This document shows positions 1-64,000 of a DNA stretch of 64,000 nt, one piece after another. This DNA is from Escherichia coli (GTDB lineage: Bacteria; Pseudomonadota; Gammaproteobacteria; Enterobacterales; Enterobacteriaceae), in NCBI RefSeq assembly GCF_046105845.1, contig NZ_CP151004.1. The stretch is one strand, 5' to 3'. The position numbers and the translations under genes were made by a program. How positions within the stretch are numbered: the stretch's first letter is position 1; each line of letters opens with the position of its first letter. Under the pieces are notes generated by a model. It worked only from the letters and a program-made list of their open reading frames with translations. It had not been told where the DNA came from and ran no database searches.

Positions 1-474
1 GGTGCCTTTGTAGACCAGACGAAATTGCGGCACGCCTTCGGTCATAAATTTTTGAAAAGTAAACTCTACATCGCGGGCAGTAATGGGAGAACCATCATGA
101 AAACGGGCGCGCGGATTAATAGCGACCTCCACCCAGGAATAATCGTCAGCATAGCGTGCGCTTTCAGCAATCAGCGGGTAATAACTGCCTGGTTCGTCAT
201 CGGAAGTCGTAAATAGCGTGTCGTACAGCTGCTCGGTGCGTGCGCCCGGGTTGCCGCGCAGTGCATAGCGGTTGAAATTATCGAAGGTGCCGAGGGCTGA
301 CAACGTTATCTGCCCCCCTTTTGGCGCGGCGGGGTTCACATAATCAAAATGGTTGAAATTAAACGCGTACCGGGGTTCGCCCAGCACGGCAAAGGCATAG
401 CTTTCCTTGATAGCCTGCGCCTGCGCACCGAAGGTGAACAGAGCGATAAACAGCAGCAGTATGCGCACAATCAT
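1..474 (-). CDS. yejA: Periplasmic oligopeptide/microcin-C ABC transporter substrate-binding protein, N-terminal part (runs off window start)
   Basis: Reverse-strand ATG at 474-472 translates MIVRILLLFIALFTFGAQAQAIKESYAFAVLGEP... (signal peptide) and stays open to position 1. Not in the ORF track because no stop lies inside the window. Confidence 0.85.
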   Translation of the reverse strand, partial: MIVRILLLFIALFTFGAQAQAIKESYAFAVLGEPRYAFNFNHFDYVNPAAPKGGQITLSALGTFDNFNRYALRGNPGARTEQLYDTLFTTSDDEPGSYYPLIAESARYADDYSWVEVAINPRARFHDGSPITARDVEFTFQKFMTEGVPQFRLVYKGT

Positions 475-555
475 CTGCAACGGATTTCCTTTTACTCATC
501 ATTAGCCGCAATCCGGCATGCTTTCACTATGAATAATAAGGGACGTAAGCACACC

Positions 556-2112
556 TTACCACTGCGGCGTATACGGTTTCTTCAGCCAGCGGACAAAATC
601 GTCCAGCGGTAACGGGCGACTAATCCAGTAGCCTTGCATGAAATTAACGCCGCGTTCGCTTAGCCATCGCGCCTGTTCCGGCGTTTCGACCCCTTCAGCA
701 ACCGTCAGCATATTGAGGCGTTTCGCCAGCGTCAGCACCGCGTCAAGTACGGGTGAAGTGATCGTTTCCGTACCGATGGCGTTGATAAATCCACGGTCAA
801 TTTTCAGATAATCGAGCGTAAAACGCTCAAGATAGATAAGCGCGCTGTGCCCGGTGCCGAAGTCATCAATAGCAATTTCTACGCCGACCGAGTGTAGCCA
901 GGCGAAGAGTTGTGTGGCTTCTTGCTCTTTCAGCATATCGCGCTCGGTAATTTCCAGCACAATCTGGAAGTGGTGCGCGGGTAGGGAAGTGAGCAGTTTC
1001 TGGATATCTGCTTTAAAGCTTTCGCTGTGCAGATGGTCCGGCGCAATGTTAATGCCAAATTTGACGCCTACCGGCAGTACTTTTTCTAATTCTGCGGCAT
1101 CGCGGGCAATTAACTCAAACAGGTGCTGAGTCAGCGGCACAATCATCTTTTGCGATTCGGCAAAGTTAATGAAGGCATCCGGGGGAATTTCTCCCGCTAC
1201 AGGATGCCGCCAGCGTAGCAGTACTTCCAGGCCCGTTACCCGCAAAGCTTGTGTATCCACCACCGGTTGATACGCCACGTAAAATTGTTCGCGCTTGATG
1301 GCGGTCATGATTTCTCTGCCGGGGCGCATACGTACGCTCATCAGGTAATAGCAAAGCAGGCCAACGACAGTTCCACTCATGCCGCCCAGTAAAAATGCGT
1401 ACCACACATCGTTCCATGTCCAGTCATCCGCATAAAGCCGAACGGTCAGAGGAATGCCCGCAATTTTAGTTTCACGGACCGGCATGTCGGTTAATTCATT
1501 AACGTTCATCAAACGTGACGAAAAGGTAGATAGCGCAGTATTGCCAATAATGAGGGCGACGCCATCGTAATCTTCCTGCCGTGAACTATAAAAGAGAGAA
1601 GGCGTCAGATTGAGATTCAGCGCGGCAAAGACGCCGCTATTTTTCAACAACGGGTTGCGATACCAAATGACGATTGCGGGTTTGTTCGGCACCATCGGCG
1701 TGCCGGGTAAGATCGCCATATCGACGTTTTTATTAATGTCGAGCGCCGGAATCAATTCATTGAGTGGAATGTCCATCTCACCAGTCGCAGATGAACAGAA
1801 TGTTTTTTTATCTTTTACCAGCACAAACGTACGGACATTCATGCTAAACGCCGCGCGGGCAGTCAGTTCGGGGTTAGCCTGCTGGCAGGTATCTAAGGTC
1901 AGCGGCTGGAGCCGGTCAGTAGTGGATTTCAGGTCGGCAAAATAGGTATCGAGATACTTTTGTACGTCGGTAATCAGTGTGTCGTATTTGACTTCGTGCT
2001 TATGCCAGGCCACTAAAAACTGAAGGCAGCTCACCAGTATCGCAATCATCACGCCTGCAACAATGCAGGTAAGCAGGAGCTTACGTCCAGAATTGGGAGC
2101 GCGTATGAACAT
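556..2112 (-). CDS. rtn: c-di-GMP phosphodiesterase, membrane sensor plus EAL domain
   Basis: 518-aa ORF with an N-terminal TM segment, a periplasmic region, and EAL signatures (…EVLLRWRHP…, …IAIDDFGTGHSALIYL…). Confidence 0.9.
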   Translation of the reverse strand: MFIRAPNSGRKLLLTCIVAGVMIAILVSCLQFLVAWHKHEVKYDTLITDVQKYLDTYFADLKSTTDRLQPLTLDTCQQANPELTARAAFSMNVRTFVLVKDKKTFCSSATGEMDIPLNELIPALDINKNVDMAILPGTPMVPNKPAIVIWYRNPLLKNSGVFAALNLNLTPSLFYSSRQEDYDGVALIIGNTALSTFSSRLMNVNELTDMPVRETKIAGIPLTVRLYADDWTWNDVWYAFLLGGMSGTVVGLLCYYLMSVRMRPGREIMTAIKREQFYVAYQPVVDTQALRVTGLEVLLRWRHPVAGEIPPDAFINFAESQKMIVPLTQHLFELIARDAAELEKVLPVGVKFGINIAPDHLHSESFKADIQKLLTSLPAHHFQIVLEITERDMLKEQEATQLFAWLHSVGVEIAIDDFGTGHSALIYLERFTLDYLKIDRGFINAIGTETITSPVLDAVLTLAKRLNMLTVAEGVETPEQARWLSERGVNFMQGYWISRPLPLDDFVRWLKKPYTPQW

Positions 2113-2211
2113 GATTCCGTTAATTTCCTGAAATTACGACAACATTTAAAAGATAACAATGACCGGACTATAGCCTGGATCAAGACGCGGAAACATCATT
2201 TTCTCTGATGA

Positions 2212-2246
2212 ATGAAAACAAAAAAGCACTGCCTAAGCAGTGCTTT
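2212..2246 (-). terminator. Intrinsic terminator downstream of mepS
   Basis: Perfect 10-bp stem (aaagcactgc / gcagtgcttt, loop ctaa) followed on the reverse strand by a T-rich run (ttttttgtttt). Confidence 0.75.
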
Positions 2247-2292
2247 CAGTTAACTCGTCAGGATAGCCAAGGGATTGCATCCAAACGGTTTA

Positions 2293-2859
2293 TTAGCTGC
2301 GGCTGAGAACCCGGCGTGCTTCGTTGTAACGCTTCTTCCAGTACGGTTCATTCATGCTGGAAATAATAACACCACTGCTGGTGGAAGCATGGACAAACTG
2401 ATTGTTGCCGATATAAATACCGACATGGCGTCCTGTTGAACCGGCACGGAACAGAACTAAATCACCCGTACGCAAATTACTGCGGGAAACAGATTTACCC
2501 ATTTCCTGCTGTTCGTAAGTCGAACGCGGAAGTTCTAAGCCAAATTGCTCACGGAATGTACGCTGTACGAAACCAGAACAATCGATACCTTTTTTAGTGC
2601 TGCCGCCCAGACGATAGCGTACGCCTTTCCAGTCAGCATACTGATCCATAATTCGCGATTTTACGTCGACATTACGAACCAGGTTTTCAAATTCATCCTG
2701 AGAAGCTTGCAGTGATGATGTTTCACTACCCACTGCACGTGTCTCAGGATGCATATTCTTTGCGGTGTTATTTGCACTACATGCAGAAAGCAGAACCGCT
2801 ACTGCAATCGCGGGGATCCCGCGCAAGATATATCTCAAAATCGGTTGAGATTTGACCAT
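2293..2859 (-). CDS. mepS: Murein DD-endopeptidase / LD-carboxypeptidase, NlpC/P60 lipoprotein
   Basis: 188-aa ORF with a lipoprotein signal (…AVLLSAC) and an NlpC/P60 catalytic Cys context (…GIDCSGFV…). Confidence 0.93.
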
Positions 2860-3270
2860 GTTGTTTGTTTTCCCTTGAAGTCCTTAACGACAAATATCGT
2901 TATAAAAAAATGCCAAGCGACACGAGACTAATTACCTGGGCATGTTGAAACAATTCCTTAAGGCCAAATCTGTGGACTAACGCACAAAATTATATGCTGT
3001 GAGGATAATCTACCGCCGAGGCAAAACGAGTTCGAGATTACCCGATTGGTGCGGTCTTGGCGAGCGGTTTTACATGATTTTTTATAAGAAAAAGTGATAC
3101 AGAAAGTTAATAAACGGGATTGGTCAATTAAAGTACGATTGAGTGAAACGCATGCAATCCATTCATTTACTTAGAGAATGATTTTTGCGCGCGATGGATG
3201 AAAGCACGGTGCGCATCATCAGGATTATCCTCACTATAAAAATAACCCTGATGATGTTAATTACTGTGAG

Positions 3271-3984
3271 TTATTTGTTTTGGAAATGTTTGTTTTTTCC
3301 CGGTAGTGATTTGTCAAAAAAGGTGATTAATCGATCACTTAATGGCGTCAGCAACACCCAGGGCAAACCGATTAATATCACGGTCATCGAACCGACAATG
3401 ATGTCAGTAAACCAGTGTGCGCCAATCATTACTCTGGGAAACGCAAAAACCACAAAAATAATAAGGGCGATAAGGCCTGCAACTTTGCCGAAATAACGCC
3501 ACATGAATGCCGAAAAAATAAGCAGCATCATACCGTGATCGCCGGGAAAGCTATCTCGTGAGGCATCTTTAGTGGGAACAGAGAGCAGTTCGCTGACGCG
3601 GTTAATATCGGTAAAAGTCAATGTTGGGCTGGCCCGTTTTACAGGAATTAATGCCTGACCCAGCTGGTTTAATACCACTGCAGTTAATAGCATGACCAGA
3701 CCAATAATCACGATACGTCGTCTGCCTGGGGCGTTTTCTTTCAGCCAGAAACTCAGCATCAACATTCCCATCGCCAGCAGTGAACAACCGTCGAAAGCGC
3801 GATTGTTGGTCAATGCAACCAGCCACAAAAAGGCCTTACTTTCGACCAGTTTCTGATTAAAGAAATAAAAAATATCCGCATCAATCGGCAACCAGAATCC
3901 ATGATTAACGGGTATATACCAGGAAAGAAACAGCGCGAGGCCGACAATATTCAACAACACTATTTGCGGCAAATTTTTAATCAT
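3271..3984 (-). CDS. lpxT: Lipid A 1-diphosphate synthase (PAP2-family phosphotransferase)
   Basis: 237 aa from ATG at 3984-3982 (MIKNLPQIVLL…); the track ORF from 4020 is over-extended at the 5' end. Multi-TM with PAP2 motifs (…PGDHG…, …GAHWFTD…). Confidence 0.85.
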   Translation of the reverse strand: MIKNLPQIVLLNIVGLALFLSWYIPVNHGFWLPIDADIFYFFNQKLVESKAFLWLVALTNNRAFDGCSLLAMGMLMLSFWLKENAPGRRRIVIIGLVMLLTAVVLNQLGQALIPVKRASPTLTFTDINRVSELLSVPTKDASRDSFPGDHGMMLLIFSAFMWRYFGKVAGLIALIIFVVFAFPRVMIGAHWFTDIIVGSMTVILIGLPWVLLTPLSDRLITFFDKSLPGKNKHFQNK

Positions 3985-4022
3985 ATTTTCTCTAATTATC
4001 TTACTGAAAAACGCAGGCAACC

Positions 4023-5009
4023 TTACGCGGTAGTCGCTAAACGAAGCTTCAACAGCGCGCTCTGCAAGGCATTCCAGTCAGCTTCGCTGCTGGAAATCAG
4101 CTCAATACGACTGTCCGGTGGCGCAACGTTTTGCGTTTCAATGTGCAGGTCATCGCCCTGACGGTTGATTCGCACCAGCCCTTCGGGAATACGCATCACG
4201 CCTTTGACGCGTTCCACCGGTGCAAGTCGCGCCCATTCCAGAATGCCAATGGTGTCGAATACCGTATCAGCGTCGAATATCCAGCCACAGGCCTGATATC
4301 CTTGCCCGCTGTTCAGACTGCGACGCCAGCGTTGATGCTCTGGCAGGCTTAACGCTGCTAACCCTTTTTTCACGCCATGCTGATGAGAATGCGCGGCGCT
4401 GGCGGGCAACTCGGCTAAATTGCGACGCGGCAAATCCAGAAGATGACCGTCAACTTTCCCATGCTCACTGTGAATTAATTGTCGATCGCCACCATTTTGC
4501 TGCCACCAGCGCTGTAGCGCTTGCTCACTTTCAGGCGTCGCACGGTCGGATTTATTGGCGACAATAATGTCTGCGGCAGCCAGCTGGTCACGGAAGTTTT
4601 CATTGCTGGCGCTTTTTTCGTCCAGCAGCAGGCGTGGATCGAGAATGCACAACGTGGCGCGCAGATCTATCCACGGTTCATACACGGGCGCGGTTAAGAG
4701 ATCTAGGATCTGTTTCGGATGACCCAGTCCGGTCGGCTCTATCAACAAGCGGTCTGGTTTTCCCTGACGCAGTAAGGTATTCAATCCTACCTGCATGGGT
4801 AAACCATTAACGCAGCACATGCAGCCGCCGGGGATCTCTTTCAGCAGTGCGCCGCTATCGGCGAGCAAAGCACCATCAATTCCGACTTCCCCAAATTCAT
4901 TAACCAGTACCGCCCATTTTTCGTTGGGATCTTTATGGGCTAACAGATGAAGAATCGACGTGGTTTTCCCGCTGCCGAGAAAACCGGTGATGAGGTTGGT
5001 CCTGGTCAC
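4023..5009 (-). CDS. yeiR: COG0523 / CobW-family Zn-associated GTPase
   Basis: 328-aa ORF with N-terminal Walker A (GFLGSGKTT), a CobW-like fold and a His-rich stretch (…SAAHSHQHG…). Ends 38 bp upstream of lpxT on the same strand. Confidence 0.9.
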   Translation of the reverse strand: MTRTNLITGFLGSGKTTSILHLLAHKDPNEKWAVLVNEFGEVGIDGALLADSGALLKEIPGGCMCCVNGLPMQVGLNTLLRQGKPDRLLIEPTGLGHPKQILDLLTAPVYEPWIDLRATLCILDPRLLLDEKSASNENFRDQLAAADIIVANKSDRATPESEQALQRWWQQNGGDRQLIHSEHGKVDGHLLDLPRRNLAELPASAAHSHQHGVKKGLAALSLPEHQRWRRSLNSGQGYQACGWIFDADTVFDTIGILEWARLAPVERVKGVMRIPEGLVRINRQGDDLHIETQNVAPPDSRIELISSSEADWNALQSALLKLRLATTA

Positions 5010-5126
5010 AACGGCTCCGCAATACTCTGGTAAGTTAACTGAGCGTTAATCCTGGCTAAAAAAGGCAGAAAAGAGAAGGGGAGAGCGGACGAAGGCGAGC
5101 TTCATCCGCTTTAACCGCAGAAATCG

Positions 5127-6593
5127 TTAAATTTTGAGGGTGTTTAATAGCGCCTGATGTGCGCCGAATTGTACGATTTGTTGCCAGGCTCGTTCGATGG
5201 CCTGCACAAAATGCGGGTTATCTGGCAGATCATCACCGAAAACTTCACGCAGAGAAAGCAGGGCGGTTACGCGTTGTTCACTGCTACTGCCCGCAACAAG
5301 TTCGCAAATTTTATCGCTAAGCGGATCGCGAACATCAATGGCATTTCCGGCATCATCAACGCCGCTGACGTAACGCATCCAGCCTGCAACGCCTAATGCC
5401 AGCAACGACCAGTCCGTTTCGCGCGCCAGATGTATGCGAATACCTGCCAGCATACGTTGCGGTAATTTCTGGCTCCCATCCATCGCGATTTGCCAGGTCT
5501 TATGTTTCAGCGCCGGGTTAGCAAAACGTGCAATTAACTTATCCGCATATTGTGTTAAATCGACATCTTTAATTCGCAGTGTCGGCGCTTGCTCATCCAG
5601 CATTAATGCTCTGGCGGCATGGCGAAATGTACGATCCTGCATGCAATCACTGATATGGGCGAATCCTGAGAGGTAACCCAGATAAGCGAGAAAAGAGTGG
5701 CTGCCATTAAGCATACGCAGTTTCATCTCTTCCCATGGCAGGACATCATGCACCATTTGTACACCTGCGACTTCCCAGGCAGGACGCCCAGCGACGAAGT
5801 TATCTTCCACCACCCACTGGATAAACGGTTCGCAGCTAATCGCGCAGGGATCATTTACCCCCAGATGCTGGCTGATTTCCGCCAGTGATTCGTCGGTTGC
5901 TGCCGGAACAATACGGTCGACCATGGTTCCCGGAAAACTGACGTGTTCTTTTATCCACCCGGCGAGTTCTGGCGAACGTTTTTCCGCCATCCCCAGCACC
6001 GCGTTTTTCACCACATGGCCATTGTCGGGAATATTGTCGCAGGAGAGTACGGTAAACGGTGCAAGGCCGCGTTCACGGCGTCGTTTCAGTGCTTCGACGA
6101 GAATACCCGGCGCGGAGTGAGGTTCTTCAGGATTTTGAAGATCGTGAATAATCCGCAGATTGCTGGTGTCGAGTGCACCGGTGGCCGGGTCAATACAATA
6201 GCCTTTTTCGGTAATCGTCAGGGAAACAATTGCCACCTGTGGCTCGCAAAATTTCTCAATAATTGCCGCTAAGGAATCCAGTTTTGCATTCAGGCATTCG
6301 TGAACGGCACCGACAATTATCGCCTGATTGCCGTCCGCACCTTTCTCCAGCACGGTATATAAATGGTTCTGTGCGCGGAGCTGGCTCATCAGTTGATCGC
6401 CGCTGAACAAGCTGATCTCACAGATCCCCCAGTCGCCGCCCTGGGCATTCAACACACGATCGGTCAGTAACGCCTGATGTGCGCGGTGAAAGGCTCCAAA
6501 GCCAAAATGAACGATACGTGATTGCAACTGCTGGCGATCGTAGCGTGGAGCGTGTACATGATGCGGGAGCGTAGCGGAGGCGATTGTATTCAT
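5127..6593 (-). CDS. yeiQ: Mannitol-dehydrogenase-family oxidoreductase
   Basis: 488 aa from ATG 6593 (GTG at 6602 would add 3 aa). N-terminal Rossmann segment (…HFGFGAFHRAHQA…). Confidence 0.88.
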   Translation of the reverse strand: MNTIASATLPHHVHAPRYDRQQLQSRIVHFGFGAFHRAHQALLTDRVLNAQGGDWGICEISLFSGDQLMSQLRAQNHLYTVLEKGADGNQAIIVGAVHECLNAKLDSLAAIIEKFCEPQVAIVSLTITEKGYCIDPATGALDTSNLRIIHDLQNPEEPHSAPGILVEALKRRRERGLAPFTVLSCDNIPDNGHVVKNAVLGMAEKRSPELAGWIKEHVSFPGTMVDRIVPAATDESLAEISQHLGVNDPCAISCEPFIQWVVEDNFVAGRPAWEVAGVQMVHDVLPWEEMKLRMLNGSHSFLAYLGYLSGFAHISDCMQDRTFRHAARALMLDEQAPTLRIKDVDLTQYADKLIARFANPALKHKTWQIAMDGSQKLPQRMLAGIRIHLARETDWSLLALGVAGWMRYVSGVDDAGNAIDVRDPLSDKICELVAGSSSEQRVTALLSLREVFGDDLPDNPHFVQAIERAWQQIVQFGAHQALLNTLKI

Positions 6594-6764
6594 AGGAGTC
6601 ACGTCTTAGTAACGATTGATTAACAATGACAGTGTAAAGTTATATGACAGCAATTGAAATTGGTCTGGATTGTTAATGCGATGAAGTGTGAGGGCGATCA
6701 ATGAACTGGTGAATATTACGGGAGAACTATATTCAGGAAGCGCAAAATAGAAGATTGGTATAAT

Positions 6765-6799
6765 AAATTAAAAAAGGGACAGCCTGAGCTATCCCTTTT
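6765..6799 (-). terminator. Putative intrinsic terminator downstream of yeiP
   Basis: AT-rich 8-bp stem (aaaaggga / tccctttt) with a 12-nt loop and trailing T-run on the reverse strand; weak stem. Confidence 0.4.
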
Positions 6800-6815
6800 C
6801 TGCATGCGGCTGAAG

Positions 6816-7388
6816 TTAGTCAGCACGACCCATATAACGGCGTTCTTCGATATGGATACGAATTTTTTCGCCCGGGCTTAAGTATTCTGGTACCTGAATC
6901 ACCAGACCAGTGCTCAATGTCGCCGGTTTGTTACGGGCGCTGGCAGATGCCCCTTTGATGCCAGGTGCGGTTTCAACGATTTCCAGATCAACGGTCTGCG
7001 GCAGCTCAAGCGCCAGCAGTTGACCGTCCCAGGTCAGCACCTGCATGTCCGGCATGCCGCCCTCAGGCATAAACAGCAACTCTTCTTCAATCTGATCTTT
7101 GGTGAAGGTATACGGGGTATAGTCTTCTTTATCCATAAAGACATATTCGTTGCCATCGACATAGGAGAAGTCAACGTAACGGCGGGTCAGCGTCACGGTG
7201 TCAACGATATCATCACCTTTGAAACGCTCTTCTACTTTCAGCCCGGTACGGACATCAGAAAAACGCATTTTGTACAGCGTAGCGGCACCGCGGGCAGTGG
7301 GCGACTGAATATCAATGTCCTTAACCAGCAGCAGTTTGCCGTTGTAATTCAGTACCATACCTTTTTTAATTTCGTTCGCTCTTGGCAT
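6816..7388 (-). CDS. yeiP: Elongation factor P-like protein
   Basis: 190 aa from ATG at 7388-7386 ([22 protein letters not shown]…, EF-P fold). The 275-aa track ORF is a 5' over-extension. Confidence 0.88.
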
Positions 7389-7542
7389 CGAAAAATTCCT
7401 GTAGTCGAAAATGTCAAAAATATCGCGACAAAGTACTCGCGACGGGCCTTTCGGGCAAGTGGTATTCGCACTTTTGCTGGTGCAAAAAAGGTGGTACTGT
7501 GCGCGCTCATCAATCCGGTGGTTAACCTTAAGAGAACAACGT

Positions 7543-7797
7543 ATGGAATGCCGTCCGGGTTGCGGGGCGTGTTGCACCGCCCCTTCAATTTCCAGCCCTA
7601 TTCCCGGTATGCCAGATGGCAAGCCCGCCAATACGCCCTGCATTCAGCTTGATGAACAGCAACGCTGTAAAATTTTCACTTCGCCACTGCGACCGAAAGT
7701 TTGTGCGGGCTTACAAGCCAGCGCTGAAATGTGCGGTAACTCGCGTCAGCAGGCAATGACCTGGCTTATCGATCTGGAAATGCTGACCGCGCCTTAG
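7543..7797 (+). CDS. yeiW: Small cysteine-rich protein (84 aa)
   Basis: ATG at 7543 gives [15 protein letters not shown]… with 8 Cys; the track ORF from 7411 is 5'-extended. Its stop overlaps the setB stop in a convergent arrangement. Confidence 0.75.
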
Positions 7798-8975
7798 ACA
7801 TCTTTAATCCGCAGTAAGCAAAACAGAGTGGCGATAATCATCACCATCGCAAACCAGAACACAGCGTGATAACTCCAGATCTCGGCGACGATGCCCGCCA
7901 CTGATCCTGCGATGATCCAGCCCACGCGCGACGTATTGGTATAGAGCGTGGTGGCTGAACCTGCCTGACCGGGCATCAAATCCTGAAAATAGAGCATCCC
8001 GATGCCGCCCAGAATGCCAATAAAAATAGCATTTAGCAGCTGCAAGCCCAACAGAATGGCAGGTGAATGCGCCATCAGCATTCCTGCGTAAAAACAGACG
8101 CCACCCACGGCAGCAACGCGCATTAAGAAGCGCTTACCCAGACGTTTGGCGAAATATCCGGCAATCAACATGGTCGGGATTTCCAGCCCGGCGGCGGTCC
8201 CCATCATCACACCGGCCAGTTTCTCGGGAAGATGCAGTTCGTTGATAATAAATAGCGGCATGTTGATGATGTACAGGCTGTTCGAGCCCCACATCAATGT
8301 ACAAATGACAAACAGCAGCAGCGTATCGCGACGGTTACGGCGCGGCGCTTCAACCGTGCCGGTCGCCAGCGGAAGCTCTTTTTGCATCGACGGTAAAAAC
8401 AGCCACACCATCACGCCGCAAACAATAAACGCTACCGCTGCGCTCAGATACATTACCGTAAAGCTGAAACCCATCGCTAAGGCATAAGCCAGCGGCGGGC
8501 CAATGACCCATGCCAGTGAAACCTGAGCGCGTAAAAAAGAGCTGAACATCACCGCTTCACGTCCGGTTTTGTCAGCATGTTCACGGGCGAGGGCAAACAT
8601 TTGCGGGTTAGCAGTCGAGCCAAAGCTGCTAAGAAAGACGCCAACGAATAGCAAAACAAAGTAGTTGCGATTCCAGGCAAAAAGAGTGCAGGCCAGCACG
8701 CCTAACAGGCAGCAAAAGACAATCAGCGATTTGCGATCGCCGCGCTTATCAGAGCGCCCGGCGAGAAACTGACTTACCAGAATCCCAATGACAGCGCTGC
8801 CGGTAAAGAAGAATCCCACCATCGCCGGGCGGGCATGTACTTCATCAGTAAGAAAAATACTGAGTGTCGGGGTTTGCAGAGCGCCCGCAATACCGGTGAG
8901 AAAGGCAACGATTAAAAACGCCGTCGAGGTCAGATCAAACGATTTCGCGCTGGAGACTGCGGGGGAGTTATGCAT
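7794..8975 (-). CDS. setB: MFS sugar efflux transporter
   Basis: 393-aa ORF with a 12-TM hydrophobic profile, SetA/SetB family. Confidence 0.9.
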
Positions 8976-9241
8976 GCTGGTCGATCACTGGAAGAGGAAG
9001 ACGCGGAGTTTACGCTGCTTGTCAGAAAATAAACAGACAGCGAAATCAAAAGCGCCACGAATAATCAAAATGCCATTTCACTGTTGCTGATTGGCTGCTG
9101 ACGCTGCTGAAATGAAATTGCTGATAACGGATTTTCCCATCAGCAATTAGGAAAAATGACAAAAAATTGTGCAGCACATCAAACTTTTGCTCATAACTTT
9201 ACGGCTTTCCTTGCGTGCTGAAACAGAAGTATTATGCTTTC

Positions 9242-9255
9242 TTGAAACGTTTCAG
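9242..9255. promoter_or_regulatory. Cra (FruR) operator, fruB promoter
   Basis: Perfect palindrome TTGAAACGTTTCAG matching the Cra consensus half-sites (TGAAAC|GTTTCA), ~90 bp upstream of the fruB ATG. Confidence 0.75.
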
Positions 9256-9307
9256 CGCGATCTTGTCTTTAACCCTAAGCCAGGTTGGCGCTTTTTTTCT
9301 CATAGAA

Positions 9308-9328
9308 GCTGAATCGTTTCAATTCAGC
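9308..9328. promoter_or_regulatory. Second Cra (FruR) operator, fruB leader
   Basis: GCTGAATCGTTTCAATTCAGC, an extended palindrome containing TGAATC|GTTTCA, 15 bp upstream of the fruB ATG. Confidence 0.75.
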
Positions 9329-9342
9329 AAGAGAGGAGAACT

Positions 9343-10473
9343 ATGTTCCAGTTATCCGTACAGGACATCCATCCGGGCGAAAAGGCCGGAGACAAAGAAG
9401 AGGCGATTCGTCAGGTCGCTGCGGCGCTGGTGCAGGCCGGTAATGTAGCTGAAGGCTACGTCAATGGCATGCTGGCGCGCGAACAGCAAACCTCTACGTT
9501 CCTCGGCAATGGTATTGCTATTCCACACGGCACTACCGACACCCGCGATCAGGTGCTGAAAACCGGCGTTCAGGTATTTCAGTTCCCGGAAGGCGTCACC
9601 TGGGGTGACGGCCAGGTAGCGTACGTGGCGATCGGTATTGCTGCCAGCTCGGATGAACATTTGGGCCTGCTACGCCAGCTGACCCACGTACTGAGCGATG
9701 ATTCCGTTGCTGAACAACTGAAGTCAGCAACAACAGCAGAAGAACTTCGCGCATTGCTGATGGGCGAAAAGCAGAGTGAGCAGCTGAAGCTCGACAACGA
9801 AATGCTGACGCTGGATATCGTCGCCAGCGATCTGCTGACTCTTCAGGCGCTGAACGCTGCACGTCTGAAAGAAGCGGGGGCAGTTGACGCCACTTTCGTC
9901 ACCAAAGCCATCAATGAACAACCGCTGAACCTCGGACAGGGCATCTGGCTGAGCGATAGCGCCGAAGGCAATCTGCGTAGCGCGATTGCGGTAAGCCGTG
10001 CGGCAAATGCTTTTGATGTGGACGGCGAAACGGCAGCCATGCTGGTGAGTGTGGCGATGAATGACGATCAGCCCATTGCGGTTCTTAAGCGTCTCGCTGA
10101 TTTGTTACTCGACAATAAAGCTGACCGCTTGCTGAAAGCGGATGCGGCAACGTTGCTGGCGCTGCTGACCAGCGATGATGCGCTGACCGACGACGTGTTA
10201 AGCGCGGAGTTTGTGGTGCGCAATGAACACGGCCTGCATGCTCGTCCAGGTACCATGCTGGTCAATACCATTAAACAATTTAACAGTGATATTACCGTGA
10301 CAAACCTTGATGGCACCGGCAAACCGGCAAACGGACGTAGTCTGATGAAAGTTGTGGCACTTGGCGTTAAGAAAGGTCATCGCCTACGCTTTACCGCCCA
10401 GGGTGCAGATGCTGAACAGGCGCTGAAAGCCATTGGCGACGCTATCGCTGCTGGTCTTGGGGAGGGCGCATAA
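9343..10473 (+). CDS. fruB: PTS fructose-specific multiphosphoryl transfer protein (EIIA-M-HPr-like, FPr)
   Basis: 376-aa ORF with a C-terminal HPr-like domain (…[14 protein letters not shown]…). Shine-Dalgarno gagaggag at 9331-9338. First gene of fruBKA. Confidence 0.93.
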
Positions 10474-11411
10474 TGAGCAGACGTGTTGCTACTATCACCC
10501 TTAATCCGGCTTATGACCTTGTTGGTTTCTGCCCGGAAATTGAACGCGGCGAAGTGAACCTGGTGAAAACCACCGGTCTGCATGCGGCGGGTAAAGGCAT
10601 CAACGTGGCCAAAGTATTAAAAGACCTGGGAATTGATGTCACCGTTGGCGGCTTCCTCGGTAAAGACAATCAGGATGGTTTTCAGCAACTGTTCAGCGAG
10701 CTGGGCATTGCCAACCGTTTCCAGGTTGTACAGGGGCGCACCCGAATTAACGTTAAGCTGACGGAAAAAGACGGCGAAGTGACCGACTTCAACTTCTCGG
10801 GTTTTGAAGTCACCCCCGCCGACTGGGAACGCTTTGTGACTGATTCTCTGAGCTGGCTCGGTCAGTTCGATATGGTCTGTGTCAGCGGAAGCTTACCGTC
10901 AGGCGTCAGCCCGGAAGCGTTCACCGACTGGATGACTCGCCTGCGTAGTCAGTGTCCTTGCATTATCTTTGATAGTAGCCGCGAAGCGTTAGTAGCAGGT
11001 TTGAAAGCGGCACCGTGGCTGGTGAAACCTAACCGCCGCGAGCTGGAAATCTGGGCGGGCCGTAAACTGCCTGAAATGAAAGATGTGATTGAAGCTGCGC
11101 ATGCGCTGCGTGAACAAGGTATCGCGCATGTCGTTATTTCACTGGGTGCCGAAGGCGCGCTTTGGGTTAATGCCTCCGGCGAATGGATCGCCAAACCACC
11201 GTCAGTCGATGTCGTAAGCACCGTTGGCGCAGGGGATTCTATGGTTGGTGGCCTGATTTATGGCTTGCTGATGCGTGAATCCAGTGAACACACACTGCGT
11301 CTGGCGACAGCTGTTGCAGCCCTGGCGGTAAGTCAAAGCAATGTGGGTATTACCGATCGTCCGCAGTTGGCCGCAATGATGGCGCGCGTCGACTTACAAC
11401 CTTTTAACTGA
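10473..11411 (+). CDS. fruK: 1-phosphofructokinase (PfkB family)
   Basis: 312-aa ORF with the PfkB signature (…GAGDSMVGG…). Its ATG overlaps the fruB stop (taATGa). Confidence 0.93.
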   Translation: MSRRVATITLNPAYDLVGFCPEIERGEVNLVKTTGLHAAGKGINVAKVLKDLGIDVTVGGFLGKDNQDGFQQLFSELGIANRFQVVQGRTRINVKLTEKDGEVTDFNFSGFEVTPADWERFVTDSLSWLGQFDMVCVSGSLPSGVSPEAFTDWMTRLRSQCPCIIFDSSREALVAGLKAAPWLVKPNRRELEIWAGRKLPEMKDVIEAAHALREQGIAHVVISLGAEGALWVNASGEWIAKPPSVDVVSTVGAGDSMVGGLIYGLLMRESSEHTLRLATAVAALAVSQSNVGITDRPQLAAMMARVDLQPFN

Positions 11412-11427
11412 CAGCAGGAGAGGCATA

Positions 11428-13119
11428 ATGAAAACGCTGCTGATTATTGACGCTAATCTCGGTCAGGCACGCGCCTATATGGCGAAGACCCTGCTGGGCG
11501 CGGCGGCGCGAAAAGCAAAACTGGAAATCATCGACAATCCGAACGACGCTGAAATGGCGATTGTTCTCGGTGATTCCATCCCGAACGACAGCGCGCTGAA
11601 CGGTAAAAATGTCTGGCTGGGCGATATTTCCCGGGCAGTTGCGCACCCTGAGCTGTTCCTGAGTGAAGCCAAAGGCCATGCGAAACCTTACACTGCGCCG
11701 GTCTCTGCGACAGCACCGGTTGCCGCCAGCGGTCCGAAACGCGTAGTTGCGGTGACTGCTTGCCCGACTGGCGTAGCACACACCTTTATGGCGGCTGAAG
11801 CCATTGAAACCGAAGCGAAAAAACGTGGCTGGTGGGTGAAAGTTGAAACCCGTGGTTCTGTTGGCGCGGGTAATGCAATCACTCCCGAAGAAGTCGCAGC
11901 AGCGGATCTGGTGATTGTGGCGGCAGATATCGAAGTGGATCTGGCGAAATTTGCTGGTAAACCGATGTATCGTACCTCTACCGGTCTGGCGCTGAAGAAA
12001 ACCGCGCAGGAACTGGATAAAGCGGTTGCTGAAGCAACGCCGTATGAACCGGCGGGCAAAACTCAAACAGCGACCACTGAAGGTAAGAAAGAGAGTGCAG
12101 GCGCTTACCGTCACTTGCTGACGGGCGTCTCTTACATGCTGCCGATGGTCGTTGCAGGTGGTCTGTGTATCGCGCTTTCTTTTGCTTTTGGTATCGAAGC
12201 GTTTAAAGAGCCGGGTACGTTGGCTGCGGCGCTGATGCAGATTGGTGGTGGTTCAGCCTTTGCGTTGATGGTGCCGGTACTGGCAGGTTATATTGCCTTT
12301 TCCATTGCCGATCGTCCGGGTCTCACGCCGGGTCTGATTGGCGGTATGCTGGCGGTCAGCACCGGTTCTGGCTTCATTGGCGGTATTATTGCGGGCTTCC
12401 TGGCTGGTTACATTGCGAAGTTAATCAGTACGCAATTGAAACTGCCACAGAGTATGGAGGCGCTGAAACCGATTCTGATCATTCCGCTAATTTCCAGTCT
12501 GGTGGTCGGTCTGGCGATGATCTACCTGATCGGTAAACCGGTTGCTGGCATTCTCGAAGGGTTGACTCACTGGCTGCAGACCATGGGGACTGCGAATGCG
12601 GTTCTGCTGGGGGCGATCCTCGGTGGCATGATGTGTACTGACATGGGCGGTCCGGTAAACAAAGCAGCGTACGCGTTCGGTGTGGGTCTGCTGAGTACTC
12701 AAACCTATGGCCCGATGGCGGCGATTATGGCGGCAGGTATGGTGCCACCGCTGGCAATGGGCCTGGCAACAATGGTGGCGCGTCGCAAATTCGACAAAGC
12801 GCAGCAGGAAGGTGGCAAAGCCGCTCTGGTATTGGGACTGTGCTTCATTTCGGAAGGTGCAATTCCGTTTGCTGCCCGTGATCCGATGCGAGTGCTGCCG
12901 TGCTGTATCGTGGGTGGGGCGCTGACTGGCGCAATCTCAATGGCGATTGGTGCGAAACTGATGGCACCGCACGGTGGTCTGTTTGTTCTGCTGATCCCTG
13001 GCGCGATTACGCCGGTATTGGGTTACCTGGTAGCCATTATTGCCGGTACGCTGGTGGCGGGTTTGGCCTATGCCTTCCTGAAACGTCCGGAAGTGGACGC
13101 AGTAGCGAAAGCAGCGTAA
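11428..13119 (+). CDS. fruA: PTS fructose EIIB'BC permease
   Basis: 563-aa ORF with N-terminal IIB-like domains followed by a polytopic IIC domain. Confidence 0.93.
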   Translation: MKTLLIIDANLGQARAYMAKTLLGAAARKAKLEIIDNPNDAEMAIVLGDSIPNDSALNGKNVWLGDISRAVAHPELFLSEAKGHAKPYTAPVSATAPVAASGPKRVVAVTACPTGVAHTFMAAEAIETEAKKRGWWVKVETRGSVGAGNAITPEEVAAADLVIVAADIEVDLAKFAGKPMYRTSTGLALKKTAQELDKAVAEATPYEPAGKTQTATTEGKKESAGAYRHLLTGVSYMLPMVVAGGLCIALSFAFGIEAFKEPGTLAAALMQIGGGSAFALMVPVLAGYIAFSIADRPGLTPGLIGGMLAVSTGSGFIGGIIAGFLAGYIAKLISTQLKLPQSMEALKPILIIPLISSLVVGLAMIYLIGKPVAGILEGLTHWLQTMGTANAVLLGAILGGMMCTDMGGPVNKAAYAFGVGLLSTQTYGPMAAIMAAGMVPPLAMGLATMVARRKFDKAQQEGGKAALVLGLCFISEGAIPFAARDPMRVLPCCIVGGALTGAISMAIGAKLMAPHGGLFVLLIPGAITPVLGYLVAIIAGTLVAGLAYAFLKRPEVDAVAKAA

Positions 13120-13128
13120 TAAAAGGTG

Positions 13129-13161
13129 TGTTACAGGGCAGAAATTTCCTGCCCTGTAACA
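13129..13161 (+). terminator. Stem-loop immediately downstream of fruA (13-bp stem, no U-tract)
   Basis: tgttacagggcag-aaatttc-ctgccctgtaaca, a perfect 13-bp stem starting 10 nt after the fruA stop; followed by only ttt. Confidence 0.5.
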
Positions 13162-13274
13162 TTTGATGAGCGCAAAGGGAATGACCGGTTTGTGAATGTA
13201 ATTTTATGAATTTAAATGGTTTTATCTTTTAGTAGAAACCTGAAACTTTCATCAAACACTAAGGTTATTTCCTC

Positions 13275-13306
13275 AAGGGCAGATTAATTTCTGCCCTTTT
13301 TTATTG
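13275..13306 (+). terminator. Canonical intrinsic terminator downstream of fruA
   Basis: aagggcag-attaattt-ctgccctt followed by ttttttattgtt. The stem core (agggcag/ctgccct) is shared with the hairpin at 13129-13161. Confidence 0.75.
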
Positions 13307-13440
13307 TTCCTGTTCTGTGCATCCCGTCACAAATTCCCCGTTTTTGTAATTCAGGCATTTAATCGCGTTTTGTGAGCCTGCTCAAATCTGCCCATTTTGC
13401 CTCTCTGGCGGTAATTTACTTTACGTAAAACATGCATACT

Positions 13441-13476
13441 ATGAGCACATGTTTAAATATGAACACATGTTTAAAC
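13441..13476. repeat. Tandem 18-bp direct repeat upstream of psuK
   Basis: atgagcacatgtttaaat | atgaacacatgtttaaac: two adjacent 18-mers with 2 mismatches, each containing the palindromes acatgt and tttaaa, ~70-100 bp upstream of the psuK ATG. Confidence 0.7.
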
Positions 13477-13542
13477 CGTCTTTGCAGTATCAATATTCTT
13501 GTGGATTGACAGGGTTGGTAATTTTTTACCAGAGGACGTGCT

Positions 13543-14484
13543 ATGCGCGAAAAGGATTATGTCGTAATTATAGGTTCGGCGAATATTGATGTCGCCGGAT
13601 ATTCACATGAATCATTAAATTATGCGGATTCAAATCCAGGTAAAATAAAATTTACGCCTGGTGGAGTCGGGCGCAATATTGCACAAAACCTGGCGTTGCT
13701 GGGGAATAAATCCTGGCTACTGAGCGCAGTAGGCAGTGATTTTTATGGTCAATCGTTGCTAACGCAAACCAATCAATCTGGTGTTTATGTCGATAAATGC
13801 CTGATTGTGCCGGGAGAAAACACGTCGAGCTATTTATCATTACTCGATAATACCGGTGAAATGCTGGTTGCTATAAATGACATGAATATTAGCAACGCTA
13901 TTACAGCTGAATATCTCGCACAGCACCGTGAATTTATTCAAAGGGCAAAGGTCATTGTCGCGGACTGTAATATCAGTGAAGAGGCACTGGCATGGATTCT
14001 GGATAATGCCGCCAATGTACCTGTATTTGTCGATCCGGTTTCGGCATGGAAATGTGTCAAAGTGCGCGACCGTCTAAATCAGATCCACACCCTGAAGCCA
14101 AACCGCCTTGAAGCGGAAACCCTGAGTGGGATTGCTTTGTCAGGGCGTGAAGATGTGGCAAAAGTTGCTGCCTGGTTCCATCAACATGGCCTGAACCGAC
14201 TGGTATTGAGCATGGGCGGCGATGGCGTTTATTACAGCGATATCAGCGGTGAAAGTGGCTGGTCTGCGCCGATCAAAACCAATGTTATTAATGTTACCGG
14301 AGCGGGCGATGCCATGATGGCTGGACTTGCTTCGTGTTGGGTAGACGGAATGCCGTTTGCCGAATCTGTTCGTTTCGCACAGGGATGTTCGTCAATGGCG
14401 CTCTCCTGTGAATACACCAATAACCCCGATTTATCGATTGCCAACGTTATATCTTTAGTGGAGAACGCAGAATGTCTGAATTAA
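13543..14484 (+). CDS. psuK: Pseudouridine kinase (PfkB family)
   Basis: 313-aa ORF with ribokinase-like motifs (…GGVGRNIAQNLALLG…, …GAGDAMMAG…). SD gagga at 13532-13536. Confidence 0.88.
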   Translation: MREKDYVVIIGSANIDVAGYSHESLNYADSNPGKIKFTPGGVGRNIAQNLALLGNKSWLLSAVGSDFYGQSLLTQTNQSGVYVDKCLIVPGENTSSYLSLLDNTGEMLVAINDMNISNAITAEYLAQHREFIQRAKVIVADCNISEEALAWILDNAANVPVFVDPVSAWKCVKVRDRLNQIHTLKPNRLEAETLSGIALSGREDVAKVAAWFHQHGLNRLVLSMGGDGVYYSDISGESGWSAPIKTNVINVTGAGDAMMAGLASCWVDGMPFAESVRFAQGCSSMALSCEYTNNPDLSIANVISLVENAECLN

Positions 14485-15410
14485 AAATTTCCCCTGAATT
14501 ATTACAAATTTCCCCGGAAGTGCAGGACGCTTTAAAAAACAAAAAACCGGTTGTGGCGCTGGAATCGACCATTATTTCTCACGGGATGCCGTTCCCACAA
14601 AATGCCCAGACCGCAATTGAAGTTGAAGAAACTATTCGTAAACAGGGCGCTGTACCTGCCACTATCGCCATTATTGGCGGCGTGATGAAAGTGGGTTTAA
14701 GCAAAGAAGAAATTGAATTGCTGGGTCGTGAAGGGCATAACGTGACCAAAGTTAGTCGTCGCGATTTACCTTTTGTTGTTGCCGCCGGAAAAAATGGCGC
14801 AACCACCGTTGCTTCAACGATGATTATTGCGGCGCTTGCCGGAATTAAAGTATTTGCCACCGGGGGAATTGGTGGTGTGCATCGCGGGGCGGAACATACC
14901 TTCGATATTTCTGCCGATTTGCAAGAACTGGCGCACACCAATGTCACCGTCGTTTGTGCCGGGGCGAAATCTATTCTCGATTTAGGCTTAACTACCGAAT
15001 ATTTAGAAACTTTCGGTGTACCGCTAATTGGCTATCAGACCAAAGCGCTGCCTGCGTTTTTCTGCCGCACCAGCCCGTTTGAAGTCAGTATTCGCCTTGA
15101 TAGTGCCACGGAAATTGCTCGTGCAATGGCAGTGAAATGGCAAAGCGGTCTGAACGGTGGCCTGGTGGTGGCAAATCCGATCCCGGAACAGTTTGCGATG
15201 CCGGAGGAATCTATCAATGCAGCCATAGATCAAGCCGTCGCCGAAGCCGAAGAGCAGGGCGTTATTGGTAAAGAAAGCACACCGTTCCTGCTGGCTCGTG
15301 TTGCTGAACTGACTGGCGGTGACAGCCTGAAATCCAACATCCAACTGGTGTTCAACAACGCCATTCTGGCGAGCGAAATTGCCAAAGAATATCAGCGTCT
15401 CGCGGGTTAA
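14472..15410 (+). CDS. psuG: Pseudouridine-5'-phosphate glycosidase
   Basis: 312-aa ORF of the IndA-like glycosidase family; overlaps the psuK 3' end by 13 bp. Confidence 0.88.
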   Translation: MSELKISPELLQISPEVQDALKNKKPVVALESTIISHGMPFPQNAQTAIEVEETIRKQGAVPATIAIIGGVMKVGLSKEEIELLGREGHNVTKVSRRDLPFVVAAGKNGATTVASTMIIAALAGIKVFATGGIGGVHRGAEHTFDISADLQELAHTNVTVVCAGAKSILDLGLTTEYLETFGVPLIGYQTKALPAFFCRTSPFEVSIRLDSATEIARAMAVKWQSGLNGGLVVANPIPEQFAMPEESINAAIDQAVAEAEEQGVIGKESTPFLLARVAELTGGDSLKSNIQLVFNNAILASEIAKEYQRLAG

Positions 15411-15437
15411 TTTCTGACGGGCAGAAAGCCGTCGCCC
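15411..15437 (+). promoter_or_regulatory. Conserved 27-nt leader motif upstream of psuT (copy 1)
   Basis: tttctgacgggcagaaagccgtcgccc begins immediately after the psuG stop; 26/27 identical to 18639-18665 upstream of nupX. Confidence 0.5.
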
Positions 15438-15503
15438 GTACTCATCAAGCATACCAAAACCTGGCGCTGACGCCGGGTTTACTGGCATGAAGGGAAAATC
15501 ATT

Positions 15504-16754
15504 ATGGATATAATGAGAAGTGTTGTGGGGATGGTGGTGCTACTGGCAATAGCATTTCTGTTGTCAGTGAATAAAAAGGGCATCAGTTTGCGCACGGTTG
15601 GAGCCGCACTGCTGCTGCAAATCGCTATTGGTGGCATCATGCTCTACTTCCCACCGGGAAAATGGGCAGTAGAACAGGCGGCATTAGGCGTTCATAAAGT
15701 GATGTCTTACAGTGATGCCGGTAGCGCCTTTATTTTTGGTTCATTGGTCGGGCCGAAAATGGATGTCCTGTTTGATGGCGCGGGCTTTATCTTCGCCTTT
15801 CGCGTACTCCCGGCGATTATCTTCGTCACTGCGCTCATCAGTCTGCTGTACTACATTGGCGTGATGGGGCTGCTAATCCGCATTCTTGGCAGTATTTTTC
15901 AGAAAGCTCTCAACATCAGCAAAATCGAATCTTTTGTTGCGGTTACCACTATTTTCCTCGGGCAAAATGAGATCCCGGCGATTGTAAAACCGTTTATCGA
16001 TCGCATGAATCGCAACGAGCTGTTTACCGCAATTTGTAGCGGGATGGCGTCCATTGCGGGTTCGATGATGATTGGTTATGCCGGAATGGGCGTACCAATT
16101 GACTACCTGTTAGCGGCATCGCTGATGGCGATCCCTGGTGGTATCTTGTTTGCACGTATTCTTAGTCCGGCAACCGAGCCTTCGCAGGTCACATTTGAAA
16201 ATCTGTCGTTCAGCGAAACGCCGCCAAAAAGCTTTATCGAAGCAGCGGCGAGCGGTGCGATGACCGGGTTGAAAATCGCCGCTGGTGTGGCGACGGTGGT
16301 AATGGCGTTTGTCGCAATTATTGCGCTGATCAACGGTATTATCGGCGGAATTGGCGGCTGGTTTGGTTTTGCCAATGCTTCTCTGGAAAGTATTTTTGGC
16401 TATGTGCTGGCACCGCTGGCGTGGATCATGGGTGTGGACTGGAGTGATGCCAACCTGGCGGGTAGCCTGATTGGGCAGAAACTGGCGATTAACGAATTCG
16501 TCGCTTACCTGAGCTTCTCCCCATACCTGCAAACGGGCGGCACGCTGGAAGTGAAAACCATTGCGATTATCTCCTTTGCGCTTTGTGGTTTTGCTAACTT
16601 TGGTTCTATCGGTGTTGTCGTTGGCGCATTTTCGGCTATTTCGCCAAAACGCGCACCGGAAATCGCCCAGCTTGGTTTACGGGCGCTGGCAGCAGCAACG
16701 CTTTCCAACCTGATGAGCGCGACCATTGCCGGGTTCTTTATTGGTTTAGCTTGA
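15504..16754 (+). CDS. psuT: NupC-family (CNT) nucleoside transporter
   Basis: 416-aa polytopic membrane ORF; close paralog of the ORF at 18691-19941. Confidence 0.88.
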   Translation: MDIMRSVVGMVVLLAIAFLLSVNKKGISLRTVGAALLLQIAIGGIMLYFPPGKWAVEQAALGVHKVMSYSDAGSAFIFGSLVGPKMDVLFDGAGFIFAFRVLPAIIFVTALISLLYYIGVMGLLIRILGSIFQKALNISKIESFVAVTTIFLGQNEIPAIVKPFIDRMNRNELFTAICSGMASIAGSMMIGYAGMGVPIDYLLAASLMAIPGGILFARILSPATEPSQVTFENLSFSETPPKSFIEAAASGAMTGLKIAAGVATVVMAFVAIIALINGIIGGIGGWFGFANASLESIFGYVLAPLAWIMGVDWSDANLAGSLIGQKLAINEFVAYLSFSPYLQTGGTLEVKTIAIISFALCGFANFGSIGVVVGAFSAISPKRAPEIAQLGLRALAAATLSNLMSATIAGFFIGLA

Positions 16755-16759
16755 GTTTC

Positions 16760-16800
16760 ATTGCCGGATGTACGCGCTTATTTAGCGTCACATCCGGCAA
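16760..16800. repeat. REP-like palindromic element between convergent psuT and yeiL
   Basis: gccggatgtacgcgcttatttagcgtcacatccggc, an inverted repeat with REP-type GCCGGATG arms. Confidence 0.65.
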
Positions 16801-16821
16801 TCGCTCTATTGCAAATAATTT

Positions 16822-17481
16822 TTACTGCATCATCCCTGAGAATTTATTTTCCGGGTCCATCTCCAGTGCCAGTCCTGACAACTGCTTTCTGTTTTTAATT
16901 AGATACCCTTTCTTGCTTTTAATTAATAAACCGTCGTGAATGAGTTGAGCGAGAACATATAAAAGATGTCGATAAGAAACGCCTAAATACTCTGCCGCTT
17001 GCGTATGCTTTTCGTGATAAAGATCACCTTCTTGTGAGAGTAATATAAAAGCTGCCAGGCGATTCACTAACGGAAATGATTGATTCTGAGTTAAAGAAAC
17101 AATATTGCGATAATTTTTATGGCTTAAACTAACGCAGAGTTTTCGTAAAAATAGTGTGTCGTTTAATAACAGCGGACGGTAATGTTTCATAGGGAGCGCA
17201 AGGCACCAACACTCTTCAATAGCCTGTACCGCACGCGGTTCATGGTCTTTATCGATTAACTCAATCTCACCAATAAAACAGGGGGCGGCAAAGAAATCGA
17301 TCAGCGACACGCGACCATTAGCAAGCGTGGCGTAAAGCCTGGCGCGGCCTCGCGTCAGGTAAAACAGCCAGGACGGCTGTTGCCCTTCCTGCACTATGTA
17401 GTCACGCGCTAAAAAATGAAACAGCCGCGTATCGGCTGAAACATCCGTTGAAAAGCAATCCTTAAACGCGGATTCACTCAT
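16822..17481 (-). CDS. yeiL: CRP/FNR-family transcriptional regulator
   Basis: 219 aa from ATG 17481 (GTG at 17520 would give 232 aa). cNMP-binding-like domain plus C-terminal HTH (…[14 protein letters not shown]…). Confidence 0.85.
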
Positions 17482-17649
17482 CAATTGCTGCTTAAGATCA
17501 TTATTGTGGATTTCTTTCACGATGTTTATCCGCTATGAGATTTCTCATATTTAGCATACTTACGCTGTTGTTAAGATTCAATCATCGGCCCGGTCGAATT
17601 TTCTTTGCTGTAGAAAAAATAACGCAACTGGAAACAGAGGAAATAAACA

Positions 17650-18591
17650 ATGGAAAAGAGAAAAATTATTCTGGATTGTGATCCGGGTCATGATGATGCT
17701 ATTGCTATAATGATGGCGGCGAAACATCCGGCAATAGATTTATTAGGCATCACCATTGTGGCGGGTAATCAGACGCTTGATAAAACATTAATTAATGGGC
17801 TGAATGTTTGCCAGAAACTGGAGATTAATGTTCCGGTTTATGCGGGGATGCCACAGCCCATTATGCGTCAACAAATCGTTGCCGATAATATTCACGGTGA
17901 AACCGGACTTGATGGCCCGGTATTCGAGCCGCTGACCCGCCAGGCAGAAAGCACTCATGCGGTGAAATATATCATCGATACCCTGATGGCAAGCGATGGC
18001 GATATCACTCTGGTGCCGGTTGGTCCGCTTTCAAATATCGCGGTGGCAATGCGCATGCAGCCCGCAATCCTGCCGAAAATCCGTGAAATTGTGCTAATGG
18101 GCGGCGCTTACGGTACTGGCAACTTTACGCCATCCGCCGAGTTCAACATCTTTGCTGACCCGGAAGCCGCACGCGTGGTGTTCACCTCCGGCGTTCCGTT
18201 GGTGATGATGGGCCTCGATCTCACCAACCAGACTGTTTGCACCCCGGACGTGATTGCTCGGATGGAAAGGGTAGGCGGCCCCGCCGGAGAGCTGTTCAGC
18301 GACATCATGAATTTCACTCTAAAAACGCAGTTCAAAAACTACGGCCTGGCTGGCGGCCCGGTGCATGACGCCACCTGCATCGGTTATCTGATTAACCCTG
18401 ATGGCATTAAAACCCAGGAGATGTACGTCGAAGTGGATGTTAACAGTGGCCCTTGCTATGGGCGTACCGTCTGCGACGAGCTGGGCGTTCTTGGCAAGCC
18501 CGCTAATACCAAAGTCGGCATCACTATTGATACCAACTGGTTCTGGGGATTAGTCGAAGAGTGCGTGCGCGGCTACATCAAAACCCATTAA
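17650..18591 (+). CDS. rihB: Pyrimidine-specific ribonucleoside hydrolase
   Basis: 313-aa ORF with the nucleoside hydrolase N-terminal Asp cluster (…[17 protein letters not shown]…). Confidence 0.92.
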
Positions 18592-18638
18592 GTGTTGATA
18601 ACAAGCCGGGTCAGTATCGCAAGATGCAGGCCCGGCTA

Positions 18639-18665
18639 TTTCTGATGGGCAGAAAGCCGTCGCCC
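18639..18665 (+). promoter_or_regulatory. Conserved 27-nt leader motif upstream of nupX (copy 2)
   Basis: tttctgatgggcagaaagccgtcgccc, preceded by a hairpin (agccggg…cccggct, 18604-18637) downstream of rihB. Confidence 0.5.
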
Positions 18666-18690
18666 AATATGACATGAAGAGATAATAACT

Positions 18691-19941
18691 ATGGATGTCA
18701 TGAGAAGTGTTCTGGGAATGGTGGTATTACTGGCAATTGCATTTTTACTGTCAGTAAACAAGAAGAAGATCAGCCTGCGTACTGTCGGTGCGGCGCTGGT
18801 ATTACAGGTCGTGATTGGCGGGATTATGCTTTGGTTACCGCCAGGGCGTTGGGTCGCAGAAAAAGTCGCTTTTGGCGTCCATAAAGTGATGGCGTACAGC
18901 GATGCAGGTAGCGCTTTTATCTTCGGTTCGCTGGTCGGGCCGAAAATGGACACCTTATTTGATGGCGCAGGATTTATCTTTGGCTTCAGGGTATTACCGG
19001 CAATTATCTTCGTTACAGCACTGGTGAGTATTCTCTACTACATCGGTGTGATGGGGATCTTAATTCGCATTCTCGGCGGTATATTCCAGAAAGCATTGAA
19101 TATCAGCAAGATTGAGTCATTCGTCGCGGTCACTACCATTTTCCTCGGGCAAAACGAAATTCCGGCAATCGTCAAACCCTTTATCGATCGTCTGAATCGC
19201 AATGAATTATTTACAGCGATTTGTAGCGGGATGGCCTCGATTGCTGGTTCGACAATGATTGGTTACGCCGCACTGGGCGTGCCTGTGGAATATCTGCTGG
19301 CGGCATCGTTAATGGCGATCCCCGGCGGGATCTTGTTTGCCCGCCTGTTAAGCCCGGCTACGGAATCTTCGCAGGTTTCCTTTAATAACCTCTCTTTCAC
19401 CGAAACACCGCCAAAAAGCATTATTGAAGCCGCCGCTACAGGGGCAATGACCGGACTGAAAATCGCAGCAGGTGTGGCGACAGTAGTGATGGCATTTGTC
19501 GCCATCATTGCGTTAATTAACGGTATTATCGGCGGCGTTGGCGGCTGGTTTGGTTTTGAACATGCCTCGCTGGAGTCCATTTTAGGTTACCTGCTGGCCC
19601 CGCTGGCGTGGGTGATGGGGGTTGACTGGAGTGATGCGAATCTTGCCGGGAGTTTGATTGGACAGAAACTGGCGATTAATGAATTTGTCGCTTACCTCAA
19701 TTTCTCACCTTATCTGCAAACAGCTGGCACTCTGGATGCTAAAACCGTGGCGATTATTTCCTTCGCGTTGTGCGGTTTCGCTAACTTTGGTTCTATCGGG
19801 GTGGTGGTGGGGGCGTTTTCTGCGGTTGCGCCACACCGTGCGCCGGAAATCGCCCAGCTTGGTTTACGCGCGCTGGCGGCGGCGACACTTTCTAACCTGA
19901 TGAGTGCCACCATTGCAGGATTCTTTATTGGCTTAGCGTAG
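18691..19941 (+). CDS. nupX: NupC-family nucleoside permease
   Basis: 416-aa ORF, largely colinear and highly similar to psuT (MDVMRSVLGMVVLLAIAFLLSVNKK… vs MDIMRSVVGMVVLLAIAFLLSVNKK…). Confidence 0.88.
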   Translation: MDVMRSVLGMVVLLAIAFLLSVNKKKISLRTVGAALVLQVVIGGIMLWLPPGRWVAEKVAFGVHKVMAYSDAGSAFIFGSLVGPKMDTLFDGAGFIFGFRVLPAIIFVTALVSILYYIGVMGILIRILGGIFQKALNISKIESFVAVTTIFLGQNEIPAIVKPFIDRLNRNELFTAICSGMASIAGSTMIGYAALGVPVEYLLAASLMAIPGGILFARLLSPATESSQVSFNNLSFTETPPKSIIEAAATGAMTGLKIAAGVATVVMAFVAIIALINGIIGGVGGWFGFEHASLESILGYLLAPLAWVMGVDWSDANLAGSLIGQKLAINEFVAYLNFSPYLQTAGTLDAKTVAIISFALCGFANFGSIGVVVGAFSAVAPHRAPEIAQLGLRALAAATLSNLMSATIAGFFIGLA

Positions 19942-19949
19942 TGCGCGAT

Positions 19950-19992
19950 TTATGAGCCGGATAAGACGCGGTCAAGCGTCGAATCCGGCAAC
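19950..19992. repeat. REP element between convergent nupX and yeiI
   Basis: gagccggataagacgcggtcaagcgtcgaatccggcaa, REP-type palindrome (CCGGATAAG…CGTC…ATCCGG). Confidence 0.7.
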
Positions 19993-19996
19993 ATTG

Positions 19997-21085
19997 TTAC
20001 ACCATCGGCACTAATGAAAGCGCGTTATCGGCAGACAGGGTAGGGTTGTTTAAGCTGCCGCTGGCGCGTGAAATTGCCGCGCAGGCCATCGCAAAACGGG
20101 CGCTGTCACGGAAATTGTTTCCCTCCAGAAAGCTATATACCAGGCCCGCCATAAAACCATCGTCAGCACCAAAACTGTCTACTGTCGTATGCGCTGGCGC
20201 TGTCAGCAAAAATTGCTCTCCATTCTTTTCGCTGCAATAAACTGACTCATCGGGCAAATAAACAAACAGTTGCTGAACGCCTTGCTGATGCAACGCATTC
20301 ACTGCGGCATTACGGTCAGCATCGCTGGTGATCGCCTGTCCCCATAAAATTTCCAGCTCCGGTAAAGTGGGTTTCAGGGTGTGAATATGCGCCAGCCAGT
20401 GTTTGATTTTGCCCGCTTTGAATTCTGAAACGGTATCGACAAACACCGGGATTTCATCAGCGAGGGTAAAGACCCACTCCAGCGCCTCGGCTGTCAGGTT
20501 GCAATCAGCAAGTACCACGCCCGCATGACGAAGTAAATCGCGCGACCCGTTCAGTAGTTGCGGTGTCAACTGATCCAGCAGATGGGTATCGTTAATCGCC
20601 AGCACGGTTTGATCATCTCGATTGGCAATTGCCAGATACGTCGATGTGCTTTGACCATGTAAACGAACGCAGCCGGAGACATTCACGCCGGCGCGGCGCG
20701 TTTCTTCCAGGAGCATTTCGCCATAAAAGTCATCGCCAATCACTGAAAGCAAATGGACGTCGCGGCCTAACAGCGCCAGATTGTGGGCGATATTGCGTCC
20801 CACGCCGCCCGCCGAGCAATGAATTGTACCGGGATGAGAAGCCGCTTGTGGGTAACGGATATCCGCCATCCCGCGAATATCCATATTGATTGTCCCAACC
20901 ACTACGCAGTATTCCTGCTCGGTGAGAATGTAACCTTTGCCTTTAATCCGGCCTTTGCGCATTAAATCCATAATATGCGCAGCAACGCGCGAACGGCTGA
21001 TTTGCAGCATATCCGCAATTTCGTTCTGCTGAATCAGCGGGTTACGCCGTAAAATTGCAAGGATCTCCTTCTCCCGGTTGTTCAT
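19997..21085 (-). CDS. yeiI: HTH-fused PfkB-family sugar/nucleoside kinase
   Basis: 362-aa ORF. N-terminal ~55-aa winged-HTH-like segment (…QNEIADMLQISRSRVAAHIMDLMRKGRI…) followed by a PfkB kinase domain (…GGVGRNIAHNLALLG…). Confidence 0.88.
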   Translation of the reverse strand: MNNREKEILAILRRNPLIQQNEIADMLQISRSRVAAHIMDLMRKGRIKGKGYILTEQEYCVVVGTINMDIRGMADIRYPQAASHPGTIHCSAGGVGRNIAHNLALLGRDVHLLSVIGDDFYGEMLLEETRRAGVNVSGCVRLHGQSTSTYLAIANRDDQTVLAINDTHLLDQLTPQLLNGSRDLLRHAGVVLADCNLTAEALEWVFTLADEIPVFVDTVSEFKAGKIKHWLAHIHTLKPTLPELEILWGQAITSDADRNAAVNALHQQGVQQLFVYLPDESVYCSEKNGEQFLLTAPAHTTVDSFGADDGFMAGLVYSFLEGNNFRDSARFAMACAAISRASGSLNNPTLSADNALSLVPMV

Positions 21086-21087
21086 CT

Positions 21088-21945
21088 TCAGGCTACCGCT
21101 TTTTCAGTTTGTTGCGCTTTCAGCCAGGCGATCTCTTCTGCCCAGATATCCGGGTTGATGGTTTCAAGGATCAGCGGAATGCCGTCGAAACGGTCGTCCT
21201 GCATGATCCAGCGGAACGCATCATGACCGATATTGCCTTCACCGAGGCTATGATGGCGGTCAACGCGGCTGCCAAAGGTGCTTTTCGCATCGTTAAGGTG
21301 CATCCCGCGCAGATACTTAAAGCCAACAATACGGGCAAAATCCGCGAACGTTTTCTCGCATTCGGCAGAAGTACGCAAATCATACCCGGCAGCGAAAGCA
21401 TGGCAGGTATCAATGCAGACGCCGACGCGGGATTTATCTTCCACGCCGTCGATAATCGCCGCGAGATGTTCGAATTTAAACCCTAAGTTACTGCCCTGAC
21501 CGGCGGTGTTTTCAATCACCGCTGTCACACCATGAGTTTTATCCAGCGCAATGTTGATGGATTCGGCAATACGCGCAAGGCAATCCTCTTCTGAAATTTG
21601 CATCAGATGGCTGCCAGGGTGGAAGTTGAGCAAAGAAAGCCCCAGCTGTTCGCAACGCTGCATTTCATCTATAAACGCATCGCGCGATTTTTCCAGAGCT
21701 TCAGCGACCGGATGTCCGAGGTTAATCAGATAACTGTCGTGGGGAAGAATTTGCGCCGATGTGTAGTGATATTTTTCACAGGCGGCTTTGAATTCATCGA
21801 TGGTTTGCGTCGTGAGCGGTGCGGCACGCCACTGACGTTGGTTTTTGGTGAACAAGGCAAACGCGGTTGCGTCGATTTCGGCGGCGCGAATTGCGGCATT
21901 TGCCAGACCGCCAGCAGCACTAACGTGCGCTCCAATGTATTTCAT
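21088..21945 (-). CDS. nfo: Endonuclease IV (AP endonuclease)
   Basis: 285-aa ORF of the xylose-isomerase-like TIM-barrel AP endonuclease family 2 (…HLNDAK…). Confidence 0.93.
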
Positions 21946-22018
21946 GCGAGGACTCCTGTTAAACCCGCTGGAGGAAAACGGTAATGATAGCGGGTTAACA
22001 GGAGCAAGATGTAGTGGT

Positions 22019-23068
22019 TTATGCGATGACGCTTTGAATCACATAGTTAATCGCACCACCACCAACAATCAGCCAGGCAAACAGTACCAGTGCCATCAGC
22101 AGAGGTTTCGCCCCGGCTTTTTTCAGCGCGCTTACGTGAGTGGTCAGACCCAGCGCCGCCATCGCCATTGCCAGCAGGAAGGTATCCAGCGTTACCAGCA
22201 TGTTCACCACGCTCTGCGGTAACAGGTGGAACGAGTTAAAGATGGCAACTACGATGAACAAGATGGCAAACCACGGAATAGTGATTTTGCTTTTCTCGCC
22301 GCTGTTCGCCCCAGACAGCTGTTTAACACGCGCCGCCAGCAGGATGAGGAACGGAGCCAGCATCATCACGCGCAGCATTTTGGAAATAACTGCTGCGTTT
22401 TCTGCATCCGGGCTGATGGCATGACCTGCCGCCACCACCTGCGCCACTTCGTGCACAGTAGAACCAATGTAGATACCGAAAGTTTCCGGACTAAACCATT
22501 GAGACATCAGCGGATATATCGCCGGGTAGAGGAAAATCGCGACGGTCCCGAAGATAACAACGGTTGCAACAGCCACGGTTACTTTACTGGCTTCCGCTTT
22601 CACTACCGGCTCAGTCGCCAGTACCGCGGCAGCACCACAGATACTGCTACCGGCACCGATCAACCAGCTGGTGTGCTTATCCAGACCAAACACTTTCTGC
22701 CCCAAGAAGCAAGCCAGCAGGAAGGTACTGGACAGCGTCAGCACGTCAATGATGATCCCACTGATACCGACATCGGCAATTTGCGAGAACGTCAGACGGA
22801 AGCCATAAAGAATGATACCCAGACGTAATAAATATTGCTTGGCAAACAGCACACCACCGTCACAGCTTTTCCAGATGTGCGGATAGATGGTGTTGCCTAA
22901 AACCATCCCCAACAAGATTGCGAGGGTGAGGGCACTAAACCCGGCACCCGCAACCGCGGGAATGGAACCACCCCACAGGGCGACCCCGGTGATAACTGCA
23001 CTCAGGGCTAACCCCGGAATAAAATGCCACAGTGTACGATGTTGTTTCTGTAAGGTGATATTCGTCAT
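22019..23068 (-). CDS. yeiH: UPF0324-family inner membrane protein
   Basis: 349-aa polytopic membrane ORF, divergent from the LysR-type gene yeiE. Confidence 0.88.
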
Positions 23069-23166
23069 AACCCTCTCCTTTAACCGGGCATAAGGTTACG
23101 ACTAACTGGTTTAAAAATAAAATTGATTATATATTTATAATTAATCTTTATAAGTGGTAAGCGACT

Positions 23167-24048
23167 ATGCACATCACCCTCCGGCAGTTGGAAGTTTTTG
23201 CAGAAGTATTGAAAAGTGGATCAACCACCCAGGCGTCGGTGATGCTGGCGTTGTCGCAATCAGCAGTGAGCGCAGCCTTGACCGACCTGGAAGGGCAGCT
23301 TGGCGTTCAACTGTTTGATCGCGTGGGGAAAAGACTGGTTGTTAATGAACACGGGCGGCTGCTCTATCCGCGTGCGTTGGCACTGCTTGAACAGGCGGTT
23401 GAAATCGAACAACTGTTTCGCGAAGACAACGGCGCGATTCGTATCTATGCCAGTAGTACCATCGGTAACTACATTCTGCCTGCAGTTATCGCCCGTTATC
23501 GCCATGATTATCCGCAGTTGCCGATTGAACTTAGCGTTGGGAACAGTCAGGACGTGATGCAAGCGGTGCTGGATTTCCGCGTTGATATTGGCTTTATTGA
23601 AGGACCGTGCCACAGCACCGAAATCATTTCTGAACCGTGGCTGGAAGACGAGCTGGTGGTTTTCGCCGCGCCGACTTCGCCATTGGCTCGTGGTCCGGTC
23701 ACCTTAGAACAGCTGGCCGCTGCGCCGTGGATCCTGCGTGAACGCGGCTCCGGCACGCGGGAGATTGTCGATTATCTGTTGCTGTCACATTTACCGAAGT
23801 TTGAGATGGCGATGGAATTAGGTAACTCCGAGGCAATCAAACATGCGGTGCGTCATGGGTTGGGAATTAGTTGCCTGTCGCGACGGGTGATTGAAGATCA
23901 ATTGCAGGCAGGCACATTAAGTGAAGTTGCGGTCCCTCTGCCGCGCCTGATGCGTACGTTGTGGCGTATACATCATCGGCAAAAACACCTTTCCAACGCG
24001 CTACGGCGCTTTCTGGACTATTGCGATCCCGCGAATGTGCCGCGTTAA
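23167..24048 (+). CDS. yeiE: LysR-type transcriptional regulator
   Basis: 293-aa ORF with N-terminal HTH (…[20 protein letters not shown]…) and an LTTR substrate-binding domain. Confidence 0.9.
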
Positions 24049-24252
24049 GTTGCTGTACAAGAACATGCTGGTGCTGTGTCGATTTCGTGACGCAGCGCCC
24101 TCAGCATGCATTCGCCAGAAAAGAGATTGGCTGCTTTACTTATAATCCCAGGGCGATCATGAAGGTGTCTTATAACCGTGTATTTCTGCCGGAAGGATTG
24201 CCAATCGTCTGCTACAATCGCGCCTCATTTTTTAGATGGATAGCATTTTTGT

Positions 24253-25722
24253 ATGGTTTCCGAAACTAAAACCACAGAAGCGCCGGGCTTACGCCGTGAA
24301 TTAAAGGCGCGTCACCTGACGATGATTGCCATTGGCGGTTCCATCGGTACAGGTCTTTTTGTTGCCTCTGGCGCAACGATTTCTCAGGCAGGTCCGGGCG
24401 GGGCATTGCTCTCGTATATGTTGATTGGCCTGATGGTTTACTTCCTGATGACCAGTCTCGGTGAACTGGCTGCATATATGCCGGTTTCCGGTTCGTTTGC
24501 CACTTATGGTCAGAACTATGTTGAAGAAGGCTTTGGCTTCGCGCTGGGCTGGAACTACTGGTACAACTGGGCGGTGACTATCGCCGTTGACCTGGTTGCA
24601 GCTCAGCTGGTCATGAGCTGGTGGTTCCCGGATACACCGGGCTGGATCTGGAGTGCGCTGTTCCTCGGCGTTATCTTCCTGCTGAACTACATCTCAGTTC
24701 GCGGCTTTGGTGAAGCGGAATACTGGTTCTCACTGATCAAAGTCACGACAGTTATTGTCTTTATCATCGTTGGCGTGCTGATGATTATCGGTATCTTCAA
24801 AGGCGCGCAGCCTGCGGGCTGGAGCAACTGGACAATCGGCGAAGCGCCGTTTGCTGGTGGTTTTGCGGCGATGATCGGCGTAGCTATGATTGTCGGCTTC
24901 TCTTTCCAGGGAACCGAGCTGATCGGTATTGCTGCAGGCGAGTCCGAAGATCCGGCGAAAAACATTCCACGCGCGGTACGTCAGGTGTTCTGGCGAATCC
25001 TGTTGTTCTATGTGTTCGCGATCCTGATTATCAGCCTGATTATTCCGTACACCGATCCGAGCCTGCTGCGTAACGATGTTAAAGACATCAGCGTCAGTCC
25101 GTTCACCCTGGTGTTCCAGCACGCGGGTCTGCTCTCTGCGGCGGCGGTGATGAACGCAGTTATTCTGACGGCGGTGCTGTCAGCGGGTAACTCCGGTATG
25201 TATGCGTCTACTCGTATGCTGTACACCCTGGCGTGTGACGGTAAAGCGCCGCGCATTTTCGCTAAACTGTCGCGTGGTGGCGTGCCGCGTAATGCGCTGT
25301 ATGCGACGACGGTGATTGCCGGTCTGTGCTTCCTGACCTCCATGTTTGGCAACCAGACGGTATACCTGTGGCTGCTGAACACCTCCGGGATGACCGGTTT
25401 TATCGCCTGGCTGGGGATTGCCATTAGCCACTATCGCTTCCGTCGCGGTTACGTATTGCAGGGACACGACATTAACGATCTGCCGTACCGTTCAGGTTTC
25501 TTCCCATTGGGGCCGATCTTCGCATTCATTCTGTGTCTGATTATCACTTTGGGCCAGAACTACGAAGCGTTCCTGAAAGATACCATTGACTGGGGCGGCG
25601 TAGCGGCAACGTATATTGGTATCCCGCTGTTCCTGATTATTTGGTTCGGCTACAAGCTGATTAAAGGAACACACTTCGTACGTTACAGCGAAATGAAGTT
25701 CCCGCAGAACGATAAGAAATAA
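24253..25722 (+). CDS. lysP: Lysine-specific permease (APC family)
   Basis: 489-aa 12-TM amino-acid permease followed by an intrinsic terminator. Confidence 0.93.
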   Translation: MVSETKTTEAPGLRRELKARHLTMIAIGGSIGTGLFVASGATISQAGPGGALLSYMLIGLMVYFLMTSLGELAAYMPVSGSFATYGQNYVEEGFGFALGWNYWYNWAVTIAVDLVAAQLVMSWWFPDTPGWIWSALFLGVIFLLNYISVRGFGEAEYWFSLIKVTTVIVFIIVGVLMIIGIFKGAQPAGWSNWTIGEAPFAGGFAAMIGVAMIVGFSFQGTELIGIAAGESEDPAKNIPRAVRQVFWRILLFYVFAILIISLIIPYTDPSLLRNDVKDISVSPFTLVFQHAGLLSAAAVMNAVILTAVLSAGNSGMYASTRMLYTLACDGKAPRIFAKLSRGGVPRNALYATTVIAGLCFLTSMFGNQTVYLWLLNTSGMTGFIAWLGIAISHYRFRRGYVLQGHDINDLPYRSGFFPLGPIFAFILCLIITLGQNYEAFLKDTIDWGGVAATYIGIPLFLIIWFGYKLIKGTHFVRYSEMKFPQNDKK

Positions 25723-25741
25723 GTTTCCTCCCTTCCTTGCT

Positions 25742-25769
25742 AAGCCCTCTCAACCGAGAGGGCTTTTTC
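25742..25769 (+). terminator. Intrinsic terminator downstream of lysP
   Basis: aagccctctc-aacc-gagagggctt followed by ttttt, 20 nt after the lysP stop. Confidence 0.8.
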
Positions 25770-25820
25770 AATTCCATTTCCCTGACAAATCATGCGGATA
25801 TAAAATTTAACATTTGGATT

Positions 25821-25845
25821 GATAATTGTTATCGTTTGCATTATC
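25821..25845. promoter_or_regulatory. Fur box(es) in the cirA promoter
   Basis: gataattgttatcgtttgcattatc, overlapping matches to the Fur consensus GATAATGATAATCATTATC, ~170-190 bp upstream of the cirA ATG. Confidence 0.7.
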
Positions 25846-26014
25846 GTTACGCCGCAATCAAAAAAGGCTGACAAATCAGAGGCTCTTCCGGCTTTCTGGG
25901 ATGATCACCTGCATACAAATAAGTCCACCGCGATGCTGCCGTACGCAAGGGGACATGAAGAAGATGTGAGCGATAACCCATTTTATTTTCGTAGTTACCT
26001 CATGGAGATATGGA

Positions 26015-28006
26015 ATGTTTAGGTTGAACCCTTTCGTACGGGTCGGGCTGTGTTTGTCCGCTATTTCTTGTGCATGGCCTGTGTTAGCGGTCGATGATGA
26101 TGGCGAAACGATGGTTGTCACTGCATCTTCCGTTGAACAAAACCTTAAAGATGCACCTGCCAGTATCAGCGTCATTACCCAGGAAGACCTGCAGCGAAAA
26201 CCGGTACAGAATCTGAAGGATGTCCTCAAAGAAGTGCCTGGCGTACAACTGACGAACGAAGGGGATAACCGTAAGGGCGTTAGTATTCGTGGTCTGGACA
26301 GCAGCTACACCCTGATTCTCGTCGACGGTAAACGCGTTAACTCCCGCAATGCCGTCTTCCGCCACAATGATTTCGATCTGAACTGGATCCCGGTCGATTC
26401 CATCGAACGTATTGAAGTGGTCCGTGGCCCGATGTCGTCGCTGTACGGTTCCGATGCGCTCGGCGGTGTAGTGAATATCATCACCAAAAAAATCGGTCAG
26501 AAATGGTCGGGTACCGTTACCGTCGATACCACCATTCAGGAACATCGCGATCGCGGTGATACCTATAACGGTCAGTTCTTTACCAGCGGACCATTAATTG
26601 ATGGTGTGCTGGGAATGAAAGCTTACGGCAGCCTGGCAAAACGTGAAAAGGATGACCCGCAAAACTCAACGACCACCGATACCGGAGAAACGCCGCGTAT
26701 TGAAGGATTCTCCAGCCGCGACGGCAATGTGGAATTTGCCTGGACACCGAATCAAAATCACGATTTTACTGCCGGATACGGTTTCGACCGTCAGGATCGT
26801 GATTCCGACTCGCTGGACAAAAACCGCCTGGAACGCCAGAACTACTCCGTCAGCCATAATGGGCGTTGGGATTACGGCACCAGCGAACTGAAATACTACG
26901 GTGAGAAAGTCGAGAACAAAAACCCTGGCAACAGCAGCCCGATAACTTCCGAAAGCAATACGGTCGACGGCAAATACACGTTGCCGCTGACGGCGATTAA
27001 TCAGTTTCTCACGGTTGGCGGTGAATGGCGTCACGACAAACTTAGCGATGCGGTGAACCTGACCGGGGGAACCAGCTCCAAAACGTCTGCCAGCCAGTAC
27101 GCGCTGTTTGTGGAAGATGAATGGCGGATCTTCGAGCCGCTGGCGCTGACGACCGGCGTGCGTATGGACGATCACGAAACCTACGGTGAACACTGGAGTC
27201 CGCGTGCCTACCTGGTTTATAACGCCACCGACACCGTAACGGTGAAAGGGGGCTGGGCGACGGCATTTAAAGCACCTTCTCTGTTGCAACTTAGCCCTGA
27301 CTGGACGAGCAATTCCTGCCGTGGCGCATGTAAGATTGTGGGTAGCCCGGATCTGAAACCAGAAACGAGCGAAAGTTGGGAACTGGGGCTTTACTACATG
27401 GGCGAAGAAGGCTGGCTGGAAGGGGTTGAATCCAGCGTGACCGTTTTCCGTAACGATGTGAAAGATCGTATCAGCATCAGCCGTACGTCTGACGTCAACG
27501 CTGCACCAGGCTACCAAAACTTTGTCGGTTTTGAGACGGGCGCTAACGGACGGCGCATACCGGTATTTAGCTACTACAACGTTAACAAAGCTCGTATTCA
27601 GGGCGTGGAAACCGAACTGAAAATTCCGTTCAACGATGAATGGAAACTGTCGATCAACTACACCTATAACGATGGTCGTGATGTCAGCAACGGCGAAAAC
27701 AAACCTTTATCCGATCTGCCGTTCCATACTGCTAACGGTACGCTGGACTGGAAACCGCTGGCGCTGGAAGACTGGTCATTCTATGTTTCTGGTCACTATA
27801 CCGGGCAGAAACGCGCCGACAGCGCGACGGCTAAAACACCGGGCGGTTATACCATCTGGAATACCGGTGCGGCCTGGCAGGTGACTAAAGACGTCAAACT
27901 GCGCGCAGGCGTGCTGAACCTTGGCGACAAGGATCTCAGTCGTGACGACTACAGCTATAACGAAGACGGACGTCGTTACTTTATGGCAGTGGATTATCGC
28001 TTCTGA
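26015..28006 (+). CDS. cirA: TonB-dependent catecholate siderophore / colicin I receptor
   Basis: 663-aa ORF with a signal peptide, TonB box (…ETMVVTA…), plug and barrel, and C-terminal aromatic residue (…AVDYRF). A Fur box lies upstream. Confidence 0.93.
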
Positions 28007-28037
28007 TGAGAAGATGCCCGGCGAACCGGGCGGACTT

Positions 28038-28907
<870 letters not shown>

Positions 28908-29131
28908 TCATCATACCGTTTATTCAATGTGCTGTGAGTAACTTTCACTTCCGTATTTGCATAACGATGTTTTAACATCTGCTGATGAAAGGCAGCGGCA
29001 ATTACAATAATTATCGCTGTGAATACTGGATTATGTGCGCCGCCTCACGCACAATAATCAGGCTGTAAATCAGCTTAATAACTTTGCCCCCACGCAGGGC
29101 GGAGGCGTCACACCTGCAGGAGAAATCATAA

Positions 29132-29800
29132 ATGCCATCACTCAGTAAAGAAGCGGCCCTGGTTCATGAAGCGTTAGTTGCGCGAGGACTGGAAACACCG
29201 CTGCGCCCGCCCGTGCATGAAATGGATAACGAAACGCGCAAAAGCCTTATTGCTGGTCATATGACCGAAATCATGCAGCTGCTGAATCTCGACCTGGCTG
29301 ATGACAGTTTGATGGAAACGCCGCATCGCATCGCTAAAATGTATGTCGATGAAATTTTCTCCGGTCTGGATTACGCCAATTTCCCGAAAATCACCCTCAT
29401 TGAAAACAAAATGAAGGTCGATGAAATGGTCACCGTGCGCGATATCACCCTGACCAGCACCTGTGAACACCATTTTGTTACCATCGATGGCAAAGCGACG
29501 GTGGCTTATATCCCGAAAGATTCGGTGATCGGTCTGTCAAAAATTAACCGTATTGTGCAGTTCTTTGCCCAGCGTCCGCAGGTGCAGGAACGTCTGACCC
29601 AGCAAATTCTCATTGCGCTACAAACGCTGCTGGGCACCAATAACGTGGCTGTCTCTATCGACGCGGTGCATTACTGCGTGAAAGCGCGTGGCATCCGCGA
29701 CGCAACCAGTGCCACAACAACGACCTCTCTTGGTGGATTGTTCAAATCCAGTCAGAATACGCGCCACGAATTTCTGCGCGCTGTGCGTCATCACAACTGA
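29132..29800 (+). CDS. folE: GTP cyclohydrolase I
   Basis: 222-aa ORF with conserved FolE core (…TSTCEHHFV…). Confidence 0.93.
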
Positions 29801-29816
29801 TTAAAAGGCAGGAACC

Positions 29817-30974
29817 ATGGAGCGCAACGTCACGCTCGATTTTGTTCGCGGCGTCGCCATTCTGGGGATCCTGCTATTAAACATCAGCGCCTTTGGGCTA
29901 CCAAAGGCGGCTTATCTCAATCCCGCCTGGTACGGCGCTATTACGCCGCAGGATGCATGGACCTGGGCATTTCTCGATCTCATCGGCCAGGTGAAATTCC
30001 TCACGCTTTTTGCGCTGCTGTTTGGTGCTGGCCTGCAAATGTTGCTGCCCCGTGGCAGACGCTGGATCCAGTCGCGGTTAACGCTGTTAGTCTTGCTGGG
30101 CTTTATTCACGGTTTATTGTTCTGGGACGGCGATATTCTGCTGGCTTACGGGCTGGTGGGCTTAATCTGCTGGCGGCTGGTGCGCGATGCGCCATCGGTA
30201 AAAAGCCTGTTTAATACAGGCGTCATGCTTTATCTGGTGGGGCTTGGCGTTTTGCTGTTATTGGGGCTGATTTCCGACAGCCAGACCAGCCGCGCCTGGA
30301 CGCCGGATGCATCGGCTATTTTGTATGAAAAATACTGGAAGCTTCACGGCGGCGTTGAAGCGATCAATAATCGTGCCGATGGTGTTGGGAACAGTTTACT
30401 GGCACTGGGCGCACAGTATGGCTGGCAACTGGCAGGGATGATGCTCATTGGTGCGGCGCTGATGCGCAGCGGCTGGCTGAAAGGGCAGTTCAGCTTACGT
30501 CACTATCGTCGTACTGGTTTTGTGCTGGTGGCGATTGGGGTGACCATTAACCTTCCTGCCATCGCCCTGCAATGGCAGCTGGACTGGGCGTATCGCTGGT
30601 GTGCCTTCTTACTTCAGATGCCGCGGGAACTGAGTGCGCCGTTTCAGGCGATTGGCTATGCGTCGCTGTTTTATGGCTTCTGGCCGCAATTAAGCCGCTT
30701 TAAGCTGGTGCTGGCAATCGCCTGCGTCGGACGGATGGCGCTGACCAACTATCTATTGCAAACGCTGATTTGTACCACGCTTTTTTATCACCTCGGTTTG
30801 TTTATGCATTTTGACCGCCTGGAGCTGCTGGCGTTTGTTATTCCGGTATGGCTGGCGAATATCCTCTTCTCTGTTATCTGGCTGCGTTACTTCCGCCAGG
30901 GGCCGGTGGAATGGCTCTGGCGTCAGTTAACTTTGCGTGCTGCCGGACCGGCAATATCTAAAACATCAAGATAA
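29817..30974 (+). CDS. yeiB: DUF418-family inner membrane protein
   Basis: 385-aa polytopic membrane ORF immediately downstream of folE. Confidence 0.85.
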   Translation: MERNVTLDFVRGVAILGILLLNISAFGLPKAAYLNPAWYGAITPQDAWTWAFLDLIGQVKFLTLFALLFGAGLQMLLPRGRRWIQSRLTLLVLLGFIHGLLFWDGDILLAYGLVGLICWRLVRDAPSVKSLFNTGVMLYLVGLGVLLLLGLISDSQTSRAWTPDASAILYEKYWKLHGGVEAINNRADGVGNSLLALGAQYGWQLAGMMLIGAALMRSGWLKGQFSLRHYRRTGFVLVAIGVTINLPAIALQWQLDWAYRWCAFLLQMPRELSAPFQAIGYASLFYGFWPQLSRFKLVLAIACVGRMALTNYLLQTLICTTLFYHLGLFMHFDRLELLAFVIPVWLANILFSVIWLRYFRQGPVEWLWRQLTLRAAGPAISKTSR

Positions 30975-31004
30975 CGATCTGGATCACATTCGTTAACAAA
31001 ACGG

Positions 31005-31020
31005 CTGTAACCGTTTCCAT
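31005..31020. promoter_or_regulatory. Gal-type operator-like site in the galS promoter
   Basis: ctgtaaccgtttccat, resembling the GalR/GalS operator consensus (GTGTAAnCGnTTnCAC). Confidence 0.45.
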
Positions 31021-31024
31021 TGCT

Positions 31025-31040
31025 GTGACTCGATTCACGA
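31025..31040. promoter_or_regulatory. CRP-like site in the galS promoter
   Basis: TGTGActcgatTCACG, matching TGTGA-N6-TCACA at 9/10 core positions. Confidence 0.5.
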
Positions 31041-31115
31041 AGTCCTGTATTCAGTGCTGACAAAATAGCCGCCAGCAAGCAGTCATTTACTGCAATCTCA
31101 TAACAGGTAGTGAAT

Positions 31116-32156
31116 ATGATCACCATTCGTGATGTAGCGCGTCAGGCTGGCGTCTCTGTGGCAACGGTTTCCCGAGTGCTCAATAACAGCACGCTGGTCA
31201 GTGCCGACACGCGTGAAGCAGTAATGAAAGCCGTGAGTGAGCTGGATTATCGGCCAAACGCCAATGCCCAGGCGCTGGCAACTCAGGTTAGCGATACCAT
31301 TGGCGTGGTGGTGATGGACGTTTCTGATGCGTTTTTCGGCGCGCTGGTAAAAGCGGTGGATCTGGTCGCCCAGCAGCATCAGAAATACGTGCTAATCGGC
31401 AATAGCTATCATGAAGCGGAAAAAGAGCGTCACGCCATTGAGGTGTTAATTCGCCAGCGTTGTAATGCATTGATTGTTCACTCAAAAGCATTGAGTGACG
31501 ATGAACTGGCACAATTTATGGATAACATTCCCGGTATGGTGTTAATCAACCGCGTTGTGCCGGGGTACGCCCATCGTTGCGTTTGCCTGGATAATCTCAG
31601 CGGTGCCCGAATGGCGACGCGCATGTTGCTGAATAACGGTCATCAACGTATTGGTTATCTTTCTTCCAGTCACGGCATTGAAGATGACGCCATGCGTAAA
31701 GCAGGCTGGATGAGTGCGTTGAAAGAGCAGGATATTATTCCGCCGGAAAGCTGGATTGGCACTGGCACGCCGGACATGCCGGGTGGTGAGGCGGCGATGG
31801 TTGAACTGCTGGGGCGCAATCTACAACTTACCGCTGTATTTGCTTATAACGACAATATGGCCGCTGGCGCACTGACAGCATTAAAAGATAATGGCATTGC
31901 GATTCCGTTACATCTCTCCATCATCGGTTTCGATGATATTCCCATCGCCCGTTACACCGACCCGCAATTAACGACCGTGCGTTATCCCATTGCTTCAATG
32001 GCTAAATTAGCCACCGAACTGGCCTTGCAGGGGGCAGCAGGCAATATTGATCCGCGTGCCAGCCACTGTTTTATGCCGACGTTAGTGCGTCGTCATTCTG
32101 TCGCAACGCGCCAGAATGCGGCGGCGATCACTAACTCAACAAATCTGGCGATGTAA
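31116..32156 (+). CDS. galS: LacI/GalR-family repressor (mgl/gal isorepressor)
   Basis: 346 aa from ATG 31116 (track ORF starts at GTG 31110). N-terminal [26 protein letters not shown]. Confidence 0.92.
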
Positions 32157-32167
32157 CCGCTTTCAAT
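32152..32167. promoter_or_regulatory. Gal-type operator-like site upstream of mglB (overlaps the galS stop)
   Basis: tgtaaccgctttcaat, resembling the GalR/GalS operator consensus. Confidence 0.45.
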
Positions 32168-32168
32168 C

Positions 32169-32184
32169 TGTGAGTGATTTCACA
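32169..32184. promoter_or_regulatory. CRP binding site, mgl promoter
   Basis: TGTGAgtgattTCACA, a perfect match to both CRP half-sites with 6-bp spacer. Confidence 0.75.
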
Positions 32185-32435
32185 GTATCTTAACAATGTG
32201 ATAGCTATGATTGCACCGTTTTAACGTTGTAACCCGTATGTAACAGTGAATAATCACTTTCACCGAGGTAATAGCGTCATAACAACAATTAAAGCCGTTT
32301 TCTGGAGCGTTACCGGGCATGGAAGAACGAATTTTAAAAAGTGAGCTTCGGCGTTCAGTAACACTTCATTAACTCTACTGCCCCGCCGAGCATTTATCTC
32401 AAGCACTACCCTGCATAAGAAAAACCGGAGATACC

Positions 32436-33434
32436 ATGAATAAGAAGGTGTTAACCCTATCTGCTGTGATGGCCAGCATGTTATTCGGTGCCGCTGCACA
32501 CGCTGCTGATACTCGCATTGGTGTAACAATCTATAAGTACGACGATAACTTTATGTCTGTAGTGCGCAAGGCTATTGAGCAAGATGCGAAAGCCGCGCCA
32601 GATGTTCAGCTGCTGATGAATGATTCTCAGAATGACCAGTCCAAGCAGAACGATCAGATCGACGTATTGCTGGCGAAAGGGGTGAAGGCACTGGCAATCA
32701 ACCTGGTTGACCCGGCAGCTGCGGGTACGGTGATTGAGAAAGCGCGTGGGCAAAACGTGCCGGTGGTTTTCTTCAACAAAGAACCGTCTCGTAAGGCGCT
32801 GGATAGCTACGACAAAGCCTACTACGTTGGCACTGACTCCAAAGAGTCCGGCATTATTCAGGGCGATTTGATTGCTAAACACTGGGCGGCGAATCAGGGT
32901 TGGGATCTGAACAAAGACGGTCAGATTCAGTTCGTACTGCTGAAAGGTGAGCCGGGCCATCCGGATGCAGAAGCACGTACCACTTACGTGATTAAAGAAT
33001 TAAACGACAAAGGCATCAAAACTGAACAGTTACAGTTAGATACCGCTATGTGGGATACCGCTCAGGCGAAAGATAAGATGGACGCCTGGCTGTCTGGCCC
33101 GAACGCCAACAAAATCGAAGTGGTTATCGCCAACAACGATGCGATGGCAATGGGCGCGGTAGAAGCACTGAAAGCACACAACAAGTCCAGCATTCCGGTG
33201 TTTGGCGTCGATGCGCTGCCAGAAGCGCTGGCGCTGGTGAAATCCGGTGCACTGGCGGGCACCGTACTGAACGATGCTAACAACCAGGCGAAAGCGACCT
33301 TTGATTTGGCGAAAAACCTGGCCGATGGCAAAGGTGCGGCTGATGGCACCAACTGGAAAATCGACAACAAAGTGGTCCGCGTACCTTATGTTGGCGTAGA
33401 TAAAGACAACCTGGCTGAATTCAGCAAGAAATAA
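32436..33434 (+). CDS. mglB: Periplasmic galactose/glucose-binding protein
   Basis: 332-aa ORF with a signal peptide (…FGAAAHA↓AD) and periplasmic-binding-protein fold. Confidence 0.93.
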
Positions 33435-33442
33435 GACTGATT

Positions 33443-33465
33443 GGGCGCAGTCGTTTGCTGCGCCC
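33443..33465 (+). terminator. Intercistronic stem-loop between mglB and mglA
   Basis: gggcgcag-tcgtttg-ctgcgccc followed by ttattg; GC-rich 8-bp stem, short T stretch, so likely a partial terminator or RNA-stability element. Confidence 0.55.
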
Positions 33466-33494
33466 TTATTGTATGGCCAACAAGGTAAAATTAT

Positions 33495-35015
33495 ATGGTC
33501 AGCTCAACGACTCCGTCTTCCGGAGAATACTTGTTGGAAATGAGCGGTATCAACAAGTCTTTTCCTGGTGTTAAGGCACTTGATAACGTTAATTTAAAAG
33601 TCCGGCCACATTCTATCCATGCATTAATGGGGGAAAACGGCGCAGGAAAATCAACATTATTAAAATGCCTGTTTGGTATTTATCAAAAAGACTCCGGCAC
33701 CATTTTATTCCAGGGTAAAGAGATCGATTTCCATTCTGCCAAAGAAGCGCTGGAAAATGGTATTTCGATGGTACACCAGGAGTTAAACCTGGTATTACAA
33801 CGTTCGGTGATGGATAACATGTGGCTGGGGCGATATCCCACCAAAGGCATGTTTGTCGATCAGGACAAAATGTACCGCGAAACCAAAGCGATTTTTGATG
33901 AACTGGATATTGATATCGATCCGCGTGCGCGCGTCGGCACATTATCCGTTTCGCAAATGCAGATGATCGAAATCGCCAAAGCGTTTTCCTATAACGCGAA
34001 AATTGTGATTATGGATGAACCGACTTCTTCGTTAACCGAAAAAGAAGTTAATCATCTGTTTACTATTATTCGTAAATTAAAAGAGCGCGGCTGTGGTATT
34101 GTTTATATCTCACATAAAATGGAAGAAATCTTCCAGTTATGTGATGAAGTTACCGTATTGCGCGACGGTCAGTGGATCGCCACTGAACCGCTGGCAGGAC
34201 TGACGATGGACAAGATCATCGCCATGATGGTTGGGCGTTCTCTTAACCAACGTTTCCCTGACAAAGAAAACAAGCCGGGCGAAGTGATTCTTGAAGTGCG
34301 TAACCTGACGTCGCTGCGCCAGCCGTCGATTCGCGATGTCTCGTTTGATCTGCATAAAGGGGAGATCCTCGGTATTGCCGGTCTGGTGGGGGCGAAACGT
34401 ACCGATATTGTTGAGACGTTATTTGGTATTCGCGAGAAATCGGCTGGCACTATTACGTTGCACGGCAAAAAGATCAATAACCATAATGCCAACGAAGCCA
34501 TAAACCACGGATTTGCACTGGTAACTGAGGAGCGCCGCTCAACGGGAATTTATGCCTATCTGGATATCGGTTTTAACTCGTTAATTTCCAATATCCGCAA
34601 CTATAAAAACAAAGTTGGCTTGCTGGATAACTCGCGGATGAAAAGCGATACCCAGTGGGTGATTGACTCGATGCGGGTAAAAACACCGGGTCATCGGACG
34701 CAAATTGGTTCGCTCTCCGGTGGTAATCAGCAAAAGGTGATTATTGGTCGCTGGCTACTAACGCAACCAGAAATATTAATGCTCGATGAACCGACGCGCG
34801 GTATTGATGTCGGGGCGAAGTTTGAGATCTATCAGTTAATTGCCGAACTGGCGAAGAAAGGCAAGGGGATTATTATTATCTCCTCTGAAATGCCTGAGTT
34901 GTTAGGGATAACAGACCGTATTCTGGTTATGAGCAATGGTCTCGTTTCCGGAATTGTCGATACAAAAACAACAACGCAAAACGAAATTCTGCGTCTTGCG
35001 TCTTTGCACCTTTAA
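33495..35015 (+). CDS. mglA: Galactose/methyl-galactoside ABC transporter ATPase
   Basis: 506-aa ORF with duplicated ABC cassettes (Walker [10 protein letters not shown]; signature LSGGNQQK). Confidence 0.93.
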
Positions 35016-35030
35016 GATTAGGGGCTTCCC

Positions 35031-36041
35031 ATGAGTGCGTTAAATAAGAAAAGTTTTCTTACTTACCTGAAAGAGGGCGGTATTTACGTCGTTCTTTTAG
35101 TTTTGCTGGCAATTATTATTTTCCAGGACCCAACATTTTTAAGTCTGTTGAACTTAAGTAATATTCTCACCCAGTCATCGGTGCGTATTATTATCGCGCT
35201 CGGTGTGGCAGGGTTAATTGTCACCCAGGGGACCGACCTTTCTGCAGGTCGCCAGGTGGGGCTGGCGGCAGTAGTAGCGGCGACGTTATTGCAGTCCATG
35301 GATAACGCCAACAAAGTGTTCCCGGAAATGGCGACGATGCCGATTGCGCTGGTTATTCTGATTGTCTGTGCCATTGGTGCGGTGATCGGTTTGATCAACG
35401 GCCTGATTATCGCTTATCTCAACGTGACGCCGTTCATTACCACGCTCGGCACGATGATCATCGTCTATGGCATCAACTCGCTCTATTACGACTTTGTCGG
35501 GGCGTCGCCAATTTCTGGTTTTGACAGTGGCTTCTCTACCTTTGCTCAGGGCTTTGTCGCGCTGGGGAGTTTCCGTCTCTCTTACATCACCTTCTACGCG
35601 CTGATTGCGGTGGCGTTCGTCTGGGTGTTGTGGAACAAAACCCGCTTCGGCAAGAACATTTTTGCTATCGGCGGTAACCCGGAAGCGGCGAAAGTTTCTG
35701 GTGTCAACGTCGGCCTGAACCTGCTGATGATCTACGCGTTGTCTGGTGTGTTCTATGCCTTCGGCGGGATGTTAGAAGCCGGACGTATCGGCTCTGCCAC
35801 CAACAACCTCGGCTTTATGTATGAGTTGGATGCTATCGCGGCGTGCGTGGTGGGCGGCGTATCGTTCAGCGGCGGTGTGGGGACGGTGATTGGTGTGGTG
35901 ACCGGGGTGATTATTTTTACCGTCATCAACTATGGCCTGACGTACATCGGCGTAAACCCATACTGGCAGTACATCATCAAAGGGGCGATTATTATCTTCG
36001 CCGTGGCGTTGGATTCACTGAAATACGCGCGTAAGAAGTGA
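35031..36041 (+). CDS. mglC: Galactose/methyl-galactoside ABC transporter permease
   Basis: 336-aa polytopic permease, last gene of mglBAC; followed by REP repeats. Confidence 0.93.
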   Translation: MSALNKKSFLTYLKEGGIYVVLLVLLAIIIFQDPTFLSLLNLSNILTQSSVRIIIALGVAGLIVTQGTDLSAGRQVGLAAVVAATLLQSMDNANKVFPEMATMPIALVILIVCAIGAVIGLINGLIIAYLNVTPFITTLGTMIIVYGINSLYYDFVGASPISGFDSGFSTFAQGFVALGSFRLSYITFYALIAVAFVWVLWNKTRFGKNIFAIGGNPEAAKVSGVNVGLNLLMIYALSGVFYAFGGMLEAGRIGSATNNLGFMYELDAIAACVVGGVSFSGGVGTVIGVVTGVIIFTVINYGLTYIGVNPYWQYIIKGAIIIFAVALDSLKYARKK

Positions 36042-36049
36042 TGTGATTG

Positions 36050-36111
36050 TGGGTATTGCCGGATGCGTCGCATCCGGCAATCGGTGCCAAATGCCGGATG
36101 CGTCGCTGGTT
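36050..36111. repeat. REP/BIME elements downstream of mglC and preA
   Basis: gccggatgcgtcgcatccggcaa and a second partial copy atgccggatgcgtcgc. Confidence 0.75.
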
Positions 36112-37347
36112 TTACAACGTTACCGGGTGTTCTTTCTCTCCCTTCTTAAACTTCACTTCTCCGAGATCAATACAACCCACCGGGCAGACGTGACCACAAA
36201 GCAGGCAACCAACACATTTCTCGGTATTACAATGCGGTGTACGGGTTTTCTCGCTCCATTCCATCGCCTGGTGACCGCCGTCGTAACAGGAAATATAACA
36301 GCGTCCACAGCCAACACATTTATCAAGATTGATATGGGGATAGACAATATAACTGCGGTCTAAATCTTCCGCGGGAACAATATTGTGATTCGCCAGACCT
36401 ACCATTTCCTGCAACGAATCAAACCCCTGATCGGCAAGATAATGTGACAACCCGCTCGCCATATCTTCCACTATCCGATACCCGTACTGCATAATGCCGG
36501 TGGTCACCTGCAACGTCGCTGCACCGAGCAATAAAAACTCTGCCGCATCTTCCCAGGTTTCAATACCGCCGATACCGCTGATCGGGAAATCGCGCAGCTC
36601 TGGATGGGTGCGCATTTGCTGAATAAAGCGCAGGGCGATCGGTTTTACCGCTTTACCGGAATATCCGGAAATACTCGATTTACCGTTAACGATCGGCATA
36701 CCGATTTTCTGATTAAGATCGATATTGGTGATGGATTTAACGGTGTTAATCGCCGCAATGCCATCTGCGCCGCCGCGCTTCGCCGCCAGCGCCACTTCGC
36801 ACATATCACCGATATTCGGCGTCATCTTCGCCAGCATTGGCAGCGTGGAACCACGTTTTACTGCCCGACAATATTTTTCTACCAGCTCCGGGCTTTGCCC
36901 GACATCGCTACCCATCGCATGAGAAGTCATTTGCGGACAGGAGAAGTTACACTCGATCATATCCGCGCCAGCTTCTTGCACCAGACGCGCCAGCTCTTCC
37001 CATTGCTGCTCATTTTCGCCCATGATTGAAGCGATCAATACTTTGTCCGGGTAATCTTCTTTCAGCCGACGCAGGGCGGCCAGATTATCTTCCAACGGAT
37101 GTTCAGCAATCTGCTCCATATTTTTGAAGCCGATAAAACCGGTATCTTCTTTCACCAGATGATCAAAACGCGGTGAGACTTCGTTGGCGATAAAAAAGCC
37201 GATCGTTTTAAACACCACGCCGCCCCAGCCAGTGTCGTAGGCTTTGGCACACATCTCATAGCAGTTGCCTACCGGCGAAGAAGAGAGGCAGAACGGGTTG
37301 GGAAACTTCACGCCGCAAAAAGTAATCGAAAGATCTTTCGTTAACAT
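36112..37347 (-). CDS. preA: NAD-dependent dihydropyrimidine dehydrogenase subunit PreA
   Basis: 411 aa from ATG 37347 (track starts at TTG 37353). DHOD-like TIM barrel plus two C-terminal 4Fe-4S ferredoxin Cys clusters (…[11 protein letters not shown]…, …[12 protein letters not shown]…). Confidence 0.9.
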
Positions 37348-38579
37348 GAGCAAGCTCCCTCTAAATAATGATGAATCGCCTCGGCGGCTTCTTTCCCGGT
37401 TTTCACGGCATAGACCACGGTTTTGTCACCCTCAACAATATCGCCAGCAGCAAAGACTTGCGGGTCGCGGGTCTGGTAATTTTGTGTATTGATGGTGTTA
37501 CGCTGCGGCTCTAACTCCGCAAAGGCATCCAGTCTGGCATGCTGACCGACGGCGAGAATAATTTTATCTGCCGCCATCGTCAGTTCGCCCGGTAACCGTA
37601 CATGCTTAAACGTGACTTTATTGCCTTCCACGGCTACTGGCGTGAATCCATCAATGATCGAAACGCCCAGCTCCCGGGCGCTGGCAAACTCTTTTTCGCT
37701 TGCCGGAAACTCATCTAACTCTTCACGCGCTACGCAAGTTACTGCCTGACAGCCGAGAACTTTCAGCGTGCTGGCTACGTCCATCGCGACATCACCGCCG
37801 CCGATAATTAATGCGCTTTGTGGAATGCTGATATCGCCTTGCGCCTGTCGTGCACGTTGCAAGAAGTCGACGGCAATCTCAACGTCGCTATGCTCAAACA
37901 GTGGTAGCCCCGAACCGCTCGATAACCCCACGGTGACCAGTACCGCGCGGTTTTCCGCTTTCAGCTGCTCCAGGGTGAGTGTTTTACCGATTTCGTTATT
38001 GCACTTAATGGTCACGCCCATTTTTTCAATACGGGCGATTTCTGCATCCAGTACTGATTGCGGTAACCGGAATTGCGGAATGCCGTTACGCAACCAGCCA
38101 CCGGCTTGTGCTTCTTTCTCATAGATCGTGACGTCATAACCCTGGTTTGTCAGTGTCACACTGGCCTGCAATCCGGCAGGACCCGCGCCAATAATGGCGA
38201 CTTTGCCGAGCGTTTTAGTACCGGGTTGATAAATTTCCATCCCAGTTTGTTGTTCAAAATCAGTAACAAAACGCTGTAAGCGACCGATATCAATGGGAGT
38301 ATCAACACCGGCACGGGTACAACCGCTTTGGCATAATTTCTCCGTCGGGCACACTCTGGCACAAACGGCACCGAGGGCATTATTTTCACGAATTGTCTCG
38401 GCAGCGCCTTTAAAATTACGAAAGTAGATTGAGCGAATAAATTTCCCCGGATCGGTCTGTGCCGGGCAAGCCTGACTACAGGGAGCGTCATGACATAATA
38501 AGCAGCGAGAGGCTTCTTTAATCGCCAGTAAAGGCGTAAAAGCCGGAGTGAGTTCATCCAGATAATTTTGTTGCGGCAT
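37341..38579 (-). CDS. preT: NAD-dependent dihydropyrimidine dehydrogenase subunit PreT
   Basis: 412-aa ORF with an N-terminal Cys cluster and FAD/NAD(P)-binding Rossmann motif (…IIGAGPAGL…). Its stop overlaps the preA start by 7 bp. Confidence 0.9.
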
Positions 38580-38772
38580 GTGATCTTCCTTAATGCTATG
38601 AGTAATTAAGGCGAACGCTAAATAAATATTGCGTGCTGATATTAAGGCTATGCGCGTGGGGAAATTTAAACTGTGAAAGGATTCACAAATAGCTGCGGTT
38701 CAGAATGTTATATCCGCAGCTTATTGAGTGAAGTAATAATTATTCTCAATAATTAACAGAAAAGAGAAAATA

Positions 38773-40768
<1,996 letters not shown>

Positions 40769-40827
40769 GGCGTTGCCTCATAATCATGTAATGGGATAAC
40801 AGTTTACGAACCCGTTATGGCTTTATA

Positions 40828-40843
40828 TGTGATCTGAATCTCA
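40828..40843. promoter_or_regulatory. CRP site in the cdd promoter (proximal)
   Basis: TGTGAtctgaaTCTCA, 60-75 bp upstream of the cdd ATG on the reverse strand; cdd promoters carry tandem CRP sites. Confidence 0.6.
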
Positions 40844-40877
40844 TTAATTATGCAACGCGTGAAACTTACATCAAAAA

Positions 40878-40893
40878 TGCGCGACGCATCGCA
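40878..40893. promoter_or_regulatory. CRP-like site in the cdd promoter (distal)
   Basis: TGCGCgacgcaTCGCA, a degenerate CRP-type palindrome ~50 bp from the proximal site. Confidence 0.45.
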
Positions 40894-40897
40894 AATT

Positions 40898-42024
<1,127 letters not shown>

Positions 42025-42186
42025 TTAATTCGTAAAACGTGCTACCGATCACATTAAGAAATCAGCGCTTATTTTTTCGCTCCCGGGCATTACGCAATGA
42101 GCAGCGAACTCAGGCATACATCAAGCATAGAGAGGGATTGCAGTTTGCAGCAATCCCTCTTTGCAGACCTTTAATCCGCTGACCAT

Positions 42187-42214
42187 AGGCGCTAACATAG
42201 CGCCTCATTTTTTT
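42187..42214 (+). terminator. Terminator-like hairpin plus T-run in the dusC 5' leader
   Basis: aggcgcta-aca-tagcgcct followed by catttttttt, ending 12 nt before the dusC ATG. Hairpin then T-run only on the + strand. Confidence 0.5.
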
Positions 42215-42226
42215 GCGGGTGATGAT

Positions 42227-43174
42227 ATGCGTGTGTTACTGGCTCCGATGGAGGGTGTACTCGACTCTCTGGTGCGTGAATTGCTGACCGAAGTTAACGA
42301 CTACGATCTGTGCATCACCGAGTTTGTCCGCGTGGTGGATCAACTGCTGCCGGTAAAAGTCTTTCATCGCATTTGCCCTGAACTACAAAACGCCAGCCGG
42401 ACACCATCCGGTACGCTGGTGCGCGTGCAGTTGTTAGGCCAGTTCCCACAATGGCTGGCAGAGAACGCCGCCCGTGCAGTTGAGTTAGGTTCCTGGGGCG
42501 TGGATCTCAATTGCGGCTGCCCGTCGAAAACGGTTAACGGTAGCGGCGGTGGGGCGACGTTACTCAAAGATCCTGAACTCATCTATCAGGGTGCAAAAGC
42601 GATGCGCGAAGCTGTACCGGCGCATTTGCCCGTCAGCGTAAAAGTGCGTCTGGGCTGGGACAGCGGTGAGAAGAAATTTGAAATCGCCGATGCGGTGCAA
42701 CAGGCTGGTGCTACAGAGCTGGTGGTGCATGGGCGGACGAAAGAGCAGGGTTACCGCGCGGAGCATATTGACTGGCAGGCGATTGGCGAGATTCGCCAGC
42801 GGCTGAATATTCCGGTGATTGCCAACGGTGAAATCTGGGACTGGCAGAGTGCGCAACAATGCATGACGATCAGCGGATGCGACGCAGTGATGATTGGTCG
42901 CGGGGCGCTCAATATTCCCAACCTGAGCCGGGTGGTAAAATATAACGAACCGCGAATGCCGTGGCCGGAGGTGGTTGCTTTGCTGCAAAAATATACTCGT
43001 CTGGAAAAGCAGGGCGATACCGGGTTATATCACGTAGCGCGGATTAAACAGTGGTTGAGTTATTTGCGTAAAGAATACGATGAAGCAACGGAATTATTTC
43101 AGCATGTTCGGGTGTTGAATAATTCCCATGATATTGCAAGGGCTATTCAGGCAATTGATATCGAGAAACTCTAA
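42227..43174 (+). CDS. dusC: tRNA-dihydrouridine synthase C
   Basis: 315 aa from ATG 42227 ([13 protein letters not shown]…), Dus TIM-barrel flavoenzyme; the track ORF from 42161 is 5'-extended. Confidence 0.9.
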
Positions 43175-43239
43175 GAAACCATAGTGATGTTTTTTGACAA
43201 TGTGTTAGCTCTTTATCAATAGGCCGCACGGTTGTTTGG

Positions 43240-43445
43240 TGGCGTCAAAATCGCCGAGGCGTTCCCTGAAGGCCGGGGCAGCCCACATGGATGTGGGCTG
43301 AGGGCGCGTTTTACAGGGATGTTACCTCGCGCCCGACCCGGTAGCCGTAAGGGATAAGCCGAGGGCACCGCGCAGCGGCGATTTTGTTCGCCAGAGCCCG
43401 GGGGTGCAGGGGGCGGCGGCGATTGGCCGCCCCCTGCGCGCTCCT
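43240..43445. repeat. GC-rich multi-hairpin intergenic element (unclassified)
   Basis: Outer 11-bp inverted repeat caaaatcgccg (43246-43256) / cggcgattttg (43377-43387). Internal perfect hairpins at 43279-43300, 43302-43335 and 43407-43438. Confidence 0.6.
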
Positions 43446-43546
43446 TGCGCCAGTGATTATATGAAGCAATGCACATGACAGGAGCGCAACAGGATGAGAG
43501 ACTGAAATATTCTCGTTATTTTCGGATCTGATGACATTAATTAATT

Positions 43547-43630
43547 TTAAAATATCATCTTAAATACGCCAGTCACCACCAGTAGCCCAATCAGGAAAAT
43601 AATCAATACAGCCCAGAGTATAATTTTCAT
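43547..43630 (-). CDS. yohP: 27-aa single-TM small membrane protein
   Basis: Below the 60-aa track threshold; manual reverse-strand translation from ATG 43630 gives MKIILWAVLIIFLIGLLVVTGVFKMIF*. Confidence 0.7.
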   Translation of the reverse strand: MKIILWAVLIIFLIGLLVVTGVFKMIF

Positions 43631-43853
43631 TGGCGTTCCTTTATTTGTGAGTGCTGAATAAGTATAGGAAAAAACGAAGCCCTTTGCCGCTATCCATAAA
43701 CTATTAAGATAAATCGGAAGATATCATTCACTTAGTGTATATTTTTCTGGATATGTCGTTTTATTGCCACTGATGTATTGCCACGCGAAACTAAAAAATA
43801 TATCGCAACACACGGTAATCTCCGCGCACCTTTTCTTACCTGATTATTCCCCC

Positions 43854-45290
43854 ATGAATCGTGATTCTTTTTATCCCGCCATCGCCTGTTTTCCGCTGTT
43901 ACTGATGCTGGCCGGGTGTGCGCCTATGCATGAAACCCGCCAGGCGTTAAGCCAGCACACGCCCGCTTCACAAGTTGACACCGCATTACCCACGGCGCTG
44001 AAAAATGGTTGGCCAGACAGCCAATGGTGGCTGGAGTATCACGATAATCAACTCACTTCCTTAATTAATAACGCACTACAGAACGCACCGGATATGCAGG
44101 TGGCTGAACAACGCATTCAACTGGCTGAAGCCCAGGCGAAGGCAGTTGCCACTCAGGATGGTCCGCAGCTCGACTTTTCTGCGGATATGGAGCGACAAAA
44201 AATGTCGGCAGAAGGCTTAATGGGGCCGTTTGCTCTGAACGATCCGGCCGCAGGTACGACCGGTCCGTGGTACACCAACGGTACTTTTGGCTTAACGGCG
44301 GGCTGGCATCTCGATATCTGGGGAAAGAATAGGGCGGAGGTAACTGCTCGCCTGGGAACGGTTAAAGCACGGGCGGCGGAACGCGAGCAAACCCGCCAAT
44401 TGCTGGCTGGCAGCGTAGCCCGCCTGTACTGGGAGTGGCAAACCCAGGCGGCGTTAAACACTGTCTTACAGCAAATCGAAAAAGAGCAGAACACCATTAT
44501 CGCCACCGATCGCCAGCTATATCAGAACGGGATTACTTCTTCAGTTGAAGGTGTGGAAACCGATATTAATGCCAGCAAAACCCGGCAGCAGCTCGACGAT
44601 GTCGCGGGGAAAATGAAAATTATTGAGGCACGGTTAAGCGCACTTACAAATCACCAGACAAAGGCATTGAAGCTTAATCCGGTCGCGTTGCCGAAAGTGG
44701 CAAGCCAGCTTCCTGATGAACTGGGGTACTCCTTACTGGCGCGGCGGGCAGATTTGCAGGCGGCGCACTGGTACGTTGAGTCATCGTTAAGCACTATTGA
44801 TGCGGCAAAAGCGGCATTTTATCCTGACATCAACCTGATGGCCTTCCTGCAACAGGATGCGTTGCACTTAAGCGATCTGTTCCGTCATTCCGCGCAGCAA
44901 ATGGGCGTTACGGCAGGCCTGACGCTACCCATTTTCGATAGTGGTCGTCTTAACGCCAACCTCGATATCGCAAAAGCCGAAAGCAACTTGTCTATCGCCA
45001 GCTACAACAAAGCGGTGGTTGAAGCGGTGAATGACGTGGCGCAGGCAGCCAGTCAGGTTCAGACACTGGCGGAGAAAAACCAGCATCAGGCGCAAATTGA
45101 GCGCGATGCCTTGCGTGTAGTAGGTCTTGCGCAGGCGCGCTTTAACGCGGGCATCATTGCGGGTTCCCGCGTCAGCGAAGCCAGAATCCCCGCGCTGCGT
45201 GAGCGGGCCAATGGCCTGTTATTGCAAGGGCAGTGGCTGGATGCCTCCATTCAACTCACTGGTGCGTTGGGCGGGGGTTACAAACGTTGA
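43854..45290 (+). CDS. mdtQ: Outer-membrane-factor (TolC-like) efflux lipoprotein
   Basis: 478 aa from ATG 43854 (MNRDSFYPAIACFPLLLMLAGC, lipobox LAGC); the track ORF starts at 43764. The reading frame is uninterrupted in this window. Confidence 0.85.
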   Translation: MNRDSFYPAIACFPLLLMLAGCAPMHETRQALSQHTPASQVDTALPTALKNGWPDSQWWLEYHDNQLTSLINNALQNAPDMQVAEQRIQLAEAQAKAVATQDGPQLDFSADMERQKMSAEGLMGPFALNDPAAGTTGPWYTNGTFGLTAGWHLDIWGKNRAEVTARLGTVKARAAEREQTRQLLAGSVARLYWEWQTQAALNTVLQQIEKEQNTIIATDRQLYQNGITSSVEGVETDINASKTRQQLDDVAGKMKIIEARLSALTNHQTKALKLNPVALPKVASQLPDELGYSLLARRADLQAAHWYVESSLSTIDAAKAAFYPDINLMAFLQQDALHLSDLFRHSAQQMGVTAGLTLPIFDSGRLNANLDIAKAESNLSIASYNKAVVEAVNDVAQAASQVQTLAEKNQHQAQIERDALRVVGLAQARFNAGIIAGSRVSEARIPALRERANGLLLQGQWLDASIQLTGALGGGYKR

Positions 45291-45342
45291 TGATATGCGC
45301 CTTCTATACTTAACGTTTATTCAGCGTTAAGTGGAGAACTCG

Positions 45343-46104
45343 ATGGCACAGGTCGCGATTATTACCGCCTCCGATTCGGGGATCGGCAAAGAGTGCGCGT
45401 TATTACTGGCGCAGCAGGGGTTTGATATTGGTATTACCTGGCACTCTGATGAAGAAGGGGCAAAAGATACCGCGCGTGAGGTGGTTAGCCACGGCGTACG
45501 TGCGGAGATCGTGCAGCTGGATCTCGGCAATCTACCAGAAGGGGCACTGGCGCTGGAGAAACTCATTCAACGGCTGGGGCGTATTGATGTGCTGGTGAAT
45601 AATGCGGGCGCAATGACCAAAGCGCCGTTTCTTGATATGGCTTTCGATGAGTGGCGCAAGATTTTTACCGTTGATGTCGATGGTGCATTTTTATGCTCGC
45701 AAATTGCTGCCCGCCAGATGGTGAAACAAGGGCAGGGTGGTCGCATCATCAACATTACGTCGGTGCATGAACATACGCCGTTGCCGGATGCCAGCGCCTA
45801 CACAGCCGCTAAACATGCGCTCGGCGGGTTAACCAAAGCGATGGCGCTGGAGCTGGTCAGGCATAAGATTTTGGTGAATGCGGTTGCACCTGGGGCGATC
45901 GCCACGCCAATGAACGGCATGGATGATGGCGACGTGAAGCCCGGCGCGGAGCCTTCGATTCCCTTGCGGCGTTTTGGCGCAACGCATGAGATTGCCAGCC
46001 TGGTGATGTGGCTTTGTTCGGAGGGCGCAAATTACACCACTGGGCAGTCGTTGATAGTGGATGGCGGCTTTATGTTGGCGAATCCGCAGTTCAACCCAGA
46101 ATAG
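45343..46104 (+). CDS. yohF: Short-chain dehydrogenase/reductase
   Basis: 253 aa from ATG 45343 (MAQVAIITASDSGIGK…), SDR Rossmann motif. Confidence 0.88.
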   Translation: MAQVAIITASDSGIGKECALLLAQQGFDIGITWHSDEEGAKDTAREVVSHGVRAEIVQLDLGNLPEGALALEKLIQRLGRIDVLVNNAGAMTKAPFLDMAFDEWRKIFTVDVDGAFLCSQIAARQMVKQGQGGRIINITSVHEHTPLPDASAYTAAKHALGGLTKAMALELVRHKILVNAVAPGAIATPMNGMDDGDVKPGAEPSIPLRRFGATHEIASLVMWLCSEGANYTTGQSLIVDGGFMLANPQFNPE

Positions 46105-46147
46105 CGCAGTGAGGTGCGTGGTTATTTCATTGGGTAATATTTGGGTA

Positions 46148-46225
46148 GGCATGATAAGACGCACAAGCGTCGCATCAGGCATGGTGCACCGGATGTCGGA
46201 TGCGGCGCGAACGCCTTATCCTAGG
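46148..46225. repeat. REP/BIME cluster between yohF and yohD
   Basis: ggcatgataagacgcacaagcgtcgcatcaggca followed by ccggatgtcggatgcggcgcgaacgccttatcc: two REP-type palindromes. Confidence 0.75.
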
Positions 46226-46233
46226 CAATGGTT

Positions 46234-46812
46234 TTACGCCTGATTATCCGGCTTTTTCTTCCCGCGTCGTTTCAGCCACCAGCGCACGCCTACCACCAGA
46301 ACCACGACCAGAATCAACCAGACCCAGTGTTTCAAATGCTGGTCGAGATTGTGCAACCACGGCGCAATCACCTGACCACCAGCGTAACCGATAGTTGTAA
46401 AAATCAACGCCCAGGCAAATGCGCCAAGGATATTCAGTGGCAGAAAGATTTTCGGCGGCAGCTGGCTGGCACCAATCAGCGTCGGGCCAATCACCCTAAA
46501 GCCATACATAAAACGCGTACCAATGACAAACAGATACGGATGGCGTTGGATAAGTTTCTGCGCCCGCTCAATTTTATCCTGATGTTTCGAGAAACGGCGT
46601 AATAGCTTGCCGCCAAAGCGCCGCCCGCACAGATAAAGCACCTGGTCGCCAATCATGCCGCCAAGCGCCACAGAAAGTACCACCAGCGGGAACTTTAATA
46701 GCCCCTGATGTGCCGCAACGCCTCCCAGCAAAGTCACGGTTTCACCTTCCGCCAGGCTACCGATCACCAGCGCGGCATAACCATATTGTGAGATGAGTGT
46801 ATTGAGATCCAT
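46234..46812 (-). CDS. yohD: DedA-family inner membrane protein
   Basis: 192 aa from ATG 46812 (MDLNTLISQYGYAALVIGSL…); the track ORF is 5'-extended by 12 codons. Confidence 0.85.
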   Translation of the reverse strand: MDLNTLISQYGYAALVIGSLAEGETVTLLGGVAAHQGLLKFPLVVLSVALGGMIGDQVLYLCGRRFGGKLLRRFSKHQDKIERAQKLIQRHPYLFVIGTRFMYGFRVIGPTLIGASQLPPKIFLPLNILGAFAWALIFTTIGYAGGQVIAPWLHNLDQHLKHWVWLILVVVLVVGVRWWLKRRGKKKPDNQA

Positions 46813-46981
46813 AGGCCAGTCTGTCTCCCTTTGGTTGCCTGTAAGCATACACCCTGTAAATCATTCACGCTGAAAAAGGACGTACATCAGACGGTGCAAA
46901 TTACATGAGCGAACAAAAAATAATCACAAGCTGACTTATACTTGAACTGTCAGGTTCATGAACTCACAACAAGGGGGCGGT

Positions 46982-47569
46982 ATGAGCCATGTCTGGGGAC
47001 TGTTTTCCCATCCCGATCGTGAAATGCAGGTGATTAATCGCGAAAACGAAACGATTTCTCATCACTACACCCACCACGTTTTGCTGATGGCGGCGATTCC
47101 GGTGATTTGCGCCTTCATTGGCACTACACAGATTGGCTGGAATTTTGGCGATGGCACTATCCTGAAGTTATCCTGGTTTACCGGACTGGCGCTGGCTGTC
47201 CTGTTTTATGGCGTTATGCTGGCTGGGGTTGCGGTGATGGGGCGGGTCATCTGGTGGATGGCGCGCAATTACCCACAGCGTCCGTCACTTGCGCACTGCA
47301 TGGTCTTCGCGGGCTACGTTGCAACTCCGCTGTTTTTAAGCGGTCTGGTGGCGCTTTATCCGCTGGTCTGGTTGTGTGCGCTGGTCGGCACGGTGGCGCT
47401 GTTTTACACCGGCTACCTGCTGTATCTCGGTATTCCGAGCTTCCTGAATATCAACAAAGAGGAAGGCCTTAGCTTCTCCAGTTCGACGCTGGCGATTGGC
47501 GTGCTGGTACTGGAAGTGCTGCTCGCCCTTACCGTTATACTATGGGGTTACGGTTATCGTTTGTTCTAG
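46982..47569 (+). CDS. yohC: Yip1-family inner membrane protein
   Basis: 195 aa from ATG 46982 (MSHVWGLFSHPDRE…), multi-TM. Confidence 0.85.
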   Translation: MSHVWGLFSHPDREMQVINRENETISHHYTHHVLLMAAIPVICAFIGTTQIGWNFGDGTILKLSWFTGLALAVLFYGVMLAGVAVMGRVIWWMARNYPQRPSLAHCMVFAGYVATPLFLSGLVALYPLVWLCALVGTVALFYTGYLLYLGIPSFLNINKEEGLSFSSSTLAIGVLVLEVLLALTVILWGYGYRLF

Positions 47570-47742
47570 AAAGTTCTTTTGTGTTGCATTGCTGGCGTAA
47601 ATGTCAGCAATGCAGCATTTCCTCACGATTCTCCTTTGACGATCGCACTTTTTGCTCGTTATGATGGCGTCGCTAGCCTCAGTAAATCCTTACTCCGGCG
47701 GTGCGCAACCCGTGCGCGTGAACCACTATCTGAATGCTCATC

Positions 47743-48675
47743 ATGCCGAAATTTCGAGTTTCTTTATTTAGCCTGGCCCTGATGCTGGCTGTGCCTTTTG
47801 CACCGCAGGCCGTTGCGAAAACGGCAACCGCTACCACCGCTTCACAACCGGAAATTGCCTCCGGTAGCGCGATGATTGTTGATCTGAATACCAACAAAGT
47901 GATCTATTCGAACCACCCGGATCTGGTGCGTCCGATTGCGTCTATCAGCAAATTAATGACCGCGATGGTTGTGCTGGATGCGCGACTGCCGCTGGATGAA
48001 AAACTAAAAGTGGATATCAGCCAGACGCCGGAGATGAAAGGGGTCTATTCGCGCGTACGACTGAATAGCGAAATCAGCCGTAAAGATATGCTGTTGTTGG
48101 CGCTGATGTCTTCAGAAAACCGCGCGGCGGCAAGCCTTGCGCACCATTATCCCGGTGGTTACAAAGCCTTTATTAAGGCGATGAATGCGAAAGCGAAATC
48201 GCTCGGAATGAACAACACGCGCTTTGTTGAACCGACCGGATTGTCGGTGCATAACGTTTCAACCGCCCGTGACTTAACCAAACTGCTCATTGCCAGCAAA
48301 CAATATCCGTTGATCGGGCAGTTAAGTACTACCCGGGAAGATATGGCAACCTTCTCTAACCCGACGTATACGCTGCCGTTCCGCAATACTAACCATCTGG
48401 TGTATCGCGATAACTGGAATATTCAGTTAACCAAAACCGGCTTTACCAATGCGGCGGGCCATTGTCTGGTGATGCGTACGGTTATCAATAATAAACCGGT
48501 GGCGCTGGTAGTGATGGACGCGTTTGGCAAATATACCCATTTTGCCGATGCCAGCCGCCTGCGTACCTGGATTGAAACCGGTAAAGTGATGCCTGTTCCG
48601 GCAGCAGCGTTGAGCTATAAAAAACAAAAAGCCGCCCAGATGGCGGCGGCGGGGCAGACGGCACAGAACGATTAA
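47743..48675 (+). CDS. pbpG: D-alanyl-D-alanine endopeptidase (PBP7)
   Basis: 310 aa from ATG 47743 with a signal peptide and active-site SxxK (…SISKLMT…). Confidence 0.9.
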
Positions 48676-48713
48676 ATGAATGACGGATGGCGATACTCTG
48701 CCATCCGTAATTT

Positions 48714-50429
48714 TTACTCCACTTCCTGCCAGTTTTTCCGCTTACTGGTTTTACCGATCCCCGGATTCATGCTGTTGGTCGGATCGTTCTCGCGATAAAA
48801 CTTCTGCAACGTCTCCGGTGCTTTATACAAATGACCGACGTTATGCTCGGCAGGGTACTGCGCGCCGCGCTGCTGTAGCAGTTCCAGCATCTGTTCTTTC
48901 AACGCATGCACATCCACGCCTTTTTTAACGATGTAATCCTGATGGAAGACATAGCACATAAAATGGCCGTAATAGAGCTTGTGCACCAGCTGGCTGTCGA
49001 TCTCCGGCGGTAAATGCTCATACCACTCGGTGTCGTTACGCCGCAGAGCGATATCCAGTGCCAGAATGTCTTCGACTTCATCGGAATGCACCGCCTGATA
49101 ACGAATTGCTGCGCCCGCAGCGGCGAAACGGTGTAAAAACGCTTTGCTACCTTCCTCCGGCGTACAGACAAAGAAATCGCCTTCGGCCTGTTTGAAATAA
49201 TCCACCAGCCACGATTTGGCTTCACCGACGCCATCGCCCGCCATTTTTAACAGCAGATGATGTTCGTATTTATCGCGCCAGTTTTTCATGCGCGGCGGTA
49301 AATGGCTGGGGAACAGGTGACCGAATTTTTGCATCGCACGGTCGGTAAAATGCGGACGGAAGAATTTCACTTTCTCCAGCATCGCATCGGTGCGCCCCTT
49401 GAGATTAAAGAAGAACGGCATCTTGTCGGTGCCTAACTTATCAATCATCAGGAAGGTGTCTTTGCCGTATTTTTCCGCAATATCGTAGATATCCCGGTGC
49501 ATATATTCCCCGGCAACCGGCAGATTTTCGAAATTAGCCAGAATATGACGGCGGATTTCGGTCAGTACTTCCGGCTGGTTGGTGCCGATATAAAACACCT
49601 GCTGATTTTTTTCCGCTTCGAAGGTATCAAGACGTACCGCAAAGACGGCCAGCTTCCCGGCGCAACCAGAAGATTCAAATAACCGATCCGGATCGGCGTT
49701 ATAACGTGCAGGCGTGTCGGCTTCAATATCACGAACGCGGTGGACATAGTCATAATCGTGGGCGTGACGACCATCGTGACGCACATCGTCATCTTTGATG
49801 CGATCGTCATCCAGCTTGCTAAGGATCTGCTCCGGCGTTTCGCCCAGATCAATCCCGAGATGGTTAACCAGCGTCAGCTTGCCATCTTCATTTATACGCG
49901 CGAATAACGACATTTCGGTATACGCCGGGCCACGTTGCACCAACGAGCCGCCGGAGTTGTTACAAATACCGCCGATGACCGATGCGCCTATACACGATGA
50001 TCCAATCACTGAGTGCGGTTCGCGTCCCAGCGGTTTGAGGGCTTTTTCCAGCGAATAAAGCGTGGTGCCCGGATAGGCCAGCACCTGTTCGCCCTTGCCA
50101 AGAACGTGCAGCTTGTCGAGACGCAGGGTGCTGATGATCACGATATCGCGATCATAGTCGTTACCGTTTGGCGTCGAGCCTTCGGTCAGACCTGTATTGG
50201 CAGCCTGCATCAGAATAATTTTGTCGGCGGTGACGCAGGCTTTCAGCACCCGCCACAATTCCAGTAGTGAGCTAGGGAAAACGACAGCCAGCGCGTCGCC
50301 CTGACCAGAACGGAAGCCCTTGCGATAGCGGGCCGTTTTTGCGGGATCGGTGAGCAGGTGTGAATGACCGACCAGACGGGCAAGTTCATTCAAAAAGGCT
50401 TTATTATCAATTGTTGTCATGGAAGACAT
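48714..50429 (-). CDS. dld: FAD-dependent D-lactate dehydrogenase
   Basis: 571 aa from ATG 50429 (MSSMTTIDNKAFLNEL…), FAD-binding PCMH-type domain. Confidence 0.92.
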   Translation of the reverse strand: MSSMTTIDNKAFLNELARLVGHSHLLTDPAKTARYRKGFRSGQGDALAVVFPSSLLELWRVLKACVTADKIILMQAANTGLTEGSTPNGNDYDRDIVIISTLRLDKLHVLGKGEQVLAYPGTTLYSLEKALKPLGREPHSVIGSSCIGASVIGGICNNSGGSLVQRGPAYTEMSLFARINEDGKLTLVNHLGIDLGETPEQILSKLDDDRIKDDDVRHDGRHAHDYDYVHRVRDIEADTPARYNADPDRLFESSGCAGKLAVFAVRLDTFEAEKNQQVFYIGTNQPEVLTEIRRHILANFENLPVAGEYMHRDIYDIAEKYGKDTFLMIDKLGTDKMPFFFNLKGRTDAMLEKVKFFRPHFTDRAMQKFGHLFPSHLPPRMKNWRDKYEHHLLLKMAGDGVGEAKSWLVDYFKQAEGDFFVCTPEEGSKAFLHRFAAAGAAIRYQAVHSDEVEDILALDIALRRNDTEWYEHLPPEIDSQLVHKLYYGHFMCYVFHQDYIVKKGVDVHALKEQMLELLQQRGAQYPAEHNVGHLYKAPETLQKFYRENDPTNSMNPGIGKTSKRKNWQEVE

Positions 50430-50624
50430 TTTCCACTCCTTGTGGTGGCGAAAAAATATCACAACCTAGAATAGCGCCTTGTATGACAATTCAGCGAGTG
50501 AATATTTTGAAAATTCAGACAATAAACTGAGCATTCTTTTTCTCTCTCCATCATGCTTATGGCAAACTACGGTTTTTGCACCATTTTCGCTGCCACGTCG
50601 GGCAACAAAGGAAGAAAAATCCAT

Positions 50625-52922
50625 ATGAAATGGCTATGTTCAGTAGGAATCGCGGTGAGTCTGGCCCTGCAGCCAGCACTGGCGGATGATTTATTCGGTA
50701 ACCATCCATTAACGCCTGAAGCGCGGGATGCGTTCGTCACCGAACTGCTTAAGAAAATGACAGTTGATGAGAAAATTGGTCAGCTGCGCTTAATCAGCGT
50801 CGGCCCCGATAACCCGAAAGAGGCGATCCGCGAGATGATCAAAGACGGTCAGGTTGGGGCGATTTTCAACACCGTAACCCGTCAGGATATCCGCGCCATG
50901 CAGGATCAGGTGATGGAATTAAGCCGCCTGAAAATTCCTCTTTTCTTTGCTTACGACGTGCTGCACGGTCAGCGCACGGTGTTCCCGATTAGCCTCGGTC
51001 TGGCCTCGTCTTTTAACCTCGATGCGGTGAAAACGGTCGGACGTGTCTCTGCTTATGAAGCGGCAGATGATGGCCTGAATATGACCTGGGCACCAATGGT
51101 CGATGTTTCGCGCGATCCGCGCTGGGGACGTGCTTCCGAAGGTTTTGGCGAAGATACGTATCTCACCTCAATAATGGGTAAAACCATGGTGGAAGCGATG
51201 CAGGGTAAAAGTCCGGCAGATCGCTACTCGGTGATGACCAGCGTCAAACACTTTGCCGCTTACGGCGCGGTAGAAGGCGGTAAAGAGTACAACACCGTCG
51301 ATATGAGTCCGCAGCGCCTGTTTAATGATTATATGCCGCCGTACAAAGCGGGGCTGGACGCAGGCAGCGGCGCAGTGATGGTGGCGCTGAACTCGCTGAA
51401 CGGTACGCCAGCCACCTCCGACTCCTGGCTGCTGAAAGATGTTCTGCGCGACCAGTGGGGCTTTAAAGGCATCACCGTTTCCGATCACGGCGCAATCAAA
51501 GAGCTGATTAAACACGGCACGGCGGCAGATCCGGAAGATGCGGTGCGCGTGGCGCTTAAGTCCGGGATCAACATGAGCATGAGCGACGAGTATTACTCGA
51601 AGTATCTGCCTGGGTTGATCAAATCCGGCAAAGTGACCATGGCAGAGCTGGACGATGCTGCCCGCCATGTACTGAACGTTAAATATGATATGGGGTTGTT
51701 TAACGACCCATACAGCCATCTCGGTCCGAAAGAGTCTGACCCGGTGGATACCAATGCCGAAAGCCGCCTGCACCGCAAAGAAGCGCGTGAAGTGGCACGC
51801 GAAAGCCTGGTGTTGCTGAAAAACCGTCTCGAAACGTTACCGCTGAAAAAATCAGCCACCATTGCGGTGGTTGGGCCACTGGCGGACAGCAAACGTGACG
51901 TGATGGGCAGCTGGTCCGCAGCCGGTGTTGCCGATCAATCCGTGACCGTACTGACCGGGATTAAAAATGCCGTCGGTGAAAACGGTAAAGTGCTGTACGC
52001 CAAAGGGGCGAACGTCACCAGTGACAAAGGCATTATCGATTTCCTGAATCAGTATGAAGAGGCGGTCAAAGTCGATCCGCGTTCGCCGCAAGAGATGATT
52101 GATGAAGCGGTGCAAACCGCGAAACAATCTGATGTGGTGGTGGCTGTGGTCGGTGAAGCTCAGGGGATGGCGCACGAGGCCTCCAGCCGTACCGATATTA
52201 CTATTCCGCAAAGCCAACGTGACTTGATTGCGGCGTTGAAAGCCACTGGTAAACCGCTGGTGCTGGTGCTGATGAATGGGCGTCCGCTGGCGCTGGTGAA
52301 AGAAGATCAGCAGGCTGATGCGATTCTGGAAACCTGGTTTGCGGGTACGGAAGGGGGTAATGCGATTGCCGATGTATTGTTTGGCGATTACAACCCGTCC
52401 GGTAAGCTACCGATGTCCTTCCCGCGTTCTGTCGGGCAGATCCCGGTGTACTACAGCCATCTGAATACCGGGCGTCCGTATAATGCCGACAAGCCGAACA
52501 AATATACATCGCGTTATTTTGATGAAGCTAACGGGGCGCTGTATCCGTTCGGCTATGGTCTGAGCTATACCACCTTCACCGTCTCTGATGTGAAACTTTC
52601 CGCGCCGACCATGAAGCGTGACGGCAAAGTGACCGCCAGTGTGCAGGTGACGAACACCGGTAAGCGCGAAGGGGCGGCGGTAGTGCAGATGTACTTGCAG
52701 GATGTGACGGCTTCCATGAGTCGTCCGGTGAAGCAGCTGAAAGGCTTTGAGAAAATCACCCTGAAATCGGGCGAAACTCAGACCATCAGCTTCCCGATTG
52801 ATATCGAGGCGCTGAAGTTCTGGAATCAACAGATGAAATATGACGCCGAGCCTGGCAAGTTCAACGTCTTTATCGGCACTGATTCCGCACGCGTTAAGAA
52901 AGGCGAGTTTGAGTTGCTGTAA
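50625..52922 (+). CDS. bglX: Periplasmic beta-glucosidase (GH3)
   Basis: 765 aa from ATG 50625 (MKWLCSVGIAVSLALQPALA signal peptide), glycoside hydrolase family 3. Confidence 0.92.
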   Translation: MKWLCSVGIAVSLALQPALADDLFGNHPLTPEARDAFVTELLKKMTVDEKIGQLRLISVGPDNPKEAIREMIKDGQVGAIFNTVTRQDIRAMQDQVMELSRLKIPLFFAYDVLHGQRTVFPISLGLASSFNLDAVKTVGRVSAYEAADDGLNMTWAPMVDVSRDPRWGRASEGFGEDTYLTSIMGKTMVEAMQGKSPADRYSVMTSVKHFAAYGAVEGGKEYNTVDMSPQRLFNDYMPPYKAGLDAGSGAVMVALNSLNGTPATSDSWLLKDVLRDQWGFKGITVSDHGAIKELIKHGTAADPEDAVRVALKSGINMSMSDEYYSKYLPGLIKSGKVTMAELDDAARHVLNVKYDMGLFNDPYSHLGPKESDPVDTNAESRLHRKEAREVARESLVLLKNRLETLPLKKSATIAVVGPLADSKRDVMGSWSAAGVADQSVTVLTGIKNAVGENGKVLYAKGANVTSDKGIIDFLNQYEEAVKVDPRSPQEMIDEAVQTAKQSDVVVAVVGEAQGMAHEASSRTDITIPQSQRDLIAALKATGKPLVLVLMNGRPLALVKEDQQADAILETWFAGTEGGNAIADVLFGDYNPSGKLPMSFPRSVGQIPVYYSHLNTGRPYNADKPNKYTSRYFDEANGALYPFGYGLSYTTFTVSDVKLSAPTMKRDGKVTASVQVTNTGKREGAAVVQMYLQDVTASMSRPVKQLKGFEKITLKSGETQTISFPIDIEALKFWNQQMKYDAEPGKFNVFIGTDSARVKKGEFELL

Positions 52923-52997
52923 TGCTTTAGTAAGGGCGCGACGTCTGCGCCCTTTGCCTGATGTTCATATCTTAACTTGCTGAATTTTCGCCCTTTG

Positions 52998-53032
52998 TAG
53001 GCCGGATAAGGCGCTCGCGCCGCATCCGGCAG
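52998..53032. repeat. REP element between bglX and osmF
   Basis: gtaggccggataaggcgctcgcgccgcatccggca, a canonical REP. Confidence 0.75.
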
Positions 53033-53173
53033 GAAACGCCGGACCGAATATGCCTCTTAAGTATTTATCTGATTCTGCAACTGAATCCGTCCGCTCAGGC
53101 TAACCCCACCATTATCAACTATGCTTTTCTCTTAATTCGCTGAAAACAACAGTAAAAGAATGAGGAAAGCATC

Positions 53174-54091
53174 ATGCCACTCTCAAAGGTCTGGGCCGGT
53201 TCACTGGTTATGTTGGCGGCCGTGAGCCTGCCGCTACAGGCAGCTTCTCCCGTTAAAGTCGGTTCAAAAATCGATACTGAAGGCGCGCTGCTCGGCAACA
53301 TTATTTTGCAAGTGCTGGAAAACCACGGCGTACCAACGGTCAATAAAGTGCAACTTGGAACGACTCCTGTGGTGCGCGGGGCGATCACTTCCGGTGAACT
53401 GGATATCTATCCGGAATATACCGGCAATGGCGCGTTTTTCTTTAAAGATGAAAACGATGCGGCGTGGAAAAATGCCGGGCAAGGCTACGAGAAAGTCAAA
53501 AAGCTCGATGCAGAGCAAAACAAGTTAATCTGGCTGACGCCTGCGCCTGCAAATAACACCTGGACCATCGCCGTGCGTCAGGATGTGGCAGAGAAAAACA
53601 AACTCACTTCGCTTGCTGACCTGAGTCGTTATCTGAAAGACGGTGGCACCTTCAAACTGGCGGCCTCAGCAGAGTTTATCGAACGCGCCGATGCGTTACC
53701 TGCGTTTGAAAAAGCCTATGGCTTTAAGCTCGGTCAGGATCAGTTGCTGTCACTGGCTGGTGGCGACACGGCGGTGACGATCAAAGCCGCTGCCCAGCAA
53801 ACCTCTGGCGTTAATGCCGCAATGGCTTACGGCACTGACGGCCCGGTCGCGGCGCTGGGGCTGCAAACCTTAAGCGATCCGCAAGGCGTGCAACCTATCT
53901 ACGCGCCTGCACCAGTGGTGCGTGAGTCGGTGTTGAAAGAGTATCCACAAATGGCACAGTGGCTACAGCCAGTCTTCGCCAGCCTCGATGAAAAAACATT
54001 GCAGCAACTGAATGCCAGCATTGCTGTGGAAGGACTGGATGCCAAAAAAGTGGCTGCCGACTACCTGAAACAAAAAGGGTGGACGAAGTAA
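53174..54091 (+). CDS. osmF: Glycine betaine ABC transporter periplasmic binding protein
   Basis: 305-aa ORF with a signal peptide (…AAVSLPLQAASPV…), first gene of a four-gene ABC cluster. Confidence 0.9.
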   Translation: MPLSKVWAGSLVMLAAVSLPLQAASPVKVGSKIDTEGALLGNIILQVLENHGVPTVNKVQLGTTPVVRGAITSGELDIYPEYTGNGAFFFKDENDAAWKNAGQGYEKVKKLDAEQNKLIWLTPAPANNTWTIAVRQDVAEKNKLTSLADLSRYLKDGGTFKLAASAEFIERADALPAFEKAYGFKLGQDQLLSLAGGDTAVTIKAAAQQTSGVNAAMAYGTDGPVAALGLQTLSDPQGVQPIYAPAPVVRESVLKEYPQMAQWLQPVFASLDEKTLQQLNASIAVEGLDAKKVAADYLKQKGWTK

Positions 54092-54097
54092 TTTCCC

Positions 54098-55255
54098 GTG
54101 ACTTATCTACGTATTAATCCTGTTCTGGCGCTGCTGCTGTTGCTGACGGCAATCGCAGCGGCGCTGCCGTTTATCAGTTACGCGTCTAATCGTTTAGTTT
54201 CGGGTGAGGGGCGTCATCTCTGGCAGCTGTGGCCGCAAACGATCTGGATGCTGGTGGGCGTTGGTTGCGCCTGGCTGACCGCCTGTGTTATTCCCGGTAA
54301 AAAAGGCAGCATTTGTGCACTCATTCTGGCGCAATTCGTCTTCGTATTGCTGGTGTGGGGAGCTGGAAAGGCGGCGACACAACTGGCGCAAAATGGCAGT
54401 GCGCTGGCGCGTACCAGCCTCGGCAGTGGTTTCTGGCTGGCTGCGGCGCTGGCATTGCTGGCCTGTAGCGATGCCATCCGCCGAATCTCCACGCATCCGC
54501 TGTGGCGCTGGTTGTTGCATATGCAGATTGCCATCATTCCGCTGTGGTTGCTGTATTCCGGCGCGCTTAACGATCTCTCGCTAATGAAAGAATACGCCAA
54601 CCGTCAGGATGTGTTTGATGACGCGCTGGCGCAACATCTGACGTTGCTGTTTGGTGCGGTGCTGCCTGCGTTAGTGATTGGTGTGCCGCTGGGCGTCTGG
54701 TGCTACTTTTCCACTGCGCGGCAGGGGGCGATTTTTTCTCTGCTGAATGTCATTCAGACCGTGCCTTCGGTGGCGCTCTTTGGCCTGTTGATTGCGCCGC
54801 TTGCCGCGCTGGTTACGGCCTTTCCGTGGCTGGGTAAGCTCGGCATAGCAGGAACCGGAATGACACCCGCACTGATTGCGCTGGTGCTCTATGCCTTGCT
54901 GCCGCTGGTGCGCGGCGTGGTAGTCGGCTTGAACCAGATCCCGCGCGATGTGCTGGAGAGCGCCAGAGCGATGGGCATGAGCGGGGCGCAGCGATTCCTG
55001 CATGTTCAGTTACCGCTGGCGTTACCGGTATTTCTGCGCAGCCTGCGGGTGGTGATGGTGCAAACCGTCGGCATGGCGGTGATTGCGGCGTTAATCGGCG
55101 CAGGCGGTTTTGGGGCGCTGGTTTTCCAGGGGCTGCTAAGCAGTGCCATTGATTTAGTGTTGCTGGGGGTGATCCCGGTAATTGTTCTGGCGGTGCTGAT
55201 CGATGCGCTGTTCGATTTGCTTATCGCACTGCTGAAGGTGAAACGTAATGATTGA
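54098..55255 (+). CDS. yehY: Glycine betaine ABC transporter permease
   Basis: 385-aa polytopic permease with a BPD-transporter domain. Confidence 0.9.
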
Positions 55256-56174
55256 ATTTAGCCATGTCAGCAAACTGTTCGGCGCACAAAAAGCCGTTAA
55301 CGATCTCAATCTCAATTTTCAGGAAGGGAGTTTTTCGGTGCTGATTGGCACATCTGGTTCCGGCAAATCCACCACCCTGAAAATGATTAACCGCCTGGTG
55401 GAGCATGACAGCGGCGTGATCCGCTTTGCCGGAGAAGAAATTCGCTCGCTGCCAGTACTGGAGTTGCGCCGCCGGATGGGCTACGCCATTCAATCTATTG
55501 GCCTGTTCCCCCACTGGAGCGTGGCGCAAAACATCGCTACCGTGCCGCAATTACAAAAATGGTCGCGGGCGCGGATTGACGATCGTATCGACGAATTAAT
55601 GGCGCTACTGGGGCTGGAGCCAAATTTGCGTGAGCGTTATCCGCATCAGCTTTCTGGCGGTCAGCAGCAACGTGTGGGAGTGGCGCGCGCACTGGCTGCC
55701 GATCCGCAAGTCTTACTGATGGATGAACCTTTTGGCGCACTGGACCCGGTAACGCGCGGCGCGTTGCAACAAGAGATGACGCGCATTCACCGTTTGCTGG
55801 GGCGCACTATTGTGCTGGTCACTCATGATATTGATGAGGCGCTACGGCTGGCAGAACATCTGGTGTTGATGGATCACGGTGAAGTGGTGCAGCAGGGCAA
55901 TCCGCTGACGATGCTGACTCGTCCGGCGAATGATTTTGTCCGCCAGTTTTTTGGGCATAGTGAACTGGGTGTCCGCCTGCTTTCGTTACGTAGCGTGGCG
56001 GATTACGTGCGTCGCGAAGAACGGGCAGAAGGTGAGGCGCTGGCAGAAGAGATGACGCTACGCGATGCGCTCTCCCTGTTTGTCGCGCGGGGATGTGAAG
56101 TGCTGCCGGTGGTGAACACGCAGGGCCAGCCTTGCGGCACGCTGCATTTTCAGGATCTGCTGGTGGAGGCGTAA
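55248..56174 (+). CDS. yehX: Glycine betaine ABC transporter ATPase
   Basis: 308-aa ORF with Walker [10 protein letters not shown], signature LSGGQQQRV and a C-terminal CBS-like tail; overlaps yehY by 8 bp. Confidence 0.9.
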
Positions 56175-56178
56175 GCGT

Positions 56179-56910
56179 ATGAAGATGTTGCGCGATCCGC
56201 TGTTTTGGCTCATTGCTTTGTTTGTGGCACTGCTTTTCTGGCTGCCTTACAGCCAGCCGCTGTTTGCTGCTTTGTTCCCACAACTGCCACGACCCGTTTA
56301 TCAGCAGGAAAGCTTTGCAGCTCTGGCACTGGCTCATTTCTGGCTGGTGGGAATTTCGAGTTTGTTTGCGGTGATCATTGGTACTGGTGCCGGAATTATT
56401 GTTACTCGCCCGTGGGGCGCGGAATTTCGCCCACTGGTGGAAACTATTGCCGCCGTTGGGCAGACTTTTCCGCCCGTTGCGGTGCTGGCGATTGCCGTTC
56501 CGGTGATTGGGTTTGGTCTGCAACCCGCGATTATCGCCTTGATCCTTTACGGTGTGCTGCCCGTCCTGCAGGCGACACTTGCCGGGCTGGGAGCGATTGA
56601 TGCCAGCGTGACAGAAGTTGCGAAAGGTATGGGAATGAGCCGTGGTCAGCGACTGCGTAAGGTCGAGCTACCGCTGGCGGCTCCGGTGATTCTGGCGGGC
56701 GTGCGAACTTCGGTGATTATCAACATTGGTACGGCGACGATCGCCTCAACGGTAGGGGCCAGCACGCTGGGTACGCCGATCATCATCGGGCTTAGCGGAT
56801 TTAATACCGCGTATGTGATCCAGGGGGCGTTACTGGTGGCACTGGCGGCGATCATTGCAGACCGCCTGTTTGAAAGGCTGGTGCAGGCGCTTAGCCAGCA
56901 CGCAAAATAA
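56179..56910 (+). CDS. yehW: Glycine betaine ABC transporter permease
   Basis: 243-aa permease; its stop overlaps the 3' end of the convergent yohO. Confidence 0.9.
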
Positions 56911-56998
56911 AGGTATAACCTGCGAGCATGACGCCACCAATTCCGCCTAACGCCATAAACAGGAACAGGGCGATGACCCCAATTTTAGCTATGCGCAT
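56891..56998 (-). CDS. yohO: 35-aa single-TM small membrane protein
   Basis: Below the track threshold; manual reverse-strand translation from ATG 56998 gives [35 protein letters not shown]. Confidence 0.7.
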
Positions 56999-57057
56999 AA
57001 TGCACTCCTTATGTTAACGAAAGGATTGTACAGTAAAGCGCATTTGTTAACGAATCA

Positions 57058-57789
57058 TTAAATGCCGAGTGGGAAAATATCATGGCCTTGTTCCTGCCAA
57101 CTGGTGAGTTGCTGCTGTTGGGCGGAGGTTCGATTTTCACCGCACCACACCAGCAATGTACGGCCTTCGAACAGTTCAGGGCGTAGTTGATTGAGCGAGT
57201 GGGCGAGGACATCAATGCGCCATCCTTGTTGACTGGCAATCCAGCCCTCCAGCCACAGACGGGTGGTATCATGAATATTCCAGCCAACCACCAACGCATC
57301 TTTACCCTGTTTTTTACGTGCCGAAGCCAGGCAAATGGCGATGTAGTTGATCAGTACGCCGTCGAGGATCGCCAGCAGCGCCTGGAGAGTCGGTTGTTGG
57401 CACTGAAGTCGTCGGCGCAGAGGAATAAACAGATGTGTGGTGAGCGTCTGGGCGGGGTAATCCTGACCGCGCTCTTTGATCCACGTTCGCAGGCTATGCA
57501 GATTGCCGCTTTGCAGGTAAGTCAGTAATGTTTCTTGCTGATCGCGCCAGCCGTTCTGCACATCAACATTTTCATTACTGAGCAGCATTTTAACTTTGCT
57601 GACCTGCACGCCGTTGTCGATCCAGCGTTTGATCTCGCGGATCCGGTCAATATCGGCATCATTGAACAGCCGATGACCGCCGTCTGTCCGTTGCGGTTTC
57701 AGCAATCCGTAACGCCTCTGCCACGCGCGTAACGTGACAGGGTTAATATCACAAAGCAACGCCACTTCACCAATTGTGTAAAGCGCCAT
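57058..57789 (-). CDS. mlrA: MerR-family transcriptional regulator (curli/csgD activator type)
   Basis: 243-aa ORF with N-terminal MerR HTH (MALYTIGEVALLCDINPVTLRAWQRRYGLLKPQRTDGGHRLF…). Confidence 0.9.
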   Translation of the reverse strand: MALYTIGEVALLCDINPVTLRAWQRRYGLLKPQRTDGGHRLFNDADIDRIREIKRWIDNGVQVSKVKMLLSNENVDVQNGWRDQQETLLTYLQSGNLHSLRTWIKERGQDYPAQTLTTHLFIPLRRRLQCQQPTLQALLAILDGVLINYIAICLASARKKQGKDALVVGWNIHDTTRLWLEGWIASQQGWRIDVLAHSLNQLRPELFEGRTLLVWCGENRTSAQQQQLTSWQEQGHDIFPLGI

Positions 57790-58010
57790 CGTCTCACCCT
57801 TGCTCGCGAGGTCCCGGTTTAACTTTAGACGCAGTTTTGCGAACCAGGTAGTTTTGCCCGTTTTTTGTGCATCTATAGGGTGATTTTATTTTTGCCAGGC
57901 GATTTTGAGTGATCGTACTCACGAATTCTCATTTTTCTGCAAGAGTTCAAAGAAAGTTAAACGCAGGCAATGTATGTTACGCGTTTTAAAGGGAAGTGTG
58001 GTTTGCGGGT

Positions 58011-59696
58011 ATGTACGATTTTAATCTGGTGTTGCTGCTGCTTCAGCAGATGTGCGTTTTTTTAGTCATTGCGTGGTTAATGAGTAAAACGCCATTATTC
58101 ATACCGTTAATGCAGGTCACGGTTCGTCTGCCGCATAAATTTCTCTGCTACATCGTCTTTTCCATCTTCTGCATCATGGGCACCTGGTTTGGGCTGCATA
58201 TTGACGATTCTATTGCCAATACCCGTGCGATAGGCGCGGTAATGGGCGGCTTACTCGGCGGTCCGGTCGTCGGTGGGCTGGTTGGTCTGACCGGCGGGTT
58301 ACATCGATATTCGATGGGGGGCATGACCGCGCTAAGTTGCATGATCTCGACCATCGTTGAAGGGTTGCTCGGCGGCCTGGTACACAGCATCCTGATCCGT
58401 CGCGGGCGCACTGATAAAGTCTTTAACCCCATTACCGCCGGTGCCGTCACGTTCGTCGCTGAAATGGTGCAAATGTTGATCATCCTGGCGATCGCCCGAC
58501 CTTATGAAGATGCGGTGCGTTTGGTGAGTAATATTGCTGCGCCAATGATGGTCACCAATACCGTCGGCGCGGCGCTGTTTATGCGTATATTGCTCGATAA
58601 ACGCGCGATGTTTGAAAAATACACTTCGGCTTTTTCTGCCACTGCGCTAAAAGTGGCTGCCTCGACGGAAGGCATTTTGCGCCAGGGGTTTAACGAAGTG
58701 AACAGCATGAAAGTGGCACAGGTGCTGTATCAGGAGCTGGATATTGGTGCAGTCGCGATTACCGATCGAGAAAAATTGCTGGCCTTTACCGGAATTGGTG
58801 ACGACCACCATTTACCCGGCAAACCGATTTCTTCGACTTATACCTTAAAAGCGATTGAAACCGGTGAAGTGGTCTACGCTGATGGCAACGAAGTACCTTA
58901 TCGTTGCTCTTTGCATCCGCAATGCAAACTGGGATCGACGCTGGTAATTCCGTTGCGTGGCGAAAATCAGCGGGTGATGGGCACCATCAAATTGTATGAA
59001 GCCAAAAACCGTTTATTCAGTTCAATCAACCGCACGCTGGGCGAGGGGATTGCGCAACTGCTTTCGGCGCAGATCCTCGCCGGGCAATATGAGCGGCAAA
59101 AAGCGATGCTCACCCAGTCAGAGATCAAACTGCTTCACGCCCAGGTGAACCCCCATTTTTTGTTTAATGCGCTTAACACCATTAAAGCGGTGATCCGCCG
59201 CGACAGCGAACAGGCCAGCCAGCTGGTGCAGTATCTTTCCACTTTTTTCCGCAAAAACTTAAAGCGGCCTTCGGAGTTTGTTACTCTCGCAGACGAAATT
59301 GAACATGTGAACGCTTATCTGCAAATTGAAAAGGCGCGCTTCCAGTCGCGGTTGCAGGTCAACATTGCTATTCCGCAAGAATTATCCCAGCAGCAATTGC
59401 CCGCGTTTACCCTGCAACCGATAGTGGAAAACGCCATTAAACATGGGACATCACAACTGCTCGATACAGGGCGAGTGGCAATCAGCGCCCGACGTGAGGG
59501 GCAACATTTGATGCTGGAGATCGAAGACAATGCCGGTTTGTATCAACCGGTAACCAATGCCAGTGGGCTGGGGATGAATCTGGTGGATAAGCGTTTACGT
59601 GAACGGTTTGGCGATGACTATGGGATAAGCGTCGCCTGTGAGCCTGATAGTTACACCCGAATAACGTTACGACTACCATGGAGGGACGAGGCATGA
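58011..59696 (+). CDS. btsS: LytS-type sensor histidine kinase (pyruvate-sensing two-component system)
   Basis: 561 aa from ATG 58011; 5TM-LytS N-terminus, GAF-like region, His-kinase with conserved …[14 protein letters not shown]… H-box. Confidence 0.9.
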
Positions 59697-60412
59697 TTAA
59701 AGTCTTAATTGTCGATGATGAACCGTTAGCACGGGAGAACCTGCGCGTATTTTTGCAGGAGCAGAGCGATATTGAAATCGTTGGTGAGTGTTCAAACGCC
59801 GTGGAAGGGATCGGCGCGGTGCATAAACTGCGCCCGGATGTGCTGTTTCTTGATATCCAGATGCCGCGCATCAGTGGTCTGGAAATGGTGGGAATGCTCG
59901 ACCCGGAACATCGTCCGTATATCGTTTTTCTCACCGCGTTTGACGAATACGCTATTAAAGCCTTTGAAGAACATGCCTTTGATTATCTGCTGAAGCCAAT
60001 TGACGAAGCGCGACTGGAGAAAACGCTGGCGCGATTGCGTCTGGAGCGCAGCAAGCAGGATGTTTCGCTGTTACCGGAAAATCAACAGGCGCTGAAATTT
60101 ATCCCTTGTACGGGGCATAGTCGGATTTATTTGCTGCAAATGAAAGATGTGGCATTTGTCAGCAGTCGGATGAGCGGTGTCTACGTTACCAGTCACGAAG
60201 GGAAAGAGGGCTTTACCGAACTGACATTACGTACCCTGGAGAGTCGTACACCACTACTACGCTGCCATCGTCAGTATCTGGTTAACCTCGCGCATTTACA
60301 GGAGATTCGTCTGGAAGATAACGGCCAGGCCGAGTTGATTTTGCGTAATGGCTTAACCGTGCCGGTCAGCCGTCGTTATCTGAAAAGCTTAAAAGAGGCG
60401 ATTGGCCTGTAA
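59693..60412 (+). CDS. btsR: LytTR-family response regulator
   Basis: 239 aa from ATG 59693 ([16 protein letters not shown]…); receiver domain plus LytTR DNA-binding domain; start overlaps the btsS stop (ATGA). Confidence 0.9.
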
Positions 60413-60458
60413 AAGACTGCTAAAATGGCTTTTTGCCTCATCAACACCTGAAGGCCTC

Positions 60459-60929
60459 ATGCTAAGTAACGATATTCTGCGCAGCGTGCGCTACATTTTG
60501 AAAGCCAATAATAATGACCTGGTGCGTATTCTGGCGCTGGGTAATGTCGAAGCCACCGCGGAACAGATCGCCGTCTGGCTACGTAAAGAAGACGAAGAGG
60601 GTTTTCAGCGTTGTCCGGACATTGTTTTGTCTTCCTTCCTCAATGGCCTGATTTATGAAAAACGCGGCAAGGATGAGTCTGCTCCGGCACTGGAGCCGGA
60701 ACGTCGCATTAATAACAACATCGTGCTGAAAAAATTACGCATCGCGTTTTCGCTGAAAACCGATGACATTCTGGCGATCCTTACCGAACAGCAGTTCCGC
60801 GTTTCGATGCCGGAAATTACGGCGATGATGCGTGCACCGGATCATAAAAACTTCCGCGAATGCGGCGATCAATTTTTACGTTATTTTCTGCGTGGACTGG
60901 CAGCGCGCCAGCATGTGAAGAAAAGCTAA
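60459..60929 (+). CDS. yehS: DUF1456-family protein
   Basis: 156 aa from ATG 60459 (MLSNDILRSVRYILK…); the track ORF from 60402 is 5'-extended. Confidence 0.85.
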   Translation: MLSNDILRSVRYILKANNNDLVRILALGNVEATAEQIAVWLRKEDEEGFQRCPDIVLSSFLNGLIYEKRGKDESAPALEPERRINNNIVLKKLRIAFSLKTDDILAILTEQQFRVSMPEITAMMRAPDHKNFRECGDQFLRYFLRGLAARQHVKKS

Positions 60930-60938
60930 GACGGGTAT

Positions 60939-60963
60939 GGCGGCCATGCGAAACATGGCCGCC
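60939..60963. terminator. Hairpin between convergent yehS and yehR (possible bidirectional terminator)
   Basis: ggcggccatg-cgaaa-catggccgcc, a perfect 10-bp GC-rich stem; flanking T/A runs are short. Confidence 0.5.
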
Positions 60964-60969
60964 GACAGA

Positions 60970-61431
60970 TTATTTCACTTCTTTAAAACCAGCGGCTTTC
61001 ATCACCAGTTCCATTTGCGCCATAGTGATACCTTTTTTGGCATCTTCAGCAGAAACGTTGATTCCTGAAATACCCTGCAGGGCTTTAAAATCCACTTTTT
61101 CCATATCGATAGTCACGTTTTCCTGCGCGTAGGTATCGGTATAGGTTAATTTTTCTTCAACACCCGCGATGTTTTTGTATTTGGCGCTTAACGGCTCAAG
61201 TGTCTTGGCAGCATCTTCTTTGGTGGTTGCACCAATGGAGGCAAATTGAATTTTGGTTTCAGAAGATTGCTTAAGCACCTTGTCACCTTTGTAGACATAG
61301 GTAATGGCAATTTCAGTGCCGTTCAGATTGGCGCTGAATTTTTTCGATTCTTCTTTGTCACCGCAGCCAGCAAGAGAGAAAACCAGAACAGATGCAACAA
61401 CGAGGGAAAACAGCTTATTGAAAGCCTTCAT
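60970..61431 (-). CDS. yehR: Lipoprotein (DUF1307)
   Basis: 153 aa from ATG 61431 (MKAFNKLFSLVVASVLVFSLAGC, lipobox). Confidence 0.85.
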   Translation of the reverse strand: MKAFNKLFSLVVASVLVFSLAGCGDKEESKKFSANLNGTEIAITYVYKGDKVLKQSSETKIQFASIGATTKEDAAKTLEPLSAKYKNIAGVEEKLTYTDTYAQENVTIDMEKVDFKALQGISGINVSAEDAKKGITMAQMELVMKAAGFKEVK

Positions 61432-61876
61432 GTAAAACTCCATTTTATTTAATCAAGGAACTGGTGACTCTCACCAGGGGCTATATAGGATATGCCTAAT
61501 ACCGTGGCGTGAGCAGTCCGGAACTGGAGTAGAACTCTTAGTAAAAAGCACTATTTCATCCTTGTTGCTGAAGCATGGGGAATAATTGTTCGCAAAGCAA
61601 AACACCGTTATTCATTGCTTCTACCCGTGCCTCGCTTTCTGTATTACGAAATTGTGCCAACACATGTGCCAGCCGATAAAAACCCACCGCGGTGAGGTCA
61701 TTCGCCAGCAACTCTGCCTGACCAATAGCACTCTGTTCCTGATAGCGCCAGCCGTTATGGAGCAGTTGAATAAGTAACGCCTGGCAGCGCATCAGCAACT
61801 GATGAGCGGTAGACGGCACAGGCAGAACGCTGGCAGAAGGTAGCGGTGCCACAGGCGCAGTTTCTGCGTCCAGCGC

Positions 61877-63556
61877 TCAGGCGCGGGTTTTGGTCATCAT
61901 TACCCGTGGTTCCAGTGTCAATTGCCCCTCAACAAAACTGACAAAGCCAGAAACCAGACTCACGGGGTCGTCTGTGTGTTGCAAAAGTGCCGCCATGCGT
62001 TCAACGGCAAAAGGAGAACAGGCAGATGCCGGAAGGGATAACGTCAGCACATTATCTTCCCCTTCGCCGCTAATGACCTGCGCGTCCAGTGTCTGGCGGC
62101 TGCTATCCCAACCAAGCGAAATACACTCCGCTACCGGCAGAATAAATAAGTTATCGACCTGGTTGAGTGGTCGTATGCAGGCGGGGGGACGCTGGCGTAA
62201 ATATTCCCGCAAAGCCACAATGCCCGACTGGCGCAACGGCGCGCTCAACATTTGCCAGGCGTCTGGCGACAGCGGCACAACGCTGCTTAAGCGGTTGCGG
62301 GTAGCTAACAACAGCTCGCCATCGGCACTGCGTTTTGCTGCTTGTGAAACAATTTGCCCACCTGCCAGTGCGCCAGCCAGAAAACTAAACAGCCGACGCG
62401 TCGCTGCCGGTGAGTTTTCCTGTTCGCTTCTCGGCCAACTACGCGAAAGATGCAAAATACTGCCAGTGTCGGGATCGGTAAACCAGATGCGTAAACCATA
62501 ATGCTCAATATCCTGCCAGCAACGCATACCTAAAGACACCAGCCGCAGATGATCAAGCTTTGCTTCTCCGGCAATGCCAGAGCCAACGACCGTGCGCCAC
62601 GGCACAGGAGGAACTTCACCAACACTGTCGCGCCGGGCCATCTCTTGTGCGCAATTTAATCGACTGTTTAATGCCGCAAGCTGACGTAAGCATTCTCCGA
62701 CATGATAGTGGCTGGCGCGGGCGTGGAAGGCATCAACGCTGGCGCGCAGTTGCCGTAGCGATTCACTCACCCAGCGCCAGTTGCAGCGTTCCGCCGCTTG
62801 CTGCGCGCGGCTGAAAGCAGCCTTGTAATGAATAAGCGGCTGGCTGATGCCGCCAAGCCATAACGCCTGGCTTAATTGCTGAACATATTGACGACACGCG
62901 TCGCCCTCATCGTTGGCAAACGGATCGTCAGATGATGTGACGTGTTCGCTGCGCATCTGCCAGATTAAATGAGTAAATTCCGCTTGCTGCGCTTTGGCCT
63001 GGACAAAGGCCTGTACTGCCAGTACGACATGTTCGCAAAGTGTGCCGTCAATACAATCACAGCGTGCGAAACGAATGCTGCTGCGGGAATAAAAACGTAC
63101 ATCGCTCATCGGTAAGCGGGCAGAGGGAATTTCGCCCGGCGTACAGAACAACTCAATGGTGATGCCTTTAGCGACCAGTGTCTGTGCGCGTTTGCGGGTG
63201 GCATCGGGCAGGGTAGCCAGTTCTTCCAGCCAGATTGCCGGATCCCACTCTTCTTCTTTTTCCGTAGGCTGGGTGGTGGCGCAAAGTCGCTGATAACTTA
63301 AAACCAGCATCACGCGATGGCGGCACATGCCGCTGGCCCCGCAGCTGCATTGAGCCTCTTTCAGTGCCTGACCGTTCGCCAGCTGGGTGCGGACACCGTC
63401 ACTGAAGGTGGCGATTAAAGCGCCGTTCTCATGGCTGATTTCCGGGACGTTGCCATTTTCCAGTTCTTTAAGGCTGCGCTTAACAAAACCGGCATTGCTT
63501 AACGCCGTCAAAGCTTGTGGTGTCAGTTCTAATAATTCCGGCCGTAGTGAATTCAT
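61877..63556 (-). CDS. yehQ: SWIM zinc-finger domain protein (reading frame ends at an in-frame TGA; see findings)
   Basis: 559-aa ORF; start ATG overlaps the yehP stop (ATGA at 63553-63556). Contains Cys/His SWIM-like clusters (…CSCGASGMCRHRV…, …CDCIDGTLCEHV…). Confidence 0.75.
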   Translation of the reverse strand: MNSLRPELLELTPQALTALSNAGFVKRSLKELENGNVPEISHENGALIATFSDGVRTQLANGQALKEAQCSCGASGMCRHRVMLVLSYQRLCATTQPTEKEEEWDPAIWLEELATLPDATRKRAQTLVAKGITIELFCTPGEIPSARLPMSDVRFYSRSSIRFARCDCIDGTLCEHVVLAVQAFVQAKAQQAEFTHLIWQMRSEHVTSSDDPFANDEGDACRQYVQQLSQALWLGGISQPLIHYKAAFSRAQQAAERCNWRWVSESLRQLRASVDAFHARASHYHVGECLRQLAALNSRLNCAQEMARRDSVGEVPPVPWRTVVGSGIAGEAKLDHLRLVSLGMRCWQDIEHYGLRIWFTDPDTGSILHLSRSWPRSEQENSPAATRRLFSFLAGALAGGQIVSQAAKRSADGELLLATRNRLSSVVPLSPDAWQMLSAPLRQSGIVALREYLRQRPPACIRPLNQVDNLFILPVAECISLGWDSSRQTLDAQVISGEGEDNVLTLSLPASACSPFAVERMAALLQHTDDPVSLVSGFVSFVEGQLTLEPRVMMTKTRA

Positions 63557-64000
63557 GACTGAAGATTCTCCGCAAGCCAGGTCGCCAGTTCGCCCGGCGT
63601 CATGGCGGCTATTTGTGCGCCGACATTAACCAGCGCCTGGGCCGTATCGTGGTCATAGCAAGGTGTTGCGGTGCTATCGAGCGCCGCCAGTCCCAGTACT
63701 TTGATGCCGCTCTGGACACACTTTTTCACCTGATGCGTCAGTAATGATGATGAACCCCCTTCGTAAAAATCGCTCACGAGGATAATGACGCTTTTCGCTG
63801 GTTGTTCAATAAGTTGCCGACCATATTCCATGGCACTGGCGATATTGGTTCCGCCGCCTAATTGCACTTTCATTAATAACTCTACCGGATCGGCAACGTC
63901 TGCCGTGAGATCAACCACGCTGGTGTCAAACGCCACCAGATGGGTACGAATACCGGGTAACTGCCATAAACAGGTCGCCATCACCGCTGAGTGGATCACC
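63553..64000 (-). CDS. yehP: von Willebrand factor A (VWA) domain protein, C-terminal part (N-terminus beyond window end)
   Basis: Open reverse-strand frame to the window edge; VWA-like sequence (…VAFDTSVVDL…GGGTNIASAMEYG…ILVSDFYEGG…). Confidence 0.8.
   Translation of the reverse strand, partial: VIHSAVMATCLWQLPGIRTHLVAFDTSVVDLTADVADPVELLMKVQLGGGTNIASAMEYGRQLIEQPAKSVIILVSDFYEGGSSSLLTHQVKKCVQSGIKVLGLAALDSTATPCYDHDTAQALVNVGAQIAAMTPGELATWLAENLQS

Follow-up and report, generated by a model that had tools for sequence, protein, structure and literature searches.

YeiI, the product of an Escherichia coli gene near psuK, is probably a dedicated pseudouridine-sensing transcriptional repressor of psuKGT and not a second kinase, as judged from comparison of sequences and loci. 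We also consider it possible, at somewhat short of an even chance, that YeiI is a pseudokinase repressor, that is, a PfkB-fold one-component pseudouridine sensor that would have arisen when an HTH-PsuK protein was split into an enzyme and a regulator. What the computation shows is the domain architecture, the synteny, how well the operator is conserved, the pattern of residues, and purifying selection. The original prediction held that YeiI could be a ligand-sensing regulator of the neighboring nucleoside genes; comparative genomics and a site at psuK favor a regulatory role of this kind, but the sequence evidence does not extend it to rihB, nupX, or psuT.

The yeiI open reading frame is real, as judged from the list of open reading frames and the translation. 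In the window, the 64-kb stretch of E. coli chromosome that we analyzed, it occupies positions 19997–21085 of the minus strand, with its ATG at 21085 and its stop codon at 19997–19999, and it encodes 362 aa plus the stop codon. RefSeq annotates this gene as yeiI, and residues 1–362 match the YeiI equivalog model NCBIfam NF007416 (PRK09954, 'sugar kinase') at 812.3 bits, above the cut-off of 561. The predicted fusion of an N-terminal helix-turn-helix (HTH) to a PfkB kinase was borne out by Pfam, with HTH_24 (PF13412) matching residues 1–48 (E = 1.2e-10; 41.2 bits versus a cut-off of 21.9) and PfkB (PF00294) matching residues 58–348 (E = 7.6e-68; 229.5 bits versus a gathering score of 25.8). Scores for the MarR family fell below threshold (MarR_2, 19.0 versus 27; MarR, 16.7 versus 24.6). 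From the HTH_24 match and the secondary structure of an AlphaFold2 (AF2) model, we assign residues 1–55 (20921–21085, minus strand) to a winged HTH domain, in which helices at residues 3–14, 20–27, and 31–43 are followed by short strands in a three-helix-plus-wing topology. In the AF2 model, the recognition helix lies within ISRSRVAAHIMDLMRKG and the wing or linker within KGKGY. HTH_24 matched 64 of 64 homologues, and R31, S32, A35, I38, G45, G49, and Y52 of the HTH were invariant among the 64 compared. The PfkB domain, residues 58–348 (20042–20914, minus strand), is pseudouridine-kinase-like and is the proposed ligand-sensing domain. The AF2 model has a pLDDT of 90, its fold matched ribokinases and the pseudouridine kinase PUKI in a fold search, and its kinase domain superimposes on E. 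coli PUKI (EcPUKI; PDB 7vtd) with a target-normalized TM-score of 0.96 and an rmsd of 1.7 Å. Sequence and fold searches of the PDB returned no solved structure with the HTH–PfkB architecture. Values of dN/dS were 0.026 for the YeiI HTH, 0.073 for its kinase-like domain, and 0.079 for PsuK; both YeiI domains are thus under strong purifying selection. Directly upstream on the same strand lies nfo (21088–21945, minus strand), and the junction, ...GCCTGAAGATG..., contains no terminator-like site. Because the nfo stop codon is only 2 nt ahead of the yeiI ATG on the same strand, co-transcription of the two genes is likely.

The motifs that YeiI was proposed to share with PsuK were both found, as GGVGRNIAHNLALLG in YeiI and GGVGRNIAQNLALLG in PsuK, which is encoded 5.5 kb from yeiI at 13543–14484 (plus strand). 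By BLASTP, the two proteins are 40% identical over 307 aa (E = 2e-77), and YeiI scored 258.7 bits against the PsuK equivalog model (NCBIfam NF007355), below its cut-off of 540. Structurally characterized PsuK/PUKI (E. coli YeiC; PDB 7vkp, 7vtd, and 7vva) has the same PfkB fold as YeiI (TM-score 0.96) at 38–40% identity, whereas YeiI carries an extra N-terminal winged HTH and is not adjacent to psuG. EcPUKI contacts pseudouridine through N14, D16, S30, Y97, N112, N143, and K170, among which Ser30/Asn143/Lys170 form the hallmark base-recognition triad and Asn14/Asp16 are the ribose ligands (PMC9061257). The contact residues, including the triad, are shared with YeiI: the counterparts N67, D69, S83, Y150, N165, N196, and K223 are conserved in 12 of 12 YeiI-clade sequences, so that each of the 12 has the complete triad (S83, N196, and K223) and both ribose ligands (N67 and D69). 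Met114 of EcPUKI is the sole pseudouridine-contacting residue that is changed, being Thr in all YeiI sequences, and Asp29, the neighbor of Ser30, is Ala in YeiI.

The phosphate-donor site differs more extensively. The GXGD motif comprises an anion hole plus the catalytic Asp. It characterizes the ribokinase family (PMC5931981), and NXXE is a Mg2+/phosphate-binding motif (PMC3118340, PMC5931981). In the alignment, YeiI reads G306-A-D308-D309 at the first of these motifs, retaining the catalytic Asp (D309) and replacing the second Gly of GXGD by Asp308 (GAGD to GADD; codon 20162–20164, minus strand); this position, Gly255 of EcPUKI, is Gly in 83 of 83 PsuK-type proteins and Asp in 12 of 12 YeiI sequences. 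At the second motif YeiI reads T240-L-P-E243, with Thr240 (codon 20366–20368, minus strand) in place of the Asn. The corresponding Asn187 is Asn in all 83 PsuK-type sequences; of the 12 in the YeiI clade, 11 have Thr and one has Ala. S223, G225, and G228 (EcPUKI numbering) are also replaced in YeiI, by Y276, P278, and S281, respectively, and these three EcPUKI residues, like Asn187 and Gly255, are invariant or nearly so across the 83 PsuK-type proteins. In total, the phosphate-donor motifs hold 6 of the 11 YeiI-specific replacements at conserved positions, a pattern that suggests that pseudouridine phosphorylation by YeiI is impaired. Residual or altered kinase activity may nevertheless persist, because E. 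coli YeiI still carries D309, Lys238 (equivalent to K185 in EcPUKI), the GG motif, and the Glu of NXXE. One YeiI-clade member from the same genomic context, P0104, no longer has K185, N187, or the catalytic Asp (reading GIDN) and still has the HTH and S30/N143/K170; by its sequence, it is clearly a dead relative.

Across a comparison set of ~90 related loci, the same HTH–PfkB fusion is the pseudouridine kinase gene itself in 72 loci of other bacteria, nearly all of them immediately upstream of psuG. These occur in Yersinia, Serratia, Hafnia, Photorhabdus, Xenorhabdus, Gilliamella, Pasteurellaceae, Neisseriales, Shewanella, Vibrionaceae, Aeromonas, Ferrimonas, and Clostridia. The fused proteins, which are uncharacterized and annotated as 'PfkB family carbohydrate kinase' or 'winged helix-turn-helix transcriptional regulator', have the two-domain architecture of YeiI at 40–53% identity and a nearly identical recognition helix. 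Unlike YeiI, with its altered donor site, all of them have canonical kinase motifs; moreover, the fused gene is the first of a psuK–psuG operon, whereas yeiI stands apart from the operon and is oriented convergently to it. Presumably, each fused HTH-PsuK is both enzyme and autoregulator. The split arrangement was found in 13 loci (11 from Enterobacteriaceae, one from Affinibrenneria, and the metagenomic locus L090), in which yeiI is convergent with psuT-psuG-psuK and PsuK has no HTH. Adjacency of yeiI to psuTGK is universal among these loci. The nfo–yeiI order is kept in the 11 Enterobacteriaceae loci and is absent in Affinibrenneria and L090. A yeiL-rihB-nupX block separates yeiI from psuT in E. 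coli and Entomohabitans only, with yeiI abutting psuT directly in the remaining Enterobacteriaceae sampled. A neighbor-joining tree (100 bootstraps) recovered YeiI and Enterobacteriaceae PsuK each as a monophyletic group (100/100), with the longest stem (0.305) leading to YeiI.

Fused genes are preceded by two palindromic boxes of the form AAAC-N4-GTTT, 18–20 bp apart, with the consensus YAAACAAAtGTTTG. The 100 nt upstream of fused genes contained AAC-N4-GTT at a density of 8.9 per kb, compared to 0.29 per kb elsewhere, and in a leave-one-clade-out analysis the best twin box locus-wide fell ≤150 bp upstream of the gene in 49 of 56 held-out loci. This twin-box motif at the psu operon is common to the fused loci and E. 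coli. A position weight matrix (PWM) trained on other taxa only, with the 13 split loci outside the training set, placed the top pair upstream of the HTH-less psuK in 13 of 13 split loci, which are related by descent and not independent. In the window, the twin-box candidate YeiI operator, called by PWM and conservation, spans 13442–13473 (unstranded), with box 1 (TGAGCACATGTTTA) at 13442–13455 and box 2 (TGAACACATGTTTA) at 13460–13473, 18 bp start to start. Its score of 25.65 is the unique best pair in the 64 kb (runner-up 14.45) and was reached by none of 300 dinucleotide shuffles. The single boxes scored 14.25 and 11.4, and a single box is not exceptional in 64 kb (best 14.25 versus a shuffle mean maximum of 13.9); we therefore relied on the twin-box score and cross-species conservation, and only the box pair and its conservation are significant. 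The repeat that had been noticed upstream of psuK and put forward as a candidate target is also genuine, consisting of 18-nt direct copies at 13440–13457 and 13458–13475 that are 94% identical, and it coincides with the predicted operator. The second-best twin box (23388–23419; 14.45) lies inside the yeiE coding sequence and recurs at the same coding position in other E. coli; we treated it as a chance match.

In an alignment of 11 Enterobacteriaceae psuK upstream regions, the only conserved parts are the two boxes and two islands that correspond to a predicted psuK promoter at 13415–13442 (plus strand), with a −35 element TTTACT (13415–13420), a 16-nt spacer, and a −10 element TACTAT (13437–13442). 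Box 1 abuts the −10 element, and the twin box overlaps the predicted −10/+1 region. A generic sigma-70 scan of 13100–13560 called no promoter; the proposed one was missed because its 8 matches in 12 positions fall one short of the 9 that the tool demands. The promoter is predicted from the phylogenetic footprint instead. A SNP reported in the literature at −126 of psuK (window position 13417) converts TTTACT to TTGACT (PMC7858067), which is an improvement of the predicted −35 element. The predicted target operon, at 13543–16754 (plus strand), consists of psuK (13543–14484), psuG (14472–15410), and psuT (15504–16754), as assigned by Pfam, NCBIfam, and RefSeq, and the searchable literature describes no regulator for it. 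A CRP-like half-site is also present upstream of psuK, and other factors therefore probably act on this promoter.

The suggestion that rihB, nupX, and psuT are further targets fared less well, as their upstream spacers contain no box. The best PWM scores were 2.96 for rihB, −4.99 for nupX, and −2.80 for psuT, versus 14.25 and 11.4 at psuK. Matches were absent from the psuG–psuT, yeiL–rihB, rihB–nupX, nupX–yeiI, yeiH–nfo, and yeiH–yeiE spacers, and the PWM found no box upstream of yeiL, nfo, or yeiI. The leader motif proposed as a shared target, TTTCTGA[C/T]GGGCAGAAAGCCGTCGCCC, does occur upstream of both psuT and nupX but is unrelated to the box; an Rfam search of 13000–24200 returned no known RNA element there at E-values up to 1.

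In the mechanism that we propose, YeiI would descend from a bifunctional HTH-PsuK, both kinase and regulator, of the type that most other lineages still have. Its two roles would have been divided between two proteins in Enterobacteriaceae and some related bacteria: PsuK, without an HTH, would have stayed as the enzyme next to psuG, and YeiI would have retained the winged HTH and the pseudouridine pocket while its ATP, Mg, and phosphoryl-transfer site was remodeled. The small β-clasp domain of EcPUKI, which mediates dimerization and ligand-induced closure (PMC9061257), is also present in YeiI, and YeiI would dimerize through it. The dimer would bind the two AAAC-N4-GTTT-type palindromes over the psuK −10/+1 region and block RNA polymerase. 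Pseudouridine in the kinase-like domain would cause Ser30-dependent dimer closure, as described for EcPUKI, shifting both HTHs, releasing YeiI from DNA, and inducing the operon. If YeiI is a pseudokinase, its donor site would have decayed, with the pocket and ligand-induced closure kept as an allosteric switch. What we infer here is that YeiI binds DNA, in which direction it regulates, which effector it senses, and that its kinase activity is lost or weakened.

YeiI might instead still be bifunctional and repress psuKGT while also phosphorylating pseudouridine, perhaps at a low rate or from another phosphate donor. The retained Asp309, Lys238, GG switch, and NXXE Glu, the intact pseudouridine pocket, and a kinase-like domain as constrained as PsuK are in keeping with such activity, and some active ribokinase-family enzymes have Asp in place of the NXXE Asn (PMC5931981). 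We nevertheless regard it as unlikely, given that Asp replaces the GXGD Gly in 0 of 83 PsuK-type sequences, that 6 of 11 clade-specific replacements fall in phosphate-donor motifs, and that P0104 lacks the catalytic residues. In addition, a psuK mutant is reported to be unable to use pseudouridine in the passage of PMC12506659 that cites Preumont 2008, suggesting that YeiI is no substitute for PsuK.

We give little credence to the idea that YeiI is an active kinase for another nucleoside or sugar, for example one imported by NupX or released by RihB, with an HTH that regulates yeiI or rihB/nupX only. Replacement of the base-contacting Met114 by Thr and of Asp29 by Ala could shift specificity, and yeiI adjoins nupX and rihB in E. 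coli; against this, the PUKI triad is intact, the donor-site motifs are altered, boxes are absent upstream of rihB, nupX, yeiL, nfo, and yeiI, and most Enterobacteriaceae lack rihB and nupX between yeiI and psuT, whereas yeiI–psuTGK adjacency is universal. Another transcription factor could in principle bind at the twin boxes, with the YeiI HTH being vestigial or non-transcriptional and without a psu role. YeiI and the boxes are linked by sequence evidence only, single-box scores are unexceptional, and the CRP-like half-site lies upstream of psuK. However, across Gammaproteobacteria, Betaproteobacteria, and Clostridia no gene other than HTH–PfkB accompanies the boxes, no part of YeiI is under tighter constraint than the HTH (dN/dS 0.026), and its recognition helix is nearly invariant over 64 homologues, so we give this possibility hardly any weight. 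The preferred reading thus remains a pseudouridine-sensing repressor of psuKGT.

The ROK-family repressors NagC and Mlc combine an N-terminal HTH with a ligand sensor of sugar-kinase fold and have paralogous true kinases in the same genome. By analogy, the relationship of NagC and Mlc to the ROK sugar kinases would follow the same logic as that of YeiI to PsuK, but the folds are unrelated (ROK proteins are members of the actin-ATPase superfamily, PfkB proteins of the ribokinase superfamily), and Pfam gave no ROK match in YeiI. BirA, NadR, and PutA join an enzyme and a DNA-binding domain in one polypeptide, with substrate or product controlling DNA binding. They may be viewed as analogues of the ancestral fused HTH-PsuK, although the enzyme families are unrelated, and YeiI differs from them in appearing to be a regulator only, after the split, and not a working bifunctional protein. 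Arabidopsis FLN1 and FLN2, which the accessible part of PMC3409070 describes as 'fructokinase-like' proteins of the pfkB type in the plastid transcription complex, likewise place PfkB-family proteins in transcription-related roles, as proposed for YeiI. They differ in being eukaryotic parts of a polymerase complex that have no HTH, and ligand-controlled operator binding is not evident in that part of the source.

YeiI is one of those E. coli K-12 genes that still lack a function, and our analysis, if correct, would give this y-gene one that is specific and cheap to test, naming a regulator together with an operator, a promoter, and a probable inducer. PfkB kinases would also join the enzyme folds from which bacterial transcription factors have arisen, and the system would provide a clean natural example of an enzyme-repressor split into an enzyme and a pseudoenzyme regulator, with fused HTH-PsuK, E. 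coli YeiI, the Affinibrenneria homologue (which reads GADE), and P0104 (GIDN) supplying forms for comparison that range from intermediate to fully degenerate. A pseudouridine-responsive repressor/operator pair could serve as a biosensor or engineering target in strains that produce pseudouridine for mRNA therapeutics, in which psuK and psuG have already been deleted (PMC10552469). The HTH–PfkB architecture had been annotated before, and YeiI already figured among hypothetical transcription factors; the searchable literature, which calls yeiI (b2160) uncharacterized, offers no description of its function. One report refers to 'YeiI' as a LysR-type regulator (PMC6698644), apparently in error for YeiE, as YeiI falls outside the LysR family.

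The yeiI ORF (19997–21085, minus strand, ATG at 21085) encodes a 362-residue protein in which residues 1–48 match the Pfam HTH_24 winged helix (E 1.2e-10) and residues 58–348 the Pfam PfkB domain (E 7.6e-68). The whole of YeiI also matched its NCBIfam equivalog model (812 bits versus a cut-off of 561), and an AlphaFold2 model (pLDDT 90) contained a three-helix winged HTH followed by a lower-confidence linker at about residues 50–58; together, these matches and the model confirm the HTH–PfkB fusion described in the original prediction. Both motif strings that it had quoted as common to YeiI and PsuK were present, and the two proteins are 40% identical over 307 residues. The nearest solved structures to YeiI are entries for E. 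coli pseudouridine kinase (EcPUKI, the psuK product; 7vkp and related), and the modelled kinase domain superimposed on EcPUKI with a target-normalised TM of 0.96 and an rmsd of 1.7 Å. YeiI has the PfkB fold and is the closest paralogue of PsuK, but it scored 258.7 bits against the PsuK equivalog, below the threshold of 540, and fails two family catalytic motifs, and for these two reasons we do not class it as a pseudouridine kinase. The HTH–PfkB architecture of YeiI is already annotated, and the protein has been listed among hypothetical transcription factors of E. coli (PMC6055005); its function was still called unknown in papers from 2022 and 2025 (PMC9061257, PMC12506659).

The window is E. 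coli chromosome (99.9% identity to strain 1190) with the gene order psuK-psuG-psuT, yeiL (opposite strand), rihB-nupX, yeiI, nfo and yeiH (minus strand), and yeiE. Because the nfo stop and the yeiI start are 2 nt apart and no terminator was found between them, yeiI is probably transcribed by read-through from nfo; a genomic SELEX study also reported a site for RNA polymerase between the two genes (PMC3946193). nupX and yeiI are convergent, and the 55 nt that separate them (19942–19996) hold a GC-rich inverted repeat, GCCGGAT...ATCCGGC, which probably either serves both genes as a bidirectional terminator or is a REP-like element.

Protein searches showed the HTH–PfkB architecture to be widespread, and we compared 80 species-level genome loci, supplemented by several contig look-ups. 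A fused-type HTH–PfkB gene was present in 72 loci, nearly always directly upstream of psuG, which it often overlaps by a few bases, and a CNT nucleoside transporter gene often comes next. These fused loci came from Yersinia, Serratia, Hafnia, Photorhabdus, Xenorhabdus, Gilliamella, Pasteurellaceae, Neisseriales, Shewanella, Vibrionaceae, Aeromonas, Ferrimonas, and Oscillospiraceae and Anaerotruncus, organisms whose pseudouridine kinase gene is the fusion itself. Four Xenorhabdus loci carry a second HTH–PfkB copy, whose kinase motifs are canonical but whose C-terminus is truncated and divergent; it lies away from psuG and has no twin box (the paired palindrome described below) directly upstream. 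In 11 Enterobacteriaceae loci (Escherichia, E. albertii, Citrobacter, Enterobacter, Klebsiella, Leclercia, Phytobacter, and Entomohabitans), PsuK lacks the HTH and yeiH-nfo-yeiI is convergent with psuT-psuG-psuK; the same yeiI/psuTGK module without nfo occurs in Affinibrenneria and on a metagenomic contig (L090). The yeiL-rihB-nupX block separates yeiI from psuT only in E. coli and Entomohabitans, and therefore the psu operon, rather than rihB or nupX, is the conserved partner of yeiI.

Directly upstream of fused HTH-psuK genes we found two palindromes of the type AAAC-N4-GTTT, for example CAAACAAAAGTTTG...CAAACATATGTTTG in Shewanella and GGACACATGTTTG...GGACACATGTTTG in Vibrio. The density of AAC-N4-GTT at fused loci was 8.9 per kb in the upstream 100 nt versus 0.29 per kb elsewhere. 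The training set of a 14-nt weight matrix (consensus YAAACAAAtGTTTG) was limited to the 120-nt upstream regions of 71 fused genes and contained neither the window nor any Enterobacteriaceae locus. When clades were left out one at a time, the highest-scoring twin box in the whole locus fell at most 150 bp upstream of the gene in 49 of 56 held-out loci, and mostly at −160 to −306 in the others. Scanning the 64-kb window for single boxes ranked 13460–13473 first and 13442–13455 sixth, with an unexceptional best score (14.25 versus a shuffle mean maximum of 13.9). As a pair with 18-bp spacing upstream of psuK, however, these boxes scored 25.65 compared to 14.45 for the runner-up, and none of 300 dinucleotide-preserving shuffles matched this score (mean maximum 12.7, SD 3.0); the psuK upstream repeat proposed as a candidate target is this twin box. 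Whole-locus searches of the split loci, in which yeiI is separate from psuK (10–19 kb each), placed the top twin box upstream of the HTH-less psuK in the 11 Enterobacteriaceae loci, Affinibrenneria, and L090, always with 18-bp spacing. The runner-up in the window (23388–23419) lies within the yeiE coding sequence, recurs at that position in other E. coli, and probably reflects chance plus coding conservation. In L090, a second twin box (917–948, score 14.0) precedes, by 66 bp, an ORF for a 112-aa protein of unknown function; this ORF may also belong to the regulon.

When the regions upstream of 11 psuK genes were aligned, four conserved islands stood out amid diverged sequence: TTTACT (−35), a TAnnAT hexamer (−10) that follows it after 16 nt, and both boxes, the first of which begins at the final base of the predicted −10. 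A protein bound there would be expected to cover −10/+1, a repressor geometry. A point mutation from long-term stationary phase, A to C at psuK −126 in the psuK/fruA intergenic region (PMC7858067), corresponds to window position 13417 and changes TTTACT to TTGACT, consistent with assignment of this hexamer as the −35; its parallel origin is doubtful, because the same paper also lists the position as a parental difference. About 65–70 bp upstream of the predicted psuK start is a CRP-like site, TGTGAGCCTGCTCAAA (13369–13386), and in other Enterobacterales psu promoters TCACA or TCATA recurs about equally far upstream, suggesting catabolite control besides YeiI.

We consider YeiI fairly likely to regulate psuKGT by way of the twin box. 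Another factor could occupy these boxes, but boxes and HTH co-occur across three bacterial classes, YeiI is the only neighbouring protein with a cognate HTH in split loci, and its recognition helix is almost invariant among 64 aligned homologues. The HTH is, moreover, under very strong constraint, with a median dN/dS in Enterobacteriaceae of 0.026, compared to 0.073 for the kinase-like domain and 0.079 for PsuK; YeiI is under no decay. YeiI could instead be a kinase for another nucleoside, although the synteny and the absence of boxes count against this role. The proposal of YeiI as a regulator of the nucleoside cluster is partly supported: it holds up for psuKGT and the psuK repeat but not for rihB and nupX, which have no boxes. 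The conserved leader motif fared no better as a target: the psuG-psuT and rihB-nupX spacers (15411–15440 and 18637–18667) share a 27-nt leader, TTTCTGA[C/T]GGGCAGAAAGCCGTCGCCC, which precedes two paralogous CNT transporter genes and includes a GACGG/CCGTC hairpin, and it contained no Rfam match or YeiI-type box.

YeiI could also be a bifunctional kinase-repressor that is still active, since it retains the catalytic Asp, Lys238, and the GG motif. In EcPUKI, ribose is bound by Asn14 and Asp16, the catalytic base is Asp256, the base pocket is lined by Tyr97, Asn112, and Met114, Ser30, Asn143, and Lys170 form a hallmark triad, and Lys185 lies near the γ-phosphate (PMC9061257); all 12 YeiI-clade proteins keep these residues except Met114, which is Thr. 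In an alignment of 83 PsuK-type proteins, both HTH-bearing and HTH-less, 59 columns reached 93% conservation or more, and at 11 of them the whole YeiI clade has a replacement: D29A, M107T, M114T, N187T, A191L, A209V, S223Y/C, G225X, G228S, G255D, and T292I. Two of these positions belong to family hallmarks: N187 supplies the Asn of NXXE, a Mg/phosphate motif, and G255 the second Gly of GXGD (PMC3118340, PMC5931981). As mapped by inference rather than structural superposition, the changes appear to cluster in the phosphate-donor site, with the nucleoside pocket kept. Affinibrenneria YeiI has KPS..E and GADE at these motifs. The YeiI-type protein of L090 (4182–5279) is a more extreme case: it has the same convergent context and its own twin box upstream of psuK, but lacks Lys185 and Asn187 (HTLKPN to DTIILS) and the catalytic Asp (GAGD to GIDN) and retains the HTH and Ser30/Asn143/Lys170. 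We give even chances to YeiI being catalytically impaired.

On the simplest reading, fused HTH-PsuK proteins would be enzyme-autorepressors whose two functions were separated in an ancestor of Enterobacteriaceae and some relatives, by duplication or acquisition of a second copy (a neighbour-joining tree is compatible with both), and YeiI would be the copy that became the regulator. By analogy rather than homology, YeiI may resemble in function NagC and Mlc, ROK repressors with a kinase fold, and its fused relatives may resemble the bifunctional enzyme-repressors BirA and NadR. Pseudouridine is a plausible switch, because it causes a large Ser30-dependent closure of the EcPUKI dimer (distance indicator from ~66 to ~51 Å; PMC9061257) and a short linker joins the YeiI HTH to the kinase domain immediately ahead of its first strand; binding could thereby alter the spacing of two HTHs and free the operator. 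Asp at the GXGD position would disfavour bound phosphate, which, speculatively, would favour unphosphorylated pseudouridine as effector. Our literature search, which did not extend to curated regulon databases, found no paper on YeiI or any HTH–PfkB protein as a regulator or on an operator for psuKGT; the specific assignment of a regulator, its operator and its target, together with a split origin, appears new, though the fusion itself is not, and it is directly testable.

E. coli carries two deeply diverged yeiI alleles (window 19900–21200; loci L087 and L088): identity to the window at the nucleotide level is at least 95% in ~3360 genomes and only 80–90% in 2060. Compared to E. albertii (yeiI 85% identical), dS for the window allele is ~1.15 in yeiI and 1.14 in psuK. 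The psuK promoter region is likewise dimorphic, with a megablast match in only 4224 of 5426 genomes; both forms, the divergent allele included, retain the −35, the −10, and the twin box. Some strains have a nupX remnant and others a frameshifted yeiL (L087 8930–8995; L088 5924–6621). In a few genomes yeiI is broken by IS1 or truncated; if the model is true, psuKGT should be derepressed in yeiI-disrupted genomes.

Follow-up and report, generated by a model that had tools for sequence, protein, structure and literature searches.

The window analyzed here is a stretch of 64,000 nucleotides of Escherichia coli DNA, in which the convergent genes dusC and yohP are separated by a spacer of 369 nt. 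The GC content is 0.65–0.74 at 43250–43450, versus 0.33–0.40 in both flanks. This GC-rich block and its flanking genes had been recognized in a first-pass annotation and are confirmed; the extent of about 200 bp (43240–43445) proposed there was too small. The dusC stop codon ends at 43174, and a repeat unit of 273 bp (43219–43491, plus strand) begins about 44 bp later. Homology to copies at other loci starts at about 43219–43226 and ends at about 43491–43497 (~273 bp); together with diverged arms (about 43183–43519) the unit takes up essentially the entire spacer. In the RefSeq record of strain K-12, none of the spacers inspected is annotated with a repeat or an RNA feature.

The hairpin block, which fills this spacer between convergent genes, is practically certain to be TRIP1c, copy "c" of the interspersed palindromic repeat TRIP1 of E. 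coli. The TRIP1 family was described by Rudd (1999) and by Li et al. (2024, Genes 15:236, PMC10888264). According to the introduction, results and discussion of the latter article, TRIP1c comprises 273 bp with 62–65% G+C, starting 43–44 bp past the stop codon of yohI (dusC) and upstream of yohG (mdtQ); TRIP1a (aqpZ-ybjE, ybjE being lysO) shares 94% identity with it and has the opposite orientation in K-12; a partial form, TRIP1b, follows putP and has only 146 bp, 125 bp being missing from its interior; and TRIP1e is found at copA-ybaP. In the same sections TRIP1 is stated to occur in both orientations and to mediate chromosomal rearrangements, and a stable "double-Y" RNA fold is given as predicted for the family. 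The assignment was made because position, length, GC content, locations of paralogs and the short form with its 125-bp deletion all fit this description. In identity the window element does not differ from the TRIP1 repeats of E. coli, since it is TRIP1c itself; the block at 43240–43445 is real and conserved, but as a sequence feature it is an already described repeat and not a discovery.

The first-pass annotation had considered another intergenic repeat family, and had stated that many near-identical copies with an annotated repeat match would reduce the block to a known repeat; both were found. The names BoxC and RSA, put forward there tentatively, do not agree with K-12 sizes and counts: RSA has 150/151 bp and six copies in K-12, where TRIP1 is represented by two full copies, a short one and a remnant, and RSA was rejected on size and count; BoxC has 56 bp and 33 copies. 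IRU (ERIC/IRU), with 127 bp and 19 copies in K-12, does not fit either. TRIP1 resembles REP/BIME elements in being intergenic, GC-rich, palindromic, interspersed and enriched between convergent genes, whereas it differs from REP/BIME, RSA, BoxC and ERIC/IRU by its unrelated sequence and its far longer, multi-domain unit; REPs number hundreds per E. coli genome and TRIP1 copies only 1–5. No REP unit was seen by eye in the E. coli copy.

The center of TRIP1c is a structured core (43237–43395; 0.64 G+C) on the plus strand, consisting of a closing stem P1, inner helices and two hairpins with GGA loops. The 5' strand of P1 (43240–43262, containing caaaatcgccg) pairs with its 3' strand (43370–43393, containing cggcgattttg). 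The bracketing 11-bp inverted repeat noted earlier is present within a 16-nt repeat (43246–43261/43371–43386), 88% of which is complementary. Hairpin 1 (43279–43300; tip ACAUGGAUGU) has a GC-rich stem of 9 bp and lies in a perfect 10-bp inverted repeat (43279–88/43291–300); in the consensus fold an A-U pair (43287/43292) closes a UGGA tetraloop (43288–43291), and the hexamer AUGGAU (43287–43292) corresponds to AYGGAY. Hairpin 2 (43302–43334) possesses a 7-bp outer stem (GGGCGCG/CGCGCCC, 43302–08/43328–34), a weak distal stem and the loop AGGGAU (43315–43320). The 3' GC-rich hairpin (43400–43444) contains a perfect 12-bp core (43406–17/43426–37) and is not followed by a U-tract on either strand. 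All three internal hairpins claimed before were found; only two are situated inside the bracket, whereas the 12-bp GC hairpin is 3' of it.

The outer left arm (43183–43218, plus strand) is diverged and weakly homologous from one locus to another; together with the right arm it makes up an imperfect inverted repeat. Left arms can be aligned between TRIP1 loci, and when the spacer is reverse-complemented, its alignment with the inverted allele found in E. coli E69 extends to about 43180. The conserved part of the right arm (43445–43519, plus strand) ends with ...AGGAGCGCAACA at about 43491 and is diverged beyond; it includes a Shine-Dalgarno-like GGAG (43481–84), followed 9 nt on by an ATG (43494).

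Homologous copies with unrelated flanks exist at aqpZ-lysO, putP-efeU, copA-ybaP and asmA-yegH, and copies at other loci are 93–94% identical to TRIP1c of the window. K-12 contains two full copies, TRIP1c and TRIP1a, the short copy TRIP1b and a remnant at asmA-yegH. TRIP1a, between aqpZ and lysO, matches TRIP1c with 94.1% identity over 272 nt, and 15 mismatches tell the two apart; on the K-12 chromosome TRIP1c is in minus (L001) and TRIP1a in plus orientation (L087). TRIP1b, between putP and efeU (L219, 3856–3994), matches only 43226–43282 plus 43386–43490 of the window. The asmA-yegH locus was excluded as the third K-12 copy, being a remnant only; that place belongs to TRIP1b at putP-efeU. 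Neither the asmA-yegH locus nor the insertion sequence targeting hairpin 2 is mentioned in the introduction, results and discussion of PMC10888264. Since stretches of about 100 nt are identical between copies, pipelines which discard multi-mapping RNA-seq or CLIP reads will miss these loci.

The dusC-yohP copy was present at a coverage of at least 80% in 5404 of 5426 genomes. The number of places with a copy ranged from 1 to 10 in E. coli genomes and reached 13 in one Klebsiella pneumoniae chromosome. A set of 82 copies represented 25 or more distinct flank contexts; of the 44 fully flanked contexts, 24 were spacers between convergent genes and two between divergent genes. The dusC-yohP spacer is inverted as a whole in about 37–39% of E. 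coli genomes, including ST131 and O157:H7. Indels of 125, 25 and 1 nt distinguish individual copies. The 125-nt segment (43279–43403, plus strand) missing from TRIP1b-type short forms (L002; K-12 putP-efeU) is bounded by CCGGGG direct repeats (43273–78 and 43398–403); TRIP1b, some aqpZ alleles and asmA-yegH of K-12 have lost the core, and hairpin 1 is missing from another copy (L071). TRIP1 behaves as a recombining repeat, with inversion in place, deletions between short direct repeats and a copy number which varies between strains. The inversion of the spacer at dusC-yohP is new as far as could be checked.

In Klebsiella the element occurs in tandem arrays, and a REP-like sequence (gccgggtggcggc...gccttacccggcctac) precedes copies, with weak naRNA4 matches beside them. 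The introduction, results and discussion of PMC10888264 say nothing of copies in Klebsiella and Kluyvera, to which one BLAST hit in Citrobacter can be added. The element was absent from 50,697 phage records, and apparent "plasmid" matches were mislabelled chromosomes or chromosomal fragments. A scan of a genome collection with the 18-mer AAATCGCCGAGGCGTTCC gave 77 loci, 70 of which were chance matches in GC-rich genomes of unrelated phyla; alignment scores were 36–48 for chance matches versus 312–592 for true copies, and only those in Escherichia and Kluyvera were real.

The RNA fold of 43236–43445 was calculated at -129.1 kcal/mol, compared with -100.0 ± 4.7 kcal/mol for 200 shuffled sequences (z = -6.2), none of which was as stable. 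In each of 61 distinct copies the plus strand gave the more stable fold, the mean difference being 8 kcal/mol. In an alignment of nine copies 97.5% of the cells were paired, versus 37–46% with slid partners; eight pairs showed compensatory changes, and G.U cells numbered 18 versus four A.C cells. Among 74 distinct copies from Escherichia, Klebsiella and Kluyvera, 95.7% of the cells were paired and 21 of the 50 pairs of the consensus fold were compensatory, which was equaled by none of 500 shuffles. Of about 20 bp in P1, compensatory changes affected 6 of 20 pairs in the nine copies and more pairs in the 74 copies. The A-U pair of hairpin 1 is replaced, in a compensatory manner, by G-C in Klebsiella-type copies, and the 3' GC hairpin is kept with another stem sequence in the asmA-yegH paralog. 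A purpose-built covariance model, R1, scored 198 bits at the core of the window copy. The earlier reading as a structured RNA is supported by this covariation and by the Rfam homology described below, which also indicate the structured strand. Covariation in a multi-copy repeat can mirror selection on the element's own spread and not a function for the host.

The core is very probably homologous to the Rfam family TwoAYGGAY (RF01731, Weinberg et al.; Csr-Rsm-binding clan). In the core a closing stem of about 20 bp surrounds inner helices and two hairpins; the fold is conserved on the plus strand, and a separate GC-rich hairpin comes thereafter. The TwoAYGGAY model matched 43245–43384 over its full length with 30.2 bits (E = 0.017), which does not reach the gathering score of 43; a Kluyvera homolog with 85% identity to the window copy scored 54.2 bits (E = 4.5e-8), versus the gathering score of 43. 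The window copy is a sub-threshold relative of TwoAYGGAY and not a curated member. Klebsiella copies and one metagenomic copy gave no TwoAYGGAY match at E below 1, and in the Rfam scan of the window region no family attained its gathering score; a match to AgvB (22.9 bits versus 56) as well as matches to miRNAs and snoRNAs were discarded as noise.

Both TwoAYGGAY and TRIP1c have a long closing stem P1 around two hairpins with A-Y/N-GGA-Y loops, and TRIP1c shares with TwoAYGGAY the combination of a very stable hairpin with a weak one. With respect to the AYGGAY consensus, AUGGAU of hairpin 1 fits and AGGGAU of hairpin 2 has G in place of Y; AGGGAY loops are present in the published TwoAYGGAY sequences of Psychromonas, where the element is multi-copy. 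Both elements are intergenic, without fixed gene association, multi-copy in some genomes and found in gamma-proteobacteria, and the same loop motif recurs in distant families, as far away as Clostridia. TRIP1c differs from TwoAYGGAY by extra helices between the hairpins and P1, by additional arms and by the 3' GC hairpin. In the available part of the original TwoAYGGAY alignment, six enterobacterial reference accessions, including K-12 (NC_000913), were not found, and the introduction, results and discussion of PMC10888264 contain no mention of a link to Rfam TwoAYGGAY or the CsrA motif, nor of covariation across genera. As far as could be checked, the kinship of the TRIP1 core with TwoAYGGAY, the compensatory changes in the fold of the 74 copies and the likeness of both hairpin loops to the CsrA consensus are new.

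Hairpin 2 is also the site of a specific insertion. An IS1111-type element of the IS110 family inserts exactly at GGGAT^GTTACC (43320/43321, plus strand), a site which is intact in the window and occupied in other strains; the left junction was identical at nine loci, and the junction was present in 174 genomes. In a diverged copy of the insertion sequence, guide and target show a matching change (guides GAGGUAACA/GAGGUAGCA; target T-to-C). TRIP1 is a dedicated natural landing site of an RNA-guided (bridge/seekRNA) IS110/IS1111-type insertion sequence, just as REPs are targets of IS621, and this targeting of hairpin 2 is new to the extent that the literature could be checked. ISEc11 was ruled out as the element in question, its target being GTGAAAATACTG; the ends and the target of the insertion sequence were absent from the supplements of the seekRNA paper.

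Any function of TRIP1c as a host element is a proposal only and unproven; the repeat itself is known. The mechanism preferred here for the core, tentatively and at somewhat less than even chances, is docking of the regulator CsrA. Both hairpin loops read CA-N-GGA-Y-G; ACA, GGA and GU are kept, while N is A, C, G, U or absent across the copies. The sequence selected by CsrA in SELEX experiments is RUACARGGAUGU, usually with 6-nt loops closed by AC/GU; hairpin 2 (UUACAGGGAUGU) agrees in 11 of 12 and hairpin 1 (CCACAUGGAUGU) in 9 of 12 positions, with ACA, GGA and GU all present. The motif ACAKGGATGT occurs three times in the window, versus 0.10 expected, and two of the three occurrences are inside TRIP1c. 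CsrA dimers are known to bridge sites 10–63 nt apart, and the two GGAs (43289–91 and 43317–19) are separated by 28 nt; from loop sequence and spacing, the geometry would appear to be one that a single CsrA dimer could clamp. An independent motif scan had proposed CsrA binding for the TwoAYGGAY family.

Read-through from dusC would copy the plus strand of TRIP1c, since no terminator was detected in the spacer; in strains with the inverted spacer, read-through from yohP would do so. The RNA of the 3'-UTR would then fold so that two CA-N-GGA-Y-G loops, 28 nt apart, are held at the tip of a rigid stem, and TRIP1 could perhaps serve as a portable module for CsrA docking, with an effect in cis on the fate or the 3'-end stability of the host mRNA. 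A scan of 42900–43900 yielded no terminator-like site and a single promoter-like site, which lies outside TRIP1c. Within the element a conserved promoter was not detected, and inspection of the left arms by eye showed no conserved -35/-10 boxes. The known CsrA/RsmA-binding RNAs (CsrB, CsrC, RsmY/Z, mRNA leaders) likewise present GGA in hairpin loops closed by AC/GU. In contrast to CsrB, which carries about 18–22 CsrA sites, TRIP1c has only two exposed candidate sites, and neither a promoter nor a terminator belonging to it was detected. A role as bulk sponge for CsrA is disfavored because of the 1–3 core-bearing copies per genome.

Several results speak against docking. Among spacers of co-directional genes, a crude ORF-based count gave 7 copies in sense versus 11 in antisense orientation, i.e., no sense preference, and TRIP1a of K-12 is antisense to both neighbors; together, this argues against a need to ride on the mRNA of a neighbor. 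A published table of CsrA CLIP-seq results in E. coli contained no peak for dusC, yohP, aqpZ, ybjE, asmA or yegH, nor at the K-12 coordinates, and dusC and ybjE also lacked a CsrA-dependent change. This negative carries little weight, because stretches of 106 and 96 nt are identical in the two full K-12 copies and short reads will map to more than one place. The stem of hairpin 1, with 9 bp of GC-rich sequence, is longer than those of the SELEX ligands, which mostly had four or fewer contiguous pairs, and copies decay, core or hairpin 1 having been lost at several loci.

The strongest alternative, which we regard as somewhat unlikely, is a selfish or neutral repeat of the REP/BIME or MITE kind that has no host function and persists in "safe" spacers; it would have spread or been homogenized by recombination and gene conversion, or by a mobilizing enzyme which reads the folded single strand, and the conserved fold and loops would serve that process and not an RNA function. 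The variable copy number, the many flank contexts (≥25), the frequency of spacers of convergent genes (24 of 44), the free orientation with inversion in place and the decay through internal deletions are all consistent with such an element, as are the Klebsiella tandem arrays with adjacent REPs, the rearrangements ascribed to TRIP1 in the consulted sections of PMC10888264 and the multi-copy TwoAYGGAY of Psychromonas. As to MITE characteristics, the arms are an imperfect inverted repeat, but terminal inverted repeats are only about 60–65% alike by eye and no transposase is associated. No target-site duplication was found, and no clean empty site at copA-ybaP, the sole strain-variable site, where a segment containing ybaQ is replaced. 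Absence from phage records and true plasmids, and retention of the dusC-yohP copy in nearly all genomes, are also contrary to expectation for a selfish repeat. Furthermore, the loops are very close to the CsrA recognition motif, and conservation of the loop motif as far as Clostridia would be unexpected for an enzyme specific to one element family.

A distinctly unlikely explanation is a REP-like 3'-end module, whose very stable hairpins would block 3'-to-5' exonucleases, or would terminate or insulate the convergent transcripts of dusC and yohP, with incidental GGA loops. Neither gene has a canonical intrinsic terminator, so that the element provides the only strong structures in the spacer, and enrichment between convergent genes would be in accordance with this role. 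Hairpin 1 and the GC hairpin, as perfect palindromes, can form on either strand, which fits the tolerance of inversion, and REPs are transcribed, RNA-level roles having been proposed for them in the discussion of PMC10888264. On the other hand, no hairpin is followed by a U-tract, core-less short forms persist at putP-efeU, and a simple barrier would leave the invariant CA-N-GGA-Y-G loops, the strand asymmetry and the covarying multi-helix fold unexplained. A coding function of the ATG-initiated, Pro/Gly/Arg-rich ORF of 86 amino acids on the minus strand (43216–43476) can be dismissed almost completely, even if parts of it are called "hypothetical protein" in the annotation of a few genomes: among 5.8 billion proteins only 21 sporadic clusters matched, with 1–16 members each and no Pfam domain, although more than 5400 E. 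coli genomes contain the DNA. Between copies the frame is broken by the indels of 125, 25 and 1 nt, and substitutions track base-pairing and not codon positions, in agreement with its earlier description as a by-product of the palindromes.

TRIP1, known since 1999, and TwoAYGGAY, known since 2010, were two orphan elements which now appear to be of the same kind. The published proposal that TwoAYGGAY RNAs would bind CsrA thereby becomes testable in K-12, with its two intact copies, the natural core deletion in TRIP1b and the orientation variants among strains. TRIP1 and its insertion sequence illustrate, in a compact natural case, how a structured repeat is targeted by a bridge/seekRNA. The most extended reading, by which TRIP1 would be the enterobacterial branch of the orphan TwoAYGGAY class, consisting of portable CsrA-docking modules, one of them swapped between dusC and yohP by inversion, is improbable as a whole. 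If it were true, the module would reside on the dusC mRNA in some lineages and on the yohP mRNA in others, as a natural swap of a post-transcriptional control element, and each insertion into hairpin 2 would destroy one CsrA site.

Two convergent genes, dusC (+ strand, end at 43174) and yohP (- strand, end at 43547), face each other across a spacer of 369 nt. GC content over 43250-43450 is 0.65-0.74, versus 0.33-0.40 in both flanks, as the first-pass annotation had noticed, and the inverted repeat which it had seen bracketing the block was found at 43246-43261 and 43371-43386 (16 nt, 88% complementary). A perfect 10-bp hairpin (hairpin 1, 43279-43300) is internal, as described, whereas a perfect 12-bp GC hairpin (43406-43437) lies outside the bracket. 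The feature is real, but the interval proposed for it, 43240-43445, is shorter than the true unit: copies from other genomes show 93-95% identity over ~270 nt within unrelated flanking DNA, which places the boundaries at ~43219/43226 and 43491/43497, and diverged outer arms reach to ~43183-43519 in alignments. The 86-aa ORF exists and is an artefact, in agreement with its reading as a by-product. The RNA fold of 43236-43445 amounts to -129.1 kcal/mol, versus -100.0 +/- 4.7 in 200 dinucleotide-preserving shuffles (z = -6.2).

The conserved right arm ends in a Shine-Dalgarno-like AAGGAG or CAGGAG with an ATG 9 nt on (43481-43506), a position common to other copies; the mini-ORFs thus opened vary by locus (3 codons in the window, MMNQHITTS at aqpZ-lysO, read from locus L050). 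A weak Rfam match to the anti-GcvB sRNA AgvB at 43464-43524 (- strand; 22.9 bits versus a gathering score of 56, E = 0.088), overlapping right arm and flank, is probably noise.

Copy counting by BLAST showed the sequence to be present in 5,425 of 5,426 complete E. coli genomes (median 3 places per genome, maximum 10), and it occurs beyond E. coli. TRIP1 repeats were first reported by Rudd 1999. The passages on them in Li et al. 2024 (PMC10888264) place TRIP1a in the aqpZ-ybjE spacer, TRIP1b 41 bp past putP (146 bp, with an internal 125 bp missing), TRIP1c 43-44 bp past yohI (dusC; 273 bp, 94% identity to TRIP1a), TRIP1d in the alx-sstT spacer and TRIP1e in the copA-ybaP spacer. Both full K-12 copies are 94.1% identical; K-12 putP-efeU holds an exact short form, consisting only of window 43226-43282 and 43386-43490, which is a 125-nt deletion between CCGGGG direct repeats at 43273-43278 and 43398-43403; a copA-ybaP copy is present in some strains. 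Since position, length and paralog loci agree with the published repeats, the window element is TRIP1c, i.e., a real, conserved and structured feature, but an already known one. Membership of an intergenic repeat family, as had been supposed, was therefore borne out; the tentative labels BoxC and RSA were wrong, since sizes and copy numbers in the old K-12 record (RSA, 150/151 bp, 6 features; BoxC, 56 bp, 33 features) do not fit. IRU (127 bp, 19 features) does not fit either.

At the DNA level, the element behaves as a recombining repeat. Lineages differ in the orientation of the entire dusC-yohP spacer, with the genes on both sides remaining collinear; the window arrangement was found in 3,315 of 5,426 genomes and the inverted one in ~2,000, including ST131 and O157:H7 strains; in the aqpZ-lysO spacer the element occurs in either orientation. 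Further hosts are Kluyvera (recD-argA spacer), K. aerogenes, K. variicola, Citrobacter and K. pneumoniae, where tandem copies occur and a single chromosome has 13 places. Klebsiella-type copies have a REP-like unit (gccgggtggcggc..gccttacccggcctac) directly 5' of the element, and their tandem arrays show periods of ~340, 476 and 653 nt (L080:2509-3195; L098:1870-3334; L106:507-1004). The element was absent from phage records, and "plasmid" hits were rejected as mislabelled chromosomes or chromosomal fragments. A more diverged locus, asmA-yegH, which is outside the five TRIP1 types in the cited passages of Li et al., has an intact core in Shigella boydii (L083:2548-2707; 89% identity to the window copy, with a 3' hairpin of the same structure and different sequence) and a 3' remnant in K-12 (L086:5486-5620). 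At copA-ybaP, alleles carry either a 360-nt segment with TRIP1e (L092:2482-2840) or a 727-nt segment with ybaQ (K-12, L091:6152-6878); this difference is an allelic replacement, not a simple insertion.

Four metagenomic copies are broken at the identical base by an insertion sequence of 1,386 bp with 11-bp subterminal inverted repeats (e.g., L136:5810-7198, - strand; also at L121, L097, L130 and L213-L217). It is of the IS1111 type, IS110 family; its transposase (WP_000868863.1; 355-aa ORF, annotated with 341 aa) scores 360 bits on NCBIfam NF033542, "IS110 family RNA-guided transposase", and a 233-nt non-coding region lies downstream of the transposase gene. ISEc11 was ruled out by comparison with its published description. 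Of 5,426 E. coli genomes, 180 contain the IS and 174 the exact junction with TRIP1, GGGAT^GTTACC (window 43320^43321, in hairpin 2, 43302-43334); five of six sampled insertions were in TRIP1, over four different loci and in constant orientation to the element. The non-coding region holds GAGGTAACA, which is complementary to the target TGTTACCTC across the insertion point (L213:2650-2890). A single diverged copy (96% identity, L218:2650-2900) has GAGGTAGCA instead and is located in an IS66 tnpC gene, with GCTACCTC as flanking sequence; guide and target appear to have been altered in concert, in line with seekRNA/bridge-RNA targeting, and this sequence comparison suggests a natural retargeting. 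TRIP1 is accordingly the natural target of an RNA-guided IS, and in this we see one part of the added value of the analysis. E. coli strain N3 has two tandem yohP annotations beside the interrupted TRIP1c (L213:788-1339), pointing to a local duplication linked to the insertion; in E. coli EM10-18-28 the asmA-yegH spacer contains an IS-interrupted repeat, an HTH gene and a fragment of a RelE/ParE toxin (L214:3100-3547).

The first-pass annotation had considered a structured element, and compensatory changes were indeed found across 9 and 74 copies. Nine copies, from E. coli (several loci), E. whittamii, Kluyvera, K. pneumoniae and one metagenomic contig, gave 50 pairs with RNAalifold; 97.5% of cells were paired, versus 37-46% with 3' partners slid by 1-3 columns, and both sides had changed at 8 pairs. 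Matches to R1, our covariance model of the core, numbered 94 (74 distinct) after a metagenome scan with the hairpin-1 sequence. In these mutually related copies, fitted to R1, 95.7% of cells were paired and compensatory changes occurred at 21 of 50 pairs across 145 cells (0 of 500 shuffles as good), hairpin 1 being fixed by the search pattern save for two N positions, which are the varying pair. By hand count, the nine copies contain 18 G.U cells versus 4 A.C cells, and in all 61 distinct copies compared the + strand fold is the more stable one, by a mean of 8 kcal/mol. What is conserved is thus a single strand in folded form (RNA or single-stranded DNA), not a duplex palindrome bound by a protein.

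A permissive Rfam scan aligned 43245-43384 along the full TwoAYGGAY model (RF01731), but its score of 30.2 bits (E = 0.017) is under the curated gathering score of 43, which leaves the window copy outside the formal membership. The Kluyvera homolog (85% identity to the window copy) exceeds the threshold with 54.2 bits (E = 4.5e-8); a second, diverged Kluyvera copy is situated head-to-head with the first between recD and argA (L041:9306-9463 (-) and 9518-9672 (+)), scores 37 bits on R1 and retains the closing stem P1 (window 43240-43262/43370-43393) and two GGA loops, AUGGAU and AGGAC. In its original description, TwoAYGGAY consists of two AYGGAY-loop hairpins and an often very long P1, and ranges over gamma-proteobacteria, Clostridia and gut metagenomes; six enterobacterial reference accessions, K-12 NC_000913 among them, do not occur in the portion of the original alignment that was searched. 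Psychromonas elements in the published alignment are multi-copy, and AGGGAY loops, as in window hairpin 2, occur in some of them. The pattern of one very stable and one weak hairpin, reported for TwoAYGGAY in a 2025 preprint, is shared by the window element; the weakness of the hairpin-2 distal stem is therefore a family trait and not decay. By homology through Kluyvera and by architecture, the window copy is a relative of TwoAYGGAY.

TwoAYGGAY belongs to the Rfam Csr-Rsm-binding clan, and binding of CsrA was proposed by Gardner and Eldai from a motif scan. The SELEX consensus of CsrA is RUACARGGAUGU, with ACA and GGA invariant and loops mostly of 6 nt closed by AC/GU, and a single dimer bridges sites 10-63 nt apart. 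The tip of hairpin 1 is ACAUGGAUGU; the hairpin-2 loop across copies is CA-N-GGA-Y-G (N being A, C, G, U or absent), with CA, GGA and closing pairs retained or covarying. The window loops match the consensus at 11/12 (hairpin 2) and 9/12 (hairpin 1) positions, with a GGA-GGA spacing of 28 nt, and a third GGA (43351-43353) is hidden within a helix that has compensatory support. A third exact ACAKGGATGT match, ACAGGGATGT, lies far from the element at 14379-14388, in an apparent coding region. Read-through from a neighbouring gene would yield a TwoAYGGAY-class RNA, which would dock one CsrA dimer; this is the mechanism which we prefer, if tentatively.

Several observations are against an RNA function in E. 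coli or limit it. In a published table of CsrA CLIP-seq peaks, neither the neighbouring genes nor the K-12 coordinates are listed, and that study found no CsrA-dependent change for dusC and ybjE; this negative result is weak, because both hairpins lie in stretches (106 and 96 nt) that are exactly identical between the two K-12 copies. No conserved promoter was found in the element copies, and no terminator-like site by the scanner in 42900-43900; transcription would have to start in neighbouring genes. The sole sigma-70-like site in the region (43531-43558, + strand; ATGACA, 16 nt, TATCAT, 10/12 matches) lies immediately beyond the element and extends into the yohP 3' end, which is encoded on the other strand. 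In K-12, TRIP1a has an antisense orientation to the genes on either side, and copies decay by internal deletions. In a crude, ORF-based survey of 62 contexts, both neighbours were called in 44, of which 24 were convergent and 2 divergent; the co-directional ones split into 7 sense and 11 antisense. The preference of the element for convergent spacers is strong, as with REPs, and co-directional spacers show no sense bias. As alternatives to CsrA docking, a recombining repeat devoid of function is rated somewhat less likely, and a REP-like module of 3' ends less likely still.

Besides the IS target, the added value of the analysis is the link between TRIP1, TwoAYGGAY and CsrA, through which both orphan elements can be tested in K-12.

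Follow-up and report, generated by a model that had tools for sequence, protein, structure and literature searches.

The open frame at positions 43854-45290 (+ strand) of the 64-kb stretch of Escherichia coli DNA analysed here (the window) is very probably an ordinary, ancestral and intact allele of mdtQ, formerly yohG. Its product is a NodT-type lipoprotein with a putative exit-duct role, and the copy in K-12 differs from it in frame by the deletion of a single base. That mdtQ is intact outside K-12 is correct but ordinary. It is already known: a 2025 review places mdtQ in the conserved E. coli core genome despite the pseudogene annotation (PMC11762307), and a point on its intactness is also made elsewhere (PMC12719787). 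The present analysis adds the precise lesion, the finding that among 5,426 complete genomes it is confined to one haplotype, the lack of recurrent slippage at the site, and dN/dS values for the gene.

The mdtQ reading frame and its family

Both the open reading frame list and the raw sequence give an uninterrupted mdtQ frame from ATG 43854 to the TGA at 45288-45290, comprising 1437 nt and encoding 478 aa. The chance of an open frame of 478 codons is roughly (61/64)^478, or about 1e-10, and because the match to the MdtQ family also has E = 0, the frame lies far beyond chance. The protein begins with MNRDSFYPAIACFPLLLMLAGC, followed by APMHE. This N-terminus contains a hydrophobic core and then a lipobox, so that residues 1-22 (43854-43919, +) have the form of a lipoprotein signal peptide. 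Read directly from the sequence and without a signal-peptide predictor, the lipobox is L19-A20-G21-C22 (43908-43919), with the Cys22 codon at 43917-43919 and Ala at +2. It is conserved in 15 cluster members, E. albertii included. The preliminary description had called mdtQ an intact 478-aa frame with an LAGC lipobox, and the open frame, the lipobox and the full-length match to the MdtQ model bear this out.

Taken mechanically, the frame extends upstream to TTG 43764, giving 508 aa, and this longer version occurs in some older database records and cluster members. ATG 43854 is nevertheless the most likely start of mdtQ, since the 478-position family model aligns over residues 1-478, the current PGAP annotation of the nearest genomes uses this ATG, and a 30-residue extension would presumably bury the signal peptide. 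The in-frame segment at 43764-43853 (+) is most likely 5' untranslated rather than coding.

The exact window protein is already held by NCBI as WP_409023900.1 (E. coli MdtQ). The window is 100% identical to the independent assembly GCA_044249515.1 over 7,437 bp, and mdtQ is identical in the Logan read assembly of run ERR13115083. An assembly error can thus be dismissed as the source of the intact frame.

Family membership was assigned from profile models and solved structures. The protein scored 1017.7 bits against the NCBIfam MdtQ equivalog NF008524 (cut-off 650 bits), with residues 1-478 aligned to profile positions 1-478 of 478. It also passed the NodT lipoprotein subfamily model TIGR01845 (274.7 bits against a cut-off of 210.05), and Pfam PF02321 (OEP) matched it in two stretches with 107.5 bits (cut-off 22), corresponding to two tandem OEP repeats. 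The neighbouring families were separated by their own thresholds: the MdtP model NF007390 gave 352 bits over residues 17-477, below its cut-off of 597, so MdtQ is not a member; the TolC type I secretion model TIGR01844 gave 52.2 bits, far under its cut-off of 225.15; and the CusC-type and AdeK/AdeC models also scored it under their cut-offs. Homologues of solved structure aligned over nearly the whole mature protein, namely VceC (1YC9, E 8.8e-40), OprM (4e-23), SilC, CusC, CmeC, MtrE and OprN. These profile and structural matches place MdtQ in the NodT lipoprotein branch of the TolC-like family of outer-membrane factors. The earlier identification of the gene as mdtQ, encoding a TolC-like lipoprotein, agrees with the NF008524 score, with the two OEP repeats and with the gene order dusC-yohP-mdtQ-yohF-yohD.

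E. coli MdtQ/YohG as recorded in other strains (WP_001078159.1 in VCSW5; UniProt Q8X659 in O157:H7) is the same gene, with 478 aa, the same lipobox and the same dusC-yohP-mdtQ-yohF order. The closest complete genomes at mdtQ, such as VCSW5, share 99.2% DNA identity with the window. The window protein differs from the VCSW5 allele at two residues, H35 for Q and L106 for I; both are N-terminal and the L/I change is conservative. The window allele itself is rare and was seen on only a few contigs. The mdtQ locus alone reached 99.2% in only five complete genomes, and over 24 kb of the window (32000-56000) none of the 5,426 complete genomes was at least 99% identical, the best lying at 98.0-98.5%. 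The window lineage is thus poorly represented among complete genomes.

The K-12 lesion and its distribution

In MG1655 (NC_000913.3), mdtQ (b2139) is annotated as a pseudogene at 2227323-2228758. This interval of 1436 bp is one base short of the window gene, and the annotation agrees with the preliminary description, which gave mdtQ as a disrupted pseudogene in this reference. The K-12 pseudogene is the orthologous locus in a collinear context, with 97.6% DNA identity to the window over the gene. In a pairwise alignment, the two alleles are separated by 34 substitutions and by one indel only. The indel falls in a homopolymer at 44001-44005 (+), within the Lys50-Asn51 codons AAA AAT, where pairwise and multiple alignments and run-length probes place five A residues (A5) in the window and four (A4) in K-12. 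The preliminary description had allowed for a difference from the reference at the disabling site, and such a difference was found: MG1655 has A4 and not A5.

As a consequence of this deletion, the K-12 frame shifts after Lys50 and stops 19 codons later, predicting a 69-aa product of 50 native and 19 aberrant residues. The sequence beyond the lesion is still readable in the +2 frame, with 8 amino acid differences from the window. A K-12 product made by restart would presumably begin at residue 81, where the next in-frame Met lies, and be without the signal peptide.

The distribution of the lesion was examined in 5,426 complete E. coli genomes with run-length-specific probes of 48-50 nt. Each flank of a probe was too short to seed megablast alone, and only genomes with the same run length were therefore reported. 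The frameshifting A4 run was found in 355 genomes, all 100% identical to the K-12-flank probe. The A5 run was found in 5,017 genomes, a count that covers only the site at 44001-44005 and does not imply full-length intactness of every one of these copies. The reading frame is kept at the A-run in about 93% of complete genomes. A longer window probe of 86 bp matched exactly in 4,473 of 5,411 genomes, and the equivalent K-12 probe matched exactly in 355. The preliminary description had also allowed that the source strain might carry a functional allele. The alignments and genome counts favour this in the sense that the window carries the common intact allele, expression aside.

Among the A4 matches listed (60 by rank and 60 by spread), the carriers were K-12 laboratory derivatives or had the K-12 haplotype. 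They included MG1655, W3110-type strains, BW25113, DH1, DH5alpha, C600, J53, JM109, MC4100, NCM3722 and S17-1. A single carrier seemed to be an exception: EcN_Sk (NZ_CP172017.1, 1762033-1765680; 5.06 Mb, human stool) is named as a Nissle-type strain yet holds the K-12 mdtQ including its frameshift. We considered whether A4 had arisen there independently, in a Nissle-type background, and rejected this, as its mdtQ equals K-12 at 1436 of 1436 positions; a genuine B2 mdtQ allele differs from K-12 at 37 sites. The match points to a segment derived from K-12, or to a strain that is a hybrid or has been engineered.

The polarity of the change was given by 99COLEC (NZ_CP070902.1), a human faecal isolate whose mdtQ lies 2 substitutions from K-12. 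Because this close allele keeps A5, the K-12 deletion is derived. The 99COLEC gene is itself disrupted by an independent 73-bp deletion at gene positions 173-245, and truncated copies of mdtQ occur in some isolates of Salmonella Typhi and Paratyphi A (PMC9241588). Such natural inactivations argue that mdtQ is dispensable in some settings. Judged from these alleles, the K-12 lesion arose once, as a derived change specific to that lineage, and intact mdtQ is the ancestral state and the species norm, from which sporadic independent losses occur. K-12 is an unusual reference for mdtQ, and its pseudogene label should not be carried over to the gene in other E. coli.

Gene neighbourhood, selection and alternative readings

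The whole window is collinear with K-12 from 2272837 down to 2208656 at 96.9-98.4% identity, and the neighbours dusC, yohP, yohF, yohD, yohC and pbpG map full length from K-12. VCSW5 and GCA_044249515.1 have the same gene order at mdtQ. Upstream, dusC (yohI; 42227-43174, +), mapped from K-12, fixes the synteny. It is followed by yohP (43547-43630, -), which is divergent from mdtQ and encodes a small membrane protein of 27 aa that is 100% identical to K-12, as supported by K-12 gene mapping, related genomes and the literature (PMC12719787). Downstream, yohF (45343-46104, +), encoding an SDR oxidoreductase, begins 52 bp after mdtQ and is full length with 3 amino acid differences from K-12. No adaptor or pump gene lies beside mdtQ in the window; the gene stands alone, just as in K-12.

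A promoter and terminator scan of 43150-45450 returned nothing above shuffled expectation. The only promoter-like site upstream of mdtQ in that scan, at 43531-43558, was no better than shuffled sequence, and no terminator-like site was found between mdtQ and yohF. The sequence before ATG 43854 contains no obvious Shine-Dalgarno motif, and the mdtQ promoter is unconfirmed according to the 2025 review (PMC11762307). Given the shared strand, the 52-bp gap and the terminator scan, mdtQ and yohF are possibly co-transcribed. The gap between dusC and yohP holds TRIP1c, a GC-rich repeat placed at 43218-43490 (no strand assigned) by coordinate transfer from K-12 2229122-2229394 (PMC10888264). This structured non-coding element is separated from dusC by 43 bp and from the mdtQ start by 363 bp, and it contains a spurious 86-aa minus-strand open reading frame. 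Chromosomal inversions mediated by TRIP1c together with TRIP1a have been reported for some strains (PMC10888264).

Several other features of the window were recorded. In the yehQ orthologue (63556-61712, - strand), codon 560 is a premature stop, whereas it encodes Trp in K-12. K-12 yehQ in turn stops at codon 615, which reads Glu in the window, and there the frame runs on. The two copies share 94.0% DNA identity with 31 amino acid differences, and from the positions of their stops the window strain and K-12 carry different yehQ nonsense changes. All other K-12 genes lying wholly inside the window, from pdeN to yehR, are full length without an internal stop. Across the window, Rfam gave a single match at the gathering threshold, to the Peptidase-S11 RNA motif (RF03039, 72.8 bits) at 47658-47738 (+); it lies upstream of the DD-endopeptidase gene pbpG, in its leader. 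Between preA and mglC (window 36052-36069), K-12 is longer by roughly 170 bp (K-12 2236543-2236732 unaligned), the extra sequence probably being a small intergenic repeat that the window lacks.

Selection on mdtQ was estimated pairwise by the Nei-Gojobori method. The window and the frame-restored K-12 allele differ by 26 synonymous and 8 non-synonymous changes, giving a dN/dS of 0.09. The window and VCSW5 differ by 10 synonymous and 2 non-synonymous changes (dN/dS 0.06), and K-12 and VCSW5 by 26 and 6 (dN/dS 0.07). The E. albertii MdtQ orthologue has 479 aa, is 93.7% identical and retains the same lipobox. These ratios indicate strong purifying selection on the mdtQ alleles compared across E. 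coli. No excess of replacement changes was found in the K-12 allele in the pairwise dN/dS comparisons, which is consistent with a recent frameshift.

The values also bear on whether intact mdtQ is a silent relic that is unexpressed, or without a role, and has had too little time to decay. Such a relic would fit the missing convincing promoter and ribosome-binding site, the pump and adaptor genes that are not adjacent, the fact that K-12 thrives without MdtQ, the sporadic natural knock-outs and a function described as not elucidated (PMC11762307). We nevertheless consider this improbable. The low dN/dS over a dS of about 0.03-0.08 shows that amino acid changes are being removed, the frame is kept at the tested site in the large majority of genomes, and the E. 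albertii gene is full length and closely similar. The gene also belongs to the core genome of the E. coli phylogroups examined (PMC11762307).

It is very unlikely that the A-run acts as a slippage-prone contingency switch, turning MdtQ on and off in nature, with K-12 caught in the off phase. Phase-variable genes do usually encode surface proteins and carry a mononucleotide run close to their 5' end, and the K-12 lesion alters such a run by one base, yet a run of five is short for phase variation, and every one of the 355 A4 genomes matches the K-12-flank probe exactly, including the sole carrier examined that is not named as K-12 (EcN_Sk), which equals K-12 at every base of mdtQ. The opposite slippage product was also sought. 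An A6 probe matched 35 genomes at 96% identity with unchanged length, and we rejected these as +1 slippage alleles: they are alleles of the strain-536 type, where a synonymous CTG>CTA substitution at Leu49 makes an in-frame A6. A frameshifting A6 occurred in 0 of 5,426 genomes. Contingency genes are recognized by recurrent, independent tract-length changes in unrelated lineages; here, among the matches listed, A4 was confined to the K-12 haplotype.

We give almost no credence to a sequencing or assembly error in the window or in the K-12 reference, for although a homopolymer run is the classic place for indel errors, 355 separately assembled genomes descended from K-12 all reproduce A4 exactly and 5,017 others reproduce A5, and the window allele is reproduced by both GCA_044249515.1 and the Logan assembly.

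Proposed role of MdtQ and comparison with known outer-membrane factors

By analogy with the NodT-type proteins OprM, CusC and VceC, the precursor would be lipidated on Cys22, and with Ala at +2 the Lol pathway would be expected to sort it to the outer membrane. There, MdtQ may form a trimer with a 12-stranded beta-barrel and a long periplasmic alpha-helical tunnel. This trimer would serve as the exit duct of an inner-membrane pump, docking onto it by way of a periplasmic adaptor, with both partners encoded at other loci. A structural model of MdtQ has been published (PMC11762307).

It is conceivable, though less likely than not, that intact MdtQ is a working, alternative and TolC-independent outer-membrane exit duct in wild E. 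coli, overlooked because almost all work on efflux genetics used K-12, where a one-base deletion has removed it; this idea has already been raised in the 2025 TolC review (PMC11762307). Purifying selection, near-universal conservation and a single-origin loss are compatible with such a duct. If this were true, an export route independent of TolC, together with its partner pump, should come to light once A5 is restored in K-12 or mdtQ is deleted from wild strains. A phenotype of yohG knock-out reportedly originates with Sulavik et al. 2001. It is repeated at second hand in passages of two later papers (PMC11762307, PMC9241588). If measured in K-12, such a phenotype would be odd for a gene that is already frameshifted. 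Conclusions about efflux-pump outer-membrane channels that were drawn in K-12 say nothing about MdtQ, and the A5 to A4 change at Lys50-Asn51 provides a precise lesion that is repairable by a single-base edit to probe the role of the protein.

Among E. coli proteins, the closest paralogue of MdtQ is MdtP (YjcP), the outer-membrane subunit of MdtNOP and likewise a NodT-type lipoprotein outer-membrane factor. The two differ in genetic setting, as mdtP lies in an operon with its adaptor and pump whereas mdtQ stands alone (PMC11762307). TolC is not a lipoprotein and shares only about 12% identity with MdtQ (PMC11762307). VceC from Vibrio cholerae (1YC9), OprM (1WP1), CusC (3PIK) and TolC (1EK9) each have a known pump partner and known substrates, unlike MdtQ.

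What the first reader, a model, noticed from the sequence alone, without database searches (positions are those of the whole stretch)
56891..56910. Convergent 3'-end overlaps involving small proteins (yohO/yehW and yeiW/setB)
The yehW stop (56908-56910) lies inside the last codons of the convergent 35-aa yohO (56891-56998), a 20-bp overlap. Likewise the yeiW stop (7795-7797) overlaps the setB stop (7794-7796). Convergent overlap means each mRNA is antisense to the other's 3' end, which can couple their expression through transcriptional interference or RNase III cleavage.
Basis: seen in the sequence. Interest (0 to 1): 0.2.

Follow-up and report, generated by a model that had tools for sequence, protein, structure and literature searches.

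The report
Two known tail-to-tail gene overlaps
Two pairs of E. coli genes that face each other really do share their last few bases, but such overlaps are common, are already annotated, and were already listed in 2025 as overlapping-transcript pairs, so the finding is correct but ordinary.

Summary
yehW (56179-56910, +) and the 35-aa yohO (56891-56998, -) share 20 bp. yeiW (7543-7797, +) and setB (7794-8975, -) share 4 bp, as abutting stop codons (TTAG).

Both overlaps are annotated in RefSeq. Both pairs appear among the 165 convergent "excludons" of E. coli MG1655 (NAR 2025). E. coli has about 75 convergent coding overlaps. In this window, 2 of 10 convergent junctions overlap.

New here:
- The yohO/yehW overlap (14-26 bp, always the same phase) is kept in 79 of 80 Enterobacteriaceae species. 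It persists even where the gene upstream of yohO differs.
- The shared bases evolve in yohO's reading frame, so the YehW tail is the passive partner.
- yohO has its own conserved promoter.
- The 4-bp yeiW/setB overlap is kept in 6 of 6 other genera sampled.

Published Term-seq puts the yohO mRNA 3' end 49 nt past its stop, inside yehW, with Rho-dependent termination further in. No intrinsic terminator lies at either junction.

Antisense overlap of the transcripts is therefore real. Regulatory coupling is untested, and both flanking units are RpoS-induced together. Verdict: correct, already known, low interest.

The parts
56179..56910 (+). yehW CDS. It encodes the permease and is the last gene of the osmF-yehYXW glycine betaine ABC transporter operon. 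Stop TAA at 56908-56910.
   Evidence: ORF list; RefSeq annotation; Pfam BPD_transp_1, 98.7 bits.
56891..56998 (-). yohO CDS, a 35-aa single-helix membrane protein of family UPF0387. Its stop TAA is the reverse complement of 56891-56893.
   Evidence: ORF list; RefSeq; NCBIfam NF010225, 80.1 bits; detected by mass spectrometry and ribosome profiling.
56891..56910 (.). The 20-bp stretch that codes on both strands: YehW ...LSQHAK* on + and YohO ...FILRAG* on -. The yehW stop T(A/G)A is the reverse complement of the YohO Phe-Ile codons.
   Evidence: Sequence. The overlap is kept at 14-26 bp in 79 of 80 species. yehW third-position entropy falls from 1.08 to 0.49 bits and from 1.23 to 0.14 bits, while second positions become variable.
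56847..56866 (-). Stem-loop GGCGGUC-UGCAAU-GAUCGCC in the yohO 3' UTR, antisense to yehW. The mapped yohO mRNA 3' end lies 5 nt downstream, at about 56842. No U-tract follows the stem.
   Evidence: Fold. Term-seq 3' end at MG1655 2215813 (+), classed 'primary yohO, antisense yehW'. Coordinates mapped through.
56650..56670 (-). Approximate peak of a Rho-dependent termination region for yohO-strand transcription inside yehW. It corresponds to MG1655 2215995, about 231 nt past the yohO stop.
   Evidence: Adams 2021 supplementary file 2: Rho score 5.64, p = 9.4e-16. The position is approximate because the score uses 800-nt windows.
57005..57061 (-). yohO's own promoter and leader. Palindrome TTAATGATTCGTTAA at 57047-57061 (contains the mlrA stop), -10 TACAAT at 57025-57030, and Shine-Dalgarno AAGGAG at 57005-57010.
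   Evidence: Conserved at fixed spacing in 62-74 of 80 species, and present where mlrA is absent or replaced. That it acts as a promoter is inferred, not shown.
57058..57789 (-). mlrA CDS, which lies upstream of yohO on the same strand with a 59-bp gap.
   Evidence: ORF list; RefSeq.
7543..7797 (+). yeiW CDS, an 84-aa cysteine-cluster protein of the YkgJ/CxxCxxCC family. Stop TAG at 7795-7797.
   Evidence: Pfam PF03692, 33.5 bits.
7794..8975 (-). setB CDS, an MFS sugar efflux transporter. Its stop TAA is the reverse complement of 7794-7796.
   Evidence: Pfam MFS_1, 151 bits.
7794..7797 (.). The 4-bp stop-on-stop overlap, TTAG. It reads TTAA or CTAA in other genera.
   Evidence: Sequence. The same 4-bp overlap occurs in Klebsiella, Citrobacter, Leclercia, Cronobacter, Kosakonia and Enterobacter.
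7564..7587 (+). Terminator-like hairpin GGGGCGTGTTGCACCGCCCC followed by TTCA, inside the 5' end of yeiW. A strong Term-seq 3' end lies 44-45 nt into the ORF.
   Evidence: Terminator scan; Adams 2021 supplementary files 1 and 3.

Best explanation
Both features are ordinary, anciently fixed tail-to-tail coding overlaps. No special device is involved.

yohO/yehW:
- yohO is a lineage-restricted small membrane-protein gene with its own promoter. It ends 20 bp inside the poorly constrained C-terminal tail of yehW.
- The shared bases are held by selection on YohO. The YehW tail simply takes whatever YohO's wobble positions give it.
- No room is left for a terminator between the genes, so each transcript has to end inside the other gene.
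- The yohO mRNA ends after a stem-loop 49 nt past its stop. Rho stops the remaining transcription about 230 nt into yehW.
- The yehW-operon mRNA must run at least 20 nt into yohO. It probably runs through yohO until Rho acts (inferred).

The two mRNAs are therefore necessarily complementary at their 3' ends, which places the pair in the catalogued 'convergent excludon' class. Any effect of one gene's expression on the other is most likely a modest by-product: polymerase collisions that aid termination, plus some dsRNA turnover. It is unlikely to be a switch.

yeiW/setB is the minimal version of the same thing. Two stop codons are written on the same four bases, and much yeiW-strand transcription is cut short early in the ORF.
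For: Shown:
- The coordinates and overlaps are as stated.
- No intrinsic terminator lies at either junction. No conserved junction hairpin is found across 80 species.
- The yohO 3' end lies 49 nt past its stop, with a Rho region further in.
- Both pairs are listed among the 165 convergent excludons.
- E. coli has 75 convergent coding overlaps. In this window, 2 of 10 convergent junctions overlap.
- The overlap is kept in 79 of 80 species, always in the same phase. It is also kept in the most distant YohO relatives, which have different upstream neighbours.
- The dual-coding signature has the yohO frame dominant.
- A YehW tail of similar length exists in a genome without yohO.
- The YohO family is narrow: 17 representative clusters, all at least 60% identical.
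- The yohO promoter module is conserved.
- mlrA and yehW/X/Y are all RpoS-dependent.
- yeiW has an internal 3' end, and the 4-bp overlap is kept in 6 of 6 genera.

Inferred:
- Where the yehW-operon transcript ends.
- That the regulatory effect is small.
Against: - Persistence of the overlap in 79 of 80 species, and yohO staying next to yehW when its upstream neighbour changes, could reflect selection for the arrangement itself. The published excludon study reports higher synteny and less single-cell co-expression for excludon pairs as a group.
- No 3' end was found for the yehW or setB transcripts in the data I could read. Half of the picture is therefore inferred.
- The size of any cross-effect has never been measured.
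Confidence: 0.6

Rival explanations
1. Selected excludon-type regulation. The conserved transcript overlap exists so that transcription of yohO (or mlrA-yohO) and of osmF-yehYXW repress each other. The mechanisms would be head-on polymerase collision and RNase III cleavage of the 3' duplex. The same would hold for setB and yeiW.
For: - Both pairs are in the E. coli excludome. As a class, such pairs show higher synteny and less single-cell co-expression.
- The yohO transcript demonstrably extends at least 69 nt into yehW.
- The overlap is kept in 79 of 80 species.
- yohO has a near-consensus conserved -10 element aimed at yehW.
- Head-on collisions between E. coli polymerases do stop readthrough in vitro.
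Against: - Listing in the catalogue is nearly automatic for genes whose coding regions overlap, so it is not independent evidence.
- There are no pair-specific data.
- The p19 dsRNA validation did not work for convergent 3' overlaps.
- mlrA and yehW/X/Y are all RpoS-dependent, so they are induced together rather than reciprocally.
- Persistence of the overlap is explained more simply: the shared bases code for a constrained YohO C-terminus, and an overlap cannot be split by rearrangement.
- Most yeiW-strand RNA ends 44-45 nt into the ORF.
Confidence: 0.25
2. Protein-level partnership. yohO stays glued to yehW because the 35-aa membrane protein YohO works with the YehZYXW (OsmF-YehYXW) transporter. 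Other small membrane proteins modulate transporters in this way, for example KdpF, AcrZ and MgtS (from general knowledge). On this view the overlap is incidental.
For: - yohO lies next to yehW in 79 of 80 species. This includes genomes where mlrA is missing or replaced by a TonB-dependent receptor, an ArsR-like regulator or metG.
- YohO is a real, selected membrane protein.
Against: - The genes are convergent, not co-transcribed.
- The overlap itself prevents separation by rearrangement. If yohO arose at this spot, adjacency needs no functional explanation.
- A yehW orthologue exists without yohO (L075), and more distant yehW homologues lack it, given the narrow YohO family.
- No interaction or phenotype data were found.
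Confidence: 0.12
3. Annotation artefact. One of the small ORFs (yohO or yeiW) is not a real gene, or has the wrong stop, so there is no true overlap.
For: Small ORFs are often over-called. An upstream in-frame ATG at 7411 gives an alternative 128-aa yeiW, so boundaries can be uncertain.
Against: - YohO has been detected by mass spectrometry and ribosome profiling.
- The yohO reading frame, its stop position and its Shine-Dalgarno sequence are conserved in 79 of 80 species, with a codon-position signature that fits only the yohO frame.
- YeiW is an 84-aa Pfam PF03692 protein with thousands of homologues ending in ...LTAP*.
- Stop codons are not open to choice by an annotator.
Confidence: 0.02

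Closest known systems
Convergent excludons of E. coli MG1655 (ExcludonFinder catalogue, Sanmartin et al., NAR 2025, PMC12288877)
   Same: Both pairs, 'yohO-yehW' and 'setB-yeiW', are named in Table 1 of that paper as neighbouring opposite-strand genes with overlapping transcripts in at least 50% of 58 RNA-seq samples.
   Different: In most excludons the overlap lies in untranslated regions, with a mean intergenic distance of 95 nt. Here the coding regions themselves overlap, so transcript overlap is obligatory. Mutual exclusion has not been shown for these two pairs, and the flanking units at yohO/yehW are co-induced by RpoS.
Convergent overlapping gene pairs in prokaryotes (Huvet & Stumpf 2014, PMC4161906; PairWise Neighbours database, PMC2716372)
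   Same: These are 3'-to-3' coding overlaps that arise by movement of a stop codon. E. coli has 75 such pairs. The 4-bp TTAG/TTAA stop-on-stop form fits this class because TTA and CTA are the reverse complements of stop codons.
   Different: The literature reports fairly frequent gain and loss of overlaps. yohO/yehW is at the stable end, being kept across the whole family and showing a clear hierarchy of constraint.
Bidirectional intrinsic terminators and programmed polymerase collisions between convergent genes (Wang et al., bioRxiv 10.1101/2022.10.23.513370)
   Same: A convergent pair whose transcripts must be stopped in a very short space. Head-on collisions may contribute.
   Different: Neither junction has a GC-rich stem flanked by A- and U-tracts, and no conserved stem-loop is found. 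The mapped yohO 3' end follows a stem without a U-tract and is backed by a Rho-dependent region.
Rho-terminated antisense readthrough into a convergent gene (Adams et al., eLife 2021, PMC7815308)
   Same: The yohO-strand event is listed there as a Rho termination region 'antisense to yehW'. This is the commonest class in that table.
   Different: Nothing differs. This is simply an instance of it.

Membership tests
Convergent overlapping gene pair (coding overlap) | Two annotated protein-coding genes on opposite strands share nucleotides at their 3' ends. | tested here: met
   20 bp at 56891-56910 and 4 bp at 7794-7797.
Convergent overlapping gene pair (coding overlap) | Both ORFs are real genes. 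| tested here: met
   YohO: mass spectrometry and ribosome profiling, NCBIfam equivalog, codon-position signature. YeiW, SetB and YehW: Pfam domains and conserved orthologues.
Convergent excludon | The neighbouring genes are transcribed from opposite strands towards each other. | tested here: met
Convergent excludon | The transcripts of the two genes overlap. | tested here: met
   The yohO 3' end lies 49 nt past its stop, inside yehW. Both pairs are listed from RNA-seq coverage. Overlap is also logically required when coding regions overlap. The 3' ends of the yehW and setB transcripts themselves were not found.
Convergent excludon | Expression of one partner lowers expression of the other (mutually exclusive or inverse expression). 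| tested here: inconclusive
   No pair-specific data exist. mlrA and yehW/X/Y are both RpoS-dependent, so they are induced together in bulk culture. Single-cell data are not available to me.
Convergent excludon | RNase III processes the double-stranded overlap. | not testable with these tools
   The published p19 pull-down captured very few dsRNAs at 3' overlaps. No data from rnc mutants were found.
Bidirectional intrinsic terminator | A GC-rich stem-loop between the genes, flanked by an A-tract upstream and a U-tract downstream, so that it works on both strands. | tested here: not met
   No such site at either junction. The local stem at 56881-56901 has no U-tract on the + strand and only CUUUC on the - strand, and its fold z-scores are not significant. 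No conserved minimum in folding energy across 80 species.
YohO / UPF0387 small membrane protein | Scores above the curated cut-off of the family model. | tested here: met
   NF010225: 80.1 bits against a cut-off of 57, full length 1-35. PF27791 is on record for homologues.
YkgJ / CxxCxxCC cysteine-cluster protein (YeiW) | Scores above the Pfam gathering score for PF03692. | tested here: met
   33.5 bits against a cut-off of 23.

The most novel reading that the evidence does not exclude
The yohO-yehW pairing may be an ancient obligatory module rather than an accident of gene packing. YohO could have arisen on the antisense strand at the end of the yehZYXW operon in an ancestor of the Enterobacteriaceae. 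It would then have been kept there because it controls or assists the transporter, in one of two ways:
- through its mRNA, whose 3' UTR is antisense to at least 69 nt of yehW;
- as a small accessory membrane subunit.

A conserved palindromic operator at the yohO promoter would supply the input signal.
Probability: 0.15. Interest if true: 0.45.

Novelty: already known. Interest (0 to 1): 0.15.

Why it matters
It matters little for the field as a whole. Convergent coding overlaps and overlapping 3' transcripts are well documented in E. coli, and these two pairs are already catalogued.

The modest added value is specific to yohO/yehW:
- It is a clean example of a long-lived dual-coding segment in which a 35-aa protein dictates the sequence of a transporter's tail.
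- The gene of an uncharacterised small membrane protein is tied to one ABC transporter operon across the whole family.
- That link gives a concrete, cheap hypothesis to test for YohO's unknown function.

Tried and rejected
Approaches that gave nothing:
- The intrinsic terminator scan found no hits placed at either junction.
- Folding the junctions gave z-scores of -0.83 and -1.80, which are not significant.
- An imperfect long hairpin antisense to the yohO start (56985-57050, z = -2.45) has no proper U-tract. I did not accept it as a terminator.
- A search for a conserved junction stem-loop across 80 species found no minimum at the overlap relative to the rest of yehW.
- Rfam found nothing at either locus.
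- The Pfam copy in the tool has no YohO model.
The exhaustive representative search was used instead.

Papers and supplements not held:
- Hemm 2008 and Hemm 2010.
- Thomason 2015 transcription start site data.
- Ju 2019 SEnd-seq.
- Supplements of Dar & Sorek 2018.
- Supplements of ExcludonFinder.

The first literature search for 'yohO' alone returned only unrelated papers.

Considered and not run: a structure prediction of a YehW-linker-YohO fusion. With only about 80 closely related sequences and no interface score, the result would not be trustworthy.

Considered and rejected:
- That the TGTACAAT in the E. coli yohO promoter is an MlrA half-site. Other species have TATAAT there.
- That the RpoE SELEX peak inside yehW is meaningful. 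Its intensity of 4.0 equals the cut-off.

Full report
**What is there**

The window is E. coli chromosome. The 1.8-kb stretches around both sites match more than 5,400 complete E. coli genomes at 95-100% identity.

- yehW runs 56179-56910 on the + strand, with stop TAA at 56908-56910.
- The 35-aa yohO runs 56998 down to 56891 on the - strand.
- The two coding regions share 56891-56910, 20 bp.
- yeiW (7543-7797, +, stop TAG at 7795-7797) and setB (8975 down to 7794, -, stop TAA on 7794-7796) share four bases, TTAG.

RefSeq annotates the same genes and the same overlaps, both in close relatives of the window and in MG1655.

All four genes are real.
- YohO matches the NCBIfam equivalog model at 80.1 bits against a cut-off of 57. 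It has been seen by top-down mass spectrometry and in ribosome profiling.
- YeiW, SetB and YehW carry the expected Pfam domains.

**Is it unusual?**

As a class it is not. [quoted passage not shown]

The MG1655 stretch equivalent to this window has ten convergent junctions. Two overlap, and the other eight have gaps of 31-372 bp. Scaling the local junction density to the genome gives a base rate near 11%. This scaling is my extrapolation. At that rate, two or more overlaps among ten junctions has a probability of about 0.3.

The 4-bp form is the minimal convergent overlap. It arises because TTA and CTA are the reverse complements of stop codons.

**Conservation**

I fetched 80 species-level Enterobacteriaceae loci around yehW orthologues.

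In 79 of them a yohO orthologue lies convergent to yehW and the 3' ends overlap:

| Overlap | Loci | Taxa and YohO length |
|---|---|---|
| 26 bp | 42 | Enterobacter, Klebsiella, Kosakonia, Leclercia and others; YohO 37 aa |
| 20 bp | 35 | Escherichia, Citrobacter, Salmonella, Buttiauxella, Cedecea |
| 17 bp | 2 | |
| 14 bp | 1 | Pantoea |

All four lengths share the same reading-frame relationship.

The one exception, L075, has yehW followed by pta. Its YehW tail is of similar length, so the overlap did not arise by extension of yehW.

An exhaustive profile search of 1.84 billion representative proteins found only 17 YohO clusters, all at least 60% identical. The gene is therefore restricted to this lineage.

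The two most distant full-length YohO relatives (60-64% identity) still overlap a yehW-like permease gene by 20 bp. This holds even though the gene upstream of yohO is a TonB-dependent receptor, an ArsR-like regulator or metG rather than mlrA. In several Klebsiella-group and other loci mlrA is absent or hundreds of bases away. yohO therefore travels with yehW, not with mlrA.

The 4-bp yeiW/setB overlap (TTAA, CTAA or TTAG) is present in all six other genera sampled. Pantoea alhagi has yeiW but no setB.

**Dual coding**

In the non-overlapping part of yehW, codon third positions vary most. Their mean entropy is 1.08 bits in the 20-bp group and 1.23 bits in the 26-bp group. Second positions there are nearly fixed.

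Inside the overlap this reverses. Third-position entropy falls to 0.49 and 0.14 bits, and second positions rise to as much as 1.45 bits.

In this phase, yehW position 3 pairs with yohO position 2, and yehW position 2 pairs with yohO's wobble position. The shared bases are therefore evolving as yohO codons, and the last 6-8 residues of YehW vary passively.

The yehW stop T(A/G)A is the reverse complement of part of the conserved YohO Phe-Ile codons (TTY ATT). This is direct evidence that yohO is under selection right up to its stop codon. It also gives a simple reason for the overlap to persist.

**Transcripts**

No intrinsic terminator sits at either junction. Local folds are not significantly stable. 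No conserved stem-loop marks the yohO/yehW junction across species.

Published Term-seq lists a 3' end at MG1655 2215813 (+), classed as the primary 3' end of yohO and antisense to yehW (Adams et al. 2021, PMC7815308).
- It lies 49 nt past the yohO stop and 69 nt inside yehW, at window position ~56842.
- It lies 5 nt after a 7-bp stem-loop (56847-56866) that has no U-tract.
- The same study lists a Rho-dependent termination region peaking at 2215995, about 231 nt past the stop. Its Rho score is 5.64 and p = 9.4e-16.

The yohO-strand RNA therefore certainly crosses the overlap.

No 3' end for the yehW operon or for setB appears in those tables. That the yehW mRNA runs into or through yohO follows only from logic: an mRNA must contain its own stop codon, and no terminator is present.

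For yeiW, a strong 3' end lies 44-45 nt into the ORF, just after a terminator-like hairpin at 7564-7583. Much yeiW-strand transcription therefore stops well before setB.

**yohO's own promoter**

Upstream of yohO there is a conserved module at fixed distances from the ATG:
- a 15-nt palindrome TTAATGATTC(A/G)TTAA at -63. It has three or fewer mismatches in 68 of 80 species, whereas shuffled sequence gives 4-8;
- a -10-like TAYAMT at -32, a perfect TATAAT in most genera;
- AAGGAG at -12.

The module is present even where mlrA is missing. yohO is therefore probably transcribed on its own. This is inferred, because I could not read any transcription start site data.

**Comparison with what is known**

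Both pairs are named in Table 1 of the ExcludonFinder paper (NAR 2025, PMC12288877). They are among the 165 convergent excludons of MG1655, defined by transcript overlap in at least 50% of 58 RNA-seq samples.

For genes whose coding regions overlap, however, being listed is almost automatic. The paper's dsRNA validation did not work for convergent 3' overlaps, and no pair-specific data are given.

Against reciprocal regulation, osmF is a core RpoS-dependent gene, and mlrA and yehW/X/Y are all RpoS-dependent in the same datasets. Head-on collisions between E. coli polymerases do block readthrough in vitro, but precise collision sites needed a stem-loop element. None is conserved here.

**Verdict**

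Antisense overlap of the transcripts is real. Functional coupling is unproven and, for these pairs, somewhat doubtful.
- The feature is already known, both as annotation and as a catalogued excludon.

My best explanation (confidence about 0.6) is a passive, anciently fixed overlap. It is maintained by coding constraint on YohO and by the fact that an overlap cannot be split by rearrangement. Termination is handled inside the partner gene by Rho and a protective stem-loop.

The rivals are a selected excludon (0.25), a protein-level partnership between YohO and the transporter (0.12) and an annotation artefact (0.02).

Interest is low (0.15). The only lead worth keeping is the tight, family-wide link of the uncharacterised YohO to the YehZYXW transporter operon.

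Noticed in passing
window 57047-57061 (- strand), with 57025-57030 and 57005-57010: Conserved promoter module upstream of yohO. It consists of a 15-nt palindrome TTAATGATTC(A/G)TTAA at -63 from the ATG, a -10-like hexamer at -32 and a Shine-Dalgarno sequence at -12. The palindrome contains the mlrA stop codon and has three or fewer mismatches in 68 of 80 species. The module is present even where mlrA is absent. The palindrome looks like an operator for an unidentified transcription factor.
   Followed up: partly
window 7564-7587 (+): Terminator-like hairpin GGGGCGTGTTGCACCGCCCC plus TTCA inside the 5' end of yeiW. It coincides with a strong published Term-seq 3' end 44-45 nt into the ORF. This suggests premature termination or a short stable RNA. 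The stem is imperfect in other genera.
   Followed up: partly
window 57006-57025 (- strand): In the yohO leader, UCCUU can pair with the Shine-Dalgarno AAGGA, giving a possible stem that hides the ribosome-binding site. The fold is not significant (z = -1.09).
   Followed up: partly
window 47658-47738 (+): The only Rfam match in the whole window is the Peptidase-S11 RNA motif (RF03039, 72.8 bits), in the region of pbpG.
   Followed up: no
window ~57751 (- strand; MG1655 2214904): Published Term-seq lists a 3' end 38 nt inside the mlrA ORF. It is another ORF-internal early 3' end in this neighbourhood.
   Followed up: no
window 7411-7542 (+): An in-frame upstream ATG at 7411 would extend yeiW to 128 aa. 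A few database entries annotate this longer form (P0007), but the 84-aa form is the conserved one.
   Followed up: partly
L075 3001-5929: The only one of the 80 yehW loci without yohO is Enterobacterales bacterium CwR94. There yehW is followed, convergently and after a gap of about 58 bp, by pta. The YehW tail is of similar length.
   Followed up: partly
window 56179-56910 (inside yehW): A genomic SELEX study lists an RpoE-holoenzyme binding peak inside yehW. Its intensity of 4.0 equals the cut-off, so it is probably not meaningful.
   Followed up: no

Follow-up and report, generated by a model that had tools for sequence, protein, structure and literature searches.

A private TGG-to-TGA substitution probably truncates yehQ, the last gene of the yehLMPQ operon, in one clone of Escherichia coli

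The window, a stretch of 64,000 nucleotides from an Escherichia coli genome (contig NZ_CP151004.1, assembly GCF_046105845.1), reaches into an operon of four genes, yehL-yehM-yehP-yehQ, which encode an AAA_5 ATPase, a DUF5682 protein, a VWA_CoxE protein, and, last in order, a SWIM protein. The features discussed here lie on the minus strand. The 3' end of yehP (63553..64000, cut by the window edge) was identified from its open reading frame, the annotation of orthologous loci, and Pfam run on the full-length orthologue, and its stop overlaps the start of yehQ (ATGA). From the ATG at 63556 down to 61556, yehQ reads as one frame of 666 codons with a single internal TGA at 61879-61877, which is codon 560. 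The ORF that ends there has 559 codons (61880..63556) and is 98.5% identical in DNA to the intact yehQ of strain SCU-102. Beyond the stop the same frame continues through 8 sense codons, a GTG at 61852, 97 further codons, and a terminal TGA at 61558-61556, so that 559 codons, the internal TGA, and 106 codons add up to 666, plus the final stop. The original prediction, made from the letters of the DNA, had described a 559-residue SWIM-domain ORF and a 98-residue ORF downstream as one frame of about 666 codons with a single opal codon. We confirm this layout. Its count of 107 further codons was right in that the frame is open, but the figure includes the final stop, and the sense codons number 106.

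The name yehQ, also given in that prediction, holds by DNA identity of 94-98.5%, found in 5,317 of the 5,426 complete genomes of E. coli; in that collection neither yehQ nor a 20-kb stretch had a match better than 98.5%. The SWIM domain it had named was likewise recovered, as a zinc-finger motif at residues 56-88 (63293..63391; Pfam PF04434, E = 2.7e-8, 33.6 bits against a cutoff of 19.6). None of its residues C70, C72, C78, and H80 varies across 16 homologues, which come from Escherichia spp., Klebsiella, Erwinia, and Pseudomonas graminis, are 664-702 residues long, and all cover the C-terminus. Gene order is also as expected: across 18 annotated E. coli loci, as in the window, the yehQ start overlaps the stop of yehP before it, and yehR-yehS-btsRS come after.

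A frame split by one stop is not in itself informative. In random sequence, the chance of 106 open codons after a stop is about (61/64)^106 = 0.006. Of the window's 4,886 intervals from stop to stop, 130 (2.7%) reach this length, most of them real genes. The window shows the same arrangement of a long frame, one stop, and another long frame four more times, and in at least one case (54089-54091) the stop separates two neighbouring long ORFs in the same frame. The pattern alone thus proves nothing, and homology has to decide.

The homology is consistent throughout. The 18 complete E. coli genomes sampled across all haplotypes without exception have TGG (Trp) as codon 560, and Trp560 is invariant in the 16 homologues, down to 48% identity. 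Intact yehQ has 666-667 codons in other E. coli (2,001-2,004 bp in SCU-102, Nissle, and O157:H7, with intact copies in 11 further genomes), and all relatives are colinear through the C-terminus. Codons 561-666 of the window (61559..61876), in frame and colinear with the C-termini of all full-length homologues, differ from intact alleles at 3-10 of 318 nucleotides and end on the same final stop, at the position (61556..61558) that it has in intact 666-codon alleles. Comparing intact alleles gave a dN/dS of 0.11 over codons 1-559 and of 0.33 over codons 561-666, values that point to purifying selection on both parts, including the part that lies beyond the window's internal stop. Judged from these alignments, the window's yehQ is the orthologous locus in a disrupted form: it keeps the SWIM zinc finger and the conserved position, and it lacks the uninterrupted frame of about 666 codons with its helical domain. 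It also has what marks an internal-stop pseudogene, namely a sense codon one base away in the orthologues and a post-stop sequence that is homologous in frame.

These comparisons bear directly on the reading in which yehQ naturally ends at codon 559 and the open frame downstream is a coincidence. Only the ORF call speaks for it. Every intact E. coli allele and every full-length homologue passes codon 559, and the 106 codons beyond it are homologous, contain invariant residues, and bear the mark of purifying selection, so we give this reading a negligible probability. The original prediction had listed it as an option, to be judged by whether orthologues uniformly terminate at the same position with nothing similar downstream; by that test it is refuted, as no orthologue terminates there. 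The alignment that the prediction had proposed gives a sense codon at 560 in 18 of 18 E. coli, and orthologues do run on for 106 residues, with conservation extending to Klebsiella, Erwinia, and Pseudomonas. Of its other options, the evidence bears out two, that of a pseudogene made by a nonsense mutation and that of a polymorphism among strains, since orthologues have TGG at this codon and are near-identical downstream.

The substitution is young. Compared with the 18-genome panel, the 2,001 bp of the window's yehQ carry only two private substitutions, the synonymous CTC>CTT at codon 481 and TGG>TGA itself, with none downstream of the internal stop. So few private changes and the lack of decay after the stop argue that the mutation is recent. 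It is also rare. None of the 5,426 complete genomes contains a 41-mer with the TGA, and 2,720 contain the same 41-mer with TGG, counts that reach only the flanking haplotype of the window: in about half of the genomes, polymorphisms beside the codon block the seed match, at least five flanking haplotypes exist at codon 560, and a TGA on another haplotype would escape the census. In a public protein collection, the exact 559-residue product is found on five contigs, one longer than 1 Mb (the longest listed is 4.74 Mb) and four of 10-20 kb, which may all stem from repeated sequencing of a single isolate or clone. The same TGA is present in a Logan read-set assembly (ERR13115083, locus L020), where yehL (362 residues), yehM (759 residues), and yehP (378 residues) are intact and which differs from the window by one SNP (at 53703) in 10,999 bp; the codon-560 stop is thus the operon's only lesion there. 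On these sequence comparisons, the W560* allele is young, confined to one clone, and, within this local haplotype, rare.

Rarity of this kind, together with the fact that the lesion is a single base, could also be expected of a sequencing or assembly error over a true TGG codon and an intact yehQ, and the allele is indeed absent from the complete RefSeq genomes of the window's haplotype. Nevertheless, the exact truncated product was called on five contigs, and ERR13115083 is an independent read set that yields the same TGA in an assembly not identical to the window. The site (ACCCGCGCCTGAGCGCTGG) has no homopolymer longer than four bases, so the context is not error-prone. We consider an error, which the original prediction had also raised, very unlikely.

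In an AlphaFold2 model of YehQ, which is of moderate quality overall (mean pLDDT 69, pTM 0.39), a strand at residues 558-561 and a disordered linker at 564-580 (pLDDT below 50) precede a block of four helices at 583-601, 603-624, 627-638, and 641-665, where pLDDT is 82-91. Within this block (residues 583-665, 61562..61810), L588, L595, H600, N601, G602, Q606, G625, L629, L654, and L658 are invariant. The predicted product lacks the end of the last beta-strand and the flexible linker, and with them all of the C-terminal four-helix domain, which is conserved and predicted with confidence. Database searches add little to this picture. Pfam returned for the 106-residue tail only a sub-threshold WcbI match (12.8 bits against a cutoff of 29.2), NCBIfam and PADLOC gave no match for YehQ, and a PDB sequence search with YehQ gave none either. 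The defence profiles of PADLOC-DB v2.0.0 matched none of YehL, YehM, YehP, and YehQ at E <= 0.01. Foldseek against the PDB found no significant fold match; its best hit had E = 0.013, and the weak OB-fold-like and CheA-P1-like matches (TM 0.1-0.5) cannot be used to assign an identity to the protein. A literature search for "yehQ" returned almost only false matches from DOI strings.

Two further readings would keep the downstream codons in use. If the UGA were recoded in a programmed manner, by selenocysteine insertion at a SECIS element or by programmed readthrough, full-length YehQ would be the main product. UGA is the selenocysteine codon and the leakiest stop in E. coli (PMC10570021), and a small hairpin (GCGCAG-AAA-CUGCGC) starts 7 nt past it. 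However, a scan of 61400-62100 with Rfam models, SECIS included, gave only a spurious snoRNA match at E <= 10, and the downstream 76 nt fold no better than shuffled sequences (z = -1.3; 19 of 200 shuffles equal), so that a selenocysteine at codon 560 was rejected. The hairpin, of 5-6 bp with an AAA loop, does not constitute a SECIS and has the same sequence in genomes with TGG, which means that it did not evolve along with the stop. The homologous residue is Trp, never Cys or Sec, and the stop is conserved in none of 18 E. coli and none of 16 distant homologues. A site of programmed readthrough would be expected to persist as a stop, whereas this one is private to one clone and a sense codon in all relatives. 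We therefore hold recoding to be extremely improbable.

The other such reading is a split gene, in which YehQ(1-559) would cooperate with a separate protein of 98 residues, starting at GTG 61852 or later. It draws on the intact downstream frame, from which one automatic gene caller indeed predicts an 87-residue ORF starting at GTG 61819. Against it, all eight in-frame ATG, GTG, or TTG codons past the stop are without a usable Shine-Dalgarno sequence, which led us to reject independent translation; the best anti-Shine-Dalgarno pairing downstream is -3.6 kcal/mol, compared with -6.6 at the yehQ start and -5.9 at yehR. The exact 98-residue sequence is also absent from a collection of 15 billion proteins. 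That the frame is still open is better explained by a mutation too young for decay, and a split gene has, in our estimate, a very small chance of being correct.

What remains, and what we consider very probable on the sequence evidence, is that yehQ is truncated by a recent, lineage-specific TGG>TGA nonsense mutation and is an ordinary pseudogene-type allele. A single G>A transition at window position 61877 (TGG>TGA on the minus strand) has turned the codon for the invariant Trp560 into an opal stop (61877..61879). Translation from the normal yehQ start now ends after 559 residues, and the last 107 residues, counted from 560, are lost. The truncated YehQ is probably non-functional or strongly impaired, in line with how the NCBI pipeline handles the K-12 allele. 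The cell probably tolerates the loss since yehLMPQ is dispensable and is silenced by H-NS in K-12; hns/stpA mutants show de-repression of yehL and yehM (PMC3686432).

The allele could be less than a strict null. In a K-12 reporter, UGA is read through at about 2% (37 C) to about 4% (25 C) in competition between Trp-tRNA(Trp) and RF2 (PMC10570021), figures that were obtained in another strain than that of the window, where the stop context is UGA-G. Misreading of the UGA by the near-cognate Trp-tRNA(Trp) would restore the original Trp560, and a small percentage of ribosomes may still yield authentic full-length YehQ. Since the UGA stands at a former Trp codon, the allele may be a severe hypomorph. 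In this respect it resembles known leaky opal alleles, in which UGA is misread by Trp-tRNA(Trp) (PMC10570021); here any readthrough product would be wild-type YehQ. There is no sign that readthrough at codon 560 is under selection or regulation, and its context is nowhere else conserved as a stop.

The stop is one of several lesions in this operon, which is frequently broken in E. coli strains. Six of the 18 sampled genomes have a different lesion in yehLMPQ, seven lesions in total. In K-12, yehQ has a GAG>TAG change at codon 615 and is annotated by RefSeq/PGAP as a pseudogene with an "internal stop" and a product of 614 residues, and in RM9131 it has a 2-bp deletion at codon 571. Stops in yehM are found in strains 746 and O157:H7 7409, a stop or frameshift in yehL in O18:H1 and 746, and an IS1 insertion or deletion in yehL of NT1N28. 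In Shigella sonnei lineages 2 and 3, yehM-yehL are deleted (PMC12795559). The window's allele is like these in being an independent inactivating event in the same four-gene unit; the others differ in gene, position, and type of mutation, and none has the stop at codon 560. No pseudogenes were found in the flanking yehR, yehS, and btsR of the same loci, nor in btsS, mlrA, and yohO of the 14 loci that reach those genes.

The closest parallel is K-12 yehQ, where one base change likewise placed a stop in the C-terminal part of the gene and left the preceding frame and the other operon genes intact. The two differ in that K-12 has an amber TAG at codon 615, where the window has GAG, and the window an opal TGA at 560. 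The K-12 stop arose independently, as NT1N28, its closest relative with an intact yehQ, has GAG at codon 615, and the two yehQ backgrounds differ at about 6% of nucleotides. Whereas the K-12 allele removes roughly the second half of the four-helix domain, the window's allele removes all of it. At the DNA level, yehQ lesions were seen at codons 560, 571, and 615, and each of the three takes away the C-terminal helical domain; many in-frame length variants also occur in the helical region. Synonymous diversity in yehLMPQ is 2-3 times that of its neighbours, which, like the length variants and the lesions in 6 of 18 genomes, is unusual for an E. coli core locus.

The codon-560 stop could be more than a chance hit, in that E. 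coli may recurrently disable or tune down this H-NS-silenced AAA+/VWA/SWIM module, perhaps under selection, a suggestion that we regard as tentative and unlikely. If it were true, the UGA allele would be a leaky "dimmer" that leaves a few percent of full-length YehQ, not a null. By itself, a private nonsense mutation in the dispensable yehQ is unremarkable.

For annotation, yehQ in this genome should be recorded as disrupted, with an internal stop at codon 560; the 559-residue gene and the hypothetical ORF of 98 or 87 residues proposed by automatic callers would be a wrong split of one gene. With this allele the independent lesions of yehLMPQ grow by one; the operon is poorly understood, and its K-12 reference copy is itself defective. 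Because of that defect, studies of yehLMPQ function are best based on a strain with four intact genes; all four are intact in HS4 and ATCC 11303.

At least 80% of the 2.1-kb query was matched in 5,317 of the 5,426 complete E. coli genomes in RefSeq; the matched locus, which adjoins yehP, is annotated as "yehQ: SWIM zinc finger family protein". On sequence grounds, the window region is E. coli yehQ, and the locus also tested as a yehQ orthologue. The SWIM finger (Pfam) lies at YehQ residues 56-88, and its partners encoded upstream comprise an ATPase of the AAA_5 (dynein/MoxR) type, a DUF5682 protein, and a VWA_CoxE protein. The window and 18 annotated loci share the gene order yehL-yehM-yehP-yehQ / yehR / yehS-btsR-btsS; it is the standard E. 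coli order, with no IS-sized gap or insertion evident in the ORF layout. Identity of the window to any of the 5,426 genomes is at most 98.5%, both for yehQ (61500-63600) and for 20 kb of core genes (40000-60000); the window may thus come from a lineage that is seldom sampled or from a genome outside this set.

In the ORF layout, a 559-codon minus-strand ORF runs from an ATG at 63556 to a TGA at 61879-61877, and the same frame continues through eight sense codons, a GTG at 61852, and 97 more codons to a TGA at 61558-61556. Translated on the minus strand, 63556..61556 gives 667 triplets, among which codon 560 is the only internal stop. Re-reading the frame bore out the coordinates and the description of a split yehQ in the original prediction; its "107 further codons" holds if the terminal stop is counted, and 106 of them are sense codons. 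In random sequence, 106 open codons following a stop would occur with a probability of ~0.006, and stop-to-stop intervals this long make up only 2.7% of those in the window. The pattern of a long frame, one stop, and another long frame is also present at four other window sites, at least one of which (54089-54091) is a stop between adjacent long ORFs sharing a frame. Because the pattern recurs, a test by homology was needed.

For this, window yehQ was aligned with 18 complete E. coli genomes picked at regular intervals along the similarity ranking. All 18 have TGG as codon 560, and only the window has TGA. The intact yehQ of the closest relative, SCU-102, is 98.5% identical to that of the window and has 2,001 bp (666 codons), and the gene is intact at 2,001-2,004 bp in 15 other sampled genomes. 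By this comparison, the stop arose from TGG by a transition to TGA (G>A on the coding strand at window 61877). A search of 5.8 billion proteins returned full-length homologues colinear over 97-100% of the query, including those of E. fergusonii, E. marmotae, E. ruysiae, and E. albertii (664-672 aa), Klebsiella (664-668 aa, 59-64% identity), and Erwinia and Pseudomonas graminis (670-676 aa, ~55% identity). An alignment of 16 sequences, with identities as low as 48%, shows A559 and W560 to be invariant and R558 nearly so, and past W560 the residues L562, L572, P573, L588, L595, H600, N601, G602, Q606, G625, L629, L654, and L658 are invariant as well. Intact E. coli alleles gave dN/dS values of 0.11 over codons 1-559 and 0.33 over codons 561-666, the latter marking the tail as coding sequence under constraint. 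The idea that the TGA is the natural end of yehQ, followed by a coincidental open frame, is contradicted by these orthologues, which have TGG and run on colinear past codon 560. The alignment proposed as a check of the original prediction therefore found a sense codon and homologues extending through the C-terminus, and its leading interpretation, a nonsense mutation, was right, with TGG throughout the panel and a tail that is homologous and constrained. Window yehQ tests as an internal-stop pseudogene, and we conclude that it carries a recent, clone-specific nonsense mutation, W560opal.

A sequencing error at codon 560, also raised at the outset, is contradicted by a second assembly, a 15.2-kb Logan read-set contig (ERR13115083) with the same TGA. 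It differs from the window by one base in 10,999 (window 53703) and therefore represents independent data on a sister isolate, not a copy of the window. Since yehL (362 aa), yehM (759 aa), and yehP (378 aa) are all intact on that contig, the yehQ stop is the sole operon lesion there. As to decoding of the UGA as selenocysteine or by programmed readthrough, Rfam, with its SECIS models, gave no match at E <= 10, the 76 nt spanning and following the UGA are no more stably folded than shuffled versions (z = -1.3), and the small hairpin in this stretch is equally present in TGG alleles. Relatives have Trp at codon 560, never Cys, Sec, or a stop, and window yehQ tested neither as a selenoprotein gene nor as a case of programmed readthrough. 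The two halves might also be translated separately; however, Shine-Dalgarno matches for the eight in-frame starts 3' of the stop do not exceed -3.6 kcal/mol in strength, whereas the genuine starts of yehQ and yehR score -6.6 and -5.9 kcal/mol.

The nonsense allele is young. Relative to the 18-genome panel, window yehQ has only two private differences, codon 481 (CTC>CTT, synonymous) and the TGG>TGA itself, and the 318 nt 3' of the stop have none, so the lesion is too young to show decay. The exact 559-aa product is found on five contigs in the public protein collection, one longer than 1 Mb (the longest listed is 4.74 Mb) and four of 10-20 kb, and one of these contigs is a Logan read-set assembly. 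The product is without a protein accession, as would be expected were the gene a pseudogene in NCBI's annotation. A 41-mer centred on the TGA, which seeds a megablast hit only if the central base matches, had no matches in the 5,426 complete genomes, while its TGG counterpart had 2,720. This census is partial, as flanking polymorphisms block seeding in the remaining genomes, but those haplotypes are represented among the 18 sampled genomes, in which TGG is universal. Among the genomes compared, the TGA allele is rare.

To see what the truncation removes, we used an AlphaFold2 model of YehQ built on the 16-sequence alignment (mean pLDDT 69, pTM 0.39; moderate overall). Its C-terminus is modelled confidently, with helices at 583-601, 603-624, 627-638, and 641-665 (block pLDDT 82-91), preceded by a beta-strand (558-561) and a low-confidence linker (564-580). 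A stop after residue 559 is predicted to remove the strand, the linker, and all four helices. No PDB sequence match to YehQ was found, Foldseek gave no significant match for the model (best E = 0.013), neither NCBIfam nor PADLOC profiles matched YehQ, and PADLOC did not class the window locus as a known defence system. Essentially no literature on yehQ was found. The point mutation cuts the reading frame short at an invariant Trp, 5' of a conserved domain, and the 559-residue product would probably be inactive or impaired. In E. coli, Trp-tRNA(Trp) competes with RF2 for UGA and misreads it at the percent level, and readthrough in a K-12 reporter was ~2% at 37 °C and 4% at 25 °C (PMC10570021). 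Readthrough of the W560opal stop would put back the ancestral Trp and so yield wild-type YehQ, and the allele may thus be leaky, although nothing suggests that leakiness was selected.

This operon is frequently disrupted. At least one annotated yehLMPQ lesion is present in 6 of the 18 sampled genomes (yehL lies outside the loci of SCU-102 and Nissle), and the seven lesions are all different. They comprise yehQ GAG>TAG at codon 615 in K-12 (its near relative NT1N28 has GAG), a 2-bp yehQ deletion at codon 571 in RM9131, a yehL frameshift plus a yehM stop at codon 224 in 746, a yehL stop at codon 36 in O18:H1, an internal yehM stop in O157:H7 7409, and yehL cut by IS1 in NT1N28. The flanking yehR, yehS, and btsR had no pseudogene in any of the 18 loci, nor did btsS, mlrA, and yohO in the 14 loci reaching that far. 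Elsewhere, yehM-yehL is deleted in S. sonnei lineages 2 and 3 (PMC12795559), and yehL and yehM are up-regulated in K-12 hns/stpA mutants and so are normally silenced (PMC3686432). The closest known case is the K-12 yehQ pseudogene, the same gene with the same class of lesion, but an amber at codon 615 rather than an opal at codon 560 and on an allelic background ~6% divergent in nucleotides. W560opal adds a new allele to a familiar class and has little general interest. Dispensability of the operon would explain why loss of YehQ is tolerated. We think it improbable that selection, and not neutral change, underlies the repeated inactivation of this H-NS-silenced AAA+/VWA/SWIM operon, possibly with a preference for the C-terminal domain of YehQ.

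The yehQ lesions seen in DNA (window 61877-61879, RM9131, and K-12) fall at codons 560, 571, and 615, within the final 16% of the 666-codon gene, with the C-terminal helical domain lost wholly or partly. Such clustering has a chance of ~0.004 if lesions are uniform, for a tiny sample that is not independent of how the finding was picked. Against it, the protein collection contains YehQ forms ending after residues 405 and 458. Several in-frame length variants are present in the collection as well.

Synonymous diversity of yehLMPQ is 2-3 times that of its neighbours; mean pairwise dS among 10 intact-operon genomes is 0.09-0.12, versus 0.02-0.055 for yehR, yehS, btsR, btsS, and mlrA. Inside yehQ, dS is 0.16 for codons 1-559 versus only 0.05 for codons 561-666, which suggests old allelic lineages or a recombination boundary within the gene. 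A 10-nt near-direct repeat, TTCTCCGGCA / TTCTCCGACA (repeat family D11), lies at window 62564-62573 and 62693-62702, spaced by exactly 129 bp and spanning codons ~286-328. The bracketed segment is an in-frame deletion (43 aa, residues 286-328) in Shigella sonnei-type YehQ (protein variant P0060, 623 aa, 40 contigs), and another variant, P0018, has a matching 43-aa insertion at residue 285. In-frame indels of 15-62 aa all lie within the helical region at residues 175-365, except a deletion of 470-503.

In the yehQ-yehR spacer, CTGGTGA-GAG-TCACCAG on the minus strand (window 61461-61477) forms a perfect inverted repeat of 7 bp. It lies 30 nt 5' of position 61431, where yehR starts, and is identical in 20 of 20 fetched loci despite diverse adjoining yehQ. 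It could be an operator or an RNA hairpin ending the yehQ transcript; no T-run follows it, and a terminator scan did not pick it up. Finally, window 43764-45290 (+) holds an uninterrupted 508-codon ORF where E. coli genomes have mdtQ annotated. We take mdtQ (yohG) to be a pseudogene in K-12; if it is broken there, pseudogene status differs between the window strain and K-12 in both directions.
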